A stretch of DNA of 64,000 nt from Myxococcales bacterium (GTDB lineage Bacteria; Myxococcota; Myxococcia; Myxococcales; JAKAPL01), in the NCBI GenBank assembly GCA_021783235.1, contig JAJXUD010000013.1, forward strand, positions 6,182-70,181, in the 5' to 3' direction. Under the pieces are notes generated by a model. The model saw nothing but the letters and a program-made list of their open reading frames with translations, was not told where the DNA came from and searched no databases. Of the stretch, positions 1 to 64,000 are shown piece after piece (position 1 is the first letter of the stretch; each line of letters begins with the position of its first letter). The position numbers and the translations under genes are program-made.

Positions 1-518
1 ACGGACGCGGGCAGAAGCCCGTCGAGCGGCTCGCCAGCGGCGAGGCGGCGGCGGACCTCGGTCGACGAGATCGCGGGCAGCGGCGGCCCGGCCCCGGCGA
101 GCCCCGGCTGCCCCTCGCGGTTGACGAGCAGGATCTCGACGAGCGACTCGATCTCGCCGAAGCGCCTCCAGCGGTCGCGCTCCGCCCAGACGTCGGCGCC
201 GAGCACGAGGAGGTAGCGGTGCGTCGGGTTGCGTCCCCGCAGCCACTCGAGGAGCTCGATGGTCGATCCGCTCGATCCCCAGGCGGCGGCCTCAGCCTCG
301 ATGCGGCTCGCGCGAAAGCGCGACCCGAGCGGATCGACGGCGAGCTCGACCATCCGCAGCCGCGCCTCGAAGGGCGCGAGCACCTTGCCGAAGACGTGCC
401 GCCAGGCGGGGACGAGCCAGACCTCGTCGGGCTCGGCGCGCGCCATCGCGGCGGCGGCGAGCAGGACGTGCCCGAGGTGCGGCGGGTTGAAGGACCCGCC
501 AACCAGCGCCACCCTCAC
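1..518 (-). CDS. nadD: nicotinate-nucleotide adenylyltransferase NadD, 3' end cut by the window edge
   Basis: Not in the ORF track because it runs off the window. My own translation from GTG at 518 reads VRVALVGGSFNPPHLGHVLLAAAAMARAEPDEVWLVPAWRHVFGK...PLPAISSTEVRRRLAAGEPLDG. It carries the GxFxPxHxGH and ISSTxxR nucleotidyltransferase motifs. It starts 3 nt after the upstream stop. Confidence 0.8.
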   Translation of the reverse strand, partial: MRVALVGGSFNPPHLGHVLLAAAAMARAEPDEVWLVPAWRHVFGKVLAPFEARLRMVELAVDPLGSRFRASRIEAEAAAWGSSGSTIELLEWLRGRNPTHRYLLVLGADVWAERDRWRRFGEIESLVEILLVNREGQPGLAGAGPPLPAISSTEVRRRLAAGEPLDGLLPAS

Positions 519-521
519 GGA

Positions 522-1718
522 TCAGTCGTAGTGCATGAAGCGGGAGCGGCGGGAGGCGAAGGCGGCCTGCTCCTCGGCCCAGCTGGCGCCGATGGAGGCC
601 GGCGCGGCGCCCCGCTCGATGGCGAGCCGCACGGCGTCGGTGCCGCAGAGCAGATCGAACGCCGGGATGCCCTCGACGAACTCGTAGCGCTCGGTGCGCC
701 AGCGGAAGCGCTCGGGCCAGAGCTCGCGGGCCGCCGCGACCACGGCGACGCCGGTGGCGAAGGGCCGGTAGGCCTGCCGATCGGTGACGTGGAGCATGAG
801 GCCGCCGCAGCTCTCTCCCCGGTGCTTGTGGAAGGTCGGCTCGAACCAGAGCGGCCGGAAGCGGACGCCGGGCAGATCCCACGACTGGAGCCGCTCGCGA
901 AAGGCGTGGGGATCGCAGAAGGGCGCGCCGAAGATCTCGAACGGCCGCGTCGTCCCCCGCCCCTCGGAGAGGTTCGTCCCCTCGAGCAGGCACTGCCCCG
1001 GGTAGCAGAGGGCCGTGTCGAGCGTCGGCATGTTGGGAGAGGGCATCACCCACGGCAGCCCGGTCTCGTCGAAGAGCTGATCGCGCCGCCAGCCCTCGCA
1101 CCAGACGACGTGAAGATCACAGGCGAGCCCGCGCTCCTCCAGGAAGAGCCGCGCGAGCTCGCCGAGCGTCAGGCCGTGCCGCACCGGCAGCGGGTGGAGG
1201 CCGACGAAGCTCGCGAAGCCCTCGCGGACGAGGTTTCCCTCGACCTCGCGCCCGCCGATGGGGTTCGGCCGGTCGAGCACGAAGACCGCGACGCCCGCCT
1301 TCGCCGCCGCCTCCATGCAGAGCAAGAGCGTCGCCGCGTAGGTGTAGTAGCGGCTGCCGATGTCCTGGATGTCGAAGACGAGCGCGTCGATCCCATCGAG
1401 CTGCTCGGGGCTCGGCCGCAGGCTCTCGAAGCGGTCGCCGTAGAGGCTGACCACCGGCACGCCGGTCCGGGCGTCCAGCGCCTCGCCGCCCACCCCCACC
1501 ATGTCCTGCGCCGAGCCGCGCACGCCGTGCTCGGGGCCGAAGAGGCGGACGAGCCGGATCCCCTCCGCGCCGTGCAAGAGGTCGACGAGCGGCTCGAGCC
1601 GCCGGTCGACGGCCGTCGGGTTGCAGACGACGCCGAGCCGCCGGCCGCGCAGCGGCCTGAAGCCCTGCGCCGCGAGGACGTCCAGACCGCTAAGGACGGA
1701 GCGCGAACTTGAAGACAT
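522..1718 (-). CDS. DUF1343 family protein (NamZ/YbbC-like exo-beta-N-acetylmuramidase family)
   Basis: This is the C-terminal 398 aa of ORF 522..2606(-). The upstream 296 aa of that ORF are Arg/Ser/Pro off-frame junk. ATG at 1718 gives MSSSSRSVLSGLDVLAAQGF. Recalled DUF1343 blocks are present: GVVCNPTAVD, LFGPEHG, DIQDIGSRYYTY, GLHPLPVRHGLTLGELA. It overlaps the upstream gene by 29 nt. Confidence 0.8.
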   Translation of the reverse strand: MSSSSRSVLSGLDVLAAQGFRPLRGRRLGVVCNPTAVDRRLEPLVDLLHGAEGIRLVRLFGPEHGVRGSAQDMVGVGGEALDARTGVPVVSLYGDRFESLRPSPEQLDGIDALVFDIQDIGSRYYTYAATLLLCMEAAAKAGVAVFVLDRPNPIGGREVEGNLVREGFASFVGLHPLPVRHGLTLGELARLFLEERGLACDLHVVWCEGWRRDQLFDETGLPWVMPSPNMPTLDTALCYPGQCLLEGTNLSEGRGTTRPFEIFGAPFCDPHAFRERLQSWDLPGVRFRPLWFEPTFHKHRGESCGGLMLHVTDRQAYRPFATGVAVVAAARELWPERFRWRTERYEFVEGIPAFDLLCGTDAVRLAIERGAAPASIGASWAEEQAAFASRRSRFMHYD

Positions 1719-3117
1719 ACTTGGCCGCGTTGGGCGGGTAGTGGGCGTCGTGGGCGTTCCAGGTGAGGTTCGCGGCGAGCGCGGGGTCGTGGACGGTGTC
1801 GTCGACCATCTCCTCGGAGATCGCCCGACCGCCCTTGTCCACCTCGACGCGGATGCGCAGCGCCCCGCCGAGTCCCGGCTTCTTCTCGAGGAGCGCCCGG
1901 TAGAGCCGCGCGAGCTCGCTCCCGAGCCCCGCGTCGATCTTCGCGATTCCGCCCGAGAGCGGCTTCGGGGCGAGGCCGACGAGCTTCTCGAGCGCCGAAA
2001 GCTCGGCCTTCGCCTCGGGCCGCGAGCTCGCGAGCTCGCGGTAGGCGCCAATGGCCTGAGCGTAGGCCTGCGTCTGCACCCAGAGCCGCGCCAGCGCGAG
2101 CTGCGCCTCCTCGTCCTTCGGGTCGAGCTCGACCGCCTTGCCGTAGTGGCGCAGCGCGAGGTCGGTCTTGCCGTCGGCGAGCTCGAGCGCGGCGAGCCGC
2201 GAGAGGCTCTTCGCGTCGGGCGCCTCCTGGGCGAGCTTCTCGAGGATGCGCCGCTCGTCGGCGGTGCGCCCCTCCTTGCGATAGGTCTCGGCGAGGAGCT
2301 TCTCGAGGTCTGGCGCGTCGGCGCCCCGCTGGAGCGCGGCCTCGAAGTCCTTCGCGGCTCCGGTGAGATCGCCCTGCTTCTCCCGCAGCCGGCCCGAGCG
2401 GAGCCAGGGCGACGCGTCGGCGGGAGCGAGGGCGTGGAGCCGGTCGAGCGCCGCGAGCTCGGCCGCCCCATCCCCGGACGCCTTGGCGGCGTCGGCGAGG
2501 CCGAGCTCCGCCTCGAAGTCGTCGGGCCAGGAGGCGATCGCCTCCTTCCAGCGCCGCGTCGCCTCCGGAAGGTCGCCGCTCGCCCTCGCGATCGCCGCGA
2601 GGCCATTCAGCGCGAAAGGGAAGCCGGGGTGGAGCGCCAGCGCCGACTCGTCGTCCGCCTTCGCGGCCGAGAGATCGCCCCGGGCGCGCTCGAGGTCCGC
2701 CCGCTCCGAGAAGAGCTCGGCGATCTTCGAGTCGGCCTGCATCGCGCGCCCGAGCGCCTGCGCCGCCTGGTCCCAGGTCTTCCAGCCGAGGTAGACGTGC
2801 GCCATGCCGATCTCGGCCCAGGCGTCGGGGCCGTCGATCCCCTCGAGCGCGTGGAAGCGCTTCCAGGACTCCTGCCCCTCCCGGGTGCCGAAGGCGAAAA
2901 GCAGCTTCGAGGCCCGATCGCCCTTCGCGGCGAGTTCGGGCAAAAGCTCGCCCTCTCGCCCGGCGGCGAGCGCCGCCTCGATCCGAGGGAGCCCCGCCTC
3001 GACCTCGAGGGTCAAGGGCGATTCGCCCGCGGGCTTCGGCGGCGGGGCGGGCGGCGCCTCGGCACAGCCGGCCCAGGCGAGTGAGGCGAAGAGAACGGCA
3101 GCGGTCGCTCGGGACAT
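1690..3117 (-). CDS. TPR-repeat lipoprotein
   Basis: From ORF 1690..3279(-), with the start moved to ATG 3117. This gives MSRATAAVLFASLAWAG-C, a signal peptide plus lipobox. The body has many TPR-like helical repeats and ends in a beta-rich ~60 aa tail. Confidence 0.7.
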   Translation of the reverse strand: MSRATAAVLFASLAWAGCAEAPPAPPPKPAGESPLTLEVEAGLPRIEAALAAGREGELLPELAAKGDRASKLLFAFGTREGQESWKRFHALEGIDGPDAWAEIGMAHVYLGWKTWDQAAQALGRAMQADSKIAELFSERADLERARGDLSAAKADDESALALHPGFPFALNGLAAIARASGDLPEATRRWKEAIASWPDDFEAELGLADAAKASGDGAAELAALDRLHALAPADASPWLRSGRLREKQGDLTGAAKDFEAALQRGADAPDLEKLLAETYRKEGRTADERRILEKLAQEAPDAKSLSRLAALELADGKTDLALRHYGKAVELDPKDEEAQLALARLWVQTQAYAQAIGAYRELASSRPEAKAELSALEKLVGLAPKPLSGGIAKIDAGLGSELARLYRALLEKKPGLGGALRIRVEVDKGGRAISEEMVDDTVHDPALAANLTWNAHDAHYPPNAAKYVFKFALRP

Positions 3118-3257
3118 GGAGCCGCCTGTATACCACGAGAGGCGGGCCGCCCGGCACGAAGCCCCGCCGTTCGCGGCGGTGGGAACGAGCCGTTTGACGA
3201 GCGGCCGGTTGATGAGTATCTCAGGCTCGAAAATCACCGGCCGTTTGGTCGAGTACC

Positions 3258-3656
3258 ATGCAACCCGAGACCGAGACACAGAGAGCGAGGCCGGCCACCG
3301 TCCTCGTCGTCGACGACGACCTCGACATCCTCGAGGCGACGAGCCTCTTGCTCGAGACCGAGGGCTACGACGTCGCGACCGCCCGCGACGGCCGCGAGGC
3401 GCTCGAGCGGCTCGCGGAGGGCGTGCGCCCGGCGGTGATCCTGCTCGACCTCATGATGCCCGGAATGAACGGCTTCGAGTTCTACGAGCGGCTGCGGCGC
3501 CTGCCGGGCCCCGAGGCGCACTCGCCGGTGATCGTCATCTCGGCGGCCCGCGAGGCGGGGCGCCACGCCGAAGAGCTGGGCGCCGACGACGTGCTCGCGA
3601 AGCCGTACGAGCTGCAGGACCTGCTCGAGAAGATCGCGCGGCAGCTGAGGCATTGA
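3258..3656 (+). CDS. stand-alone CheY-like response regulator receiver
   Basis: ORF 3258..3656(+), 132 aa. Receiver hallmarks are VLVVDDD, ILLDLMMPGMNG (phospho-Asp region) and a conserved Lys in LAKPYEL. There is no output domain. Confidence 0.85.
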   Translation: MQPETETQRARPATVLVVDDDLDILEATSLLLETEGYDVATARDGREALERLAEGVRPAVILLDLMMPGMNGFEFYERLRRLPGPEAHSPVIVISAAREAGRHAEELGADDVLAKPYELQDLLEKIARQLRH

Positions 3657-3709
3657 GGCGGGCCGCTTCGCGCGATTGACCCGCGCCCCCCTTTTGCCTA
3701 GAGGGAGGC

Positions 3710-5311
3710 ATGTCCGCCGCCCTCCCCGTCCCCTCCCCCGCCTCCCCCGACTATGGGGTCGACCGGCTCCCCGATCTCTACCTCGACGAGGCCCAGGTGG
3801 CCCGCTGCCGCGCCCTCGCCGGCCGCGTCGTGCAGGGGGTCTTCGACTTCATCGATCACCACACGACCGTCACCATCGAGCGGACCGTGCTGCGGCTCCT
3901 CGGCCTGTCGGGCGCGGGCCCTCGCGGCGTGCCGCTCTGCAACCTCATCGTCGACCGGATCCAGCAGGCAGGGCAGCTCGGGCGCGGCGCCGCCCACTGG
4001 TACGGACGCGCCGTCCACCGGCGCGGCGCCGCCTCGCCGCAGGAGCTCGCCGACGCCATCGCCACCGAGCTTCGCGCCGCGCCGCCGGCTGCCGCGGAGC
4101 AGAAGACCATCGACGCCGAGGTTCGCCGCGAGGCCCGGCAGGCGGTGGACGAGCTGCTCGCCCGCGTGGCCGCGCGCGAGGCGCTCAAGCGCGAGCTCGG
4201 CACCGGCCCCGCCCCGCTCAAGTACGTCATCGTGGCCACCGGCAACATCTTCGAGGACGTGGAGCAGGCGCGCGCCGCCGCCCAGGCGGGCGCCGACATC
4301 ATCGCGGTCATCCGCTCGACCGCGCAGAGCCTGCTCGACTACGTGCCCCACGGCGCCACCACCGAGGGGTACGGCGGCACCTACGCCACGCAGGAGAACT
4401 TCCGCATCATGCGCGAGGCGCTCGACGCGGAGGGGCGGCGGCTCGGCCGCTACGTCCAGCTGACGAACTACTCCTCGGGCCTCTGCATGCCAGAGATCGC
4501 CTTCGCGGCGGCCTGGGAGAAGCTCGACATGCTCCTGAACGACGCCATGTACGGCATCCTCTTCCGCGACATCAACATGAAGCGGACGATGTGCGACCAG
4601 TACTTCAGCCGCCGCATCTGCGCGCTCGCCGGCCTCGTCATCAACACGGGCGAGGACAACTACATCACCACCGCCGACGCCTACGAGGCGGCCCACACCG
4701 TCATCGGAAGCCAGCTCATCAACGAGGCCTTCGCGAAGCGGGCCGGCATGGCCGACTGGCAGCTCGGCCTCGGCCACGCCTACGAGCTCGACACCGCCCG
4801 CGAGGACACCCTGCCGCTCGAGCTCTCGCAGGCGCTCCTCGTGCGCCGCCTCTTCCCCCGCTCGCCCATCAAGTACATGCCGCCGACGAAGCACAAGCAG
4901 GGCGACATCTTCTTCAGCCACGCCTACGACGTGATGGCGGACCTCGTCGCCGCCACCACCCACCAGGGCATCCAGCTCCTCGGCATGATGACCGAGGCGC
5001 TCCATACCCCCGTGTTGATGGACCGCTACGTCGCCCTCAAGACGGCCGACTACATCCACCGCGCCGCGCGGACGTTCGGCGAGGAGTTCACGCTGCGGCG
5101 CGAGAGCCTCACCGTCCGCCGCGCCCACGAGGTGCTCGGCAAGGCCGAGAAGCTGCTCGAGGAGACCGCCGACGACGGCCTCTGGGCCGCCATCGGCAAC
5201 GCCCGCTTCGGCGACGTCGCCCGCCAGCCCGACGGCGGCAAGGGGCTCGACGGCGTCGCCGCCCGCGCCGACGGCTACTTCAACCCCTTCCTCGAGATCC
5301 TCGAAGGATAG
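3710..5311 (+). CDS. kamD: lysine 5,6-aminomutase alpha subunit (KamD family)
   Basis: ORF 3710..5311(+), 533 aa. Long blocks match my recall of Clostridium KamD: KYVIVATGNIFEDVEQARAAAQAGADIIAVIRSTAQSLLDYVPHGATTEGYGGTYATQENFRIMREALD, LCMPEIA, MLLNDAMYGILFRDINM, INTGEDNYITTADAYEAAHTV, PIKYMPPTK, DGGKGLDGV. Confidence 0.85.
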   Translation: MSAALPVPSPASPDYGVDRLPDLYLDEAQVARCRALAGRVVQGVFDFIDHHTTVTIERTVLRLLGLSGAGPRGVPLCNLIVDRIQQAGQLGRGAAHWYGRAVHRRGAASPQELADAIATELRAAPPAAAEQKTIDAEVRREARQAVDELLARVAAREALKRELGTGPAPLKYVIVATGNIFEDVEQARAAAQAGADIIAVIRSTAQSLLDYVPHGATTEGYGGTYATQENFRIMREALDAEGRRLGRYVQLTNYSSGLCMPEIAFAAAWEKLDMLLNDAMYGILFRDINMKRTMCDQYFSRRICALAGLVINTGEDNYITTADAYEAAHTVIGSQLINEAFAKRAGMADWQLGLGHAYELDTAREDTLPLELSQALLVRRLFPRSPIKYMPPTKHKQGDIFFSHAYDVMADLVAATTHQGIQLLGMMTEALHTPVLMDRYVALKTADYIHRAARTFGEEFTLRRESLTVRRAHEVLGKAEKLLEETADDGLWAAIGNARFGDVARQPDGGKGLDGVAARADGYFNPFLEILEG

Positions 5312-5423
5312 ACCGAGGAAGGAGCTCCACCTCTTCGGCCATCGCGAGCTCTCTGGCGTTCGGCGCTCCCCCCCCCCGCGCCCACGCGCAGCGCGCGGCG
5401 GCCGTCCGTGCGATGATGCGCGC

Positions 5424-6329
5424 GTGCTCGCGCTCGCCCTCGGACTGACGCTCGGCGCCTCGGCGCCGCAGATCTCCGTCGAGCTCCCCGCGCAGCCCGG
5501 GCCCTGCGGCTTCTCGGAGCTCGCGAGCGCGCTGCGGCGCCGGCTGCCGGGCGCGACGCTGCGCCCCGAGCTCCGCGGCGAGGATCGGCGCGACGTCCGG
5601 GTTCGCTACGGCGAGCGGGACGGCCGCTGGACGCTCACGATCCGCGCCGGCGACGCGCCGCCCCTGCGACGCGAGCTGCCCTCGCCCGGCGTCGACTGCG
5701 TCGCCCTCAGCGAGACGGCGGCGCTGATGCTCGAGCGCTACCTGGACGAGGTCCACTGGGGCGGGGGCGAGGCGGCGCGGCTCGCCCCGCTCGCGCCTCC
5801 GCCGGCCGTTCCCCCCACCGAGGCGATCCTCTCGGTCGGCGCCTGGGGCGGGATGGGGCCGCTCGGCTTGGCGCCCGGCGGCGAGGGCGGCCTCGCGGTC
5901 GCCCGCGGTCGCTGGCGGTTCGGGGCGGTGGGGGATCTCCTCCCGTCAAGGAGCGCGGTGGTCGCGGGGGCGCCGGGCGCGACGCTGGCGGCGCAGGCGG
6001 GGAACCTCGAGCTCGCGGGCGGCCCCGCCTGGCCGGTGGGATCCGGAGACTTCCGGCTCGAGCTCGTGCCCGGCGCGGAGCTGCTCTGGGCGAGCTCGTC
6101 GGGCGGGCGGCTCTTCCAGCATCGGCCTGGCCTCGCCGCCTCGCCCTTCGCGGGCGCGCGGGCGGGCTTCGAGCTGCCGCTCGGGGAGCGCTTCGACCTC
6201 GCGCTGCGGCTGACCGGCCGGGCGTTTTTCGCCAGAAACGGCCTGTCGGTGGAGGGGTTTGGCGCCGAGGCGCTTCCCGCCCCGTTCGACGCTGCGATCG
6301 CGCTCGCGATCGAGCGCCGCTTTTTTTGA
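5424..6329 (+). CDS. hypothetical exported protein, possible OM beta-barrel
   Basis: ORF 5424..6329(+), GTG start. Third-position GC is very high in this frame. It has a short hydrophobic N-terminus (LALALGLTLGASA), a Gly/Ala-rich alternating C-terminal half, and ends in RRFF (aromatic terminus). No family recognised. Confidence 0.5.
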   Translation: MLALALGLTLGASAPQISVELPAQPGPCGFSELASALRRRLPGATLRPELRGEDRRDVRVRYGERDGRWTLTIRAGDAPPLRRELPSPGVDCVALSETAALMLERYLDEVHWGGGEAARLAPLAPPPAVPPTEAILSVGAWGGMGPLGLAPGGEGGLAVARGRWRFGAVGDLLPSRSAVVAGAPGATLAAQAGNLELAGGPAWPVGSGDFRLELVPGAELLWASSSGGRLFQHRPGLAASPFAGARAGFELPLGERFDLALRLTGRAFFARNGLSVEGFGAEALPAPFDAAIALAIERRFF

Positions 6330-6369
6330 AGGTCGTCCCGGGCCGCCGCGTTGGGGTGAGGTGGGCGCC

Positions 6370-6951
6370 ATGCAGCCGAGGAGAGCCGATGGAGCCGCGC
6401 CGGACCTGGACGAAGTCCTCGAGCGCTGCCGCGCGAACGACCGCCGCGCCCTGCGCGAGCTCTACGATCGCCACTTCGAGCCGGTCCGGCGGACCGCGCG
6501 GCGCCTCGGGACGCCGCCCTCCGAGCTGGACGACGTGACGCAGGAGGTCTTCTCGCGGGTTTTCGGCAAGCTCCAGCGATTCGCCGGCGGCAACTTCGAG
6601 GCGTGGCTCCACCGGATCTGCGCCAACGTGGTGAATGACCAGCACCGGCGGCGCCGGGTCCGCGAGGGCTTTCGCCGCCTCTTCGGCCAGCGGCCCGAAG
6701 CGGTCGACGCGAGCCAGGACGCGGAGCTCGGGCAGCGCGAGGCGGAGGCCGCGGTGCGCCAGATCCTCGAGCGGATGCGGCCGAAGCAGCGCGAGGTCCT
6801 CGCGCTCTTCGAGCTCGAGGGGCTCTCCGGCGAGGAGATCGCCGCGCGGGTCGGCTGCCCGGTCGCGACCGTCTGGACGCGGCTCCACCACGCGCGCAAG
6901 GACTTCGTGCGGATCGGGTCGAAGCGCGGCCTCCTCGAGGAGGCGGCGTGA
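6370..6951 (+). CDS. ECF-type RNA polymerase sigma-70 family factor
   Basis: From ORF 6259..6951(+), with the start moved to ATG 6370 (193 aa). Region 2 is DDVTQEVFSRVFGKLQRF...WLHRICANV. The region 4 HTH is LSGEEIAARVGCPVATVWTRLHHARKDF. Confidence 0.85.
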   Translation: MQPRRADGAAPDLDEVLERCRANDRRALRELYDRHFEPVRRTARRLGTPPSELDDVTQEVFSRVFGKLQRFAGGNFEAWLHRICANVVNDQHRRRRVREGFRRLFGQRPEAVDASQDAELGQREAEAAVRQILERMRPKQREVLALFELEGLSGEEIAARVGCPVATVWTRLHHARKDFVRIGSKRGLLEEAA

Positions 6952-8540
6952 GGCGCTGGCTCGACGGCGGCGCCGAGCGGGCCGAGCGGCGGGCGGCGGA
7001 GCTCTTGTCCCGCCTGCCCGCACCCGCGCCCGACGAGCTGGCCCGCGAGCGGATCTGGCGGCGGATCGAGCGGCCCACGCCGCGACGGCCGAGGCTGCTC
7101 GTGCCGGCGCTGGCGCTCGGCGGGCTCGCGGCGCTGGCGCTCTTTCTCGGCTGGCCGTCGGGGGGGCGGATCGAGCTCGCCTCGGGCGAGGTGCTCCGCT
7201 CGGCCCCGGGGGCCGGCTGGAGCGAGGCCGAAGCGGGGGCGAGGCTCACCGAGGGATCGCTCATCCGGACGGGCGTGCGCGGCCATGCGCTGCTCAGCCT
7301 GAGCCGCGCCTCGCTGCTCCTCGACGGCTCGACCCGCGCCACCGTCGAGCGGACCGGGCGGCGGGCCGAGATCGCGCTCGAAGAAGGCCGCCTCGTCGCG
7401 CGGGTGGCGCACCGGCTGCCCGGCGAAGGCTTCACGGTCCGGGCGGGCGACTACCGGGCGAGCGTGCTCGGGACGATCTTCGCGGTGCGGGAGCGGGCGC
7501 CGGACGACGTCGAGGTGAGCGTCTCCCGCGGCCGAGTGGCGGTCGCGGGGCCGGGCGGCCGCTGGTTCGTCGAGGCCGGCCACGCCTGGCGCAGCCGCGC
7601 GCCGACCGCGTCCGGGAGCGACTGGATCGACGAGGACGAGCGGCACCTCCTCGCGGCGGCGCTTTCCGGAGAGCCGCTGCCGCCCTCCACGCCTGAGCCC
7701 GCGGCGGCGCCGAGCCCGTTGCCGCCCGTGCCGTCGGTCGTGGAGGCCCCCGCGGCCTCCTCCCTCGACGGCGGGACCTCTGCGACCTCTCCCCTGGGCG
7801 TGGCCCTCGCTGCCCCGACGCCTCTTCCGCGTTACGCCCGGAAGAGGGTGGCCCGGACGGAGGGTGAGGTCGGCGCCCCCCTTGCGGCCGAGGGCCGGGA
7901 GAGGGGCGGGGGTGAGCCAGCGCCGATCGGACCGCCGCCCGCGCCCATCGCCTCGCCGCCCGTCGTCCTCGGCCCGGATCCCTACGAATCGGCGCTCGCC
8001 CTCGCCCACGCCGGCCGCGCCCGAGAGGCCGCGCAGGCGCTCCGGCGGCTCGTCGACGAGCGCGGGCCGCATGCCGACCTCGCCCTCTATGACCTCGCCC
8101 GGCTGGAGGAGCGTGAGCTGCATGACTCCGCCGCGGCGCTGCGCGACTTCCTCCGCTACCAGGCAGAGCAGCCGGACGGGGCGCTCTCCCAGGAGGTCGC
8201 GCTCTCCGCCATCGAGCTCGAGCTCGCCCGGCCCGATCCCGACGCCGCGCTCGCACAGATGGAGCGCTACCTCGCGAGCCACGGCAGCGCCGAGCGGGCG
8301 CCCAGGGTTCACTTCCTCGAGGGCGAGCTCTGGCGAGGCCGCGGGGCCTGGGAGCGCGCGCTCGCGCACTACGAGGCCGCGGCCCGCTCGGGCACGGAGC
8401 CCGAGGCGCTTTACTTCGAGGCCTTCTGCGACGAGAAGCTCGGGCGCGCGGACGACGCCGCCCGAGCGCTGCGCGACTACCTGCGCACGAGCCCGCGCGG
8501 CCGCTACCGCGGCGAGGCGGAGGCGGCCCTCGCGAAGTAG
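6948..8540 (+). CDS. FecR-domain anti-sigma factor with C-terminal TPR-like region
   Basis: ORF 6948..8540(+), 530 aa. Its GTG overlaps the sigma stop as GTGA. It has one TM helix (LLVPALALGGLAALALFLGW). The FecR pattern is GSLIRTG...ALLSL...LLLDGSTRATVE...FTVRAGDYRASVLGTIFAV. The C-terminus is helical and TPR-like. Confidence 0.75.
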   Translation: MRRWLDGGAERAERRAAELLSRLPAPAPDELARERIWRRIERPTPRRPRLLVPALALGGLAALALFLGWPSGGRIELASGEVLRSAPGAGWSEAEAGARLTEGSLIRTGVRGHALLSLSRASLLLDGSTRATVERTGRRAEIALEEGRLVARVAHRLPGEGFTVRAGDYRASVLGTIFAVRERAPDDVEVSVSRGRVAVAGPGGRWFVEAGHAWRSRAPTASGSDWIDEDERHLLAAALSGEPLPPSTPEPAAAPSPLPPVPSVVEAPAASSLDGGTSATSPLGVALAAPTPLPRYARKRVARTEGEVGAPLAAEGRERGGGEPAPIGPPPAPIASPPVVLGPDPYESALALAHAGRAREAAQALRRLVDERGPHADLALYDLARLEERELHDSAAALRDFLRYQAEQPDGALSQEVALSAIELELARPDPDAALAQMERYLASHGSAERAPRVHFLEGELWRGRGAWERALAHYEAAARSGTEPEALYFEAFCDEKLGRADDAARALRDYLRTSPRGRYRGEAEAALAK

Positions 8541-8618
8541 CCGAGCGAAAGTTTGAAGGTCTTCTGAACCGGCGCGTTGGAGAGGTCGAGGCACGGATTT
8601 CCAGACGGAGGATCGCCC

Positions 8619-9821
8619 ATGCAACGGCTCATCGCACTCTTGCCCATCGCCGCCCTGGCCTGCGGGAGCACCACGACGCCGGTCGCGAGCAAGTACGTCG
8701 TCTCGCAGCTCGTCTCGGCCCAGAGCGGCGGCACGCTCGCCGTGACGCAGGCGGACGACCCGATGCTCGCCGGAACCACGCTCTCGGTCCCGCCGGGCGC
8801 GCTCGCGAAGGACACGACGCTCACCATCGCCGAGGGCGGCGCGGTGACGCCGAGCGGCGACCAGGAGGCCGGACCGGTGGCCGACTTCGGGCCGAGCGGC
8901 ACGACGTTCCTGAAGGCGGTGACGATCACCCTGCCCTATCAGCTCCCCTCGGGCGCGACGATCGATCAGCTCGCGGTCGAGGGAGTCGAGGCGGACGGCA
9001 GCCAGCTGGCCGTGGCCCATTCGGCGCTCGCCATCGACTCGTCGATGCAGACGCTCTCGTTCGAGGCGAACGGCTTCACCCGCTTCGGAGCCATCGCGCT
9101 GCCGCCCGCTTGCCCGGCCCACGAGATCCTCTGCAACGGGAGCTGCATCCCCGCGGGGCTCGCCTGCGCGGCGGACGGCGGGGTCGGCGGCGGCACCATC
9201 GACGGCGGGACCGGCTGCGTCACCTGCCCCCAAGGCCAGTTCTGGTGCGGCTGCACGAGCGCGGGTGGCTCGTGCATGGCGGACAACCAGGCCTGCCCCT
9301 TGGCCTGCCCGCAAGGACAAGGCTCGGTGCCCGCCTGCACGCCCTGCCCGCCGGGCGACGTCCTCTGCAACGGCCAGTGCGAGCCCGACACGCTCGCCTG
9401 CCCGGCGCCGCTCGACGGCGGGACGAGCGGCGGCGACGCGGGTTCGCCCGGCCCGATCGACGGCGGCACGGGCTGCAGCTCCTGCCCCAGCGGCGAGTAC
9501 TGGTGCGGCTGCTCGACGACGAGCGGCTCGTGCGTCTCGACGACCCAGGCCTGCCCGCTGATGTGCCCGGTGGGCGCCGCGACCTGCGCGCCGACCTGCG
9601 GCTTCGGCGAGGTCGTCTGCAACGGCCAGTGCGTCCCCTCGGGCCAGCCATGCAGCGTCGGCTCGAACGACGGCGGAATCGGCGCCGGCACGTCCGACGC
9701 GGGAAGCTGCGTGGTCTGCCCCACGGGCTACACCTGGTGCGGCTGCGACGCGTCGAACGGCCAGTGCCTGCCGAGCTCGCAGCAGTGCCTGCTCATGTGC
9801 GCCTCGCCGCCGCCCTGCTGA
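8619..9821 (+). CDS. lipoprotein with three tandem cysteine-rich modules
   Basis: From ORF 8577..9821(+), with the start moved to ATG 8619. This gives MQRLIALLPIAALA-C (lipobox). The N-terminal beta domain reads TTLSVPPGALAKDTTLTIAEGG. Three Cys-rich repeats follow. Confidence 0.7.
   Translation: MQRLIALLPIAALACGSTTTPVASKYVVSQLVSAQSGGTLAVTQADDPMLAGTTLSVPPGALAKDTTLTIAEGGAVTPSGDQEAGPVADFGPSGTTFLKAVTITLPYQLPSGATIDQLAVEGVEADGSQLAVAHSALAIDSSMQTLSFEANGFTRFGAIALPPACPAHEILCNGSCIPAGLACAADGGVGGGTIDGGTGCVTCPQGQFWCGCTSAGGSCMADNQACPLACPQGQGSVPACTPCPPGDVLCNGQCEPDTLACPAPLDGGTSGGDAGSPGPIDGGTGCSSCPSGEYWCGCSTTSGSCVSTTQACPLMCPVGAATCAPTCGFGEVVCNGQCVPSGQPCSVGSNDGGIGAGTSDAGSCVVCPTGYTWCGCDASNGQCLPSSQQCLLMCASPPPC
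9111..9818 (+). repeat. three protein-level tandem repeats (about 75-80 aa each) of a Cys-rich module
   Basis: All three copies share a common pattern. It is C-P/x-x-x-[ED]-[IV]-[LV]-CNG-x-C-x-P, then DGG, then G-x-C-x-x-CP-x-G-x-[FYW]-WCGC, then G-x-C, then Q-x-C-[PL]-L-x-C. Examples: EILCNGSC...FWCGCTSAGGSC...QACPLAC; DVLCNGQC...YWCGCSTTSGSC...QACPLMC; EVVCNGQC...TWCGCDASNGQC...QQCLLMC. Confidence 0.7.
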
Positions 9822-9832
9822 GCAGCCGCCCG

Positions 9833-9863
9833 GGCCCGCCTCCGCCAGCCGCGGGGGCGGGCC
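9833..9863. terminator. GC-rich hairpin between convergent genes (candidate bidirectional terminator)
   Basis: GGCCCGCCTCCGC-cagcc-GCGGGGGCGGGCC forms a 13 bp stem with one U:G pair and a 5 nt loop. It lies between the stops at 9821(+) and 9873(-). There is no U-tract. Confidence 0.45.
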
Positions 9864-9872
9864 TTCGCGTCT

Positions 9873-10826
9873 CTACGCGTACAGCTCGTCCAGATGCGGC
9901 AGATGCAGCGGGCCGTGGATCGCGTCGCGGAAGGCGGGGCGGACGCGCGCGAGGGTGTGCGCCGCTCCCTCGGGGGGAAGGCCGTTCGTGCGGGCCACGC
10001 GGAAGCGGTGGCGCATGTCGGTCGCGAGCCGCAGGTTGCGCAGCCCGGTGGGGTCGGCGCCGACGCCGGGCGCCTCGGGCCCGAGCTGGAGCACGCCGAC
10101 GATCTGGGCGACGGCGAGATCCCGCATCTCGGCGACCTCCTCCTCGTGCAACGGCAGATCGTCGTGCTCGCGCGCGATGACCGCGCTCATCTTCTGCCAG
10201 CGCTGCAGCCGCGCCGTGAGCAGGAGGCCGCCGAACATCCTCCGGCTCAGGCCGAAGGGGAGGACCGAGCTGCCCTCGATCGCGCCTCGCAGGAAGACGT
10301 CGTGCCGCCGGACGACGCGCCGGCTGACGCGCCGCGCGATGCGCCAGAGATCGGGGGAGAGCTTCTGGTCGTAGCGCAGCTCCCAGTAGGCGTGGCCGCG
10401 CCGCCGCCAGGCGTAGGACTGCACGGTCTTGTAGGGGACGTAGTAGTTGTGCGCGATGGTGTCGGCGGCGAGGTGGGCGAGGAAGCCCCAGGCGAAGGCG
10501 CGCTCGGGCTCGTCGCGCGCCTGGCCGAGCAGCTGGAAGCCGACCTGCCAGTTGTGACAGTGGACGACGTAGCGCGAGAGGTTCTTGCCGACGATCATGT
10601 CGGCTGCCAGCGTCCCGTAAAGGTACTCGTTCGTCAGCTCCGAGAGGAGCGCGTTCAGCCCCGCGGGCAGAAGCGCCGGGTTCGCGAGCGCGCCGCCGGC
10701 GAACTCGAGGTGCGCGAGCGGCCCCCAGGCGTAGGCGTGGGCCGGCCAGAGCACGACGAGGGCGAGCGCCGCGCCGGCGGCGGCGAGGGCCAGGGCGCGA
10801 GCGAGCGTCTGCAGCCGCCTCTCCAT
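9873..10826 (-). CDS. zinc-dependent phospholipase C-like family protein (exported)
   Basis: From ORF 9873..10841(-), with the start moved to ATG 10826, which is preceded by GGGAGG. A signal peptide is followed by AYAWGPLAH (the W/H zinc-ligand N-terminus typical of the PLC zinc family). The block FLAHLAADTIAHNYY is also present. Confidence 0.65.
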   Translation of the reverse strand: MERRLQTLARALALAAAGAALALVVLWPAHAYAWGPLAHLEFAGGALANPALLPAGLNALLSELTNEYLYGTLAADMIVGKNLSRYVVHCHNWQVGFQLLGQARDEPERAFAWGFLAHLAADTIAHNYYVPYKTVQSYAWRRRGHAYWELRYDQKLSPDLWRIARRVSRRVVRRHDVFLRGAIEGSSVLPFGLSRRMFGGLLLTARLQRWQKMSAVIAREHDDLPLHEEEVAEMRDLAVAQIVGVLQLGPEAPGVGADPTGLRNLRLATDMRHRFRVARTNGLPPEGAAHTLARVRPAFRDAIHGPLHLPHLDELYA

Positions 10827-10878
10827 GTGAGCGCCTCCCAAAGATAGGGTATAAGGGGTCCGCGCTTCCTTTCAAGCC

Positions 10879-11760
10879 ATGCCCCCCCTCGATTCAGACG
10901 GGCCAGACGGGCCGACGGCCCTCCGGCAGATCGCCCGCGACCTCCGCGGCCACCTCGACTGGCTCGCGGACGAGGGGGTTCGGGAGATTCCGATGAGCCG
11001 GAGAGAGACGAGCTCGGCGCTCCCCCACCACAGCCCTCCCCCACCTCGCGCCAAAGAGGGCGCTCCGTCCGCCGCACCAGCTCGCGGAGCGGGTCGCCCG
11101 GCTGCTCCCGCGCCACGCGGCGGGGAGAGCCGACCGCGGCCCGCAGCGGCGGCGCCACTCGCCCGCGCCCCCGCGGAGCCCAAGGGTCTCGGCGCCGCGC
11201 TCTCGCTCCCCCAACTTCGCGACGAGATCGGCGACTGCAAGCGCTGCAAGCTGCACGAGGCGCGGACGAACATCGTCTTTGGGGTCGGCAACCCGAACGC
11301 CGAGATCTGCTTCGTCGGCGAGGGACCCGGCGCGGACGAGGACCGGCTCGGCGAGCCGTTCGTGGGCGCGGCGGGCAAGCTGCTCGACAAGATGATCGCC
11401 GCCATGGGGCTCTCGCGCGCCGACGTCTACATCTGCAACGTCGTCAAGTGCCGGCCGCCGGGCAACCGGACGCCCGAGGACGATGAAATCGAGCAGTGCC
11501 TCCCGTTCCTGCGGGGCCAGCTCCGCGCGCTGCGCCCCGCGGCGCTCGTCACGCTCGGCAAGGTCGCGACGCAGGCGCTGCTCGACGACAAGACGCCCAT
11601 CTCGCGGCTGCGCGGCCGCTGGAGGGAATTCGAGGGCGTCCCGCTGATGCCCACCTTCCACCCCGCCTACCTCCTCCGCAGCCCCGGCGAGAAGGCGAAG
11701 GCGTGGGAGGATCTGAAGGCCGTTCTCTCCCAGCTCGGCCGCGAGCCGAAGGCGAGGTAG
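10879..11760 (+). CDS. uracil-DNA glycosylase, family 4, with ~100 aa Pro/Ala-rich N-terminal extension
   Basis: ORF 10879..11760(+). Family-4 UDG blocks are [62 protein letters not shown] and [10 protein letters not shown]. Confidence 0.85.
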
Positions 11761-11763
11761 ACC

Positions 11764-12780
11764 ATGGCGCCCGACCCCTACGGCCTCGGCCGCGTGCTGG
11801 GCGAGCCGGGCGTCCTGCCGCAGCGGGCGAGACGGCTCGATCCCTCGCTCCCCGTGCGGGAGGACGAACTCTGCATCGACGTCGATCGGCTCAACGTCGA
11901 CGCGGCGAGCTTCAAGCAGCTGCGCGAGGAGGCGGGCGGCGACGCCGAGCGGCTCGGGCGGCGCATCGCGGAGATCGTCCGCGAGCGGGGCAAGCTGCAG
12001 AACCCCGTCACCGGCTCGGGCGGCATGCTGCTCGGCCGGGTGCGCGAGGTGGGAGCGAGCCATCCGGCGCGGGGACGGCTCGCGGCCGGCGATCGGATCG
12101 CGACTCTGGTGTCGCTCACCCTGACGCCGCTCGAGCTGCGGGCCGTGCGGCGGGTGGACCTCGCCGCCGACCGGGTGGACGTCGAGGGGCATGCCCTCCT
12201 CTTCTCGACCGGGCTCTGGGCGAAGCTGCCGGAGGACCTGCCCGAGCCACTCGCCCTCGCCGCCCTGGACGTCTGCGGGGCCCCGGCGCTGACGGCGCGC
12301 CACGTTCGGCCGGGAGACCGGGTGCTCGTCGTCGGCGCCGGCAAGAGCGGGGCGCTCTGTTGCGCGCAGGCCCGCCGCTCGGGCGCCCGCGACGTCGTCG
12401 CGGCGGACATCAGCGCCGAGGCCTGCCGGCGGCTCGAGTCGCTCGGCTACGCCCGCGGCGTCCCGGTCGACGCCACGCGCGCTCTCGAGGCGCGCGAGGC
12501 GCTCGTCGGCGGGCACGAGGGCTTCGACCTCGTCGTCAACGTCGCGAGCGTCCCCGGCACCGAGATGGCGTCGCTGCTCTGCGTCCGGGACGGCGGCACC
12601 GTGATCTTCTTCTCGATGGCGACGAGCTTCACCCAGGCGGCGCTCGGAGCCGAGGGGATTGGCAAGGACGCGACCCTGCTCGTCGGCAACGGCTACGCCT
12701 TCGGCCACGCCGAGCTGACGCTCGACCTGCTCCGCAAGGAGCCACCGCTGCGGCGGCTCCTCGAGGAGCGCTTCCGCTAG
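11764..12780 (+). CDS. kdd: L-erythro-3,5-diaminohexanoate dehydrogenase (Kdd family)
   Basis: ORF 11764..12780(+), 338 aa, starting 3 nt after the UDG stop. Recalled Kdd hallmarks are VLPQ-A-RLD, IDVDRLNVDAASFKQL and ERGKLQNPVTGSGGMLLG, plus the Rossmann motif VVGAGKSG. Confidence 0.75.
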   Translation: MAPDPYGLGRVLGEPGVLPQRARRLDPSLPVREDELCIDVDRLNVDAASFKQLREEAGGDAERLGRRIAEIVRERGKLQNPVTGSGGMLLGRVREVGASHPARGRLAAGDRIATLVSLTLTPLELRAVRRVDLAADRVDVEGHALLFSTGLWAKLPEDLPEPLALAALDVCGAPALTARHVRPGDRVLVVGAGKSGALCCAQARRSGARDVVAADISAEACRRLESLGYARGVPVDATRALEAREALVGGHEGFDLVVNVASVPGTEMASLLCVRDGGTVIFFSMATSFTQAALGAEGIGKDATLLVGNGYAFGHAELTLDLLRKEPPLRRLLEERFR

Positions 12781-12781
12781 A

Positions 12782-12946
12782 CTAGACCCGCGCCCGTCCG
12801 AACGAGCCCGCCAAGCTGATGAGAAGGCTCACGACGGCGAGCCCGAGGAGCAGCCAGACCCAGGCGGCCATCGCGTGGTAGCCCACGATCCCGATGAGCC
12901 AGGCGACGAAGAGCACGACCGTGACGACCCACAAGAAGTACGGCAT
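12782..12946 (-). CDS. small two-TM membrane protein (lmo0937-like family)
   Basis: From ORF 12782..12976(-), with the start moved to ATG 12946, which is preceded by GGGAGGG. The product is 54 aa: MPYFLWVVTVVLFVAWLIGIVGYHAMAAWVWLLLGLAVVSLLISL. Confidence 0.55.
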   Translation of the reverse strand: MPYFLWVVTVVLFVAWLIGIVGYHAMAAWVWLLLGLAVVSLLISLAGSFGRARV

Positions 12947-13042
12947 GCCCCACCCTCCCGGGCGCGCCGCGCCCATGACGACCCGTAAGGAACAGTAGGG
13001 CCGGTGCGGGCAAGAGGGGAGCGCGGGCGGGAGCAGCGGCTG

Positions 13043-15043
13043 CTAGGCGGCCTCGCGCGCTGGCCGGTGGTGGCTCGCCTGCTCGCGCACCCGGACCGGC
13101 AGGACCACCATCGGCAGCCCGGCGAACTGGACCCGCTTCTGGATGGCGTGGGCCGTCTCGTTGTGCAGGATCCGGTGGTACCAGCGCTCCTGCTCGAAGA
13201 TGAGCTTTCCGCCGAAGATGACGGTGTGGGGGAACTCCTTCGCGACCGCCTGGCAGAGGTTGCTCGTCTCGTCGACCGCCTCGGTGCCGATGGCCGACCG
13301 GCAGGCCGCGGCGAGTCCGAGCCGGTGGGCGAGGTCGACGTAGCGGTCGAGCTCGCGCTCGGTCCGCTCCCTCAACCGGTCGATCTCCTCGGCACCCTTG
13401 AAGCTCGCCGAGTCGATGACCCCGACCGAGACGAAGACGTAGTTCTGGAAGTAGCCCGGGAAGAGCCGCTGCACGTTGAGCAGCGAGTGGATGCCGAGGC
13501 CGCCGTAGCCCGAGACGAGGAGGAGCGCCGTGGGCTTGCGGGGATCGATGGCCTTCGGCTCGCCGTGGCTCGTCGTCGGTAGCTCGCTCAGGACCTCGTT
13601 GAGCCGCTGGAGCTGCTGCAGCACGCTCCGGTAGTGGAAGCGGATGAGGAAACAGAGCGCGATGACGAGCGTCGTGATGGCGAGGGTCAGCCAGCCGCCC
13701 TGCGTGAACTTCTCGGAGAGCGTGATGAGGAGGATCGAGGCGCACATCACGAGGCCGGTCAGGTGGACCGGCAGGTGCTGCCGCCACTCGGGGTGGGTCT
13801 TCCGGTTGCGGATCCAGAAGCGGACCATCCCGAGCTCGGAGAGCGAGAAGGTGATGAAGACGTTGATCGAATACATGACCACGAGGGCGTCGACGGAGCC
13901 CCGCGTCACGAGCAACAGCCCGAGCGAGGAGAGCCCCATCAGCAGGACGCCGTTCTTCATGGTCAGCCGATCCGAGAGCGCCGCGAAGCGGTGGGGGAAC
14001 CAGGAGTCGGTCGCCATGTTGGCCATGACGCGGGGACCGTCGATGAAGCCCGTCTGCGCGGCGACGAAGAGCAGCGCCCCCTCGCTGACGAGCGTCAGCA
14101 CGACGAACCAGGCGCCGAGGCGCCAGCTCCCGAGGTGGAGCTTGCCGGCGATGGCGTCGAGCGCGACGGCGTTCATCGTCTTGCCCTCGATCGGCCGGAT
14201 GCCGGTCAGCATGTAGACGAGGATGATGCCGCCGGCGGTCACCGCCAGCGAGATGGCCATGTAGACCATCGTCCGCTTGGCCGTCTGCACCCGCGGCTCG
14301 CGCATGATCTGGATGCCGTTCGAGACGGCCTCGATGCCGGTGTACGTGCCGCCGCCCATCGAGTACGCCTTGATGAAGACGAGGAAGAGCCCCCAGAGGC
14401 CGACGGTCCGCAGCCCCTGGGCGGTGCCCACCCGCACCTCGTGGACGACCGCTCCCACCTCGCCGGCGCGCGAGACGAGACCGGCCACGATGAAGATGGC
14501 GTGGGTGATGAGAAAGAGGACGAAGATCGGCATCAGGGCCGTCACCGACTCGCGCACCCCCCGCAGGTTCAGGACGATGAGCAAGAAGATGACCACCACG
14601 TCGACGGTGAGCTTGAGGTGGAGCCAGGACGCTGGCAGGAAGCTGAAAACGGCGTCCCCGCCGCTGGCGACCGAGGTGGTGATCGTGAGCATGTAATCGA
14701 CGAGGAGCGCGCTGCCACTGACGACGCCCGCCCGGTGGCCGAGCAGCTTGCTCGCGACGACGTAGCCGCCCCCGCCGCTCGGGAAGTGCTCGATGATCCG
14801 GCTGTAGGCGTACGAGATGACGAAGACCGTCACCGCGGTGGCGAGCGCGAGCCAGACGGCGAGGTAGGTGTGCTCGCCCAGGGTCCGGTAGGCCTCGTCC
14901 GGGCCGTAGGACGACGACGAGAGGCCGTCGGCGCCGAGCCCGATCCAGGCGAGGAAGGCGACGAGCGAGATCTGGTGGAAGAGGCTAGGGTCCCTCAGAT
15001 CGCGCGGCTTGCCGAAGAGAAAACGCCTCAGGCGCTCGAACAT
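13043..15043 (-). CDS. APC-superfamily permease with ~200 aa cytoplasmic C-terminal domain
   Basis: From ORF 13043..15091(-), with the start moved to ATG 15043 (MFERLRRFLFGKP). It has about 12 hydrophobic helices. An N-terminal APC-like block reads SSSSYGPDEA...GGGGYVVASKLLG. The tail is soluble. Confidence 0.8.
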   Translation of the reverse strand: MFERLRRFLFGKPRDLRDPSLFHQISLVAFLAWIGLGADGLSSSSYGPDEAYRTLGEHTYLAVWLALATAVTVFVISYAYSRIIEHFPSGGGGYVVASKLLGHRAGVVSGSALLVDYMLTITTSVASGGDAVFSFLPASWLHLKLTVDVVVIFLLIVLNLRGVRESVTALMPIFVLFLITHAIFIVAGLVSRAGEVGAVVHEVRVGTAQGLRTVGLWGLFLVFIKAYSMGGGTYTGIEAVSNGIQIMREPRVQTAKRTMVYMAISLAVTAGGIILVYMLTGIRPIEGKTMNAVALDAIAGKLHLGSWRLGAWFVVLTLVSEGALLFVAAQTGFIDGPRVMANMATDSWFPHRFAALSDRLTMKNGVLLMGLSSLGLLLVTRGSVDALVVMYSINVFITFSLSELGMVRFWIRNRKTHPEWRQHLPVHLTGLVMCASILLITLSEKFTQGGWLTLAITTLVIALCFLIRFHYRSVLQQLQRLNEVLSELPTTSHGEPKAIDPRKPTALLLVSGYGGLGIHSLLNVQRLFPGYFQNYVFVSVGVIDSASFKGAEEIDRLRERTERELDRYVDLAHRLGLAAACRSAIGTEAVDETSNLCQAVAKEFPHTVIFGGKLIFEQERWYHRILHNETAHAIQKRVQFAGLPMVVLPVRVREQASHHRPAREAA

Positions 15044-15172
15044 CCCAGCGTCGTACTCGGAGGACGTTCGGGGGTCAACGTCATTGCACATCGCGCCCGC
15101 GGCGCTTCGGGGCTCGCGGGCCCCGCCTGAAAGCTGCTAGAGAAATGAGTCGGACGGGGAGAGGGAGCGCGC

Positions 15173-15514
15173 ATGCCAGACGACGATAGGGAGCGGACCT
15201 ACCGCGAGATGACCGCCCAGGTCCCCGAGAGCCCCCTGCCCTGGTTCTCCCTCGGCCGCTACTACCTCGAGGAGGGGCGCTTCGCGGACGCCGCCGACGC
15301 CTTGGGCCGCTGCGTCGAGCTCCAGCCGGACTACGCCGCGGCGCTCCTCTCGCTGGGCGACGCGCAGGCCGGCGCCGGCCGGCCCGCCGAGGCGCGCTCC
15401 GCCTTCGAGCGCTGCCAGCGGGCGGCGCTCTCGCAGAACCATCCCTCGCTCGCCGACGAGGCGGCGCAGCGCGTCCGCGACCTCCGGAAGGCCGCGCCCC
15501 AGGGCGGCGGCTAG
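15173..15514 (+). CDS. small TPR-repeat protein
   Basis: ORF 15173..15514(+), 113 aa, with a GGGGAGAGGGAG RBS and high GC3. The TPR signature is WFSLGRYYLEEGRFADAADALGRCVELQPDYAAALLSLGDA. Confidence 0.6.
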   Translation: MPDDDRERTYREMTAQVPESPLPWFSLGRYYLEEGRFADAADALGRCVELQPDYAAALLSLGDAQAGAGRPAEARSAFERCQRAALSQNHPSLADEAAQRVRDLRKAAPQGGG

Positions 15515-17079
15515 AAGCGCGCCTGGAGCACGGCGTTGAAGCCGAGCTGGAACGGATTCTCGAAGATCGGCTCGGCGAGACCGGCGACGCTGCTGTAGAA
15601 GGTCGTCGCGTTGTTGTCGATCTTGAAATAGAGTTCGCCGACTGCGGCGAAGGCGTCGCTGATGTCCCAGCGGAAGGTCCCCTTCGTCGAGAAGACCGGC
15701 GTGACGCCGCGGTTCGGCGGCAGCACCGACTGGATGCCCTGATCGTAGATGACGACGGTGTGCCGTCCCGAGAGGCCGAGCGGCGGGGCGTTGCCGCCAA
15801 GGTTCGTCAGGCTCGAGGTGAAGGACGACGGATCCTCGACGCCGATGATGATGCCCGGGGTCAGGTGCGAGGCCGCAAAGCTGTGATCGGCGCCAGCGGC
15901 GACGAAGAGCTCCGGGGTGACGACCGCGTCCGCCGGGTAGACGTGGTAGGGGATGAAGCCGGGCTGGTCGAGCTCGATGAACGACAGGTCGCGCTCCTCG
16001 CCGAGGATGAAGTAGCGGTTCCGGTTCTTCTTCGCCTTGAACCAGAAGGCGCCGGACCGGGCCGGGTAGGTCGAGGTCGTCCCGGTGAGGTCGGGGTTCG
16101 CGAGCGCCTGCCGCGCGTAGGTCCCTTCGAGCGAGACCGAGTACGACAGGCCGCCCGGGTAGGCCTCGGGGCCGAAGAACCGCTCGTAGATGAGCGGGTC
16201 GTTCCGGTAGAGCGCGAAGTCGATGGAGGTGCCGACCGGGACGCCCTCGTGCCAGACGATGCGGCCCGAGGCGCCGGCGACCCAGACCGGCGCGTCCAAC
16301 ACGTCGCTCGAGGGGTTGCCGCCCTGGGAGAAGTAGGCGCCGTTCGCCTCGATGCGCAGCTTCGGCGTAATGTCGTAGCCGCCGCCGCCGAGGACGCCGT
16401 AGTTGACGACCGGCTGATTGATGAGCGGATCGAGCAGCTCGGTTCCCTTGGTTCCGATCCAGGCGTACCAGGTCTCGCGCGTGATCTCGAGCTTGCCGCC
16501 CGGCGACGGGATCGAAGGGAGCAAGGGACCGAGGACCGGCGGACCGCCCTGCGGGAAGATCGCGTCACCGCCCCAGGAGATCCGGTAGCTGAAGCCGAGC
16601 CGCATGCGGTCGGAGGAGGTCGGGAAGACGGTGAAGCCAATCCCCTCCTTCTTCGAGTTCCAGCCGAGCGGCGTGTAGTGGAGCCGGATGTAGCTCGACT
16701 GGTCCTGGATGTTCACGAGCGGGCCGTAGTCGAGGAGCGTCAGGACGAGCGCCGCCTCGGCGTCGAGGCCGTCGAAGTAGGTCGGCGTCTCCTTGTAGAG
16801 CACGAGGTTCGACATGTTCTCGAACCCGGTGTACTTGGTGTCGAAGTTGTCGTAGAATTGCAGGTTCTGATAAGTAGGGAAGCCGACGTGCGGGCCCGGG
16901 ATCGAGGGCGCGGTCTCGCCGGGCTTCACGAGCACGTTCTCGTCCGAGAAGAGGAAGGTGAGGCGCGTGTCGACGAAGTCGCTCGCGCGCGCGCGCCCAC
17001 TCGCGAAGAACGACCCCACCACCGCGACGCCGAGCGCCGCTGCGGACAGGGAACTACCCAACACTCCATGCCTTCTCAC
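15511..17079 (-). CDS. putative outer-membrane beta-barrel protein
   Basis: ORF 15511..17079(-), 522 aa. It has a signal peptide (AVVGSFFASGRARA). Amphipathic beta-strand texture is rich in G/Y/F/T, and the C-terminus reads LQARF. It is the last gene of a three-gene operon. Confidence 0.65.
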   Translation of the reverse strand: MRRHGVLGSSLSAAALGVAVVGSFFASGRARASDFVDTRLTFLFSDENVLVKPGETAPSIPGPHVGFPTYQNLQFYDNFDTKYTGFENMSNLVLYKETPTYFDGLDAEAALVLTLLDYGPLVNIQDQSSYIRLHYTPLGWNSKKEGIGFTVFPTSSDRMRLGFSYRISWGGDAIFPQGGPPVLGPLLPSIPSPGGKLEITRETWYAWIGTKGTELLDPLINQPVVNYGVLGGGGYDITPKLRIEANGAYFSQGGNPSSDVLDAPVWVAGASGRIVWHEGVPVGTSIDFALYRNDPLIYERFFGPEAYPGGLSYSVSLEGTYARQALANPDLTGTTSTYPARSGAFWFKAKKNRNRYFILGEERDLSFIELDQPGFIPYHVYPADAVVTPELFVAAGADHSFAASHLTPGIIIGVEDPSSFTSSLTNLGGNAPPLGLSGRHTVVIYDQGIQSVLPPNRGVTPVFSTKGTFRWDISDAFAAVGELYFKIDNNATTFYSSVAGLAEPIFENPFQLGFNAVLQARF

Positions 17080-17145
17080 GCTGCCCTCCTCGCGCCACGG
17101 CTTTTCGCCGACGGCGCTCCGTGTTCGCTGCTCAGGATCCCCGCG

Positions 17146-18804
17146 TCACTGCGCGGTCGGCTGCGGACAGATCGCGACTCCCGCCGTCGCGTCGCAGCCA
17201 GGCGAATCCCCATGACAACAGACATCGCTCGCGACCCGCGGCGCGATCTCCCACATCGGGTCGGAGGCCCGCACCTGCACGAGCATCCCGACCACGTCGA
17301 CGACCATCCCAGGCTTCGCTTGCGGCACGAGGCCGGGGACGCCGCTGCGCGTCTCGAACGAGAGCTTCCACGGCGGGTGCTGCCCGCCGTTCGACAGGTT
17401 CTGCCCGGGGAACGAGGCCGCGTACTGCCCGTAGCCCGCGAACTCGGACTGCTCGGTGCAGCCGAGGAGCGAGTCGCAGTACTCGCGGCAGAGGCAGGCG
17501 TTCTGGCAGTGGCCGTCGATGCAGGCCTCCTGGTCCAGGGCCGAGCAGTCCGAGCTGCTTTCGCAACGCCGGGCGCACTCGTTGGCGACGCAGTCCGATC
17601 CCTCGGGGCAGTGGGCGATGGCCGCGCCGATCTCGCCGCAGAAGCTGCCGCTCGTCTGGGGCAGGCAGCCAGAGGCCTTGCGGTAGGGGACCTTTCCCGT
17701 CCCCGTCAGGTCGCAGTTCAAGAAGCGGCTCGGCAGCGTGACGTCGTGCGCCACCACGAGCCCCGACTCGAGCGACTCGAGCTGGAGGTTGTCGGTGCCG
17801 GGCGCGCAGAGGTACTGATCCGCGAGGTGGTCGCCGGGCGTCCCGATGGCGCACCAGGCCGGATCGATGGCCACCGGTGGCGGGACGTCCTGGGGATGGG
17901 GGTCGGCGTATTGGGGATCCGGGTTCTTCGTCCAGGCCGGGAAGTCCATCTGCGTGTCGCCGACGAACTCCCCGAGGTTGCCCGAGAGGGCGACGAGCCG
18001 GTCGCCGACGAAGAGGTCGGGGGCGTCGTAGTTGTAGACGAAGAGGTAGGCCCAACTGCCCGGGAGGTCGTCCTTGAAGGTGTCCGGGTCGAATCCGGGC
18101 ATCGGCTTACCGCTGGTGGGGTCGTAGCTGTTGCGGTCCATCACGTAGAAGCCGTCGCTCTGGACCGCGGTCACGATGAGGTCCATCGAGTAGACCTGCG
18201 AGGGATCGCAGCCGCCGTCCGACTGCGGCGCGATGCAGCGGGTCTTCGACTGGTCGACGTTCACGTAGTTGCCCATCAGCGGCGACTTCGTGTTGTCGGA
18301 CGTGATCTGTAGATCCGAGAGAAGCGGATAGCCGTAGTGGATCGGCGGGTCGCTCACGCCGGTGGCGTAGTTGCCGAGGGCCGCGCCCGCGTCGGCCCCG
18401 CCCACGGGCCGGCTCTCCACCCAGACCACCGTGTCGCCGAACGGGTGCTGGGCCCAGAGGGTCCCGCTCGCCTTGCCATTCGTGAACTGGATCTGCGGCT
18501 CCTGATCCGGAGTCGTCGCGACCGTGTTTCCGGCCATCACCTGCCCGGGCGTGACGTAGACATAGGCCTTCCCGTTGAACGAGTTGTCGAAGTTCCCGAG
18601 CTCGTCCACCGCCTTGGCGGTCACCGAGATCTCCACCGGGTCGGTCGGGAACTGACCCACCATGCCGCTCAGATCCTCGGCGGTCACCTGGAAGCTGTTC
18701 AGCCCGTTCTGGAGCGGGGTATGGGCGTCGCAGCCCGCCGCAAAGACGAACCCGAGCGCAGCCGCGACGGACGGGACGATTCGCCTATTGCGTGGATTCG
18801 ACAA
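17146..18804 (-). CDS. lipoprotein with OB-fold-like central module and Cys-rich C-terminus
   Basis: ORF 17146..18804(-), 552 aa. The TTG start is preceded by AGGAGGA at 8 nt. The lipobox is GFVFAAG-C. A central block reads LIVTAVQSDGFYVMD...AYLFVYNYDAPDLFVGDRLVALSGNLGEFVGDTQMDF. Confidence 0.65.
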   Translation of the reverse strand: MSNPRNRRIVPSVAAALGFVFAAGCDAHTPLQNGLNSFQVTAEDLSGMVGQFPTDPVEISVTAKAVDELGNFDNSFNGKAYVYVTPGQVMAGNTVATTPDQEPQIQFTNGKASGTLWAQHPFGDTVVWVESRPVGGADAGAALGNYATGVSDPPIHYGYPLLSDLQITSDNTKSPLMGNYVNVDQSKTRCIAPQSDGGCDPSQVYSMDLIVTAVQSDGFYVMDRNSYDPTSGKPMPGFDPDTFKDDLPGSWAYLFVYNYDAPDLFVGDRLVALSGNLGEFVGDTQMDFPAWTKNPDPQYADPHPQDVPPPVAIDPAWCAIGTPGDHLADQYLCAPGTDNLQLESLESGLVVAHDVTLPSRFLNCDLTGTGKVPYRKASGCLPQTSGSFCGEIGAAIAHCPEGSDCVANECARRCESSSDCSALDQEACIDGHCQNACLCREYCDSLLGCTEQSEFAGYGQYAASFPGQNLSNGGQHPPWKLSFETRSGVPGLVPQAKPGMVVDVVGMLVQVRASDPMWEIAPRVASDVCCHGDSPGCDATAGVAICPQPTAQ

Positions 18805-21625
18805 TGCGTCCGTCCTCCTGGGCCGTCACCACCGAGATGTTCGTCGGGTTCTTGCAGAACTCGATCACCTGCGGCGTCACGTGGCCGCAGTTGGGATCGG
18901 GGTCCTGCTGGGATGCGAGCGCCTGGCGGCACTCGCAGGAGCCCTCCCAGACACCGGTGGGCGCCCCGGCGAGCCGCTCCGGATGATCCGCGATCGCCTG
19001 GTCCACCGACTCGTGGAGATCCGAGGCCATCTGGTTCAGGTAGCTCTCGAAGGTCGTCGCGGCGTTGCAGTAGGTCACGGCGGCGGGGTCGATCTGCACC
19101 TGGTCGGTGCCGGGCACCTTGAGGCGCGCGCAGGCGGGGTCGCCCGCGAGGATCCGGTCGCAGTGGCAGTATTTGTCGCGCAGGTACTCGATGAGGCTGT
19201 CGCGCATCGAGACGCCGGTGAAGGTCTTGCTCGTGTTGAACTGGAGGACCCGGTAGCCGCTCCCGCCCGCCGCGATGTAGTCGTTGACGCAGCCCTTGTA
19301 CTGAGCCGAGAGGTCCAGGTCCTCGCCGTTCACCTTGATGTTGTGCGCGCTCCAGGCGTAGCAGCGCCCCTGCACGCACTCGCAGCCGGTGTTCGGGCCG
19401 GCGGACGGCGTCTCGTCCCCAGAGCAGGTCTGCGCGTACCAGGAGGCGCTCGGGCTCCCCGGGTACTGGTTCGCGGCGTTGACGCAGTCGCTCGTCTGCT
19501 GGCAGCTCGGCACGCACGGCTCGGGCCGATCGCCGTTCGGCAGGATCTGGTCACAGGAGGGGGCGGTGTTCCGAATCACGCGGCCGCAGTCCTGCACGAA
19601 GGAGAGCCCGGCCACCTGGGCCTGCGCCTGGCAGCCGCGCGACCCCGAGACGTCGGTGACGAAGTCGAGCATGTCCTGGATCTCGTGGCCCGAGAGGTAC
19701 TGGACCACGAGCGTGTTCTCGAACGGGAAGACGTTGAACATGGCCTCGAGGTAGATGGGGCCGTGGTAGATGTCGTCGCGGATGCCGAGCGTGTTCGTGA
19801 GGCCGAACTCGGCGTTGACCGACTGGTAGTCGCGCATCGACTCGCTGATCAGGTTTCCGAGCTGCGAGTCGCCGCCGATGCTTCCCGTCTGCGAGGTGTC
19901 GGCCGTCTGGTTGTTCTCCTCGCCGGTCCCCTTCGAGAAGCGCAGGATGTCGTTCGGGGTGTACGCGAAGATGCGGGGCAGCTCGAGCGAGGTATTGAGC
20001 CCCTCCGTGTAGGGCAGGAGCAGCTCGAGCGTCTCCGGATCCTCCTCTTGCAGGCACTGGTCCCGGCCTGCGGCGAGCGTCTCGACGTAGGTCTGCCAAG
20101 CGTTCGGATCGTATGGGTTGCGGTCCGGGCGCGGGTTCAGACACCAGAGCGCGTCGATGGGCAGCGGCAGGTAGTCGTGCGCGACGATCTCGGCGCCAAC
20201 CGCCTGCCGCAGGGTCCATTGCTGATCGGTCAGCCCCGCCGGCTTGTCCTTGGGCGGCATCCGAACGACGAGGTCGAGCCGCCCGAGGTACTTCGCGAAG
20301 GCCCCGCTGTGCTGGATGAGGACCTGCCGCGGGTTCTGGTCCCAGGTGTCGGTGTTCGGCACGGCGCCGAAGACGTCGCTGCCGTCGCGGTTGCGGTGGT
20401 AGCTGCCGTCGGGCCAGAGGCCGGCGCTGTAGCAGCCGGTCTTCGAGGCGTCGGCGGCGTCGGTGTAGAGGCCGCTGCCGCTCGGGCAGCTGCCACTCGG
20501 CGTTTCGTCGATGCGAAGCGCGGGCTGCCGCTGCACGACGAGCTCGGTCATCGACGCGGTGGGGTCGAGCACCACGTGGATGTGGCCGCCCATGATGAAG
20601 TCGATGTTCTGAACGGGCGGGATGAAGACGTGAACACGCCGGTTCGGGTTGATCTTCGAGACATCCACCGTCGCGTCGGTGGGGCACGAGCCGTCGGCGT
20701 TCAGCTTCTCGCCGGGGTTCAGCTGGCAGGAGTTGTCGTCCTCGCTCGGGTTGCGGGGCGGCAGCACGTCCATGAGCATCCAGGGGGCGTCGGCCCGCTC
20801 GAGGAACGGCTTCGCGCTCGCGTAGGGGTAGACGTCGTCGTACCCCGTCACCAGCGTCTGGTCCTGGGTGAGCCCCTGGTGCGAGACGATCCCGATGAGG
20901 TCGGTCATGGGCGCCAGGAGCGCGACGTACTGGCGGACGGTCTCGTTCTGCTCGAGCGCGATGGCGTCGAGCGCGTTGCCGCCCTGGGTGATCGTGGAGA
21001 GGGCGTCGATGTTGCCGAGGCCGATGATGCCGACCCGCAGCCCGTCTTTGTTGACGATCGTGAACGGGTGCACGATCTCCCCGAGCATCGTGTGGGTCGG
21101 ATCGCGGAAGTCCGCGAAGTCGTAGTTCGCGGCGAGCAGCGGGTAGTTCACCCACATCTTCGCCTGCTCGGCGAAGTTCAGGGCGCCGTGGTCGTACTCG
21201 TGGTTGCCGACCGCCGAGGCGTCGGGGTGCATGAGCGAGATGAAGCGGAACTCAGGCTCCCCGTTGTTCTCGTTGAAGAGCGGCGCCCCCTCGAAGCAGT
21301 CGCCCGAGTCGAGCAGTAGGGAGCGCGAGGTGCTCTGCAACTGCGACAGGTAGAGCGCTCGGATGCGGGCCGCGCCGCCGAAGGGGTAGGCCTCGGGGAA
21401 GAGGCCGAGCCCCCGGTCCGTCGTGTTGACGGCGATGTCGTAGGGCAAGAGCCGCGAGTGGATGTCGGCCGTGTGGAAGATCGTGAGCCGGATGTCCTGC
21501 CCCGCGAGATCCGGCTGGTCGGCGCTCACGGTGCAGCTGGCCAGCGCGGCGGCGGACGCCAGGGCAGCCCAAAATGACCGCGGGCGGCGGGCCTGGAGTG
21601 TCGGGGGACAGCGGGAACGGCGCAT
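18785..21625 (-). CDS. lipoprotein metallophosphoesterase / 5'-nucleotidase family (UshA-like), enlarged
   Basis: ORF 18785..21625(-), 946 aa, with lipobox AALAS-C. Calcineurin-type motifs are FHTADIHSRL, DSGDCFEG and GNHEYD. The 5'-nucleotidase C-domain-like block is QLGNLISESMRD...GPIYLEAMFNVFPFENTLVV. There are large insertions and a Cys-rich tail. Confidence 0.75.
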   Translation of the reverse strand: MRRSRCPPTLQARRPRSFWAALASAAALASCTVSADQPDLAGQDIRLTIFHTADIHSRLLPYDIAVNTTDRGLGLFPEAYPFGGAARIRALYLSQLQSTSRSLLLDSGDCFEGAPLFNENNGEPEFRFISLMHPDASAVGNHEYDHGALNFAEQAKMWVNYPLLAANYDFADFRDPTHTMLGEIVHPFTIVNKDGLRVGIIGLGNIDALSTITQGGNALDAIALEQNETVRQYVALLAPMTDLIGIVSHQGLTQDQTLVTGYDDVYPYASAKPFLERADAPWMLMDVLPPRNPSEDDNSCQLNPGEKLNADGSCPTDATVDVSKINPNRRVHVFIPPVQNIDFIMGGHIHVVLDPTASMTELVVQRQPALRIDETPSGSCPSGSGLYTDAADASKTGCYSAGLWPDGSYHRNRDGSDVFGAVPNTDTWDQNPRQVLIQHSGAFAKYLGRLDLVVRMPPKDKPAGLTDQQWTLRQAVGAEIVAHDYLPLPIDALWCLNPRPDRNPYDPNAWQTYVETLAAGRDQCLQEEDPETLELLLPYTEGLNTSLELPRIFAYTPNDILRFSKGTGEENNQTADTSQTGSIGGDSQLGNLISESMRDYQSVNAEFGLTNTLGIRDDIYHGPIYLEAMFNVFPFENTLVVQYLSGHEIQDMLDFVTDVSGSRGCQAQAQVAGLSFVQDCGRVIRNTAPSCDQILPNGDRPEPCVPSCQQTSDCVNAANQYPGSPSASWYAQTCSGDETPSAGPNTGCECVQGRCYAWSAHNIKVNGEDLDLSAQYKGCVNDYIAAGGSGYRVLQFNTSKTFTGVSMRDSLIEYLRDKYCHCDRILAGDPACARLKVPGTDQVQIDPAAVTYCNAATTFESYLNQMASDLHESVDQAIADHPERLAGAPTGVWEGSCECRQALASQQDPDPNCGHVTPQVIEFCKNPTNISVVTAQEDGRIVESTQ

Positions 21626-21685
21626 GCCGAGAGGTCCTCTGGGAGCTTTCGGCGGCCGCTCCGTTTCCAGGGTTCCGGGTCGCGC

Positions 21686-21714
21686 TTTTTAGACAGTCAC
21701 GAGAGCACTGTCAA
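21686..21714 (-). promoter_or_regulatory. candidate sigma70-type promoter for the phosphoesterase operon
   Basis: The minus strand reads TTGACA-N17-TAAAAA, about 55 nt upstream of ATG 21625. The -35 box and spacer coincide with an inverted repeat (see findings). Confidence 0.4.
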
Positions 21715-21783
21715 GCGGCCCCTCCGTGACGTGATCGAGCGGCTGGCCGCTCGGCCGGAAGGAAAAGACGAGGGCCCGCCCGC

Positions 21784-21812
21784 TTGACGGCCGAGCGTCG
21801 GATCATTAGCAT
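21784..21812 (+). promoter_or_regulatory. candidate sigma70-type promoter for the 21857 operon
   Basis: TTGACG-N17-TAGCAT, ending 45 nt upstream of ATG 21857. Confidence 0.3.
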
Positions 21813-21856
21813 CGGCGGCTTCACGCCACCCCACCTTCTCCTTCCAAAGCCCGCCC

Positions 21857-22408
21857 ATGATCCGCTCGACCCGATTCTTGCTCGCCGCGCTCGGCGCCAC
21901 GCTCGCCCTCCTCCCGCTCTCCGCGCGGGCCATCGTCATGCAGGGACTCTCGCTCGAGGAACTGACCCGGCGCGCGGACCTCGTCGTCCACGGCGAGGTC
22001 CTCGCACAGTCGGTCCGCAAGGAGGGCAAGAACCTCTGGACGACCACCCGGCTGCGGGTCATCGACACGCTCAAGGGCTCGGCCCCCGGCGCGACGCTCG
22101 GCTTCGACCAACTCGGCGGCAGCCTGGACGGCCGGACCGTTCGGATCGCGGGCGACGCCAGCTTCGCCCCCGGCGAGGAGGTCGTCGTCTTCCTCGCGCG
22201 GACGCCCGAGGGGCTCGTGCTCTACGGCTTCAGCCAGGGCAAGTTCGTCGTGGCCTTCGACCCGGTGGCAAACGCGCCGCTCGTGACGCGCGACCTCTCG
22301 GAGGCGACGCTCGTCACCCCGCGCGGCCAGGCCCCGGCCCGGCAATGGGCGGCCCCCACCCTGGACGACTTCCGCGCCGAGATCCGCGCCTTCGCGAACG
22401 CCCGCTAG
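21857..22408 (+). CDS. small secreted protein, unknown family
   Basis: ORF 21857..22408(+), 183 aa. The signal peptide is LLAALGATLALLPLSARA. The rest is mostly beta-strand pattern: ADLVVHGEVLAQSV...TTTRLRVIDTLKG...GEEVVVFLAR...GKFVV. Confidence 0.6.
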   Translation: MIRSTRFLLAALGATLALLPLSARAIVMQGLSLEELTRRADLVVHGEVLAQSVRKEGKNLWTTTRLRVIDTLKGSAPGATLGFDQLGGSLDGRTVRIAGDASFAPGEEVVVFLARTPEGLVLYGFSQGKFVVAFDPVANAPLVTRDLSEATLVTPRGQAPARQWAAPTLDDFRAEIRAFANAR

Positions 22409-22429
22409 CCTTCCTCCCCGAGAGTTCCC

Positions 22430-24511
22430 ATGACCCGCCGCCTCGCCCTCCTCTCCCTCCCCTTCGCCGCCGCCTTCGCCGCCGGGCAAGCCCACGCCAC
22501 CGCCTGCTCCGGAGCGACGAACCTCTGCACCATCTGCGGCGACAACGTCACCACCTGCACCGTCCAGCAGGCGCCGTGGCACTACGACCTCGCCTCCTGG
22601 CAGTACCAGCAGCAGGTCTACACGGCCTTCGGAGTCTGGGGCACCGACAAGAAGGCGCCGGGCTATTCGCCGGTCGCCTGCTCGAGCCTCGGGACCGTCC
22701 AGGACAGCGTCGATTCGAACCCGGGCGCCGCGTACGCGGGCGACGGCAAGAACACCATCGGCGTCAACGTGACGGCGCAAGGGCAGCAGTACTGCTACCT
22801 GAACCCGGCCTCCTGCCAGGGCGGGGCCACCCAGGGCATCGGCGTCGGCGTCGCCGTCCCCTCCATCGTGGGAGGCCAGGTCCAGGAGTGCGACGTCTAC
22901 TTCAACTCGGTCGACTACCAGTTCGCCGATCTCATCGGCAACCCGTCCTCGAACAACGGTAGCAACATCGACGTCGAGACCGTGGCGAACCAGGAGGTCG
23001 GCCACTGCTTCGGCCTCGACCACTACCTCGACGACCAGAAGGCCGTGATGTACCCGTACGTCTCGCCGGGCGACACGCGCCCGACTCTCGAGCCGCACGA
23101 CCTCAACAACATCTGCCAGCTCTACCCGGTCCCGGGCGCCCTCGGCGGCCCCTGCACGGGCGGCTGCGGCAACGGCCTCAGCTGCGTCACCGACCCCGGC
23201 AACCAGTCGCAGTATTGCTCGCAGAGCTGTAGCGCCCCGGGCGCCACCGGCTGCCCGACCGGCTACCGCTGCGCGGCGACCACGAGCCCCTCGGGCAACT
23301 ACTGCATCGCCGGCTCGTCGGCGGCAGGTGCGGCGCTCGGCACGCCCTGCACCGCGGACACGCAGTGCGGCGGCGCCACGTCGGTCTTCTGCCTCCAGCA
23401 GAGCTACCCCACGGACGGCGGCCCGCCCCAGAACACCGGCTTCTACGGCGGCTACTGCTCCTCCAGCTGCAACGCTCCGCTCGACGGCGGCGTCGGGGTG
23501 AACGGCTGCCCAACGGGGAGCCTCTGCGAGCCGACCAACGCGCAGAACACGAACCCCGCCCCAAACAGCTTCTGCCTCGAGGGCTGCGCCGGTTTCTTCC
23601 CAACGGCCTGCCAGCGCTCGGACAGCTCGACGAACCCCTACCAGTGCGAGCCTTTGAACCAGACCCAGGACTCACAGGGGAACGTCCTCTACGGCGATTT
23701 CGTCTGCCTGCCCGCCTGCCAGTCGGATACGGACTGCAACCAGGGCGGACAGCCGTACGTCTGCGACACGACGACCCACTCGTGCGTCATCACCTGCGCG
23801 GGTGATACGAACCCGCAGAACACGAGCCAGAACCTCTGCGTGGCGAGCGGCAGCTGCCCGAACCCAAGCGCCGCCTGCGGCTCGCCGAGCGGCCAGGTGG
23901 GCGCCGCCTGCGTTCAGGACAACGACTGCCCCGTCGGCGGCGGCTGCATGCTGGCCGCCTACGGCTACCCGGGCGGCTACTGCACCGTATTCAACTGCGG
24001 CCCGGCGCCAAGCCAGTGCGGCTCGAACGGCCACTGCCAGATCCTCGACGCGCAGACCAACTTTGGATACTGCGTCGCGAACTGCCAGACGAACGCCGAC
24101 TGCCGCGCGGGCTACCTCTGCACGCCCGCCAGCAGCGGGAGCGCGAGCTACTGCGCCCCCGCGCCCCCGGCGGACGGCGGCACGACGCCGGGCGGCTCGA
24201 CGACCTCTGGAGGCGGTAGCTCCACCTCCACCTCCGGTTCGGGCTCGGGATCTGGGTCTGGCTCGGGTTCCGGCTCGGGTTCCAACTCGAGCTCGAGCTC
24301 GGGTTCGGGCTCTGGCTCGGGTTCCGGCTCGTCGGGTTCCTCTGGCTCGGGGTCGGGCGGCACGAGCAGCGGCCCCACCCCCACGGGACCCACGCCGAAG
24401 CCGCTCGCGAACAGTGGCTGCGGCTGTACCAGCGGCGACCCCGCCGAGGGCATCCTCTGGCTCGGCTGGCTCCTCGGCCTGGGACTGCGCCGCTCGCGCC
24501 GCCGAAGCTGA
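22430..24511 (+). CDS. matrixin/metzincin-like domain protein with QExxHxxGxxH motif, Cys-rich repeats, Ser/Gly linker and MYXO-CTERM tail
   Basis: ORF 22430..24511(+), 693 aa, with a signal peptide. The M10-like core is ECDVYFNS...[26 protein letters not shown]...LNNICQLYP. About 330 aa of Cys-rich modules follow, then a (GS)n linker. The C-terminus is [31 protein letters not shown]. Confidence 0.75.
24235..24357 (+). repeat. imperfect GGY/TCB tandem repeat encoding a Ser/Gly linker
   Basis: ggttcgggctcgggatctgggtctggctcgggttccggctcggg... encodes [37 protein letters not shown]. It lies just before the MYXO-CTERM tail. Confidence 0.8.
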
Positions 24512-24512
24512 C

Positions 24513-24536
24513 GGCGTCTTCAGCGCGTTGAACGCC
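24513..24536. terminator. weak hairpin between convergent genes
   Basis: GGCGTCTTCA-gcgcgt-TGAACGCC (imperfect) sits between the stop at 24511(+) and the hemD 3' end, which it overlaps. Confidence 0.3.
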
Positions 24537-25389
24537 TTCGCCGGGGCCGAGACGATCTCGGACGCGACGAAGCTCGTGCCTCGCGCGCGCCGCTCGGCTC
24601 GTCCGGCTCGTGCGGCGGCCCCGCGAGGCTCAGGAGCAGCGCCTCGACCCACGCCTCGAGCATCGGCTGCGCCGCGAGCCAGGGCTTGCCCAGCTCGAGC
24701 CGCTCACAGGCCTCCGCGGCCCCCTTCCCGAGGCAGACGAGCCTCGCCTGCCGAAGCGCGGAAGGCCCCTCGGGCCCAAGCAGCTCCAGAACGCCCTCCA
24801 CCGTTCGCCCCGAGCCGAAGAGCACGGCGTCGACCGCTCCCGACGCGAGCGCCCGCCGCGCCGGGGCGGGATCGACGCCGCCCGGGACAGACATCCGGTA
24901 GGCCGCCACCGCCGCCACCTCCAGCGCCCCCGCCTCCCGAAGCGCCGGGGCGAATTCCTCGCTGGCCCGCTCGGCCCGCGGCCAGAGGACGCGCCGCCCG
25001 CGGAGCTCCGGCGCGAGGGCCGCCACGAGCCCGAGGGCGTCGGGCCGCACGGGGACGATTGCCGGGGGCAGCCCCTCCGCCTCGAGGGCCCGCGCCGTCG
25101 CTCCGCCCACCGCAGCCACCCGCAGCCGCCCGAGCGAGATCCCTGCGAGCCGGGCGCGCAGGACCAGCGGGGCCACGGCGTTCTGGCTCGTGACCGTGAG
25201 AAAGTCGAATTCCGCGGCGCGGCGCAGAGCCGCGTCCAGCGGCCCGAAGTCCGCGGGCGGGCCCGGCTCGAGCCCGGGTAGACGAAGCGTCTCGGCACCG
25301 AGTGCCTCGAGCCGCTCCTCGAGCTCCCGGGCCTTCGGGGCCGCGCGGGTGACGAGGACCCGCCTCCCCTCGAGCGGCCGAGCGCCCAT
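24520..25389 (-). CDS. hemD: uroporphyrinogen-III synthase
   Basis: ORF 24520..25389(-), 289 aa. It begins RVLVTRAAPKARELEERLEALGAE and contains LTVTSQNAV and AVGGATARALEA. It abuts the hemC stop with 0 nt between. The last ~35 aa are a low-complexity tail. Confidence 0.8.
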   Translation of the reverse strand: MGARPLEGRRVLVTRAAPKARELEERLEALGAETLRLPGLEPGPPADFGPLDAALRRAAEFDFLTVTSQNAVAPLVLRARLAGISLGRLRVAAVGGATARALEAEGLPPAIVPVRPDALGLVAALAPELRGRRVLWPRAERASEEFAPALREAGALEVAAVAAYRMSVPGGVDPAPARRALASGAVDAVLFGSGRTVEGVLELLGPEGPSALRQARLVCLGKGAAEACERLELGKPWLAAQPMLEAWVEALLLSLAGPPHEPDEPSGAREARASSRPRSSRPRRRRSTR

Positions 25390-26343
25390 TCAGCCCGCCG
25401 GCGGCGAGCCCGTAGGGGCAGCGAGGAACCGGCCGCCCTCCGTCTCGAGGAGCCGCTCGGCCACCTCGCGGCCGAGCCGCTCGGCGCCGCCGGCGGGGCC
25501 CTCGCGCTCGACGCGGAAGAGGCGCGCGGTCTCGGGATCGCCCACCACGCCGACGAGCCGCAGCCGATCGCCGCGCAGCGTCGCGTGGCCGCCGAGCGGC
25601 ACGTGGCAACCGGCGCCCAGCCTGGCGAGGAGAGCCCGCTCCGCCGCGGCCTCCCGCTCGGCGCGCGCGTCGCCGAGCGGTGCGAGGAGCCGAGCGAGCC
25701 GCTCGTCGCCCGCGCGCCGCTCGAGGCCGAGGATCCCCTGGCCGACCGCGGGCACGAAGCCCTCGGCGTCGAGCGGCTCGGTCACCTTCTCCTCGAGGCC
25801 GAGCCGCCGCAGGCCGGCGAGCGCGAGCAGGACGCCGTCGAGGAGCGGCTCGCCGTGGGGCGCGGGGCCGAGCGCCTTCGCGAGCCGCGTCTGGACGTTG
25901 CCGCGGACCGGCACCACCTCGAGATCCGGACGCCGCGCCCGCAGCTGCGCGGCCCGCCGCAGGGAGGAGGTGCCGACGCGCGCGCCACGCGGCAACTCGG
26001 CGACGGTTCGCCCGGTTCGGCCGACGAGGGCGTCCCGCGGATCCTCCCGCGGCGGCGGCGAGGCGAGAGCCAGCCCCTCGGGCAGCTCCGCCGGTAGATC
26101 CTTCAAGCTGTGGACGGCGAGGTCGACCTCGCCACGTAGCAACGCGTCCTCGATCTCGCGGACGAAGAGCCCCTTGCCGCCGACCTGCGCGAGCGGCGCC
26201 TCGAGGAAGCGGTCGCCGCGGGTCTCCATCCGGACGAGCTCGACCGCGAGGCCGGGGTGGTGCGCGCAGAGGAGCGCGGCCACGTGCTCCGCCTGCCAGA
26301 GCGCCAGCGCGCTGCGCCGAGTGCCGATGCGGAGGGATGACAT
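25390..26343 (-). CDS. hemC: hydroxymethylbilane synthase (porphobilinogen deaminase)
   Basis: ORF 25390..26343(-), 317 aa. Blocks are LRIGTRRSALALWQAEHV, TRGD, GGKGLFVREIE, AVHSLKDLP and the cofactor Cys in LGAGCHVPLG. Confidence 0.9.
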   Translation of the reverse strand: MSSLRIGTRRSALALWQAEHVAALLCAHHPGLAVELVRMETRGDRFLEAPLAQVGGKGLFVREIEDALLRGEVDLAVHSLKDLPAELPEGLALASPPPREDPRDALVGRTGRTVAELPRGARVGTSSLRRAAQLRARRPDLEVVPVRGNVQTRLAKALGPAPHGEPLLDGVLLALAGLRRLGLEEKVTEPLDAEGFVPAVGQGILGLERRAGDERLARLLAPLGDARAEREAAAERALLARLGAGCHVPLGGHATLRGDRLRLVGVVGDPETARLFRVEREGPAGGAERLGREVAERLLETEGGRFLAAPTGSPPAG

Positions 26344-26346
26344 GGG

Positions 26347-27759
26347 TCAGGGTTCTCGCTCTCGTGGGTCCGCCGCCCCAACCCTCCCCTGCTCCGCCGG
26401 GGAGGGAGCCGCCTCCCGCCCTTCTTCCCCCGGCACCACCGGGAGAGGGACAGGGTGGGGGGACACCGACTCCGTTTCCTCCCCGAGCCCGAAGAGTCGC
26501 GCCGTCGCGTCGGCGAGCCCGCCCTCGGCGCCGAGTTCGGCGGCGCGGCGCAGCCGCGTGGTCGGCTCGTGGAGGAGCTTGTTGACGATGGCCCGGGCCA
26601 TCGCCTGGACGCTCTCCCGCTGCGCGTCGTCGAGCGCGGCGCCGAGGTGCTGGAGCGTGCGGCGGGCCTCTGCCTGGGCGATTTCGTCGGCGAAGCGACG
26701 CAGCTCTCCGAGCACCGGCGCCGCGGCGCGGCCGCGTAGGACACGGGCGAGCTCGCGCACCTCGACCTCGACGATCCGCTCCGCCCGCGTCGCCTCCTGG
26801 GCCCGAGCCTCGCTGTTCTGGGCCACGACCTCGCCGATGTCGTCCACGTCCTTGACGTAGACGTTCGGCAGCCTCGCGACCTCGGGATCCACCGAGCGCG
26901 GCACGGCGAGGTCGACGAGGAAGAGCGGTCGGAAGCGGCGGGCCTTGACGGCCTTGCCGACGAGCGGGCGGCCGATCAAGGGCTCGGGGGCAGCGACAGC
27001 CGAGACGACGATGTCGACCTCGGCGAGGAGGACGGGTAGCTCCGAGAGCTCGTGGGCCGTCGGCGAGACACCGCTCGTCGAGAGCTCCTCGCGCAGCTCC
27101 TCGGCATGGGCGAGGGTCCGGTTCGCCACCGCGATTCGGCGGACGCCGTGCGAGGCGAGGTGGCGGGCCGCCAGCGTCGCCATCTCGCCCGCGCCAACGA
27201 GCAGCACCGACTTGCCCTCGAGGGAGGCGAAGATCTTGCGGGCGAGCTCGACCGCCGCGAAGCTCATCGAGACCGCGGCGCGCCCGACGTCCGTTTCGGT
27301 CCGCACCCGCTTGGCCACGGCGAAGGCGCGGCCCACCGTCCGGTGCAGGCAGTCGCCCGCGGCCCCCGCTTGGGCGGCCGCCTGGAAGGCCTCCTTGAGC
27401 TGCCCGAGGATCTGCGGCTCGCCCACCACCATCGAGTCGAGGCTCGAGGCGACCCGGAAGAGATGGCGGACCGCCTCCTCGCCGCGGCGCTCGTAGAGGT
27501 GGCTCTCGACGACCTCGCCGCGGAGCAGGAAGCTGCGAAGCGAGGAGGCGGCCCGGTCGGCCGGCGCGCCGGTGCCGTAGAGCTCGACCCGGTTGCAGGT
27601 GGACAGCACCATCCCCTCGTTGATCCCGGGCAGCGACTTGAGCGAGCGAATGGCTGCCTGGAGATCTTCGCCGATCCGCGAGAGCCGCTCGCGCACGTCG
27701 ACCGGGGCGGTCCGGTGCGAGACGCCGAGCAGGACCAGGTTGTCGATCGGGTCGGCCAT
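26347..27759 (-). CDS. hemA: glutamyl-tRNA reductase
   Basis: ORF 26347..27759(-), 470 aa. It has LLGVSHRTAPVDVRE, the catalytic Cys in VLSTCNRVELYG, and the NADPH site LLVGAGEMA. The Pro/Glu-rich C-terminal extension is about 45 aa. Confidence 0.9.
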   Translation of the reverse strand: MADPIDNLVLLGVSHRTAPVDVRERLSRIGEDLQAAIRSLKSLPGINEGMVLSTCNRVELYGTGAPADRAASSLRSFLLRGEVVESHLYERRGEEAVRHLFRVASSLDSMVVGEPQILGQLKEAFQAAAQAGAAGDCLHRTVGRAFAVAKRVRTETDVGRAAVSMSFAAVELARKIFASLEGKSVLLVGAGEMATLAARHLASHGVRRIAVANRTLAHAEELREELSTSGVSPTAHELSELPVLLAEVDIVVSAVAAPEPLIGRPLVGKAVKARRFRPLFLVDLAVPRSVDPEVARLPNVYVKDVDDIGEVVAQNSEARAQEATRAERIVEVEVRELARVLRGRAAAPVLGELRRFADEIAQAEARRTLQHLGAALDDAQRESVQAMARAIVNKLLHEPTTRLRRAAELGAEGGLADATARLFGLGEETESVSPHPVPLPVVPGEEGREAAPSPAEQGRVGAADPREREP

Positions 27760-27762
27760 GGC

Positions 27763-28635
27763 CTAGCGGAACGTCCCCCCGTGCCGGTCCACGGGGCAGA
27801 GCGAGAGGCCGACGAAGCTGACCATCGCAAGCGCGAAGCCGAGCATCGTGAGGAGCGCCGCGCGGCGCCCCCGCCAGCCGGCGAGGGTCCGGGCCTGGAT
27901 GAGCCCCCCGAAGACGAGCCAGGTGACGAGCGCGAGGACCTCGCGCGGCTCCCAGCTCCAGGCGCTGCCCCAGGCCCCGTGGGCGACGAGCGAGCCCGAG
28001 ACGATGGTGAAGGAGAGGAGCGCGAATCCCCAGACGACGAGCCTCCGGTTGAGCCCGTCGAGGAGCTCGAGGCTCGGAAGCTTGGACCAGAGCCCAGCGA
28101 CCCGCGCGTGGCCCTTCATCTCGCGCTCCTGTACGAGGTAGCAGGCGCCGACGCCGCAGGCGATGGCGAAGAGCGCGTTGCCGAGGAAGGCGGCCACGAC
28201 ATGGATCGGCAGGAGCCCGGCGTGAAGGGCCGGCGGCAGCGGCGCGTCGGAGGTCGGGATGACGAGCGCGGGAAAGGCGATGGCGAGGACGAGCGGCGTC
28301 ACGAAGGCGCCGAGGATCGGCAGCCCGAGCCGCAGGTCCATCGCGAGGAAGCTCGCGCCCATGAGCCAGGCGAGGAGCGAGAGCCCCTCCCGGACGTTCG
28401 TCGCGAGGACCGGCCCTCGCAGCACCGCGAGCGCGCCGACCGCGAGCCCGTGGAGCACGAGGCCCGCCGCGAGGCCGGCCGTGCCAAGCCGCGCGGCGGC
28501 GGCCCGGCCCCCGCCGCGCGGGCTCCGCGGTCCTGCGCCGGGGACCTCGGCGACGAGGTGCCAAAGGTAGGCCACCGCGGCCGCCGAGTAGGCGAGCGCG
28601 GCGAGGCCCAGGCAGGCGTGGCTCAAGAGGGCCAT
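27763..28635 (-). CDS. cytochrome c assembly protein family (CcsA/HemX-like) membrane protein
   Basis: ORF 27763..28635(-), 290 aa with about 8 TM helices. The Trp-rich motif is HGAWGSAWSWEPREVLALVTW (WGxxWxW-D/E-P type). It ends 3 nt upstream of hemA. Confidence 0.75.
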   Translation of the reverse strand: MALLSHACLGLAALAYSAAAVAYLWHLVAEVPGAGPRSPRGGGRAAAARLGTAGLAAGLVLHGLAVGALAVLRGPVLATNVREGLSLLAWLMGASFLAMDLRLGLPILGAFVTPLVLAIAFPALVIPTSDAPLPPALHAGLLPIHVVAAFLGNALFAIACGVGACYLVQEREMKGHARVAGLWSKLPSLELLDGLNRRLVVWGFALLSFTIVSGSLVAHGAWGSAWSWEPREVLALVTWLVFGGLIQARTLAGWRGRRAALLTMLGFALAMVSFVGLSLCPVDRHGGTFR

Positions 28636-28646
28636 CGGGTCGGTCG

Positions 28647-29108
28647 TCAGTTCAAGTTGTCCAAGAGGAACTTCGCGAGCTCCTCGCGCTCGGTCTGCTC
28701 GCGGGACTTCGCGGCAGGCGCGGGCGCCGCGGCCGCTCCGGGCGGCGCCGGGATGGGCGAGATCCGGGTGCTCTCGAAGGCCGCCGGCGCGAGCGACTTG
28801 GCGAGCGGAGCGCCGGAGGCGACCCGGGTCAAGAAGCCTGGCTGAACGTCGTAGGCGTCCTCGCCGACCAGGACCGAGTTCATGTAGAGCTCGGCGCCGA
28901 GCGCCTGGAGCTGCGCGTCGCTCTTCACCTTCCCGACGAGCTTCGCGCGGTCATCGCCAGCGGCGAGGGAGACGAAGTGGACTCCGGGGGAGAGCTCGAA
29001 GGAGCGCTCTTCCTCGGCAATGCGGAGGAGGCTTCCCTCGAGTTCGGCCTTGCCCTCGGCGGTCCATTCGTCGAGGAGCTCCTGGGACACGAAGAGTCGG
29101 CGCGCCAT
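28647..29108 (-). CDS. hypothetical protein, first gene of the hem operon
   Basis: From ORF 28647..29240(-), with the start moved to ATG 29108 ([20 protein letters not shown]), 153 aa. GC3 is high. There is an Ala/Pro-rich linker, and the protein ends in an acidic helix, [14 protein letters not shown]. No family recognised. Confidence 0.55.
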
Positions 29109-29116
29109 GGGGGGTG

Positions 29117-29125
29117 ATCCTAGCA
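29117..29125 (-). promoter_or_regulatory. candidate extended -10 (TGcTAGGAT) placing the TSS at or next to ATG 29108
   Basis: The minus strand reads TGCTAGGAT followed by cacccccc and then ATG. There is no Shine-Dalgarno sequence, which fits a leaderless mRNA. Confidence 0.3.
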
Positions 29126-29171
29126 AATTCCGGGCCCGCGAGCACCCGGGAGGGGCACCGAGGCCGCGCCA

Positions 29172-29180
29172 TGGTATAAG
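29172..29180 (+). promoter_or_regulatory. candidate extended -10 (TGgTATAAG) placing the TSS at or next to ATG 29188
   Basis: The plus strand reads TGGTATAAG followed by cccaaaa and then ATG. There is no Shine-Dalgarno sequence, which fits a leaderless mRNA. Confidence 0.35.
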
Positions 29181-29187
29181 CCCAAAA

Positions 29188-30654
29188 ATGGCCCATGTAC
29201 CGCGCGTCCTGGTCGTCGACGACGAGGCCAACCTGCGCAAAGTTCTCGCGGCGACGCTGCGACGCGAAGGTTACGAGGTGGCCACCGCCTCCGACGGCGA
29301 CGCCGCGCTGGCCGAGATCGAGGAATCGGGCGCCGACGTCGTCGTGACCGACCTCGTCATGCCGCGACGGGACGGCCTCTCCTTGCTCCGGCAGGTGTTG
29401 CAGAGCCACCCCGAGATCCCGGTGATCCTCATCACCGCCCACGGGACGGTGGACAGCGCCGTGGAGGCGCTCAAGCTCGGCGCCTTCGACTACATCACGA
29501 AGCCCTTTGAGCAGGAGGAGCTCAAGCGGACCATCGCCAAGGCAACGCGGACTCACCAGCTCGGCGCAGCGAGCGTCGTCTCCGACGAGTCGGGACGGGC
29601 CCAGATGGTCGGCGCGTCCCCGGCGATGAAGCGGCTGCTCGAACTCATCGAAAAGGTCGCGGACAGCCCCTCGACGGTGCTCATCACGGGAGAGAGCGGG
29701 ACCGGCAAGGAGCTCGTGGCCCATCGGCTCCACGACCTCTCTTCGCGGCGCGGCCGGCCGTTCATCCGCGTCAACCTCGCAGCCCTGCCGAAGGACCTCG
29801 TCGAGTCGGAGCTCTTCGGCTACGAGAAGGGCGCCTTCACCGGCGCGGTCACCTCCAAGCCGGGCCGCTTCGAGCTCGCCGACGCCGGCACGCTCTTCCT
29901 CGACGAGGTGGGGGAGGTGCCGCCAGAAATCCAGGTGAAGCTCCTGCGGGTGCTCCAGGAGGGAGAGTTCGAGCGGGTCGGTGGGATCAAGACTCTGCGG
30001 GTCGACGTGCGGCTCGTGGCCGCGACGAACCGCGATCTCAAGCGCGATCTCGAGGCGGGGAAGTTCCGCGAGGACCTCTTCTACCGCCTGAACGTGGTGC
30101 CGATCGAGCTGCCGCCGCTGCGCGATCGACGGAGCGACATCCCACTGCTCGTCGAGCACTTCCGCGAGAAGTACAACGCGCGGCTCAAGCGGAACGTCGA
30201 GAGCATCGAGCCGAAAGCGCTCGACTGCCTCTCCCGATACCCCTGGCCGGGCAACATCCGAGAACTCGAGAACTTCATGGAGCGGCTCATTCTGTTCGCC
30301 GACGGGGGCGTGCTGCGCGAGCGGGACCTTCCCCCCGAGCTTTGCGAGCGGCCGGCCGCGCCGCAGGAGGGCTCGGCCCGGCTCGGCGCGCTGCCGGTGC
30401 CGTCCGAGCTTCCGCCCGAGGGGGCCTCGCTCAAGGAGATCGTCCGCTTCGCGGCGGAGGCCCTCGAGCGCGACCTCATCGCAAAGGCGCTGCTACAGAC
30501 GGGCGGCAACGTCACGCAGGCCGCCGATCGGCTGAAGATCAGCCGCAAGACGCTCCAGACGAAGATGAAGGAGCTCGGGCTTCGGGACGCCGAAGAGCCC
30601 GAGGAGCCGCCGGCCGGCGGGCTCGACGCGGCCCCGCCGGCGCGCGAGCTGTGA
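29188..30654 (+). CDS. sigma54-dependent response regulator (NtrC family: REC-AAA+-Fis HTH)
   Basis: From ORF 29020..30654(+), with the start moved to ATG 29188 ([13 protein letters not shown]), 488 aa. It has Walker A GESGTGKE, the sigma54-contact loop [10 protein letters not shown], Walker B LFLDEVGE, and the [27 protein letters not shown]. Confidence 0.9.
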
Positions 30655-30774
30655 GCCGTCGGCTGGCGGAGCGCCGGCCGCCCGGTGGCGAGGTGAGCAA
30701 CTTGACGGTCGGCTGCTCGCCTGCTAGCCTTCGACGCTGATTTGTTTGGGATTTTCAGGGAGGAAGGGGACCGC

Positions 30775-32118
30775 ATGATCCGCCGCGCGCTGGTGACTGC
30801 CGCACTGGCGTTGTCCTCGGGCATCGCCCTCTCGGCCGAGGTGACGCACGTCGCCACGGCGGGGACGGAGGAGCACCCGGTCACCGAGATCGACCTCTCG
30901 CTGGGCTTCGTGGGCACGCAGGAGAACGCCGAGATTACCCGCGAGCAGTTCCAGCCGGCGGGCGGGCTGATCCAGGCGAGCCAGCTCGGCTACTCGCGCA
31001 CGACGCTCGTGGCCCCGCTGCGCGCCGCCATCGGCATCTGGCACAACCTCGAGCTGCACGTGAGCATCCCCATCGTCATCGAGGACAACCAGACCTGGGA
31101 CTACTCGAGCGAGGTGAAGCAGGCGAACGCTCAGAACGCCATCACCACCACCCAGACGCCGCTCACCTGCCCGGACGGTCCGTACAGCACCGACGGCAAG
31201 TGCCACGGGCAAGACGGCAGCCTCGCCGGTTACGTCCCACCGCCCATTGCCAAGGCGCTGCCGGAGACGAGCTACCGCGGCGGCTTCTCGGGCGGGAACA
31301 TCCCCATCGGGAACGTCACGTTCGGCGCGGCCTGGGCCGCCCTCTCCGAGGAGGACGAGGACACCGACCCCACCTGGGTCATCGCCTTCGACTACACCGC
31401 GCCGACCGCGCCGGTGATGAACCCGACCGCCGTCAGCTACACGGCGGGACCGAGCGGCCCCGCGACCGCCATCGGCGACGGCTTCCACCACTTCCAACCG
31501 TGGACCGCCCTCTCGAAGCGGCATGGCATCCTCGACCCATACATCGAGGTCTACGCCGACATTCCGCGCGCCTCCGGCAGCGTCTACAACAACTGCTCTT
31601 CGCCCTACCCCGGCACGACACAGCTGCGCGACAACTGCAACACCGGCCCCTGGACCAACTACGCGACCGAGGCGCAGCCCGTCTACATCGGCGGCTTCTG
31701 GTTCGGCTCGGAGTTCATCGCCTTCGAGGACGTGCCGAAGCAGCAGAAGGTCTCGCTCGACCTGCGCTTCCTCACCGAGTACCACAGCGAGGCCCGCACC
31801 TACACCGAGCTGACCGACCTCCTGCAGGCGCTCACGTACCAACAGGACTTCGCGCGGCTCGGCGGCTCGATGAACCTCTACCTGCGGGCCTCCAGGTCCT
31901 TCCAACTCGTCCTCGGAGCGGCGCTCGCCCACGACACCAATCACTGGCTCACGATGGAGAACCTCGGACAGCCGACCAGCGGCCAGTCCCAGATCACGGT
32001 CCGCTCGCCGCAGCAGAACCCGAACTTCGACTTCCGCTGGGACAACCCGGGCGACCGATTCATGCTGGTCAACTCGCTCATCATGACCTTCAACGGCGCG
32101 CTCCAATTCTCGTTCTAG
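30775..32118 (+). CDS. putative outer-membrane beta-barrel protein
   Basis: From ORF 30742..32118(+), with the start moved to ATG 30775, which is preceded by GGGAGGAAGGGGA. The signal peptide is [21 protein letters not shown]. The C-terminus reads NGALQFSF. No family recognised. Confidence 0.65.
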
Positions 32119-32125
32119 CGAGCCG

Positions 32126-32962
32126 TCAGCGCTTCCCTAGCACCTCGAGCGCCCGAGCGTAGATCTCCCGCGACGACGTCTCGCGCTCGCTGGCGAGCCG
32201 GTGAGCGATCTCGCGAAGCTTCAGTCCTTGGCCGGCGAGCTCCCGGATGGCCTCGTCGAGGGGTGGAGCCCTGGGCTGGCCGAGCGGCGGCTCGACGGCC
32301 CCCTCGACGACGAGGGTGACCTCCCCGAGCGTTCCGGCGGAGAAGCGATCCGCCAGTTCAGAGAGCCGGCCTCGCGTCACCTCCTCGTGGAGCTTGGTCA
32401 ACTCGCGCGCGACCGCCGCCCGACGGTCGCCGAGCGCGGAGGCGAGGTCCTGGAGAGTCTCGGCCAGGCGACGGGGCGACTCGAAGAGTACGAGGGTCGC
32501 CCGTTCGCCGGCGAGCTCGCGCAACGCGTCGCGGCGCGCGCCGCCCTTGCGCGGCAAGAATCCCGCGAAGAGGAAGCGATCGGTGGGCAGCCCGGAGAGC
32601 TGGAGGGCGACGATTGGCGCCGACGGCCCCGGCAGCGCCGTCACGGGGACACCTGCCTCGAGGGCGGCCTCGACGAGCAGCCGGCCGGGATCGCTGACGG
32701 CGGCGCTGCCAGCGTCCGTGCAGAGGGCGAGGCTCTCGCCCCCGAGCAGCCGAGCGACGAGAGCCCGCGAGCGCTCCGCCTCGGCGAAGGCGGGCAGCGA
32801 GGCGAGCCTGGCCGTGATTCCATGGGCCACGAGGAGGGTCCGGGTACGCCGCGTGTCCTCGCAGACGACGAGCGAGACCTGCCGCAGCAGTTCGAGGGCC
32901 CGCAGCGTCACGTCTCCCAAGTTTCCGAGCGGCGTCGCGACGAGGTAGAGCGTCCCGGCCAC
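32126..32962 (-). CDS. rsmI: 16S rRNA (cytidine1402-2'-O)-methyltransferase
   Basis: ORF 32126..32962(-), 278 aa. Blocks are GTLYLVATPLGNLGDVTLRALE, CEDTRRT, DAGSAAVSDPG and LFESPRRL. Confidence 0.85.
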   Translation of the reverse strand: MAGTLYLVATPLGNLGDVTLRALELLRQVSLVVCEDTRRTRTLLVAHGITARLASLPAFAEAERSRALVARLLGGESLALCTDAGSAAVSDPGRLLVEAALEAGVPVTALPGPSAPIVALQLSGLPTDRFLFAGFLPRKGGARRDALRELAGERATLVLFESPRRLAETLQDLASALGDRRAAVARELTKLHEEVTRGRLSELADRFSAGTLGEVTLVVEGAVEPPLGQPRAPPLDEAIRELAGQGLKLREIAHRLASERETSSREIYARALEVLGKR

Positions 32963-32965
32963 GCC

Positions 32966-33334
32966 TCACTCCGCCGCGTCGAACGCGTTGCGCACGAGCT
33001 CGAGCTCGAACCCGCCGCCTGGGGCCGAGCGCACGGCGAGGACGTCGAAGCGAACGGGCCGCGGAGGGCCGCCGTAGCGCCTGAGCCAGTCCCGGGCCGC
33101 GTGGACGACCCGCCGCCGTTTGGGCCCCGAGATCGTCTCGAGCGGATCGATCGGCGAGGGGCCGCGCGACCGGACCTCGACGAAGCAGAGACAGTCGCCC
33201 TCAAGGACGACGAGATCGAGCTCACCCCCTCGGCAGACGTAGTGCCGGTCGACCACCGTGAAGCCCCTGCGCTCGAGTTCGGCGGCGGCGAGTGCCTCCC
33301 CCTCCCGCCCCAACGCATGCCGCGAGAGCGTCAC
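32966..33334 (-). CDS. YraN family (UPF0102) endonuclease-like protein
   Basis: ORF 32966..33334(-), 122 aa. Blocks are GREGEALAAAELERRGFTVVDRHYVCRGGELDLV, CFVEVRSR and RFDVLAV. Confidence 0.8.
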   Translation of the reverse strand: MTLSRHALGREGEALAAAELERRGFTVVDRHYVCRGGELDLVVLEGDCLCFVEVRSRGPSPIDPLETISGPKRRRVVHAARDWLRRYGGPPRPVRFDVLAVRSAPGGGFELELVRNAFDAAE

Positions 33335-33342
33335 CGCGAACC

Positions 33343-35178
33343 TCAGGCGACCTGGACGGTGTGCGTGGCGAGCGGCCCGGCGCCTGGACCAAACCAGATC
33401 ACTTGGCCGTGCTTCGAGAGGGCCTGCGCCATCCGGGCGACGAGCTGGCAGCGGGCCGAGTCGAGGCCACTCGTCTCCTCGTCGAGAAGGAGGAACAGCT
33501 TCCGTCCGCTCAGGAGTCGCTCGGAGAGGACGAGCCGAAGCGCCCAGAGGCAGGCGCGCTGATCGTCAGCGGGGAGCCGGGCGAAAGGAACCGGATCGCC
33601 GGCCGGGCGCGCGAGGGACACGCCTCCGTCGGGGGCGTAGGACGGGGCCCCAAAGCGCCGCTCGGTCAGCGCGGCGACGAACTGACCCGATCGTTCGCGG
33701 ACCGTCTGCAGGAGCATGGCCGGCGTCATCGCGAAGATCTCGGCGGCTTCGCGGAAGAGTGCCGCGGCCTCCTCGGGGGGCGGCGGGCCGTCCACGGAGA
33801 GCGAGAGATCGCCGGAGCCGCCTCCCATCCGGCCGAGCTCCTCCCGCAGCTCTTCGAGCTCACGCCGGATCTCGCCCGGATCGCGCCGGTAACCGGATTG
33901 GGAGAGGAGCCCCTCGATCTCGGCGACCTGCTGGCGGAGCGCATCCCGCGAGCCGACCGCCGTCTTGACGGCCGGATCCTCCTCGAGGGCCGCGACCCGC
34001 GCGCAGGCCGCGGCATGGCGATCGACCATGGCCTTGCGGGCCGCCAGCCGCTCCTCGAGCTCAGCGACGCCGTCCGCGCCAAGCGAGCGCATCAGAGCCT
34101 GAGCACCTTTCGCCTCGGACTCGAAGGTCCGAAGCGCACGGGCCTCGCGATCGGCGAGCATGGCGAGCTTTCTCGCGACGCCCTGCAAGCGGCGCGCGGC
34201 CGCCAGCCGAACGCAGGCCAGCCAGACGGCCCAGCCGAAGCCCGGGATGTCGAGGAGGGCCGCCCAGCGAAGCCCCGGCGAGAATCCCGAGCCCGCGATC
34301 GCGAGGGCGATTCCCCCGGCTCCGACGAGGATGCCGCCCAGAAACCCGCGGTCGGAGGCGAGCGAGCCGAGCGAGGCGCCCCCAGCGGGAGCCTCCCCGA
34401 GCGACTCCCGCTCCTCCGCGATTCGCCGGACCGCCTCGTCCCGTCTCTGCACGAGCTGCGGAAGCCTCTGCACCTGGGCAACGGTCTCGTCGGTGAGATC
34501 CGGCAACTTGGCGAGCTCGGTCGCGAGGCCCGAGACCTCCTGGCGCAGCCGTTCGACCTCCCCGAGCGCGTCCTCCGTCTGGAAGAGGCGCTGCTGGAGG
34601 CCGTCCAGCTGGAACTGCTGCCGCTCGATCTCCTCAGCGGCGCGCTGCTCCTCCTCCACCTCGGCGAGCCGCTTCCGGATCTCGCGCAGCCCCTTCGGCT
34701 TGGCCTTCTCGACGCCTCCCGTCAGCTCGGAGAGCTTGCTCTCGATGCCGCGACCTGCCGCGTGGACGGGGGCCGCGGACGGAGGCGGGACCGCTGCCTC
34801 CTCGACGAAGAGCAGCAACGGCTCGAAGAGACGACGCTCGGGGAGACCGAGCGCCTGAAGCTGCTTCGTGAGGCCACCGGCCGATTGAATCGGGAGGAAG
34901 CGGGAGCTCGCCGAGTCGAGCCGACTCAAGCCGACCTCGCCACCGACGCTGCCAACCAGCCGGTAGGTCGCGCCGTCTGCGGCCAGAAACGTCGCACCTG
35001 CCCGCCCTCCCGCCACGCCGGCGAGCCGCTCGCTCTCGGGAAAGAAGAGGCAAAGCAGGGCCTTGACCAGTCCATTGGCAGGTGCCCCGACCACGGCGTT
35101 GAGGCCAGGACGAAAGGACCAGCGCCCGGAAGCAGGCAGCCCCTGAATTCCTTGCGCGGCGAGCTCGAGGAGGATCAT
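33343..35178 (-). CDS. SMC/Rad50-like coiled-coil protein with degenerate ATPase motifs and a central TM hairpin
   Basis: From ORF 33343..35223(-), with the start moved to ATG 35178 (MILLELAAQGIQG), 611 aa. The N-terminal head reads GLNAVVGAPANGLVKAL where GxxxxGK[ST] is expected. The middle is long Glu/Arg/Leu-rich coiled coil. Two hydrophobic helices are FLGGILVGAGGIALAIAG and FGWAVWLACVRLAAA. The C-terminal head has LPADDQRACLWALRLVL and Walker B KLFLLLDEETSGLD. Confidence 0.6.
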   Translation of the reverse strand: MILLELAAQGIQGLPASGRWSFRPGLNAVVGAPANGLVKALLCLFFPESERLAGVAGGRAGATFLAADGATYRLVGSVGGEVGLSRLDSASSRFLPIQSAGGLTKQLQALGLPERRLFEPLLLFVEEAAVPPPSAAPVHAAGRGIESKLSELTGGVEKAKPKGLREIRKRLAEVEEEQRAAEEIERQQFQLDGLQQRLFQTEDALGEVERLRQEVSGLATELAKLPDLTDETVAQVQRLPQLVQRRDEAVRRIAEERESLGEAPAGGASLGSLASDRGFLGGILVGAGGIALAIAGSGFSPGLRWAALLDIPGFGWAVWLACVRLAAARRLQGVARKLAMLADREARALRTFESEAKGAQALMRSLGADGVAELEERLAARKAMVDRHAAACARVAALEEDPAVKTAVGSRDALRQQVAEIEGLLSQSGYRRDPGEIRRELEELREELGRMGGGSGDLSLSVDGPPPPEEAAALFREAAEIFAMTPAMLLQTVRERSGQFVAALTERRFGAPSYAPDGGVSLARPAGDPVPFARLPADDQRACLWALRLVLSERLLSGRKLFLLLDEETSGLDSARCQLVARMAQALSKHGQVIWFGPGAGPLATHTVQVA

Positions 35179-35247
35179 CCTGGGGTCACCCGACCGCTCG
35201 ACGAGGCGCCGGCCTCGCAACAACGGAGCCCGGCGCCTCGGGATTTC

Positions 35248-35652
35248 CTACTTGGCCTCGGGCGCCTCGACCGGGGCGGGGGCCGCAGCGCTCCCCTCGC
35301 CGCCAGCCTCCTCCCGCTCGATGCGGGCCGCGCGGCCCTGGAGGTCGCGCAAGTAGAAGAGCCGCGCCCGGTGTACCTTCCCGGCGCTCACGACCTCGAT
35401 CTTGTCGATGCGCGGGCTGTGCGTCGGGAAGATGCGCTCGACCCCGACGCCGTAGCTGACCTTACGAACCGTGAAGGTCGCTCGGTTGTACCCCTGCCGG
35501 CGACGGATGATCACGCCCTCGAACACCTGGACGCGCTCCTTGTCGCCTTCGCGGATCTTCGTGTGCACCCGGACCGTGTCGCCGGGACGGAAAGGGGGGA
35601 GATCCTTGCGGAGCTGACGCCCTTCGAGAAACTCCAACGCTTCTTGCCTCAT
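35248..35652 (-). CDS. rplS: 50S ribosomal protein L19
   Basis: From ORF 35248..35805(-), with the start moved to ATG 35652 after GGAGGAG. It overlaps the trmD stop as ATGA. Blocks are [29 protein letters not shown] and [17 protein letters not shown]. Confidence 0.9.
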
Positions 35653-36380
35653 CGTTCTCCTCCAGTCTGAAACTTCGAGAGCTCCGCCCGGTCTCCACGG
35701 GCCAATAGATCCGGCCGGCGCCGGCGCGTCCGGTCGAGCGACTGCTCCCGCCTCCACTGCTCGATTTCGCCGTGATTTCCAGAGAGCAGCACCGCCGGCA
35801 CGCACCGGCCGCGAAACTCGGGCGGGCGGGTGTAGTGCGGATATTCGAGCAGTCCCTCCTCGAAGCTCTCGGAGCGAACGGACTCCTCGTTGCCGAGAAC
35901 TCCAGGACGAAGCCGCGCCACCGCGTCGATCGCTGCGAGCGCCGCGAACTCTCCGCCGCTCAGGACGAAGTCCCCGAGCGAGAGTTCACCATCCACGAAG
36001 TCGCAGACCCGCTCGTCGATTCCCTCGTAGCGTCCGCAGACGAGGGTGAGCCCCGGGCCGCGGGAGAGTTCGAGGGCCCAACGCTGCTCGAAGCGGCGTC
36101 CCTGCGGCGAGAGGAGAAGGACGGGATTCGCCGGAGATCGGCTGCGCGCCGCCTCGATGGCTCCAACGAGCGGCTCGGGCTTCATCACCATTCCGGCGCC
36201 GCCGCCGTACGGGGCGTCGTCGGTCACGCGGTGGCGCCCCTCGGCGAACTCTCGGATGTCCGTCACCTGAACCGAGAGCAGTCCGCGCTCCTGGGCCTTA
36301 CCGAGGAGACTCTCCGCGAGTGGTCCTTCGACCATCCGCGGGAAGAGCGTCAACAGCTCGATCTGGAATGGCGCCGACAC
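35649..36380 (-). CDS. trmD: tRNA (guanine37-N1)-methyltransferase
   Basis: ORF 35649..36380(-), 243 aa. Blocks are [52 protein letters not shown] and YPHYTRP. Confidence 0.9.
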
Positions 36381-36383
36381 CGG

Positions 36384-36941
36384 TTACTCTCTCCTCGTCC
36401 CACGTCCCAACTCGATCTCGACCGCGAGCGTCACACGCCGAGCCGTCCGATCCACCGAAGCGATCGTCCCATCTCGGATCGGCGCGAGTTCCTCGCGATC
36501 CCCTCCTCTTACCACCAAGAAGTCCTCTTTCCCATCGGTCTCCAACCCGACGATCGTCCCGAGCCGCTGCCCCCCGGAATCGACCGCGTCCAGGCCGACC
36601 AGATCGACGAGGTAGATCTCGTCTCTCTCCAACGCCGGCAGCGACTCCCGGTCGACCGAAAGGGTCATTCCCACGAGCAGCTCCGCCGCCTCCCGGCTCT
36701 CCACTCCGTCGAATCGAACCACCCAGCCTCGCGTCCGACGCGAGGTCTCCCGCACTACCCACCAGCGGCCGCTCTCCCCAGACCGACCCGCCCAGACGCC
36801 AAGACCCGGCATCCAGAGCGCCGAGTCTCGATTGAAGGAGTGAATCGCGACTTCGCCCCGCAGCCCCTGCGGCTTCGTGACGATCCCGATTTCGATGGGA
36901 TGTCGCGGCGGACCCGATGGCCCGTCAGCCTGGCTCCGCAA
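36384..36941 (-). CDS. rimM: 16S rRNA processing protein RimM
   Basis: From ORF 36384..36986(-). The blocks IEIGIVTKPQGLRGEVAI and a PRC-barrel C-terminus are present. The start is uncertain. TTG 36941 overlaps the upstream gene by 17 nt. TTG 36986 overlaps it by 62 nt. Confidence 0.75.
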   Translation of the reverse strand: MRSQADGPSGPPRHPIEIGIVTKPQGLRGEVAIHSFNRDSALWMPGLGVWAGRSGESGRWWVVRETSRRTRGWVVRFDGVESREAAELLVGMTLSVDRESLPALERDEIYLVDLVGLDAVDSGGQRLGTIVGLETDGKEDFLVVRGGDREELAPIRDGTIASVDRTARRVTLAVEIELGRGTRRE

Positions 36942-37182
36942 TCTCCACCGCCGTCCGCTGCCCGCCCTTCCGATCTGCCGCGGCAACGACCGCCCGGATT
37001 GCCTTGACGGTACGCCCCTGCCGGCCGATGATCTTGCCGACCTCCTGTGGGGCCACGCGCACGGTCAAGACCGGCTGACCGTTCTTGTCCGTCTCTTCGA
37101 CGGCAACGGCGGTCTGGTCGTCGACCAGACCGCGCACGAGGTACTCGAGGAGTTCGCGCACGGGCCGATCCGACGGGATCAT
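36925..37182 (-). CDS. KH-domain RNA-binding protein (YlqC/UPF0109 family)
   Basis: ORF 36925..37182(-), 85 aa, with [15 protein letters not shown] (GxxG KH loop). Its start overlaps the rpsP stop as ATGA. Confidence 0.8.
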
Positions 37183-37433
37183 TTCGCCGGTGCAGCCGGC
37201 TTGGCGTGCCGCAGGAGGCTACCGACGGCCTCGGTCGGCTGTGCGCCAGCCCCGAGCCAGTGCTCGATGCGGGGCTGATCCAGCTTCACCGCCGGCGGCT
37301 CGACCGTGGGGTCGTAGCTGCCGACCTCCTCGATGAACCGACCGTCACGGGGCATCCGCTCGTCAGCGACGACGATACGGTAGAACGGATTCTTCTTGGC
37401 CCCCGCTCGGGAGAGCCTCAACTTCACTGACAT
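37179..37433 (-). CDS. rpsP: 30S ribosomal protein S16
   Basis: ORF 37179..37433(-), 84 aa, beginning [38 protein letters not shown]. The RBS is GGAGG. Confidence 0.9.
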
Positions 37434-37452
37434 TCCAGCGCCTCCAAACGTG

Positions 37453-37483
37453 GTCGCCCGCCCTGCGAACAGGGGGGGGCGAC
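37453..37483 (-). terminator. GC-rich hairpin downstream of the Glt/Nfs-type operon
   Basis: gtcgcccgccctg-cgaac-aggggggggcgac forms about 11 paired positions. It lies 52 nt after the stop at 37535 and upstream of rpsP. There is no U-tract. Confidence 0.4.
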
Positions 37484-37534
37484 TCTTAGCGGAGAGAGTC
37501 CGGCCGAGTCAAGTCCGAGCAGCCAGATCGGCCG

Positions 37535-38185
37535 CTAGAACGTGTACTTGACCTGCGGGTAGATGGCGAGCGCCATCATGTTGACCGTCGATGGCACGAA
37601 ACGGGCGGAAATCTCCAGCCCGATCGTGAAGTGATCGAAGCGCGTCGCGTACTCGATCCCGGTAGCCGCGCCTCCGGTCGGAACCCAGACGTCTCCGGCG
37701 CCCGCCGAGGCGCCCATGTCGGCGCGCGGGAGCGGGGTGAAATCGGCCATGCCGCCGAACACTCGGAACGGGACATAGAGCCGGTCGAACACCTCGAGCT
37801 TGTAGCTCAGGACCAGGTCCAGCGCCGCCATCGTGAAGGTGCTCGAGCCCTGAGCACTCGACCCGGAGCAGTAGGCGTCGCTCGGGCCGTAGCAGTCGCC
37901 AGCGCTCGGAGCAAGCTGGAACTGCACCCCAACCGCAAAAGCGTCGAAGATGTCGTAGCCGACGCCCAGGCTGAGGAACGCCTCCATGTTCGAGTAGCCG
38001 TCGGCACCCCCGAGAGTCATGAAGGTGCCGAGCGCGGTCTCGGCGTAAAAGCCCGTCCGGACGGGCTCGGGACTGCCGGTCGAGCTGACGTTCGAAAGAT
38101 CGAGCTGCTCCGCCTGGGCTGGTGCGGCCGCGATCACGGCAAACACGAGGACGGCGAGGCTGAGGCTCAGGTGACGCGCAATCAT
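37535..38185 (-). CDS. small OM beta-barrel protein, GltH/NfsH position
   Basis: From ORF 37535..38230(-), with the start moved to ATG 38185. The signal peptide is MIARHLSLSLAVLVFAVIAAAPAQA. The product is 216 aa with alternating beta texture and ends in QVKYTF. Confidence 0.65.
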   Translation of the reverse strand: MIARHLSLSLAVLVFAVIAAAPAQAEQLDLSNVSSTGSPEPVRTGFYAETALGTFMTLGGADGYSNMEAFLSLGVGYDIFDAFAVGVQFQLAPSAGDCYGPSDAYCSGSSAQGSSTFTMAALDLVLSYKLEVFDRLYVPFRVFGGMADFTPLPRADMGASAGAGDVWVPTGGAATGIEYATRFDHFTIGLEISARFVPSTVNMMALAIYPQVKYTF

Positions 38186-38215
38186 GGTGTCGTTCCTCGG
38201 GGTGTCGTTCCTCGG
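38186..38215 (-). repeat. perfect 15-bp direct tandem duplication in the gene junction
   Basis: The plus strand reads ggtgtcgttcctcgg twice, at 38186-38200 and 38201-38215. The minus strand reads CCGAGGAACGACACC twice, immediately upstream of ATG 38185. Each copy carries a GAGGA SD-like core. Confidence 0.9.
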
Positions 38216-38230
38216 GGGATCAACGGTCAA

Positions 38231-40093
38231 TCAGTCCTCGCCAGCAGCCTTGAACACCCAGGGATAGGTGACGAACACCTGGCCGCCCCCCTTGGGCTCG
38301 GGGAACCGCCAGCGCCGCACGCGGGTCATCATGCAGTTTTCGACGTTCGAGTTGTTCATCGTGGTCTCGTTCACGTTGGCATCCGAAACCGCACCCGCGC
38401 CGTCGATCGTAAAGGCCACCGAGACCTTCCCGTAGAGATTCGGGTTCTTGTTCAACTCCGTCTCGTAGCAGTACTTGATCTCGTTCCAGTGCCGTCGAAT
38501 GATCTTCGCGATGATGTCCTTGGAGAGCGACCCCTGGACGATCGTCCGACCCGGGACGATGCGCGTGTCGCCCTTCCCGCGCCCGCCGAGGTCGATGCTG
38601 CCGTAGCCACCGCGACCGTGGCCGTTACCCTTGGTGCCGAGGCCGCCGATCCCGAGCGCGGTACCTCCGCCGCCCGAGCCCGTGCCGCGGCTTCCGAGTC
38701 CACCGACGCCGTGGGCGTCACCCATTCCCGCGCCGCCCTTGAGGCCACCGAGCGCATTGTTGATGCCGGTTCCGAGGCCGCCGGGGCCGAAGATGTTCGA
38801 GGCCGCGCCATCCGCTCCACCGAGGGCACCGAGCAGCCCCGCCTTCATGATCTTCGTCCGGTCCTCTTCGCGCTTGTGGGCGTTGACGATCGGGGAGCCC
38901 TTCTTCGAAGGAGCCGCATCCTCCTTCTTGGCCTCTTTCTTTCCGAACTTGCCTTCCTTGCCCTTCGCCTTGGCGCCTTCCTTGACGCCCGAGAGGTCGA
39001 ACTTCTTCTTCTTCTCCTTCTCAGGCGGCTTGATGATGAGCTTCGCAAACGCGCTCGGATTCTTGAAGAGATCTTCAGAGAGCATGTCGCTGCTCGTCGG
39101 CGTGATCCAGAAGCCGATGAGCAGCACGAGGTGAAGCATGAAAGCGACCGACAGCACCTTCGTGAAGTAGAAGTCGACCGAGTCGAAGAGGCTACTCTTC
39201 AACCGCTTCGCCGGACGGATCCAGCGCAGCACGAGGTTCGACGTCTCGAACGTCACGAGGCAGCGGTCGGCGAGGCCCAAGGTGAGTTCGCCCGAAGCCT
39301 CGCTCTCCTTGCCGTCGCGCCGGACGATCCCCTTGGCGCCCGGTGGAATGTGGATCCCGCCCGTGGCTGTCACGAGTTCGAAGCCCTCGCCGAGCGCCTC
39401 CGAGTAGACCCGGACGTCGCTCTGGTCGCCAGGGCCGATCTTGACCGGCTGTCCCACCGGGAAGCTCCGGACGTCGATGACGGTATCGCCCCAGAGCAGC
39501 GCAACCTCGAGTTGCCGATCGTTCTCGACGGGACGCTCGTCCTCCGAGAACTCCTCGTTCAACATCCGATTGCCGTTCGGCCCGAGCGCGAGAGTCGTCC
39601 CCTGAAAGCTCGAGAGGGCGCCCTCCACCGGACGCTTCGCCGCAGGCTTCACCGCCACCGCGGGAGAGGTCGAAGCTCGCGCCTTGACCGTCTCAGCGCG
39701 AACACCGGAGCGACGGCCCTCGGTCACGGTCCGCTCCTCGTCGGTCTGCTCGGCTTGACGAACGGTGACGACGTCCGTGGCATCTGCATCCCCGAAGATC
39801 ACCTTGATGCGCGTGGTGCCAACCTCGATGTAATCCCCCGAGGCGAGCACCGTCGGCTCCTTGATGGTCTGCCCCTGAAGCCGGGTGCCGGAGTCGCTGC
39901 CAAGGTCGAGCAGGATCACGTCCGAGCCCTTCACCTTCAGCATGACGTGAGCCGCCGAAACCTTCGGATCCGCGAGCCGGATGGTCGCCGATGGACCACT
40001 GCCGACGATCGCGCTGTCTTGGGTCAGAAGCTCGTCCCGCATCAGCCCGTCCGGGCCCTGGATCTTCAGCTGGATCTTCGGGATGGTCGCCAT
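38231..40093 (-). CDS. gltG: FHA - TM - Gly-rich linker - TonB_C-like (AgmX/PglI C-terminal domain) protein; GltG/PglI/NfsG family
   Basis: ORF 38231..40093(-), 620 aa. The FHA-like N-terminus is SAIVGSGPSATIRLADPKVSAAHVMLKVKGSDVILLDLGSDSGTRLQG. The TM helix is VLSVAFMLHLVLLIGFWI. A Lys/Glu-rich stretch and then a Gly-rich stretch follow. The C-terminus is IRRHWNEIKYCYETELNKNPNLYGKVSVAFTIDGAGAV...RWRFPEPKGGGQVFVTYPWVF. Confidence 0.8.
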   Translation of the reverse strand: MATIPKIQLKIQGPDGLMRDELLTQDSAIVGSGPSATIRLADPKVSAAHVMLKVKGSDVILLDLGSDSGTRLQGQTIKEPTVLASGDYIEVGTTRIKVIFGDADATDVVTVRQAEQTDEERTVTEGRRSGVRAETVKARASTSPAVAVKPAAKRPVEGALSSFQGTTLALGPNGNRMLNEEFSEDERPVENDRQLEVALLWGDTVIDVRSFPVGQPVKIGPGDQSDVRVYSEALGEGFELVTATGGIHIPPGAKGIVRRDGKESEASGELTLGLADRCLVTFETSNLVLRWIRPAKRLKSSLFDSVDFYFTKVLSVAFMLHLVLLIGFWITPTSSDMLSEDLFKNPSAFAKLIIKPPEKEKKKKFDLSGVKEGAKAKGKEGKFGKKEAKKEDAAPSKKGSPIVNAHKREEDRTKIMKAGLLGALGGADGAASNIFGPGGLGTGINNALGGLKGGAGMGDAHGVGGLGSRGTGSGGGGTALGIGGLGTKGNGHGRGGYGSIDLGGRGKGDTRIVPGRTIVQGSLSKDIIAKIIRRHWNEIKYCYETELNKNPNLYGKVSVAFTIDGAGAVSDANVNETTMNNSNVENCMMTRVRRWRFPEPKGGGQVFVTYPWVFKAAGED

Positions 40094-40126
40094 GTTCTCT
40101 CCGCGGTCCGCGTCGACGGTCGATGC

Positions 40127-40408
40127 CTAGAGGTTGTCCACCGACTTCTGCAGCTCGGGGTTGAAGTTGTCGCGGAGCTTGATGAGCGAGCCGAACTTGG
40201 TCTTCTTCCGGTTCAAGACGTAGGAGCCCTCGGGCTTCGTCAGGTCACCCTCGAGGGTCACGTCATTGAAATCGATGACGGTCTTCTTCTTGTAAACCGT
40301 TCGATCGGTCTCGTGGACCACCTTGTCGTCGTCGGCACGAGCCGAGGCAGCGGAAACCAGCGCGGCCGCGCCGGCCGCCAGCGCGAGCATCAGGGAGAGA
40401 GCCTTCAT
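40127..40408 (-). CDS. small secreted protein, GltF/NfsF position
   Basis: From ORF 40127..40426(-), with the start moved to ATG 40408 after AGGAGG. The product is 93 aa with signal peptide MKALSLMLALAAGAAALVSAASARA. The mature part is Lys/Asp-rich. Confidence 0.55.
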   Translation of the reverse strand: MKALSLMLALAAGAAALVSAASARADDDKVVHETDRTVYKKKTVIDFNDVTLEGDLTKPEGSYVLNRKKTKFGSLIKLRDNFNPELQKSVDNL

Positions 40409-40463
40409 CGTGCCTCCTAGTTCCACGCCGGGTCGAAAGGCGGGCGCATTTTAGCCGAAGCGA

Positions 40464-40482
40464 GCCCCCGAAGGAAGGGGGC
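40464..40482 (-). other. intra-operon hairpin just after the TPR-lipoprotein gene
   Basis: GCCCCC-gaaggaa-GGGGGC (6 bp GC stem) lies 5 nt downstream of the stop at 40488, within the 79-nt gap before the next gene. Confidence 0.4.
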
Positions 40483-40487
40483 CTACT

Positions 40488-41891
40488 CTACTCGTCCTTT
40501 TCTTCGTCTGCGTCGGGACCGCCTCCGGTGGCGGTCTTGGCTGGCGCTGGCGCAGCAGCTGGCGCTGGCGCAGCAGCTGGCGCTGGCGCAGCAGCTGGCG
40601 CTGGCGCAGCGGCCGGCGGCGCGCTGCCCGACGAGCTGTCCTTAGCGACCTTCAGGGCGGCAGGGGCCGCGGGCGCGTTGGGAGTCGGCGTCACGTCGCC
40701 CTTCCCCTCCTGCGCCTTTGGCGCCGGAGCTGGGCTCGGCGGTGGAGGACCCGATTTCAGCGAGTGCTCCACCGTCTCGAGGAGGTGCTGCGCATCGGTC
40801 CGCCGGGCCAATTCGCCGGAGAGGCCCAGGTAGCGGACGAGGTACTCCTTCGACTTCGGTAGGTCCTTCAGGTTCTTGTAGGCGAGGGCCAAGCCGTAGA
40901 CCGCGTCCGGCTGGTCGGGGAGGATGGAGAGCACCCGATCGAACTCCACGGAGGCTTCCTTCGGCTTCTTGAGCCCTTCGAGCGCCCACGCCGAGCCGAG
41001 GTGCCACTCCCAGCGGTTCGGCGAACCCTGCGCCGCGCGGCCGAACATCGTACTCGCGGTTCGGTAGTCCCGGTAGGCGAGCGCCACGATGCCGATGTTG
41101 GCGAGACCCGGCGCGAAGCTCTGGTCGAGCTTGACGGCGCGCTGGAACTGCCCAAGGGCCGCCCGACGATCGTCGAGCTTCAGATCCACCATGCCGAGGT
41201 TGTTGGCGACGCCTGGGTCCTTCGCGTCGAGCTTCTTCGCGTTCGCGCTGATGAACTCCGCCATCCGGAAGTTCCCGAGGTCGTAGTAGACCAGCGCAAG
41301 GTTCTTGTAGCCGTCGGGATCCTTCGGCGCCCGCGCGAGCAGCCGGTGGACCGTCTCGATGGCCTTCGAGTACTCGTGCGCCAGGCGACAAGAGACGACG
41401 AGGTCGTTCAAGAGCTGCACGTCGAAGGGGTGCTTGATGAGCGCCCGCCTGAAGAGATCGATGGCCTTCCGAGGCTGATCCTGCAGCCGAAAGACGTGTC
41501 CCAGGTTCAGAACAGCCGGGAGATGATCGGGATCCAGCTCGAGCGCCGCCTCGTACTCCTTTTCGGCCGCTCGCAGGTCCCCCCCCTGCTCCGCCAGGAG
41601 TCCGAGATCGAAGTGCGCCGAAACGTCCTTCGGATTCTTCTCCAGCGCCTTCTGGAACGCTTCGCGCGCCGCCGCCCGATCGCCCCGCTGCGCAGCGCCA
41701 ACGCCCTTCGAGAACCAGTCCGATTCGGACGGCTCGGGGGGCGGCCGAACCTCCTGAGCCAAGGGCTGGGTCTTCACCTCGGCCTTGGTCCCTCCGCAGG
41801 CCCCGATGGCGAGCATGGCGCCGAGGAACGGTAGGCCAACGAGCGCCGGGAACTTTCGAGCTTCGCGTCTCACGGGAGTGGCTCCTTGCAT
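40488..41891 (-). CDS. gltE: TPR-repeat lipoprotein; GltE/AglT/NfsE family
   Basis: ORF 40488..41891(-), 467 aa. The lipobox is AMLAIGA-C. There are about 8 TPR units (for example AHFDLGLLAEQGGDLRAAEKEYEAALELDPDH). The tail is Ala/Pro-rich. The start lies 3 nt after the upstream stop. Confidence 0.75.
   Translation of the reverse strand: MQGATPVRREARKFPALVGLPFLGAMLAIGACGGTKAEVKTQPLAQEVRPPPEPSESDWFSKGVGAAQRGDRAAAREAFQKALEKNPKDVSAHFDLGLLAEQGGDLRAAEKEYEAALELDPDHLPAVLNLGHVFRLQDQPRKAIDLFRRALIKHPFDVQLLNDLVVSCRLAHEYSKAIETVHRLLARAPKDPDGYKNLALVYYDLGNFRMAEFISANAKKLDAKDPGVANNLGMVDLKLDDRRAALGQFQRAVKLDQSFAPGLANIGIVALAYRDYRTASTMFGRAAQGSPNRWEWHLGSAWALEGLKKPKEASVEFDRVLSILPDQPDAVYGLALAYKNLKDLPKSKEYLVRYLGLSGELARRTDAQHLLETVEHSLKSGPPPPSPAPAPKAQEGKGDVTPTPNAPAAPAALKVAKDSSSGSAPPAAAPAPAAAPAPAAAPAPAAAPAPAKTATGGGPDADEEKDE
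40543..40610 (-). repeat. 18-bp tandem repeat, about 3.8 copies, inside the coding sequence
   Basis: ggcgctggcgcagcagct occurs three times plus a partial fourth copy. It encodes AAPAPA repeats in the C-terminal tail of the TPR lipoprotein. Confidence 0.9.
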
Positions 41892-41894
41892 GGC

Positions 41895-44800
41895 CTAGTA
41901 CCCTCCGCTCCCTTCCTCGTCCCTGGCCGGAGCCGCCTTCTTCGGCGGCTCGGGCGCGGGCGCCGGCTCCCCGGAGGAGGTCGGACTCGTCGACACCGTC
42001 TCGAGCGGCGCGACAGCGAAGAACTCGCTGCCCTGGTACGGCAGTGAGTGGATGTCACCATACGCGCCGGGGCGGTACTTGTTCTCCTGATCCTCCGCCT
42101 TGAGCACCCAGTCGTCGTAGACGTTCAGCTCCGAGCTCTTCTGAAGCGCCTTCTCGATCGCCTCGATGCCCTTGTCCTCGAGCGGGAGCGCGCGATTCTC
42201 TAGCTCGGCCCGGTACTGGTCGAGCAGATCCGGCGACAGCCCCTTCGGGTCCGGGGAATCGGTCAGGCTCTTCGCGAAGTCGAGATAGGCGAAGCCGATC
42301 CGCGTCAACGCCGCGATTCCGTAATCGCCGTCCCCGATGGCGAGCACCTGGGTGTAGGCCTTCTCGACCTCCGGGAGGGTCTTCATCTTCTCCTTGAGTT
42401 GCCCCTTGAGCTTGTTCGGGTTGTCGAACCGAATGGCCGTGTATCGGCTCCAGAGCGGATCGACCTCATGGAAGCGGAGCTGAGCATAGGCGGCGAGATT
42501 CCCGTCGTCCTTCTGCTCGGCCGGCGAGAGGCGCGAATAGGACTTGAGCAACTCCTCGCCGATCTTGACTGCCGAGCGGTCGTCGCCCGACCTGCGGAGC
42601 GCCTCCATCTGCTTGTACTTGGCGTAGTAGATCTTGCCCGGCGTCAGCTCACGCCCGTAAGTCTTCATGTAGACGTCGAAGGCCTTGGCCGCGCTCTTCC
42701 AGTCTTTCTGCTTCTCGTCGATGAGGCCGATGTTGAACTGGATCTCCGGTGCGTCCTTGCGGTCCTTGAACTCTTTTAGGTATTGGCCGTAGAGCGCGAT
42801 GGCCTTGCCGAAGTTGCCGAGCCCTTCGTTCCAGAGCGCCGCATTGAAGAGATCGTCGGCCGACTTGGGATCCTTCGGGTAGAGTTTGACGAACTGCTCG
42901 TAGTCGGCGGCGGCCTTCTCGAAGTCGGCCTCGCGCTCATAGTCGTGAGCGAGCGCCTCCAAGGTCTTCGAGGCGAGGTCCGACTTCGGGTAGTCGCGCA
43001 GGAGCTTCTCGCCCTCGGGAACCGCGAGGTCGAGCTTGTCCCCGTTCTCGTAGCCGACCATCGAGTTGAAAAGAGCCTTGGGAGCGAACTCGCTCTTGGG
43101 GAAGAACTTCACGAACTCGTCGAAGAGCTTCCCGGCCCGGCCATAGTCCTTCTGCTCGAAGATCTGCTGCGCGAGCGTGAACTGGGTGCGCTGGATGATG
43201 CTCATGACGCGTTGGGCGAACGGAGAGCCTGCCTTCGCGAGCTGATGATTCGCGTAGAACTTCTTTGCGAGATCGTTGAGCTCCGCCACTTCCCCCTTCG
43301 CGGAGAGGGCATCCATGATGAGGTCGGCCGCCTTCTGGGCGAGTTCGTTCGTGGGCCACTTGGTGATGACCTCGCCCAGCCGCTTTCCTGCCTCCACGAA
43401 GTGGAAGTGGTCGTAATAGAGGAAGGCCGCCTTGTACCGGACCGTCACCTCGTCGTTGCCACCCGGGAAGAGCTTCACGTAGCGATCCGAGGCGTCGGCG
43501 AGCTTCTGCTCCCAGTGCGGAATCGGCTCCTCCTGAGCGTTCTTGCCGGCCTTCGTGATCATGCCGTGCTTCTGCACGACACCCTTCTTCTGCTTCTCGT
43601 CGATCTTCTCGTTGTCGGAGAGCTCGCGCTGCTGCATGCGGCCCTGCGCGATCGCCACGAGCTTCTCGTAGCAGAGGATGGCGTCGTAGGCCGCCGACTT
43701 GGCGTAGTAGCCCTTCGGGTCCTTCTTCGAGACGAGCTCGTACTGCTCGGCGGCCTTGTCCCATTCCTGCAGGGCGTAGAGAATCTCGGCGTAATAGAAG
43801 CGCAGGTTGGACGCGTTCTCGGATTCCGGAAAGTTGTCGAGGTACTCCTTGTAAATGTCGCGAGCGAGCCGGTAAGTGGCGACGCTCTTCGTCTTCTGCG
43901 CCTCCTGATGGTAGTCCGTCACGAGCTCGCGCATCGAGCCCTCGGTCAGGTCGTACGCCGAGGCCAGTGCCGACTTGTTGCGCGAGTTGGCCTGGGCCCA
44001 GTCGCTCTTCGGTCCGTAGACCTGGACGAGCTTCTTGAGCTCGACGCGGACCTGATCACGCATCCGCTGCCCCTCGTAAGCCTTGACGATGTTCGCCTGG
44101 TAGGCCGGATCCTCCGGGTCCGTCGGATCCTCGCTGATGATCATCCGGTATGTCCGGATGGCCGGATCCCACTTTCCAGCATCGAAATAGACATTCCCGA
44201 GCCGGGCCATCAGGTGGTGGGTCTTCTTCCGGGAGGCGTGCTGCGCGTAGTAGTCGCGCGCCTGGTCGACGGCATTGAGCTGCGACCAGGAGAGGATCAT
44301 GTCCCCGAGCGCCTCGTTTTTGAGCTGGATCTTGTCCTTGCGCTCGCCCCGCGGCCCCTTGCGGGCGGCGTTCTCCTGGTAGGAGACCACCTTCTCGAAC
44401 TTGTGGATGGCGTCCTCGTAAGCGCCCGAGTTGAAGTCGCACCAGGCGAGCTTGTAGAGAGCGAAGGCGTAGATCTGTGGGACATTGCAGGCGAGCGCCT
44501 TCTCGTAGGCCTTGCGGGCTCGCTCGAGGTCGTTCGAGTTGAAGAAGTGCTCACCCATCTGCACGTATGCGTCCGGCACGAACTTGCTGTCGGGGTACTG
44601 CCGGATGAGGTCCCAGTAACGCGCGATGGCGTCCTTCTTCTTACCCACCTCGTAGAGGTTGTAGGCCAGGTTGAAGAGGACCTCGTCCTTGCGTGGATAG
44701 GTCGGGTAGTCGTCCAGGATCTTCTGGTAGAGGTTGATCGCCTCCTGCCGGTAGAGATCCGACTGGCGCGTGCTCAGGGTTGGCTCTCGCGCCCCCTTGG

Positions 44801-45320
44801 CGCCCGAATTCTGACGCTGCTGGTACTGCTGGTAGGCCTGATCGTAGGCCGCCATTTCGCCGTAGTAGACGAACTTGCTCTTCTCCCACCAGAGCTCGGC
44901 GAGCTGAAAGAGCAGGTCGGCCTTCTGCGGGCCATCTTGGATCTTTGGGATGATCTTCTTGATTTCGACGATCTCTTCGTCCCGCTTTTCGTCCGCCTTG
45001 GCGTCGCGCTCGGACGCCGACATCGTCGACTGGTAGCGCGCCGGACCGGTGCGAACCTTCTTCTCGACGACCGCCGACTTGGCGGAGAGGATGCTCGCCG
45101 ATTTGGGCTTCGCGGCCCCGGAAGACTCGGAGTCGTCTTCGTGGGACGACGTCCCCCGGGCGGAGGGTTTCTTCTTCTTTTTCTTCTTCTTCGCGAGCGC
45201 CCGGGGTACGGCCACCGTCTCGGCGAGCAGCGCGGCAGTGCCCCCCACGGCGAGAAGCCAAACGAACGCGAGCGCCGCGGCGCGCAGCCAGCGAAGCGGG
45301 GCGAGACGAAGCGGGCTCAT
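41895..45320 (-). CDS. gltD: large membrane-anchored TPR protein; GltD/AgmU/NfsD family
   Basis: From ORF 41895..45353(-), with the start moved to ATG 45320, 1 nt after the upstream stop; 1141 aa. It has an N-terminal TM helix (AAALAFVWLLAVGGTAALLA) followed by a K8 run. About 900 aa of TPR-like repeats follow (YPRKDEVLFNLAYNLYEVGKKKDAIARYWDLIRQYPDSKF and similar). Confidence 0.8.
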   Translation of the reverse strand: MSPLRLAPLRWLRAAALAFVWLLAVGGTAALLAETVAVPRALAKKKKKKKKPSARGTSSHEDDSESSGAAKPKSASILSAKSAVVEKKVRTGPARYQSTMSASERDAKADEKRDEEIVEIKKIIPKIQDGPQKADLLFQLAELWWEKSKFVYYGEMAAYDQAYQQYQQRQNSGAKGAREPTLSTRQSDLYRQEAINLYQKILDDYPTYPRKDEVLFNLAYNLYEVGKKKDAIARYWDLIRQYPDSKFVPDAYVQMGEHFFNSNDLERARKAYEKALACNVPQIYAFALYKLAWCDFNSGAYEDAIHKFEKVVSYQENAARKGPRGERKDKIQLKNEALGDMILSWSQLNAVDQARDYYAQHASRKKTHHLMARLGNVYFDAGKWDPAIRTYRMIISEDPTDPEDPAYQANIVKAYEGQRMRDQVRVELKKLVQVYGPKSDWAQANSRNKSALASAYDLTEGSMRELVTDYHQEAQKTKSVATYRLARDIYKEYLDNFPESENASNLRFYYAEILYALQEWDKAAEQYELVSKKDPKGYYAKSAAYDAILCYEKLVAIAQGRMQQRELSDNEKIDEKQKKGVVQKHGMITKAGKNAQEEPIPHWEQKLADASDRYVKLFPGGNDEVTVRYKAAFLYYDHFHFVEAGKRLGEVITKWPTNELAQKAADLIMDALSAKGEVAELNDLAKKFYANHQLAKAGSPFAQRVMSIIQRTQFTLAQQIFEQKDYGRAGKLFDEFVKFFPKSEFAPKALFNSMVGYENGDKLDLAVPEGEKLLRDYPKSDLASKTLEALAHDYEREADFEKAAADYEQFVKLYPKDPKSADDLFNAALWNEGLGNFGKAIALYGQYLKEFKDRKDAPEIQFNIGLIDEKQKDWKSAAKAFDVYMKTYGRELTPGKIYYAKYKQMEALRRSGDDRSAVKIGEELLKSYSRLSPAEQKDDGNLAAYAQLRFHEVDPLWSRYTAIRFDNPNKLKGQLKEKMKTLPEVEKAYTQVLAIGDGDYGIAALTRIGFAYLDFAKSLTDSPDPKGLSPDLLDQYRAELENRALPLEDKGIEAIEKALQKSSELNVYDDWVLKAEDQENKYRPGAYGDIHSLPYQGSEFFAVAPLETVSTSPTSSGEPAPAPEPPKKAAPARDEEGSGGY

Positions 45321-45321
45321 T

Positions 45322-46830
45322 CTACCGGGCCTCCTGCCGCAGTGCGCAGCCATTCTTGAGCGTGTACTCGTAGTAGCCGATCTCGTCGATCCAGAACTCG
45401 CCCTCGAACGCCCAGTAGTCCCAGGTGGGATCGGGCACTCGGGCCCGGAAGAGTCGCTGGCTCGAGAGCTTGGCGGTCGAGTCGACGCCCCGCTCGAGAA
45501 GCTCCTTCTCGGCCTTCACCGTCTCGAAGAGAATGATCTCGGCCTGGCTATCAAAGCCCTCGATCACCCTCGAGGCGTACTTGAGCCGGTCCTGGACGAA
45601 CTTGCCGGTCAGCTTGACGAGAGTCTGCGTCTGCGTATCGATGAGCTGATCGAGCTCCTGCGAGAGGCCGCTCTCCTTCCAACCAGAGGCACCCTCGACC
45701 ACCCGCTTTTCCCGCGCGAGTTCGTTCAGGTAGTCCTTGAAGCCGCGTACACGTTGATTGCCGAGCAGGTAGTTCACTACCGCGAGCGGAAGCTCGCCCT
45801 GCGGCTGCTCGATCAGGTTCCAGTAGTAGTCGTAGTCGCGATCACCCGCCAGCGCCGCCTTGATCTTCTCGTCCATCGGCAGGTAGATGCGGCGGAAGCC
45901 CTTGATGGCACCCTTCGCCTCCGGGTAGAGGCAGCCGAAGAAATAGATCGTCGCCTTGAGGATCCACGACTCTGGAGCGAAGGCACCGGCGAACTGGGGA
46001 GCGTGGAGCGCCTCGAGGCTCCCGAGCGCCTTCCCCGGGTGCCCGTCCTGAAACTCGGCCCAGCCATTCTCGAAAAGCGCCTGATCCCAGTAGTCGGAGA
46101 ACCGCGGCACCGCTTCGAAGTAGCGCACCGCGGCGTCGTACTGCCCGAGGCCGTAGTAGGTGCGGGCGAGCGCCAATCGGGTGAGCTGCTGGACGTTCTG
46201 CAGATCGTAGTACTTGCCGTTCGAGGGAAGCGCCATGACCTCCTGGAACAGCTTGAGCGCCTGCTGCGGCGCCTTTTGGACGAGGGAGAGTCCGTAGAGG
46301 TAGCGCGCGCGAGCGAAGTAGCTGCTCTTCTTCGGCACCGCCGAGAGGAACTCCTGCGCCTCGTCGATCTTGTTCGCTCGGTACGAGAGCGTACCGACGA
46401 GGTAGTTGACCTTGTTCAGGGTCTTCTCGGGCAATCGCGAGAAGTCGTTGCCGTAAGCTCGATTCAAGACCGACGGGATGATGGCCCCGTCGTGCAGCTT
46501 CTCGGCGACCCGGACGAGGCCGTCGACCGCCTTGTAGTAGTACCGGTGGCGCGCCCCCTGCTTGACGATGAGACCGAAATACTGAAACGCGCCCTGGTAC
46601 AGCTTCATCTTGTAGAACGACTGGGCGAGATAGTACTCGGCCTTCTGCCGATCCACCGCGTCGGTGCTGTTCTCGACCACTCGGTAGAAATCGGCCGCCG
46701 CCGCCTCGAAGCGGCCCGAGTTGTAATCGTTGACGCCCGGGCTCAGCTCCTCTTCCTGGGCCGAGGCGGCCGCGGCGGCGATGCAGAGCGCCGCGAGGAG
46801 GAGCGAACTGACCAACCTGCGAATCGCCAT
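45322..46830 (-). CDS. secreted TPR-like protein, GltC/NfsC position
   Basis: ORF 45322..46830(-), 502 aa. The signal peptide is LLLAALCIAAAAASA. TPR-like helices include GRFEAAAADFYRVV and GQYDAAVRYFEAV. The assignment rests on architecture plus synteny only. Confidence 0.65.
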   Translation of the reverse strand: MAIRRLVSSLLLAALCIAAAAASAQEEELSPGVNDYNSGRFEAAAADFYRVVENSTDAVDRQKAEYYLAQSFYKMKLYQGAFQYFGLIVKQGARHRYYYKAVDGLVRVAEKLHDGAIIPSVLNRAYGNDFSRLPEKTLNKVNYLVGTLSYRANKIDEAQEFLSAVPKKSSYFARARYLYGLSLVQKAPQQALKLFQEVMALPSNGKYYDLQNVQQLTRLALARTYYGLGQYDAAVRYFEAVPRFSDYWDQALFENGWAEFQDGHPGKALGSLEALHAPQFAGAFAPESWILKATIYFFGCLYPEAKGAIKGFRRIYLPMDEKIKAALAGDRDYDYYWNLIEQPQGELPLAVVNYLLGNQRVRGFKDYLNELAREKRVVEGASGWKESGLSQELDQLIDTQTQTLVKLTGKFVQDRLKYASRVIEGFDSQAEIILFETVKAEKELLERGVDSTAKLSSQRLFRARVPDPTWDYWAFEGEFWIDEIGYYEYTLKNGCALRQEAR

Positions 46831-46839
46831 GGAGAACCC

Positions 46840-47910
46840 CTAGAAGAGGACGCTGACGCCGCCGAAGAAGAGAAGGTTGTTGAGCACGTCCGAGCTGACG
46901 TCGGAGAGGAGGTCGTGCGCGATCGTCAGCTCCGTGGATGAGTAGGGACTGCTCTGGAACGCCTGGGCGTTACAGCCCGCAGACGACGCCGGCAACTGGC
47001 CGCTGGACGAAAGGGCGGTGACGTCGGAGAGCGAGCAGCCGTTGATGTGGTCGACTCGCGCCGTGTAGATGAGATCGCGGACCTCGAGCCGCAGAGCCAC
47101 CCGCTCGCCGAGCAGCACGCGGAAACCCACGCCCAGATCCCCGAGGAACCGCCAGCCGGCGTCCCCGAACTCGACCGGGGGGCTGTTCGGATCCTGGGCG
47201 CTCGGACCGGGCGTCAGCTGCACGGTGGTCTTGCCCATCCCCGCGCCCGCGTTGATGACGAAGCGGAACTGCGCGAGCGTACCGTCGTAGAAGGCAAACT
47301 TGCCATAGATCGGCGCGACCTCGAAACCGGCGAGCGCGCCGTACTGGAGGCTCAGGTCGTCGGCGGCCTGGGCGCGCGCATGCAGACCGAGAAGGTTCGA
47401 GCTGAGAGAGGTCTGCCCGGAGACGTAGTCATAGAGAGCAAGGAGCTGCAGCGCGAAGTTCTCCTGGAGCGCGTAGCTCACGCCGAGGCCGACCCCGTCT
47501 TCGTTGGTGAACTTGCCGTTGAGCTGAATGGCCGCGGGGTAGAGGGTGAGCTCTCCCCTCCCCGCCGCGGTGTAGTCCTTCCGCTCGACGGTGTGGATGA
47601 GCTCATTCGGGCTCTCCGAATCGGCTCGACCTTCCAGATACCCGGGCACCACCGTCTGGCTGGTGGCCGGCTGGGGCGCCGCGGGCGCTGCGGCGGGCGA
47701 GGATGGCTCGCTCGGCGCGGCATGAAGCGGAGCGCGATGATCCGAGGAAGACGATGACGGCGCAGCCGTCTGGCTCGGGGCCACGGGCGCCGGCTGCGAG
47801 GCGGCCGGGCCTTCGTCGTCATCCTCGTCGTCCTGGGCGCGCGCCAGCGCAGGCGCGAGCGCCACCATGAGCGCGACGAGAACCGTCCAGCGGAACCTTT
47901 CGGTGTTCAC
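46840..47910 (-). CDS. OM beta-barrel protein with Pro/Ala-rich N-terminal linker; GltA/GltB (NfsA/NfsB) family
   Basis: ORF 46840..47910(-), 356 aa. The GTG start follows AAGGAGA. It has a signal peptide (VLVALMVALAPALARA), the paralogue motif EVAPIYGKFAFY, and ends in GGVSVLF. Confidence 0.7.
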   Translation of the reverse strand: MNTERFRWTVLVALMVALAPALARAQDDEDDDEGPAASQPAPVAPSQTAAPSSSSSDHRAPLHAAPSEPSSPAAAPAAPQPATSQTVVPGYLEGRADSESPNELIHTVERKDYTAAGRGELTLYPAAIQLNGKFTNEDGVGLGVSYALQENFALQLLALYDYVSGQTSLSSNLLGLHARAQAADDLSLQYGALAGFEVAPIYGKFAFYDGTLAQFRFVINAGAGMGKTTVQLTPGPSAQDPNSPPVEFGDAGWRFLGDLGVGFRVLLGERVALRLEVRDLIYTARVDHINGCSLSDVTALSSSGQLPASSAGCNAQAFQSSPYSSTELTIAHDLLSDVSSDVLNNLLFFGGVSVLF

Positions 47911-47937
47911 TTGGCGATCTCCTTGGGCTGGTCCGGA

Positions 47938-48792
47938 CTAGAACGTCCAGCCGAGGCCGATGTCCGCGAAGAGCGAGCTCGTGAGGCCGTGGGCCACGGT
48001 GACGCTGGCCGGGAGCGACGAGCCGAACTGGCTGGCCGTGAAGCTCGTGGGGTAGGAGTCGCTCCAAAGGTAGTCGCGCAACCCCAGCGTCAGCCCGCCT
48101 TGACCCAGGAAGATGAAGCGAAGGCCGGTGGCCGCGCTGGCGAGCCAGCTGTACTGCGTCTGATAGAGCGTCTCGTAGCCCGCGGAGTTCTGCGCGCAGT
48201 CGCCGTTGCCGTTGCCGGCGCTCGCGTCGTAGCTCGTGCAGAAGGAGACCGACTGGTGCCCGAACTGCGCGACGCCGCCCGCCGCCTGCACGTACCACTT
48301 GAAGTGGATCGGCAGCTCAGTGAGGAGCGAGAGCTTGCCGTAGATCGGCTCCCAGCGGAGCCCGAGTTCGGCATTCGGGCCGTTGAGGATCCAGAGGTTC
48401 GGCAGATCGGACATGGTCTTCGGGTTCGAGGCGGCGCCCTGGAAGATGCTGTGGGTGCCGCTGCAGCCCTTCCCAGCCAGGGCGGTGGCGCCGGGGTTCT
48501 GCGCCTGGCACTGGAGATCCGTGGTGCCGCCCATCGCGTAGCCGACCATGATGTCGAGGGCCCACGCCTCGCTGAAGTGGATCGCGACGTCGATCTGCGG
48601 GTTGATCGCCTGGGTGAGCGAGTTCTGGAGCGAAAGCCCGCCGACCAGACCGACCTCGATGTCCCCGCTGTCGGTATAGAGCCGATTGCGGACGACGACC
48701 GCCTCGGGCTCGGCAGCGGAGGCGACGGCCGCTCCAAAGAGGCCGGCGGCGAGAGTGACGGCTAGAAGACTCGAGGCTGCCTTTCGAATCAC
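47938..48792 (-). CDS. OM beta-barrel protein; GltA/GltB (NfsA/NfsB) family, first gene of the operon
   Basis: ORF 47938..48792(-), 284 aa. The GTG start follows AGGAG. It has a signal peptide (LLAVTLAAGLFGAAVASA), the paralogue motif WEPIYGKLSLL, and ends in IGLGWTF. Confidence 0.7.
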   Translation of the reverse strand: MIRKAASSLLAVTLAAGLFGAAVASAAEPEAVVVRNRLYTDSGDIEVGLVGGLSLQNSLTQAINPQIDVAIHFSEAWALDIMVGYAMGGTTDLQCQAQNPGATALAGKGCSGTHSIFQGAASNPKTMSDLPNLWILNGPNAELGLRWEPIYGKLSLLTELPIHFKWYVQAAGGVAQFGHQSVSFCTSYDASAGNGNGDCAQNSAGYETLYQTQYSWLASAATGLRFIFLGQGGLTLGLRDYLWSDSYPTSFTASQFGSSLPASVTVAHGLTSSLFADIGLGWTF

Positions 48793-48897
48793 TGTCGGGC
48801 TCCTGGAGAGTTCGTGGGACCTACCGTTCTAGAAGCTCGAAATCCGGCGCTTTTATCACACGCCCCACACCGCCACAACCCAGCCGTCGCCGTGCCG

Positions 48898-49566
48898 CTA
48901 CTTCGTGGGCTTGATGGCGGGCTTGATGACCAAGAGACCGCCGTTTGCGCCCGGGATCGCGCCCTTGACGAGGAGCAGGTTCCGGTCGGCGGCGATCTCC
49001 ACCACCTCTAGGTTCTGAACGGTCACCTTCTCGTCGCCGTAGTGACCAGGCATGCGCTTGTTCTTCCAGACCTTGCCAGGGGTCTTGCGCTGTCCGACCG
49101 CGCCCATGTGGCGGAAGAACTCGTGGGTTCCGTGCGTCGAGACGTGGCCCGCCATCTGGTGCCGCTTGAAGACGCCGGCGAAGCCGCGGCCCTTGGTGGT
49201 CCCGGTCACGTCGACCTTGGAGCCCTTTTCGAACATCCCGATCGGTAGCGCGTCGCCCACGTTGAACTTGCCGAGATCCTCGGGCGCCACGCGGAACTCT
49301 CGCACCCAACGCTTCGGCGTCGCGTTCGCCTTCTTGAAGAAGCCGACTCGCGGCCGGCCAACCCGAGCCTCGCGCGTCTCGGGCCTCGTGTCCTTCGCGC
49401 CGATCTCGCCAAAACCGACCCGAAGGGCAGCGTAGCCCTCCTTTTCCGGCGTCCGCTTCTCGAGCACGAGGCAGGGCCCCGCCTCGATGACCGTCACGGG
49501 GACCGAGTTCCCCTCGTCGTTGAAGACCTGCGTCATTCCGATTTTCTTGCCGAGGATGCCCAACAT
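48898..49566 (-). CDS. rplC: 50S ribosomal protein L3, isolated from the S10 operon
   Basis: From ORF 48898..49587(-), with the start moved to ATG 49566 after GGAGG; 222 aa. Blocks are MLGILGKKIGMTQVF, VDVTGTTKGRGFAGV, GAVGQRKTPGKVWKNKRMPGHYG, VTVQNLEVVEI and RNLLLVKGAIPGA. Confidence 0.85.
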   Translation of the reverse strand: MLGILGKKIGMTQVFNDEGNSVPVTVIEAGPCLVLEKRTPEKEGYAALRVGFGEIGAKDTRPETREARVGRPRVGFFKKANATPKRWVREFRVAPEDLGKFNVGDALPIGMFEKGSKVDVTGTTKGRGFAGVFKRHQMAGHVSTHGTHEFFRHMGAVGQRKTPGKVWKNKRMPGHYGDEKVTVQNLEVVEIAADRNLLLVKGAIPGANGGLLVIKPAIKPTK

Positions 49567-49729
49567 GTCTGCCTCCGGGTGAATCACGGACTTGCGTGCA
49601 GTCGCGCAGCGGTCCGATGAATGAGGGCGCGAACCCTAGCCGAAGGTCGCTCGGAAAGCAATTGGTCGGAGGTGGGCCGATGTAGGTGTTCCGCTTGGTG
49701 ATTTCGTCCCGCGGGCGCCACTCCAGCCG

Positions 49730-50248
49730 TCAATAGTCGACCAGCGCCTCGACCTTCGCGGGGGCGAGCCGCTCCCGACCGCCCAGCGTCCGGAGTTCCA
49801 CCACGAAGCTGTAGCCCGCGAGCACGCCGCCGAGCTTCTCGACGAGCGTCCCCGCCGCCTTCGCGGTCCCGCCCGTCGCCAGAAGGTCGTCCACCACGAG
49901 AACCCGCTGTCCGGGGGAGATTGCGTCCTCGTGCAGCTCGAGAGAATCCTCGCCGTACTCGAGCGCGTAGCTCTGACGAGCAGCCTTGCGCGGAAGTTTT
50001 CCGGGCTTTCGCAACAGGCAGACGCCGGCCCCGAGCGCATACGCGAGCGGCGCTCCAAAGAGGAATCCCCGCGACTCGATGACGGCGATCTTCTCGATGC
50101 CATCCCCACGGTGCAGGGCGGCCATCCGATCGATCAGGTCGCGAAAGACCTCCGGGCGCTCCAGGGCGGGGGTGAGGTCGCGGAAGAGAATTCCCGGCTT
50201 GGGAAAATCCGGGACCTCGCGGATGTGCTTTCGCAGAAGCTCGCTCAT
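49730..50248 (-). CDS. apt: adenine phosphoribosyltransferase
   Basis: ORF 49730..50248(-), 172 aa. Blocks are VPDFPKPGILFRDLTP, ESRGFLFG and the PRPP loop VLVVDDLLATGGTA. Confidence 0.9.
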   Translation of the reverse strand: MSELLRKHIREVPDFPKPGILFRDLTPALERPEVFRDLIDRMAALHRGDGIEKIAVIESRGFLFGAPLAYALGAGVCLLRKPGKLPRKAARQSYALEYGEDSLELHEDAISPGQRVLVVDDLLATGGTAKAAGTLVEKLGGVLAGYSFVVELRTLGGRERLAPAKVEALVDY

Positions 50249-50358
50249 GAGGCCCTCCTACCACAGGTTCGCGCCTCCGGTCCTCCTTCGCGACCAGGTG
50301 GGCTGATTTCGAGACCCCCCCTCTGCTCGGAGATCGGGCAGACGGGCGGCCGGGCGAT

Positions 50359-50375
50359 TGGCATGAGCTTGGCAT
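50359..50375 (+). promoter_or_regulatory. candidate sigma54 (-24/-12) promoter
   Basis: tTGGCATGagctTGGCAt against the consensus yTGGCACGnnnnTTGCw. GG and GC have the correct 12-nt register, and 10 of 12 specified positions match. A GGAGG RBS and ATG 50406 follow about 15-30 nt downstream. Confidence 0.45.
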
Positions 50376-50405
50376 TTCCGATCGCTTCGAATGGAGGATC
50401 CAGCC

Positions 50406-50573
50406 ATGAACCCTGCTCGCTCGAAGCCTCAGACGAAGTCTCTCAAGACCACCCTCGGCGAACTCGTCGCCGCGCTCTTCGACGCCGCTCCATCGTCCCA
50501 GGCTGTCGCGAAGGCGCTGTCGTCCCCGCCGCTGCAGCGACGGCTCGGCCGAAAAATCATCGTCCTTCCGTAG
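50406..50573 (+). CDS. hypothetical small protein (55 aa)
   Basis: This is the internal ATG of ORF 50391..50573(+), preceded by GGAGG at 8 nt and by the sigma54-like promoter. The product is MNPARSKPQTKSLKTTLGELVAALFDAAPSSQAVAKALSSPPLQRRLGRKIIVLP. GC3 is only about 78% against over 90% in neighbouring genes, so coding status is uncertain. Confidence 0.3.
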   Translation: MNPARSKPQTKSLKTTLGELVAALFDAAPSSQAVAKALSSPPLQRRLGRKIIVLP

Positions 50574-50976
50574 TCGTCCCAAGCCCTGGCGTGGCCAGCC
50601 GGCCGAGAACCAGGAGCGCGCCGCGCTCGAAGCGGAAGCCATCGATCGAGAGGCCGTGCTCACGACACGCGGCCAAGAGCGCTCGCCCCGTCGGCTGCAG
50701 ATCGAGTACGTCCACGAGCCGCTCCAGCTTCCCCAACCGCTCTCGCAGCTCCACTCGCACGGCGTCCCCCCTTCGCCAAAGCTGCGACCGGGGGGCTCCC
50801 CAGCGCCAGTGGGGAAAAGATCGACCCACTCCTGGAACTTCGGGCCCCAGGGAGACGACCATTCGCGCTCCCCGGGGACGAGCGCCCCGCGAATCGCCCC
50901 GACGAGCGCTCTGGCCGACGCTGGCACCGTCCTTGAATGCATCCCAGCGGGCGACGAAGTGCCCTGGAGGTGAGCC

Positions 50977-51228
50977 ATGGCGCCGAGAAGCGCGCGTGAT
51001 CTGGACGAGTACGACAAGCTCGAAGAGTACGAGCGGCTGCCCGATCTCTTCGATCCAAAGACCGAGGAGGCGGAGTTCGAGCCGGGCGACGCCGAGGAGG
51101 ACGATCTCCCGAAGCGTCGAGGGGCGGCCGAGGACGACGAATCGAGGCCCGAAGGGGAAGAAGAAGAGGAAGACGACGAGGATGACAACGAGGACGAAGA
51201 GGAGAGCGAATCAGACGAGGACGAATGA
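50977..51228 (+). CDS. hypothetical highly acidic small protein (83 aa)
   Basis: ORF 50977..51228(+), preceded by GGAGGTGA. It begins MAPRSARDLDEYDKLEEYERLPDLFDP and ends EGEEEEEDDEDDNEDEEESESDEDE. About half the residues are Asp or Glu. Confidence 0.45.
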   Translation: MAPRSARDLDEYDKLEEYERLPDLFDPKTEEAEFEPGDAEEDDLPKRRGAAEDDESRPEGEEEEEDDEDDNEDEEESESDEDE

Positions 51229-51321
51229 CGCCTACCTCGTCGGCAACGGGTGCTCGTCTACGACCAACGAGCGCCCCGGACACAACCGGCGCTCGGGCTG
51301 CGGCGGGCAGCTTCCGAATGA

Positions 51322-52806
51322 CTACCGCAGCAAGAAGGCGAAGGCCCGCCGCAGCCGCTTGAGCCAGACGTCCCCGTAGGGGTACTGCCAGGGCTTCGGA
51401 AGCGCCACGCGCTCCGTGTTGAAGTGGCGCATCATCGAGAGGTCCTTGAGGCCGTGCAGACCGTGGACGCGGCCGAGCCCCGAGTCCTTGACGCCGCCCC
51501 AAGGGGACTCGGGCAGCCCGTGGTGGAAGAGGACGTCGTTGACGATGACCGAACCGGCGACCAACCGGTCGGCCACGGCTTCGGCTCGCCGGCGGCTGCC
51601 GAAGACGTAGGCCGTGAGGCCGTACGCGCTGTCGTTCGCGAGCCTAACGGCCTCCTCAGTGTCCGCCACCGCCAGGATGGGGAGCACCGGACCGAACGTC
51701 TCCTCGCGCATGACCGTCATCCGCTGGGTGACCTCCACGAGAACCGTTGGGGGGAAGAAACGGCCCGGTCCGGGCGCGGGAGAGCCACCCGTCAGCGCCC
51801 GTGCCCCCTGTGCCACGGCCTCGTCGACATGGCGCTTCACGAGGTCGAGTTGCACGGGAGACACCATGGCGCCGACGTCCACCGACTCTTTCGACGGATC
51901 GCCCTGCTTGAGCGACCTCGTCAGCTCGACGACCCGCTCGGTGAAACGGTCGGCCACCGACCGCTCGACGTAGACCCGCTCCACCGAGGCGCAGACCTGG
52001 CCGGAGTTGGCGAAGGCGCCCCAGACCACTTGCCGCGCCGCCCGCTCGAGATCGGCGTCGTCCAGCACGATCGCCGGATCCTTGCCGCCGAGTTCGAGGA
52101 TACACGGGATGAGCCGGCGACCACAGGCCTCGGCGATCTTGCGGCCCGTCGCCACGGAACCCGTGAAGACGACCTGATCGACGCCCGCGTCGATCAGCGC
52201 CGCACCCGTGGGACCCTTTCCCACGACGACCCGGAAGAGATCCTCGGGGAGTCCCGCCCGAGTGAAGAGCTCTCGTGCCTTGAGCGCGACTCTCGGCGTC
52301 AGCTCGGACGGCTTCAAGACGACTGCGTTGCCCGCGGCGAGCGACATGACCACGTCGCCGACCGGAATACTGAAGGGGAAATTCCAGGGCGAGATGACCC
52401 CGACGACGCCGCGCGGAGACCAGCGAAGCCAGCTCTTCTTGTGCGGGAAGAGATGGAGCGGCAGCCGTTCGTCCGCGAGGAGCTTCCTCGCCCGCTGCGC
52501 ATAGAAGCGGGTGAGATCGGCGACGGTGAGAATCTCGGTGGTGAAGGCCTCGAAGCGCGGCTTGCCGACCTCGCGCACGAGGACGTCGGAGACCTCGTCC
52601 ACCGAACGAAGCAGTTCGTCCTTGAACCGGAGCAGGACGTCCCGTCTCCGCTCGAACGAGAGCGCCGCCCAGGCAGGCTGAGCACGCCGCGCCGCCGCCA
52701 CGGCAGCGCCAACCGCTTCGGGCGAGTCGACCGTGAGCGGGGGCTGAGGCTCCCCCGTCGCGGGCTCGGTGTTGACGATCGTCTCGACCTGAGCCTCGAC
52801 CCTCAT
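51322..52806 (-). CDS. NAD(P)-dependent aldehyde dehydrogenase family protein
   Basis: ORF 51322..52806(-), 494 aa. Blocks are ISPWNFPF, VLKPSELTP, VVFTGSVATGRKI, ELGGKDP and the catalytic Cys in FANSGQVCASVERVYV. Confidence 0.85.
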   Translation of the reverse strand: MRVEAQVETIVNTEPATGEPQPPLTVDSPEAVGAAVAAARRAQPAWAALSFERRRDVLLRFKDELLRSVDEVSDVLVREVGKPRFEAFTTEILTVADLTRFYAQRARKLLADERLPLHLFPHKKSWLRWSPRGVVGVISPWNFPFSIPVGDVVMSLAAGNAVVLKPSELTPRVALKARELFTRAGLPEDLFRVVVGKGPTGAALIDAGVDQVVFTGSVATGRKIAEACGRRLIPCILELGGKDPAIVLDDADLERAARQVVWGAFANSGQVCASVERVYVERSVADRFTERVVELTRSLKQGDPSKESVDVGAMVSPVQLDLVKRHVDEAVAQGARALTGGSPAPGPGRFFPPTVLVEVTQRMTVMREETFGPVLPILAVADTEEAVRLANDSAYGLTAYVFGSRRRAEAVADRLVAGSVIVNDVLFHHGLPESPWGGVKDSGLGRVHGLHGLKDLSMMRHFNTERVALPKPWQYPYGDVWLKRLRRAFAFLLR

Positions 52807-52849
52807 GAGCGCCTCCTGCCTCCGGGATCCCGGCCCGGTCCGCGGCGCC

Positions 52850-56989
<4,140 letters not shown>

Positions 56990-57079
56990 GGCCCTTCTCC
57001 TCGTCTGAAAATCGATGAGGAACCCAGGGAGCCGTGAACGGCCTCCTGGGCTCCTGGTTTCCTTAGAGCCAGAAGCCCG

Positions 57080-61288
<4,209 letters not shown>

Positions 61289-61393
61289 TCAAGCCTCCCC
61301 AGAGGGGTCTGTCGAAATCCATGTCGGACGCGCGTGGGCGCCCAGGGGCAAATCCAATCAACGCCTCGAGCCCGCGGGTTCATTCCGCAGGCG

Positions 61394-61435
61394 CGCGGTC
61401 CGGCGCGAGGCCTCGATGGCCCCGCGCCGGCCGCG
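61394..61435 (-). promoter_or_regulatory. long GC hairpin in the rplL-rpoB spacer (attenuator-like)
   Basis: On the minus strand, CGCGGCCGGCGCGGGG-ccatcgagg-CCTCGCGCCGGACCGCG forms about 15 bp with 2 mismatches. It lies 12 nt after the rplL stop and about 105 nt before the rpoB ATG. Confidence 0.4.
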
Positions 61436-61447
61436 ACCTTCCGAACG

Positions 61448-61831
61448 CTACTTGATCTCGACGGTGGCGCCGGCCTCCGCGAGCTTCTTCTTGATCTCCT
61501 CGGCCTCGGCCTTGGAGACGCCCTCCTTCACGGTCTTGGGCGCCCCGTCGACGAGGTCCTTCGCCTCCTTGAGGCCGAGGTTCGTGATCGCGCGAATCTC
61601 CTTGATCACGTTGATCTTCTTGTCGCCGGCGTTCGAGAGAACGACCGTGAACTCGGTCTTCTCCTCGGCCTTGGCGGCGCCCGCGGCGCCAGCTGCTCCG
61701 CCCGGCATCGCCATCGCCATCGGTGCCGCCGCGCTCACGCCCCACTTCTGCTCGAGCATCTTCACGAGCTCGGAAGCCTCGATGATCGTGAGCGAGCTCA
61801 GGTTGTCCGCGATCTGCTGCAAGTCTGCCAT
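61448..61831 (-). CDS. rplL: 50S ribosomal protein L7/L12
   Basis: ORF 61448..61831(-), 127 aa. It contains [21 protein letters not shown] and ends [41 protein letters not shown]. Confidence 0.95.
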
Positions 61832-61876
61832 GACGTACTCCGTTCGAGCGCGATCCGCGCCGGTGAAAGGGTCTTG

Positions 61877-62422
61877 CTACGCGTTTTGAGGGGTTTCGGC
61901 CTTCTTCGCGTGGGCATCCACCACGCGCGCGAGTTGCCCCGCGGGCGTGGCGATGAGCCGCGCGAGCTGGGAAGCGGGCGCCGCGAGGAGCCCCACGATC
62001 TTGCCGCGAAGCTCGGGCAAGCCGGGCATCGAGGAGAGCGCGCTGACGGCGGCCTTGTCGAGCCGCTTGCCGCTGACCACTCCCGCCTGGATCTGGAGCC
62101 AGCCCGAGCGCTCCTGGGGGAGCCCCTTCACGAACTGGGTCAGGATCTTGGCAGGCGTCACGGGATCCGCGTAGCCCATCGCCAGCGCCACGGGCCCCTT
62201 GAAGTCCTCGGCGAGGCCTTCGATGGGGGTGCCCTTGGCGGCGAGCTTCGCGAGCGTGTTCTTCACCACCCGGTACTCGATCCCCGCTTCCCGAAGCTGC
62301 TTTCGCAGGTCGGTCACGGTCGCCACGTCGATTCCGGCCAGACGGGTGACGATCCCCACCTCCGCCTTCGTCATCTTGGCGTGGAGCTCGTCGACCGCTT
62401 TCTGCTTTTGAGTGCGATCCAT
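61877..62422 (-). CDS. rplJ: 50S ribosomal protein L10
   Basis: ORF 61877..62422(-), 181 aa, beginning MDRTQKQKAVDELHAKMTKAEVGIVTRLAGIDVATVTDLRKQLREAGIEYRVVKNTLAKLA. Confidence 0.93.
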   Translation of the reverse strand: MDRTQKQKAVDELHAKMTKAEVGIVTRLAGIDVATVTDLRKQLREAGIEYRVVKNTLAKLAAKGTPIEGLAEDFKGPVALAMGYADPVTPAKILTQFVKGLPQERSGWLQIQAGVVSGKRLDKAAVSALSSMPGLPELRGKIVGLLAAPASQLARLIATPAGQLARVVDAHAKKAETPQNA

Positions 62423-62715
62423 CGTCCGTTCACCTCCTTCCCGGTTCTTCCTCGGCCAAGGCGCCCTGGAGGCGCCCGACGTACACTTCCTGGCCGAAGC
62501 AACCGGGAGGTCCGCTCACCTGCGCGCCGGCGGCATCGTCGCCCGCCGACTCTCGGATCGCAGCCCCGTCTCGGCAGGCTCGGCTCTCGCCGAATTCTCC
62601 CCGGCCTCCGCTCCACCTCGTCGCCCCAGCTGGGGTCGCACCGCGAGGAGGCTCGGCTGCCGGAGGACCTGCTGTCTCAGACCAGGCCCTACGACAAAAA
62701 CCCTTCGCTCGTCTC
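62423..62715 (-). promoter_or_regulatory. 293-nt structured rplA-rplJ spacer; candidate rplJ promoter plus L10-type autoregulatory leader
   Basis: The non-coding gap is unusually long. It contains several perfect palindromes or hairpins, for example GGCGCCctggaGGCGCC and CCCCAGCTGGGG. The only ORF here (62371..62616-) is Arg-rich junk. I cannot fold it or match it to the Rfam L10_leader by eye. Confidence 0.35.
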
Positions 62716-63429
62716 CTAGCGGTACTGGTTCGCGATCGCCTGGGCGTCCAGCTTGATCCCGGGACCCATGGTGGTCGAGAGGCAGATCGCCTCGAGGTAG
62801 GTCCCCTTCGCCGAGGCCGGCTTCGCCTTGAGGATCGTCTCGAGGAGCGCGTTGACGTTGTCCCGTAGCTTGTCCGCGCTGAAGCTCGCCTTGCCCACCG
62901 GCGCGTGGACGATCCCCGCCTTCTCGACGCGGAACTCCACCTTGCCGGCCTTGACCTCGCGAACCGCCTTGGCGACGTCCGCCGTGACCGTCCCGACCTT
63001 CGGGTTCGGCATGAGGCCGCGCGGGCCCAGGACCTTCCCGAGCCGGCCGACGACGCCCATCATGTCGGGGGTGGCGACGACCGTGTCGAAGTCCAAGAAG
63101 CCCTCCTCCACCCGCTTCGCGAGCTCCTCGGCGCCGACGATGTCCGCGCCCGCGGCCTCGGCCTCCCGCTGCTTTTCGCCCTTCGCGAAGACGAGGACCT
63201 TCTTGGTCTTGCCCGTACCGTGCGGCAGGACCACGGCACCGCGGACCATCTGGTCGGCGTGCTTCGGGTCGACGCCCAGGTTGATGGCGATGTCGACGGT
63301 CTGGTCGAACCGAACGGCGCGCGCCTCGGCGGTCTCCTTGAGCAGCTTGCAGGCGTCGTCGACGCCGTAGTGCTTGGTCCGGTCGACCTTCTCGACGGCG
63401 GCGCGGAACTTCTTGGCGATGCGAGGCAT
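62716..63429 (-). CDS. rplA: 50S ribosomal protein L1
   Basis: ORF 62716..63429(-), 237 aa. It begins [26 protein letters not shown] and contains [29 protein letters not shown] and [14 protein letters not shown]. Confidence 0.95.
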
Positions 63430-63449
63430 GACTTTTCCCTTTCGACCGA

Positions 63450-63878
63450 TCAGCCGACGACGTCGATTCCCATGCTACGGGCGGTCCCCTCGATGGAGCG
63501 GACCGCCGCCTCGATCGAGCCCGCGGTCAGATCCGGGAGCTTGAGCTTTGCGATCTCCTCGACCTGCTTGCGCGAGACCTGGCCGACCTTCTCCTTGCCG
63601 GTCTTCTGGGCGCCCTTCGCGACCTTGGCGGCCTTGAGGAGCAGCACGCTCGCGGGGGGCGTCTTGCAGATGAAGGAGAACGACCGATCGGCGTAGATGG
63701 TGATGACGACCGGAATGATGAGGTCGTCCTTCGCCTGGGCCTGCGTCTGGGCGTTGAACTCCTTGCAGAACTGCATGATGTTCACACCGTGCTGGCCCAG
63801 CGCCGGGCCGACCGGCGGCGCCGGGTTGGCCTTCCCGGCGGGGACCTGCAGCTTCACCTGTCCGACGACCTTCTTCAT
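63450..63878 (-). CDS. rplK: 50S ribosomal protein L11
   Basis: ORF 63450..63878(-), 142 aa, beginning [43 protein letters not shown]. Confidence 0.95.
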
Positions 63879-63938
63879 CGCATTCTCCTCCGAGCCTGCC
63901 TGGGGCCTAACCTCGCGGCGCGAGGCTCTCCCGGGGCG

Positions 63939-64000
63939 CTAGGTCTTCTCCACCTGCATGAAGTCGAGCTCGACCGGCGTGGCGCGGCCGAAGATGCTGA
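63939..64000 (-). CDS. nusG: transcription antiterminator NusG, C-terminal 19 codons only (5' part outside the window)
   Basis: My own translation of the window edge reads ..SIFGRATPVELDFMQVEKT*, matching the conserved KOW-domain end of NusG. It sits at the expected position upstream of rplK. Confidence 0.7.
   Translation of the reverse strand, partial: SIFGRATPVELDFMQVEKT

Follow-up and report, generated by a model that had tools for sequence, protein, structure and literature searches.

A Myxococcales gene pair encoding a glutamine-variant matrixin-like protease and a partner with a predicted NTR/TIMP-like fold

Several metzincin proteases have a small protein encoded at their side. The serralysin inhibitors AprI, Inh and SmaPI are small beta-barrel proteins encoded beside a metzincin, into whose cleft they insert an N-terminal segment that contacts the zinc. 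To our knowledge, the gametolysin-like (M11) enzyme VMP3 of Volvox is the sole characterised QEXXHXXGXXH example so far. This natural metalloproteinase of Volvox carteri is active and prefers Cu(II) (Heitzer & Hallmann 2002, as cited in PMC7717551). Serralysin inhibitors are also taken up in the discussion of PMC8235301. In Tannerella forsythia, the gene for the small OB-fold beta-barrel inhibitor PotA directly precedes that for the matrix metalloproteinase (MMP) karilysin, with which it is co-transcribed; PotA, a 98-residue lipoprotein, is a potent inhibitor of its cognate enzyme, acting via surface loops by a 'bilobal' mechanism and protecting the cell surface (PMC9890683). The Listeria mtz-tim pair encodes a secreted metzincin and a TIMP-like lipoprotein that is cleaved by Mtz, and the phenotypes of the pair need that cleavage (PMC8235301). 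TIMPs themselves are described as an animal family (PMC4860685); where the MMP/TIMP system came from, and which way MMP genes have moved between animals and microbes, are actively debated (PMC12587646).

The window analysed here is a 64,000-nucleotide stretch of DNA from a Myxococcales bacterium. An initial annotation had reported open reading frames of 183 and 693 aa spaced by 21 nt, and both were recovered, with the following features:

21784 to 21812, forward strand: candidate sigma-70-like promoter 5' of the operon, TTGACG-17-TAGCAT (consensus match only)
21857 to 22408, forward strand: gene for the 183-aa secreted partner (open reading frame; no Pfam or NCBIfam match)
21857 to 21931, forward strand: predicted Sec signal peptide of the partner, aa 1-25, cleavage at ARA|IVMQ (by eye)
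22409 to 22429, forward strand: 21-nt intergenic spacer between partner and protease (open reading frame coordinates)
22430 to 24511, forward strand: gene for the 693-aa matrixin-like metallopeptidase with Cys-rich stalk, Gly/Ser linker and MYXO-CTERM-like tail (open reading frame, Pfam)
22430 to 22498, forward strand: predicted Sec signal peptide of the protease, aa 1-23, cleavage at AHA|TAC (by eye)
22562 to 23137, forward strand: matrixin-like catalytic domain, about aa 45-236 (Pfam, PDB matches)
22991 to 23023, forward strand: 11-residue metal-binding motif, aa 188-198 (sequence, karilysin alignment, orthologues)
23042 to 23056, forward strand: Met-turn AVMYP, aa 205-209 (sequence, family alignment)
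23138 to 24157, forward strand: Cys-rich stalk, aa 237-576, 40 Cys (sequence, family alignment)
24158 to 24409, forward strand: low-complexity Gly/Ser/Thr linker, aa 577-660 (sequence)
24410 to 24508, forward strand: MYXO-CTERM-like sorting signal consisting of SGCGC, a hydrophobic helix and RRSRRRS (by eye; HMM below cut-off)

One site of the promoter type was found, at 21784 to 21812, against 0.1 expected from shuffled sequences. The intergenic gap is 21 nt here; homologous pairs mostly have gaps of -4 to +1 nt.

The 693-aa protein matched the Pfam Matrixin profile PF00413 over aa 176-232 (34.1 bits, gathering cut-off 24), a match spanning only positions 102-158 of the 159 in the profile, and no other Pfam family was found at E <= 1. 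Its best PDB match was karilysin, with the His of the karilysin HEIGH sequence aligned to Q188, and a profile of the protease family gave 84 matches in the PDB, all of them MMPs or karilysin. The segments of the matrixin core previously recognised by eye are present: ECDVYFNS at aa 153-160, a 14-residue active-site stretch at aa 185-198, and AVMYPY at aa 205-210. The strict form of the metzincin motif HExxHxxGxxH/D is absent, the first His being replaced by Gln, while the Glu, the second His, the Gly and the third His are present; the Met-turn residue M207 is unchanged throughout a family alignment of 31 sequences and aligns with karilysin ALMYP. By sequence, H51, H192, H198 and H223 are the only His residues in aa 24-240, and the His/Asp cluster of the structural-zinc/calcium S-loop of matrixins is absent, with no His between H51 and H192. 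No PRCG motif of a matrixin cysteine-switch prodomain was found either: the signal peptide runs to aa 23, and strand beta1 (PWHYDL) begins at aa 49. An AF2 model of aa 1-300 from a 6-sequence alignment reached a pLDDT of 35.7, too low for structural use; the order of its secondary-structure elements is compatible with the metzincin fold of five strands in a sheet and three helices. Searching a word index with only the catalytic domain gave no matches, although relatives exist; the genome scan used the 6-sequence alignment, the 31-sequence family alignment being too divergent.

The codon of Q188, which replaces the first zinc-ligand His, is CAG at 22991-22993, matching the annotated position near 22990. 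CAG is one transversion from CAC, and a sequencing or assembly error at a true His had been among the explanations offered. This is now refuted: the 2082-nt gene is identical (0 nt differences, CAG in each) in contigs from three independent assemblies, ENA ERZ27233572, Logan SRR13170410 and SRR13178630, and five further orthologues also have Gln. The orthologue comparison proposed in the initial annotation found Gln in all six distinct orthologues (44-77% identical), every one of which reads ANQE.GHCFGL, and in one of them the residue is encoded by the synonymous CAA. The Gln clade is monophyletic and nested among relatives that carry NHE, which are also its nearest relatives. No invariant blocks within the clade are longer than ETVANQE and GHCFGL, and the fraction of invariant positions falls from 0.65 in the active site to 0.39 over the remainder of the domain and 0.29 in the stalk. 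Gln was also found in other lineages (P0050, P0140, P0145), with all remaining motif residues retained.

C-terminal to the catalytic domain, the protease has the Cys-rich region, Gly/Ser linker and GCGC tail that had been noted at the outset. Of its 52 Cys, 40 lie in aa 242-575, ahead of the linker; the positions of the stalk Cys are largely kept across a family of Myxococcota proteins with about 50 Cys, and BLAST detected no internal repeats in the stalk. The MYXO-CTERM HMM TIGR03901 scored the tail at 15.8 bits, under its cut-off of 20. By its architecture, judged by eye, the 32-residue tail (GCGC, a hydrophobic segment and RRSRRRS) nonetheless corresponds to the published tripartite MYXO-CTERM definition of a Cys motif (often GCGC), a hydrophobic helix and an Arg cluster at the extreme C-terminus, and the same tail is present in about 30 family representatives. 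Surface anchoring by MYXO-CTERM is described in the literature as dependent on myxosortase and the T2SS. A lipoprotein assignment for the N-terminus of the protease (ATAC) was considered and rejected, since P0003 has its Cys well away from the signal peptide and the orthologues keep AxA|T.

The gene pair is conserved well outside this clade. The co-occurrence of the two genes, raised as a check in the initial annotation, was seen in 12/12 contexts examined, where homologues of the partner adjoin a matrixin-like gene of differing architecture and in different phyla; conversely, the partner lies directly upstream in 43/80 matrixin loci. In three lineages the two are fused, in the order signal peptide, partner, matrixin. 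Pairing was observed in Myxococcota, Bacteroidota, Gemmatimonadota, KSB1 and other lineages, and the majority of partnered matrixins have a canonical HExxH. The pairing therefore extends beyond the Gln variant and is not specific to it. The median start-to-motif distance was 165 aa for the 38 matrixins with a partner and 160 aa for the 17 without (p=0.11). The N-terminal regions of partner-less matrixins are thus not extended, and the partner cannot simply be standing in for a missing prodomain.

Whether the Gln-variant site still serves a working enzyme can be weighed from these comparisons. Replacement of His by Gln usually weakens zinc binding, which counts against a working site, and the loss of a canonical zinc ligand is the first argument for a dead, surface-displayed pseudo-protease whose cleft would be kept for recognition or adhesion, with the partner acting as a folding or export chaperone or as a ligand. 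A large Cys-rich stalk with a surface anchor would suit such a binding protein. Moreover, members of the same family of about 50 Cys (P0052, P0064, P0082, L094) tolerate Arg at ligand 1 together with Asp at ligand 3; as these variants are hardly able to bind metal, catalysis may be dispensable in this family. On the same side, NG86 dN/dS values were only moderately low, at 0.2-0.8 for catalytic domain, stalk and partner, although GC codon bias and divergence make them uninformative. Against a pseudo-protease, conservation in the Gln clade is highest along the active-site helix and Met-turn, with the Glu and two His invariant, the Gln persists through a synonymous codon change, and an active QEXXHXXGXXH enzyme is known from Volvox. 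Furthermore, the partner is kept in 6/6 loci of the Gln clade and is missing from the sole Arg/Asp locus, L094, in which the hemC-hemD-matrixin synteny is retained, although what can be drawn from L094 is weakened by a single H-type locus, L026, which likewise has no partner. The clade has kept its catalytic Glu, two of the three His ligands, the Gly and the Met-turn, and the site is therefore most likely a working metal centre; a decayed pseudo-protease is ranked as less likely, and we regard it as doubtful, though a serious alternative. Because the motif is the most conserved block of the clade, the partner gene is retained and VMP3 is active, we lean, on sequence and by analogy, towards a maintained and functional metal site. 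No copper-related genes were present among the 10 neighbouring open reading frames.

The partner belongs to a family for which 41 homologues were found. Its AF2 model (pLDDT 88.4, pTM 0.81) was compared with the PDB by Foldseek, and ranks 1-22 were all proteins of the NTR/TIMP fold (E from 1.8e-4), the top matches being agrin NtA, TIMP-1/2/3, PCOLCE NTR, meteorin NTR and complement C345C. TM-scores against NTR/TIMP structures were about 0.38-0.54, and target-normalised values 0.5-0.54 against N-domains. On this confident model, the partner is predicted to adopt an NTR/TIMP-like OB-fold. The predicted mature N-terminus lies 15 residues ahead of D41 in the DLVVHG strand, a spacing equal to that in TIMP-1, and with a crude AxA predictor the position of this Asp relative to the mature N-terminus had its mode at 16, in 47/76 non-redundant homologues. 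Alignment of the partner family with TIMP by hhalign gave a single register, in which D41 corresponds to TIMP-1 D16 and LKG to YKG; the hhalign probability was just 11-12% against TIMP-1 alone or TIMP-1/2/3 (P 0.0024 against TIMP-1/2/3), and for this reason sequence homology to TIMPs is not claimed. None of Pfam TIMP PF00965, NTR PF01759 and NtA PF03146 scored above threshold in the partner family, the commonest sub-threshold match being agrin NtA (3/41 members, best E 0.05). The partner-family profile had no match among PDB chains at E <= 10, and a fold search against viral structures gave generic OB folds only, none at E <= 0.001. Two further observations count against parts of a TIMP-like reading. 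The partner has no Cys and its family no conserved Cys, so that TIMP Cys1 and all TIMP disulfides are missing. Conservation of the N-terminal octet (0.73-0.75, versus 0.65-0.73 overall) is unexceptional. A point of resemblance is the N-terminus of Myxococcaceae members, TT[LQ][IV]PHT, as compared with CTCVPPH in TIMP-1. Among the speculative points of the initial annotation, the proposal of a TIMP- or OB-like partner was the most speculative and is now the best supported: the predicted fold, the retained gene pair and the fusions speak for it, whereas inhibition itself is a step that we infer.

Tight linkage and fusions would fit an enzyme and its substrate equally well, and the partner could be processed by the matrixin, as its substrate or as the precursor of an effector, rather than act as a latency factor. 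The precedent is Listeria mtz-tim, in which Tim is cleaved and released by Mtz; there the TIMP-like protein is a substrate and not a demonstrated inhibitor, which counts against an inhibitor reading here (PMC8235301). We consider a substrate role improbable for the present pair: the partner is not a lipoprotein and offers no N-terminal tether to cut, its predicted mature N-terminus being directly before the fold, it takes the position of a prodomain in the fusions, and tblastn against phage and plasmid records returned no match, giving no link to the phage-borne Listeria tim.

The pairing, the fusions, the predicted fold and the PotA precedent count in favour of a cognate latency factor or inhibitor, and our preferred interpretation, to which we give an even chance, is that of a bicistronic operon encoding a matrixin with an altered metal site, likely still functional, and such a partner. 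The two exported proteins would work together. The protease would be exported by Sec and probably lipid-anchored at the cell surface by its MYXO-CTERM-type signal, with the disulfide-rich stalk and Gly/Ser linker keeping the catalytic domain off the membrane. Its metal centre may consist of Gln-O, His, His and water, with an affinity or selectivity for metal that is altered, as in the Cu-preferring VMP3. The partner most likely binds its cognate catalytic domain as a latency factor or inhibitor, either in periplasmic transit or on the surface, and its free N-terminal segment may enter the active-site cleft in the manner of TIMPs. While the anatomy, the fixed Gln, the predicted fold of the partner, the conserved pairing and the fusions come directly from the analysis, we infer binding between partner and protease, inhibition, the N-terminal wedge, residual activity and metal preference from the features described above. 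A bolder generalisation, which we put forward tentatively and think rather unlikely to hold in full, is that cysteine-free cognate inhibitors or latency factors of matrixins, with the TIMP/NTR fold and encoded next to the enzyme or fused to its N-terminus, may be widespread in bacteria, by ancestry shared with the animal modules or by close convergence on the same N-terminal wedge, and that the enzyme of the Gln clade, having exchanged its first metal ligand, may work with another metal (e.g. Cu) or with a weakened Zn site.

If confirmed, the partner family would offer a prokaryotic counterpart for studying how TIMP-like inhibitors arise, a disulfide-free TIMP-like scaffold producible in bacteria, and a way to assign functions to many hypothetical proteins. 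With the Gln variant there is also a natural experiment on how plastic the metal ligands of metzincins are.

Compared with karilysin and vertebrate MMPs (M10A), the protease shares the xExxHxxGxxH helix, the Met-turn 'MYP', helix C and a weak beta1/helix A match, and is likewise secreted and multidomain. In contrast to them, it has Gln in place of the first His, Cys directly after the second and Tyr instead of Ser after the third; it lacks the His-rich structural-zinc loop, the cysteine-switch prodomain and the hemopexin domain, and carries a stalk of about 40 Cys and a MYXO-CTERM-like anchor. With VMP3, which is matrix-associated, it shares the QExxHxxGxxH variant in an extracellular metzincin-type protease; VMP3, however, is algal, whereas the present protein matches only Pfam Matrixin (M10) at E <= 1, and the Gln is therefore most likely independent in origin.

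The partner resembles the TIMP/NTR family (MEROPS I35) in its predicted fold, in the D-L-V-[VI] ... [LY]KG register and in a free N-terminus 15 residues before strand A, and it is genetically tied to matrixins. Unlike TIMPs, with their three N-domain disulfides and zinc-chelating Cys1, it is bacterial, cysteine-free and without a C-terminal TIMP domain. Serralysin inhibitors are eight-stranded barrels and were absent from its fold-search matches. In the literature searched, Listeria Mtz-Tim is the sole pair of a bacterial metzincin beside a protein of predicted TIMP-like fold (PMC8235301), and it differs in that Tim is a lipoprotein of a Gram-positive bacterium, encoded downstream, phage-associated and cleaved by Mtz. 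PotA and the other potempins were not among the top 50 structural matches of the partner, and unlike the lipoprotein PotA it has about 158 mature residues and an ARA|I cleavage site with no lipobox Cys. As with the potempins, however, its gene lies immediately upstream of the peptidase, here with a 21-nt gap, and PotA-karilysin, as an established precedent for an OB-fold inhibitor encoded upstream of a bacterial MMP, supports by analogy a similar role for the partner described here.

The partner and the protease are encoded by two ORFs separated by a 21-nt spacer, at the coordinates and with the gap proposed in the initial annotation:

21784-21812, sigma-70-like site
21857-22408 (+), ORF of the 183-aa partner
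22430-24511 (+), ORF of the 693-aa protease

Pfam Matrixin (PF00413) matches the protease over aa 176-232 with 34.1 bits (cut-off 24 bits); the zinc-motif segment occupies aa 185-198 and the Met-turn AVMYPY aa 205-210. The closest solved relative is karilysin, whose HEIGH histidine aligns with Q188 (codon CAG, 22991-22993). All PDB matches of a 31-sequence family profile were MMPs or karilysin; the profile also aligned, weakly, the beta1/helix-A region. Since the catalytic region contains only four His (H51, H192, H198 and H223), the structural-zinc loop of MMPs is absent; the protease further differs from MMPs in lacking a prodomain and a cysteine switch. Structure prediction of the catalytic domain gave no usable model. 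Downstream lie 40 Cys (aa 242-575), a Gly/Ser linker and an SGCGC... tail, which scores below threshold with the MYXO-CTERM HMM (15.8, cut-off 20) but nevertheless shows the three parts described in the literature (Cys motif, helix, Arg cluster). A CPBP-type myxosortase cleaves signals of this kind, and the T2SS is required for display at the surface.

Two further cysteine features were observed. Between signal peptide and catalytic domain, window 22502-22558 (aa 25-43) encodes an extension specific to the Q clade, ACSGATNLC(x2)C(x6)C; its first Cys pair occurs in all six clade members, and because the second pair is missing in the orthologues P0003 and L090, these cysteines probably form disulfides and not a metal site. 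All members of the 31-sequence family have a Cys immediately following the second zinc-binding His (HExxHC), here C193 (23006-23008); taken with C229 in helix C and the C84/C154 pair, it suggests two disulfides, specific to the family, that would brace the active-site helix.

The Gln at ligand 1 is real. The 2082-nt protease gene is present without a single difference, CAG codon included, in three independent assemblies, and an identical partner is found on at least 24 public contigs. Whether Gln is conserved had been raised in the initial annotation: all listed orthologues (P0001, P0002 (=L001/L010), P0003 (L002), L009 and L090; 44-77% identity) carry it within ETVANQE[VT]GHCFGL[DN]H, encoded by CAA in L002. 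Across these six sequences, no invariant blocks within the first 420 residues are longer than ETVANQE and GHCFGL, with AVMYP next; the invariant fraction is 0.65 for aa 176-212, compared with 0.39 in the remainder of the domain and 0.29 in the stalk. Analysis of dN/dS was uninformative.

An exhaustive phmmer search returned 474 protease relatives (E <= 0.001). Among motifs from the best 150 of these plus five earlier matches, ligand 1 was His in 168, Gln in six and Arg in three, and seven sequences had no recognisable zinc motif. A coherent Myxococcota family of ~35 cluster representatives is characterised by a length of ~550-600 aa, ~50 Cys, a Cys immediately behind His 2 and a MYXO-CTERM tail. 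A neighbour-joining tree (no bootstrap support) recovers the window's Q clade as monophyletic, nested within relatives that read NHE; P0050, P0145 and P0140 have Q on separate branches, and the three R variants, which have Asp at ligand 3, group with H/D variants. The motifs of P0050, P0140 and P0145 (ALQEVAHCMGLGH, SQQETAHCFGMHH and TAQESGHCLGLGH) have Gln at ligand 1 and the remaining motif residues intact. Arg at ligand 1 with Asp at ligand 3 (REIGHCLGL[AG]D) is seen in P0052, P0064, P0082 and locus L094 (2387-4285), all of the ~50-Cys family. Such R/D variants within the same family indicate that catalysis may be dispensable, and for this reason a pseudo-protease remains a minority reading of the Gln variant, rather improbable but with appreciable weight.

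The partner, which contains no cysteine, matched nothing in Pfam or NCBIfam. An AF2 model built from an alignment of its 41 homologues (pLDDT 88.4, pTM 0.81) was compared with the PDB by Foldseek, where ranks 1-22 were all NTR/TIMP-fold proteins, including agrin NtA (E 1.8e-4), TIMP-1, TIMP-2, TIMP-3, PCOLCE NTR, meteorin NTR and complement C345C, with generic OB folds only beneath; the loose TIMP/OB-like likeness suspected initially is thus strengthened at the level of predicted fold. Agrin NtA was also the commonest sub-threshold Pfam family among partner members. The sequence-level TIMP signal is consistent though weak: hhalign of the partner family against PDB-verified N-TIMP-1, and against TIMP-1/2/3, gave a single match in the same register (D41 on TIMP D16; RLRVIDTLKG on YEIKMTKMYKG; P 0.002-0.003, probability 11-12%). 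By a crude AxA predictor, 47 of the 76 non-redundant homologues place the conserved Asp at mature position 16, which is also where D16 lies in TIMP-1. Partners from Myxococcaceae/Archangiaceae (L003, L023, L030, L032 and others) start with TT[LQ][IV]PHT, Pro-His-Thr being near-invariant at mature positions 5-7, compared with CTCVPPH in TIMP-1; those of the Q clade start with [ILM]V[ML]E, so that H-type and Q-type enzymes have partners with different N-terminal signatures. Conservation of the partner N-terminus was not exceptional, and no relative of the partner turned up among phage or plasmid records.

Co-occurrence of the two genes, another check suggested at the outset, holds widely. From the partner side, a matrixin-like gene adjoins in 12 of 12 contexts (window, L001, L002, L003, L005-L008, L089, L090, L097 and L098), mostly with gaps of -4 to +1 nt, and the paired proteases vary widely in C-terminal architecture (CarboxypepD_reg, T9SS tail, double matrixin, Cys-rich stalk). 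L089 (1678-4067) has the opposite order: its matrixin comes first and the partner follows 45 nt later. That matrixin has a (GE)n linker, compared with (GS)n in the window protease, and its Arg-rich tail contains one Cys. Seen from the protease, 80 matrixin loci came out of a scan of GTDB species genomes, and 43 of them have a partner-HMM match in the same-strand gene just upstream: almost every Myxococcota 'GHC' locus that includes upstream DNA, and also MAGs labelled KSB1, Thermodesulfobacteriota and 'Deltaproteobacteria', with no upstream partner at actinobacterial 'GHI' and Bradymonadia 'GHL' matrixins. Canonical enzymes are the majority of those partnered, so pairing is not Gln-specific. 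Three loci encode signal peptide, partner domain and matrixin domain in a single ORF:

L083:1852-5343, fusion ORF (Bacteroidota)
L085:2146-3291, fusion ORF (Gemmatimonadota)
L072:2215-3870, fusion ORF

These fusions make a Rosetta-stone case that the two proteins cooperate physically; in them the partner domain comes right behind the signal peptide and ahead of the matrixin domain, at the prodomain position. The L083 protein also carries an IPT-like domain, repeats and a T9SS tail; the motifs of L083 (HELGHWLNLRD) and L085 (HEFGHFLCLKD) have the Gly substituted and Asp as ligand 3.

The convergent hemD ends 8 nt beyond the protease ORF, and hemD-hemC-hemA with a cytochrome-c-assembly gene (24520-28635, -) adjoin the pair at Q-type and H-type Myxococcota loci alike; this synteny is conserved in the window, L001, L002, L003 and L094, and its functional reason is not obvious. 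L094, the only R/D locus recovered, retains the hemC-hemD-matrixin order, the matrixin directly following hemD and a T2SS-E ATPase ORF (3967-6108) lying just downstream, and has no partner gene; as the H-type locus L026 also lacks one, this absence is only a hint. The N-terminal regions of partner-less matrixins are not longer. On the other side of the pair, 18785-21625 (-) encodes a divergent 946-aa UshA/5'-nucleotidase-like protein (Metallophos, 5_nucleotid_C) with a signal peptide and long Cys-containing insertions, a neighbour shared with L091. No copper genes were found among 10 ORFs neighbouring the pair. Elsewhere in the window, GC falls to 0.62 at 42001-46000 (0.65-0.77 otherwise), a region that includes a 1152-aa TPR-repeat protein (41895-45353, -).

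The reading we prefer, to which we give about an even chance, is that the partner is a cognate latency factor or inhibitor that binds the catalytic domain, and that the Gln enzyme keeps a functional but altered metal site. Protease anatomy, Gln conservation, predicted partner fold, linkage and fusions are its observed steps; beyond these, the partner would bind the catalytic domain of its cognate matrixin and inhibit it through its N-terminus, and the Gln enzyme may have residual activity or a metal preference. The partner is the more interesting of the two proteins, being cysteine-free, of predicted TIMP/NTR-like fold, without a Pfam/NCBIfam match and tied to matrixins across phyla.

The only precedents that our literature search brought up were the Listeria pair and the potempins, which are unrelated; in a 2025 study of horizontal MMP transfer, TIMPs and Myxococcota both go unmentioned. 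In Listeria, the TIMP-like lipoprotein of Mtz-Tim is cleaved by its own metzincin, and its authors found no prior record of bacterial TIMP-like proteins (PMC8235301). In PotA-karilysin, an OB-fold inhibitor encoded directly upstream of a bacterial MMP shields the cell surface (PMC9890683). For the metal site, Volvox VMP3 is described as a natural QEXXHXXGXXH enzyme that is active and Cu-preferring (PMC7717551). The window protease is a bacterial, M10-like matrixin with a Gln ligand, this algal protein being the only characterised enzyme with that ligand so far.

Follow-up and report, generated by a model that had tools for sequence, protein, structure and literature searches.

Two trans-envelope machines of the Glt/Nfs family have been described in Myxococcus xanthus. 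NfsA-H (MXAN_3371-3378, the G3 cluster), with protein sizes of 294, 442, 512, 1202, 499, 94, 682, and 200 aa (PMC2875238), form a spore-coat assembly complex that is driven around the spore by AglRQS, winding the coat polymer (PMC3858216; PMC12288465). GltA-K constitute the bacterial focal-adhesion machine and are encoded in two separate clusters, G1 (gltD-J) and G2 (gltK-B-A-C), with GltI, GltJ, GltK, and the CglB adhesin as further components. Within this machine, GltG is contacted by AglR (PMC3169522), and AlphaFold models exist for a GltG-GltD-GltC-GltABH assembly (PMC11761067). Single-operon layouts are already known from nfs and from Anaeromyxobacter (Luciano 2011; Wartel 2013), and a seven-gene core complex consisting of GltC, GltD, GltE, and GltG plus AglRQS has been described for Gammaproteobacteria, Geobacter, and Fibrobacter (Luciano 2011). 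Here, we describe a locus within a stretch of 64 kb, referred to as the window, which very probably is an intact operon for an Nfs-type (G3-type) Agl-Glt/Nfs trans-envelope transducer in an uncultured Myxococcia lineage.

The locus (37535-48792) consists of eight intact, co-directional genes on the minus strand, here named A to H (Table 1), as seen both in the list of open reading frames and in separate gene calls made on public contigs of identical sequence. With the assigned starts, the intergenic gaps from A to H are 27, 9, 1, 3, 79, 33, and 45 nt, which confirms the tight eight-gene series given in a preliminary description of this DNA. All eight genes have a coding-type GC3 of 0.82 to 0.91, and the N termini of A, B, C, F, and H resemble signal peptides.

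Table 1. Genes of the cluster and its immediate neighbors (positions in the window)
Gene	Position	Strand	Length (aa)	Description
A	47938..48792	-	284	NfsA-like outer-membrane beta-barrel
B	46840..47910	-	356	NfsB-like outer-membrane beta-barrel
C	45322..46830	-	502	NfsC-like secreted TPR connector
D	41895..45320	-	1141 (longest ORF 1152)	NfsD-like inner-membrane-anchored TPR "pillar"
E	40488..41891	-	467	NfsE-like TPR lipoprotein
F	40127..40408	-	93 (longest ORF 99)	NfsF-like small secreted protein
G	38231..40093	-	620	NfsG-like FHA / TM / Gly-rich linker / TonB_C-like protein
H	37535..38185	-	216 (longest ORF 231)	NfsH-like outer-membrane beta-barrel
rplC	48898..49587	-		Upstream; ribosomal protein L3 (TIGR03625, 255.7 bits)
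rpsP, KH-domain gene, rimM, trmD, rplS	35248..37433	-		Downstream block (NCBIfam and Pfam)

Family matches in NCBIfam and Pfam were obtained for seven of the eight genes and, together with the sequence features, bear out the domain series and the Glt/Nfs assignment proposed earlier: an FHA-TM-TonB_C protein with an AgmX/PglI tail is combined with GltC-, GltD-, and GltE-like TPR proteins and with myxobacterial outer-membrane barrels, the signature of the superfamily. The barrel proteins A and B both exceed the cut-off of 60 bits for OMP_myx_plus (TIGR04565), with 72.1 and 73.6 bits, respectively, and carry the motifs EPIYGKL (residue 148 of A) and APIYGKF (residue 199 of B), the latter protein also having a Pro/Ala/Ser-rich linker. 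The C termini of A, B, and H (WTF, VLF, and KYTF) all have phenylalanine as the last residue. A shares 57% identity with its counterpart in L005, one of the retrieved loci described below, and 30% with the product of the gene that opens the nfs-type cluster of Corallococcus, and B shares 45% with the B proteins of both Corallococcus and Vulgatibacter. G contains an FHA domain, one TM segment (approximately 306 to 324), and a stretch rich in Gly, and its end is TonB_C-like; it matched the AgmX/PglI C-terminal domain model NF033768 with 118 bits (cut-off, 40). In D, a single hydrophobic anchor at the N terminus precedes K8, and the matches are to TPR and YbgF-like repeats only, with none to a family-specific model; the assignment of D as a putative NfsD-like pillar comes solely from its identity to the D proteins of nfs-type clusters, which is 41% over 1100 aa for Corallococcus and 47% for Vulgatibacter. 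In E, the sequence AIGAC resembles a lipobox, and an 18-nt tandem repeat (40540-40618) codes for a (PAAAPA)n tail. The number of these repeats varies among contigs of the same population.

In all 80 loci retrieved from different Myxococcia genomes, the order of the cluster genes is unchanged over the part that each contig covers, approximately 50 of the contigs being long enough to display all of A to H (or A to G). To judge from these 80 loci, Myxococcia normally have these genes in a single operon. Such conservation argues against a role of the cluster in generic Tol-Pal/TonB-like envelope maintenance, or its being TPR and porin genes that adjoin by chance and have no common function, a reading to which we give next to no credence. 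It could draw on the matches of D to YbgF/CpoB and BamD TPR models, on the weak TonB_C match in G, and on the many generic TPR families matched by E, and the locus does resemble Tol-Pal/TonB-ExbBD in having a TonB_C-like domain on a predicted bitopic inner-membrane protein, YbgF/CpoB-like TPR repeats, and a MotA/TolQ/ExbB-type proton channel as the expected energy source. However, family-specific models cover C, E, F, G, and H over their full length, the outer-membrane barrels and accessory TPR proteins are specific to Glt/Nfs systems, and TolQRAB, Pal, and ExbBD genes are all absent here.

The preliminary description had considered the placement of the cluster between ribosomal-protein loci to be unusual, and this holds for the downstream side only. 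A solitary rplC is located directly upstream of A in approximately 17 of the 80 loci; besides the window, this adjacency was seen in L005, L007, and the cultured genera Archangium, Cystobacter, Vitiosangium, and Corallococcus; in the last of these, rplC adjoins neither rpsJ nor rplD. The rpsP-trmD-rplS block after H, on the other hand, is lineage-specific and was found only in the window, L005, and L007. An nfs-type cluster is also present in L010, a MAG labelled Vulgatibacter incomptus, and it is of note that Vulgatibacter has been reported to be non-sporulating.

As an nfs reference, standing in for the M. xanthus Nfs sequences, we used the Corallococcus cluster, which is called nfs by its layout, its protein sizes (272, 384, 512, 1218, 468, 94, 684, and 204 aa), and a published report that no A-H cluster other than nfs is colinear. 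The genes of the window have the same order as this cluster, and their products fall on the nfs (G3) side, in agreement with the nfs-like layout that had been suggested previously. First, C, E, F, and G do not reach the cut-offs of the Glt equivalog models, and the Corallococcus proteins display the same pattern, which indicates that the cluster is of the nfs type rather than Glt. C reached 254 bits with the GltC model NF033756 (cut-off, 450; Corallococcus C, 205 bits), E reached 98.7 bits with the GltE model NF033758 (cut-off, 225; Corallococcus E, 129 bits), F reached 75.3 bits with the CglF (= GltF) model NF033764 (cut-off, 90; Corallococcus F, 73 bits), and G reached 351.7 bits with the GltG model NF033760 (cut-off, 650; Corallococcus G, 367 bits). 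The GltC and GltE models were the best or near-best matches for C and E, and for A to E, nfs was distinguished from Glt via these equivalog models only, with sub-threshold results like those of the Corallococcus proteins. A search of D, E, and G against Glt/Nfs family models, proposed in the preliminary description, thus gave matches to Glt models below the cut-offs for E and G and only TPR/YbgF-like matches for D.

Second, F, G, and H are 2.5 to 4 times closer in bits to the Corallococcus cluster than to a true Glt locus (L085), which they match over short C-terminal stretches only, and this likewise points to the nfs type. F shares 65% identity with Corallococcus F (115 bits) and 40% over only 53 aa with F of L085 (47 bits). 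G aligns over its full length with nfs-type G proteins (43 to 51% identity, 380 to 485 bits), whereas only its C-terminal 118 aa align with the true GltG of L085 (P0252; 122 bits). H aligns over its full length with nfs-type H proteins (36 to 39% identity) and over only 52 aa with the Glt-locus H, the scores in this BLAST-level comparison being 114 and 42 bits, respectively. P0252 itself scored 792 bits with the GltG model, and in L085 the order F, G, H is followed by a giant gene that is truncated by the end of the contig, encodes at least 1986 aa, and is read here as GltI-like. Third, a neighbor-joining tree constructed from 82 homologues of G places the window lineage within the nfs-type clade (96% bootstrap), separate from the GltG clade (89%), again in support of an nfs-type cluster; an inner node joining the window lineage to Myxococcaceae sequences has a support of only 58% in this neighbor-joining tree of one protein.

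The same data bear on the alternative that the cluster is the orthologue of the gliding transducer, that is, GltA-H with G1 and G2 loci that have remained fused. The best-named NCBIfam matches are indeed "adventurous gliding motility" models (GltC, GltE, CglF, GltG, and CglE), and H, with 123.9 bits, exceeds the cut-off of 70 bits for CglE (NF033755), which we take, from the position of H in the cluster, to be the GltH model. However, Corallococcus H also passes this cut-off (213 bits), and the sub-threshold scores, the short alignments to L085, and the position of G in the tree all speak against orthology with Glt. Furthermore, C matches only positions 113 to 620 of the GltC profile and hence is without the GltC N-terminal extension of approximately 110 residues; it shares 41% identity with Corallococcus C, the 512 aa of which equal the published length of NfsC. 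As gltI, gltJ, and gltK were also not found after H, we regard this alternative as very improbable.

Among all coding-like ORFs of the 64 kb and in the flanks of approximately 7 kb on the left and 1.7 kb on the right, where the contig ends, there are no genes for MotA/ExbB or ExbD proteins (the AglRQS motor), GltJ, GltK, CglB, or a GltI-like giant TPR protein. The absence of these partners, previously noted for the 64 kb, therefore extends to the adjoining DNA. Within the cluster, the GltJ model NF033761 matched nothing except the C-terminal domain of G itself; H is followed by rpsP and not by a giant TPR gene, no small lipoprotein gene precedes A, and no Exo/MASC polysaccharide gene or sporulation regulator gene is linked. 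The earlier term "complete machine" hence applies to the Nfs-type transducer but not to the machine as a whole, the motor being unlinked.

By homology with the proteins studied experimentally in M. xanthus, the machine is likely to be a proton-motive-force-driven surface-polymer transport complex with a motor encoded elsewhere, and it is on the same grounds that we infer its assembled architecture and its dependence on an unlinked motor. G, the predicted link to the motor, would be a bitopic inner-membrane protein, the cytoplasmic FHA domain and TM helix of which dock onto a TolQR/ExbBD-like proton channel (AglRQS) whose genes would lie elsewhere in the genome. Its long Gly-rich linker and TonB_C-like domain would span the periplasm to D, and D would serve as a membrane-anchored TPR pillar carrying the TPR lipoprotein E, F, and the TPR connector C. 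C, in turn, may join the assembly to an outer-membrane module of the three beta-barrels A, B, and H. Proton flow through the motor could then move the complex, and secreted surface polysaccharide would be dragged or arranged.

With regard to the output of this machine, we agree with the preliminary description that it is not assignable from sequence, a level at which spore-coat assembly and gliding are indistinguishable. It may be the assembly of a spore coat or cell-surface glycan, as for M. xanthus Nfs, a tentative assignment that falls somewhat short of an even chance; the transfer of the spore-coat function is weakened by the presence of an nfs-type cluster in the Vulgatibacter-labelled MAG. 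Gliding or other surface transport by an undifferentiated, ancestral-type machine is a possible but rather unlikely output. The corresponding scenario, which we consider doubtful, is that the cluster encodes the only Glt/Nfs machine of this lineage, used for gliding or general surface transport during growth, and that M. xanthus Glt is derived and fast-evolving. It would fit with the occurrence of nfs-type A-H clusters across deep-branching MAG lineages as well as in the MAG labelled Vulgatibacter, with the proposal that a bacterium with AglRQS and GltA-G homologues is a potential glider (Luciano 2011), and with the packing of the cluster among growth-related genes, from which it is separated by gaps of 105 and 101 nt with no consensus terminator. 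However, an nfs deletion in M. xanthus was without an A-motility defect (PMC2875238), and gliding in that species requires each of GltI, GltJ, and GltK, which are absent at this locus. Taking this scenario further, it is conceivable, if unlikely, that the colinear A-H operon beside a solitary rplC is the ancestral Glt/Nfs form and, in a deep-branching and possibly non-sporulating lineage, the sole machine, expressed during growth together with the translation genes on its flanks and driving gliding or general surface-glycan transport. If this were true, the gliding Glt system of M. xanthus would be a derived copy, and the split between Glt and Nfs would be far older than the "recent duplication in a terminal branch" of the literature.

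Taken together, the locus is an intact, ordinary addition to the known Nfs system and one data point for the evolution of Agl-Glt/Nfs machines. For annotation, the eight genes should be named as Nfs-type (NfsA-H-like), and the "adventurous gliding motility" labels that come with the best-named models would be misleading. The finding of the same layout in all 80 loci and of the rplC neighbor in approximately 17 of them, the deep uncultured carriers, and the MAG labelled with a reportedly non-sporulating genus suggest that the nfs-type arrangement is an old one with a function possibly not confined to spore-coat assembly, a question that was not first raised by this window.

When compared with the known systems, the locus has the C, D, E, and G components in common with the seven-gene core complex (Luciano 2011), which has its motor in the cluster and no A, B, F, or H, the reverse of what is seen in the window. 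As in this core complex and in the grouped G1+G2-type clusters of Anaeromyxobacter, the transducer genes lie in a single locus (Luciano 2011), the likeness to Anaeromyxobacter being taken from the published description since the retrieved loci include no Anaeromyxobacter sequences. With M. xanthus GltA-K, the locus shares a paralogous FHA-TM-TonB_C protein, TPR pillar, TPR lipoprotein, small periplasmic protein, TPR connector, and three outer-membrane barrels and, presumably, the same type of motor, but the Glt genes are split over two clusters and include partners that are missing here. There are also differences from M. xanthus Nfs: B, E, and G are shorter in the window, the gaps are tighter (1 to 79 nt versus up to 214 bp), rpsP-trmD-rplS follow on the same strand whereas a convergent gene follows in M. 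xanthus, and the host is uncultured; protein identity to the Corallococcus nfs-type cluster is only 30 to 65%. Similar to M. xanthus Nfs, however, the locus has eight genes that lie on one strand and agree in order and domain series, with near-matching sizes, no I, J, or K paralogues, and an unlinked motor. G, F, and H are closest to nfs-type proteins, and the next gene upstream is a solitary rplC, as it is in the nfs-designated loci of Corallococcus, Archangium, and Cystobacter.

Between positions 37535 and 48792, the window carries an intact set of eight consecutive minus-strand genes, here referred to as A to H in the order of transcription. A GC3-based gene call, a mechanical ORF list, and independent calls made on public contigs that match the window exactly (TPA MAG assemblies GCA_027417835.1, GCA_027417955.1, and GCA_027417995.1) all agree on this set, confirming the eight-gene operon of the preliminary description. 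The intergenic gaps from A to H reported there (27, 9, 1, 3, 79, 33, and 45 nt, with the same start codons) were recovered, and reading of the proteins bore out the signal-peptide-like N termini of A, B, C, F, and H, the motif common to A (EPIYGKL) and B (APIYGKF), the aromatic C termini (Phe in A, B, and H), the single N-terminal anchor of D, and the FHA domain, single transmembrane segment, and Gly-rich linker of G. In addition, E contains a lipobox-like AIGAC sequence, and the anchor of D is followed directly by a run of eight lysines (residues 44 to 51), which reads RKKK(K) in L005 and L007, two close relatives, and is not kept in Corallococcus or Vulgatibacter. At the 3' end of E, an 18-nt unit is repeated in tandem 4.4 times and encodes the (PAAAPA)n tail of this TPR lipoprotein. 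In two loci from other samples (L001 and L002), whose contigs are otherwise identical, the repeat is two copies (12 aa) shorter, and hence its number is polymorphic in the population.

Features of the nfs-type cluster, its surroundings, and related loci (positions are those of the window unless a locus is named; model scores are given with their cut-offs)
Feature	Position	Strand	Length	NCBIfam match (score; cut-off, bits)
A	47938-48792	minus	284 aa	OMP_myx_plus (72; 60)
B	46840-47910	minus	356 aa	OMP_myx_plus (74; 60)
C	45322-46830	minus	502 aa	GltC (254; 450), profile positions 113-620 only
D	41895-45320	minus	1141 aa	
E	40488-41891	minus	467 aa	GltE (99; 225)
F	40127-40408	minus	93 aa	CglF (= GltF) (75; 90)
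G	38231-40093	minus	620 aa	GltG, full length (352; 650); AgmX/PglI C-terminal domain (118; 40)
H	37535-38185	minus	216 aa	CglE (124; 70)
Lysine run of D	45168-45192			
Tandem repeat of E	40540-40618			
rplC (L3)	48898-49587			
rplC (L3), L086	10001-10669			
Gene directly after rplS	33343-35223	minus	611-626 aa	
Stretch between apt and aldehyde dehydrogenase gene	50249-51321		~1.07 kb	
Complete A-H cluster, L010	1076-12473			
Extra G-like ORF, L019	11943-13109			
Extra G-like ORF, L021	8781-9641			
Two H genes, L061	2382-3603			
Additional B-like gene, L062	3546-4268			

Judged by its NCBIfam model matches, the cluster is a member of the Agl-Glt/Nfs family, which supports the earlier Glt/Nfs assignment. 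The CglE model matched by H is taken here to be the GltH model, from the place of H in the cluster. For D, Pfam and NCBIfam revealed only TPR and YbgF-like repeats, and a PDB sequence search with G matched FHA domains only. Four of the cluster proteins missed the Glt equivalog cut-offs by a wide margin. Whether the genes are orthologues of the gliding Glt set or of its paralogue Nfs was examined on related loci. Searching with a profile built from G homologues yielded 80 loci in different genomes of Myxococcia, including Corallococcus, Archangium, Cystobacter, Hyalangium, Vitiosangium, a MAG labelled Vulgatibacter incomptus, and many other MAGs; the window proteins were then run against these by tblastn, and orthologues were obtained by HSP-anchored extraction. 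The cluster genes are in the same order in all 80 loci, about 50 of which are on contigs long enough for A to H or A to G. The proteins of the Corallococcus coralloides cluster (272/384/512/1218/468/94/684/204 aa) are similar in size to M. xanthus NfsA to NfsH (294/442/512/1202/499/94/682/200 aa; Müller 2010, PMC2875238) and unlike the Glt proteins, which are sized differently (e.g., GltC, 673 aa; Luciano 2011). Since Nfs has moreover been described as a colinear A-to-H paralogue without I, J, and K, we took the Corallococcus locus as nfs. On the Glt models, its proteins scored 205 (C), 129 (E), 73 (F), 367 (G), and 213 (H) bits, the same pattern as in the window.

A true GltG was found by an exhaustive search of representatives: protein P0252 scored 792 bits, above the GltG cut-off. 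Its locus, L085, has the order F, G, H, a 595-aa gene, and a giant gene, truncated by the contig end after at least 1986 aa; we read the latter as GltI-like and the locus as having the layout of G1, one of the two loci (G1 and G2) over which glt is split in M. xanthus. Window G aligned over its full length with nfs-type proteins (380 to 485 bits, 43 to 51% identity), whereas L085 gave 122 bits over the C-terminal 118 aa only; the corresponding scores were 115 versus 47 bits for F and 114 versus 42 bits for H. In a single-protein NJ tree of 82 G homologues (583 columns, 100 bootstraps), built from a comparison set without M. xanthus, G4, G5, and Anaeromyxobacter sequences, the window lineage (100%) falls within an nfs-type clade (96%) and the GltG clade (89%) lies elsewhere; the node uniting the window lineage with Myxococcaceae sequences has 58% support only. 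Orthology to the gliding Glt set was rejected on the sub-threshold equivalog scores, as calibrated on Corallococcus, on the comparison with the true Glt locus, and on the tree. These sequence comparisons identify the cluster as an orthologue of nfs type (G3-type), which supports the earlier reading (nfs-like or ancestral) and sharpens it to nfs-type. Variants of the cluster occur among the related loci, with an extra G-like ORF beside G (L019 and L021), two H genes (L061), or an additional B-like gene that separates C from D (L062).

The cluster is flanked by rplC upstream and by rpsP, a KH-domain gene, rimM, trmD, and rplS downstream, a placement that had been called unusual. On the rpsP side the placement is specific to this lineage: of the loci compared, the window, L005, and L007 alone have the rpsP-KH-rimM-trmD-rplS block after H. 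The rplC side is conserved: rplC is directly upstream of A in about 17 loci, including L005, L007, Archangium, Cystobacter, Vitiosangium, Corallococcus, and several MAGs; L086, L017, L022, L033, and L079 are among the loci with this arrangement. A lineage-specific insertion between ribosomal loci is thus ruled out for the rplC side; the position of the cluster is inherited, and one junction only is lineage specific. In the window lineage, Corallococcus, Archangium, Cystobacter, and Vitiosangium, this rplC is solitary: it stands apart from any S10-type operon and has neither rpsJ nor rplD as a neighbour; in a Corallococcus genome, it has no rpsJ before or rplD after it and is followed by genes for proteins of 272/400/512/1218/488/94/684 aa. 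MXAN_3370 of M. xanthus would accordingly be rplC; no statement on its identity was found in the literature text. Neither the rplC-A gap nor the H-rpsP gap contains a consensus terminator, a GC-rich hairpin after H was no better than shuffles (z = -1.6), and a promoter search gave one sigma-70-like site, on the wrong strand. No match to Rfam and no tRNA gene turned up in the window.

The gene directly after rplS matches no Pfam or NCBIfam family and has only faint Rad50-like matches; judging from these, its product is probably a coiled coil, and its position is kept in L005 (56% identity) and L007 (44%). Between apt and the aldehyde dehydrogenase gene lies a stretch in which no ORF is convincing and neither Pfam, Rfam, nor tRNA searches gave a match; this stretch may contain a degraded gene, unannotated small genes, or an extended regulatory region. 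The GC content of the window is high (0.62 to 0.77) and steps from ~0.69-0.77 at positions 1-34000 to ~0.62-0.68 at 36000-64000, the lower-GC right half carrying rpoBC, ribosomal genes, and the nfs-type cluster.

In M. xanthus, GltG is bound by AglR (PMC3169522), and AglRQS drives Nfs around the surface of the spore and winds the Exo/MASC polymer into the coat (PMC3858216, PMC12288465). In AlphaFold structural models, the linker and the TonB_C-like domain of GltG lie on a GltD pillar, which GltE, GltF, and GltC join to the GltA/B/H barrels (PMC11761067). By homology to these systems, the products of the eight genes are most likely the transducer part of a surface-transport machine driven by the proton motive force. 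The gene set, its intactness, and its place in the family are established by the present data; how the proteins would assemble, and that they would depend on a motor, we infer from this analogy. Pfam and/or NCBIfam searches of all coding-like ORFs of the 64 kb, including small ORFs and the 50.2-51.3 kb stretch without an assigned gene, revealed no MotA/TolQ/ExbB, ExbD/TolR, GltJ, GltK, CglB, or giant TPR protein, in agreement with the earlier statement that gltI/J/K, a CglB gene, and AglRQS are missing here. That such partners might lie just beyond the window had been recognized as a possible objection; on the public contigs, the ~7 kb to the left (a kinase, a methyltransferase, a transglutaminase, and an IS110 transposase) and the 1.7 kb to the right (nusG, secE, and rpmG, up to the contig end) contain no motor, gltIJK, or cglB gene. 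The motor and cargo genes would sit elsewhere in the genome.

Orthology points, with some uncertainty, to coat or surface-glycan assembly as the output. However, L010, the MAG labelled Vulgatibacter incomptus, has a complete nfs-type cluster, and Vulgatibacter has been reported from pure culture to lack sporulation and fruiting bodies. This hints at a role of nfs-type machines beyond spore-coat assembly, and a growth-phase role, including gliding, may therefore be kept in play.

Published work already covers the colinear nfsA-H operon, the paralogy of nfs and glt, and the grouped G1 and G2 homologues in Anaeromyxobacter (PMC2875238; Luciano 2011). To these, the window adds a diverged nfs-type member from an uncultured lineage: its proteins share 30 to 65% identity with those of Corallococcus, its gene spacing is tighter than that of the known Nfs cluster, and B, E, and G are shorter. 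Of mild interest are the conserved link between the solitary rplC and nfsA and the breadth of the nfs-type clade, which takes in many deep MAG lineages. Together with the ~27% identity between nfs-type G proteins and the true GltG, this breadth suggests a Glt/Nfs split that predates the "recent duplication in a terminal branch" of the literature.
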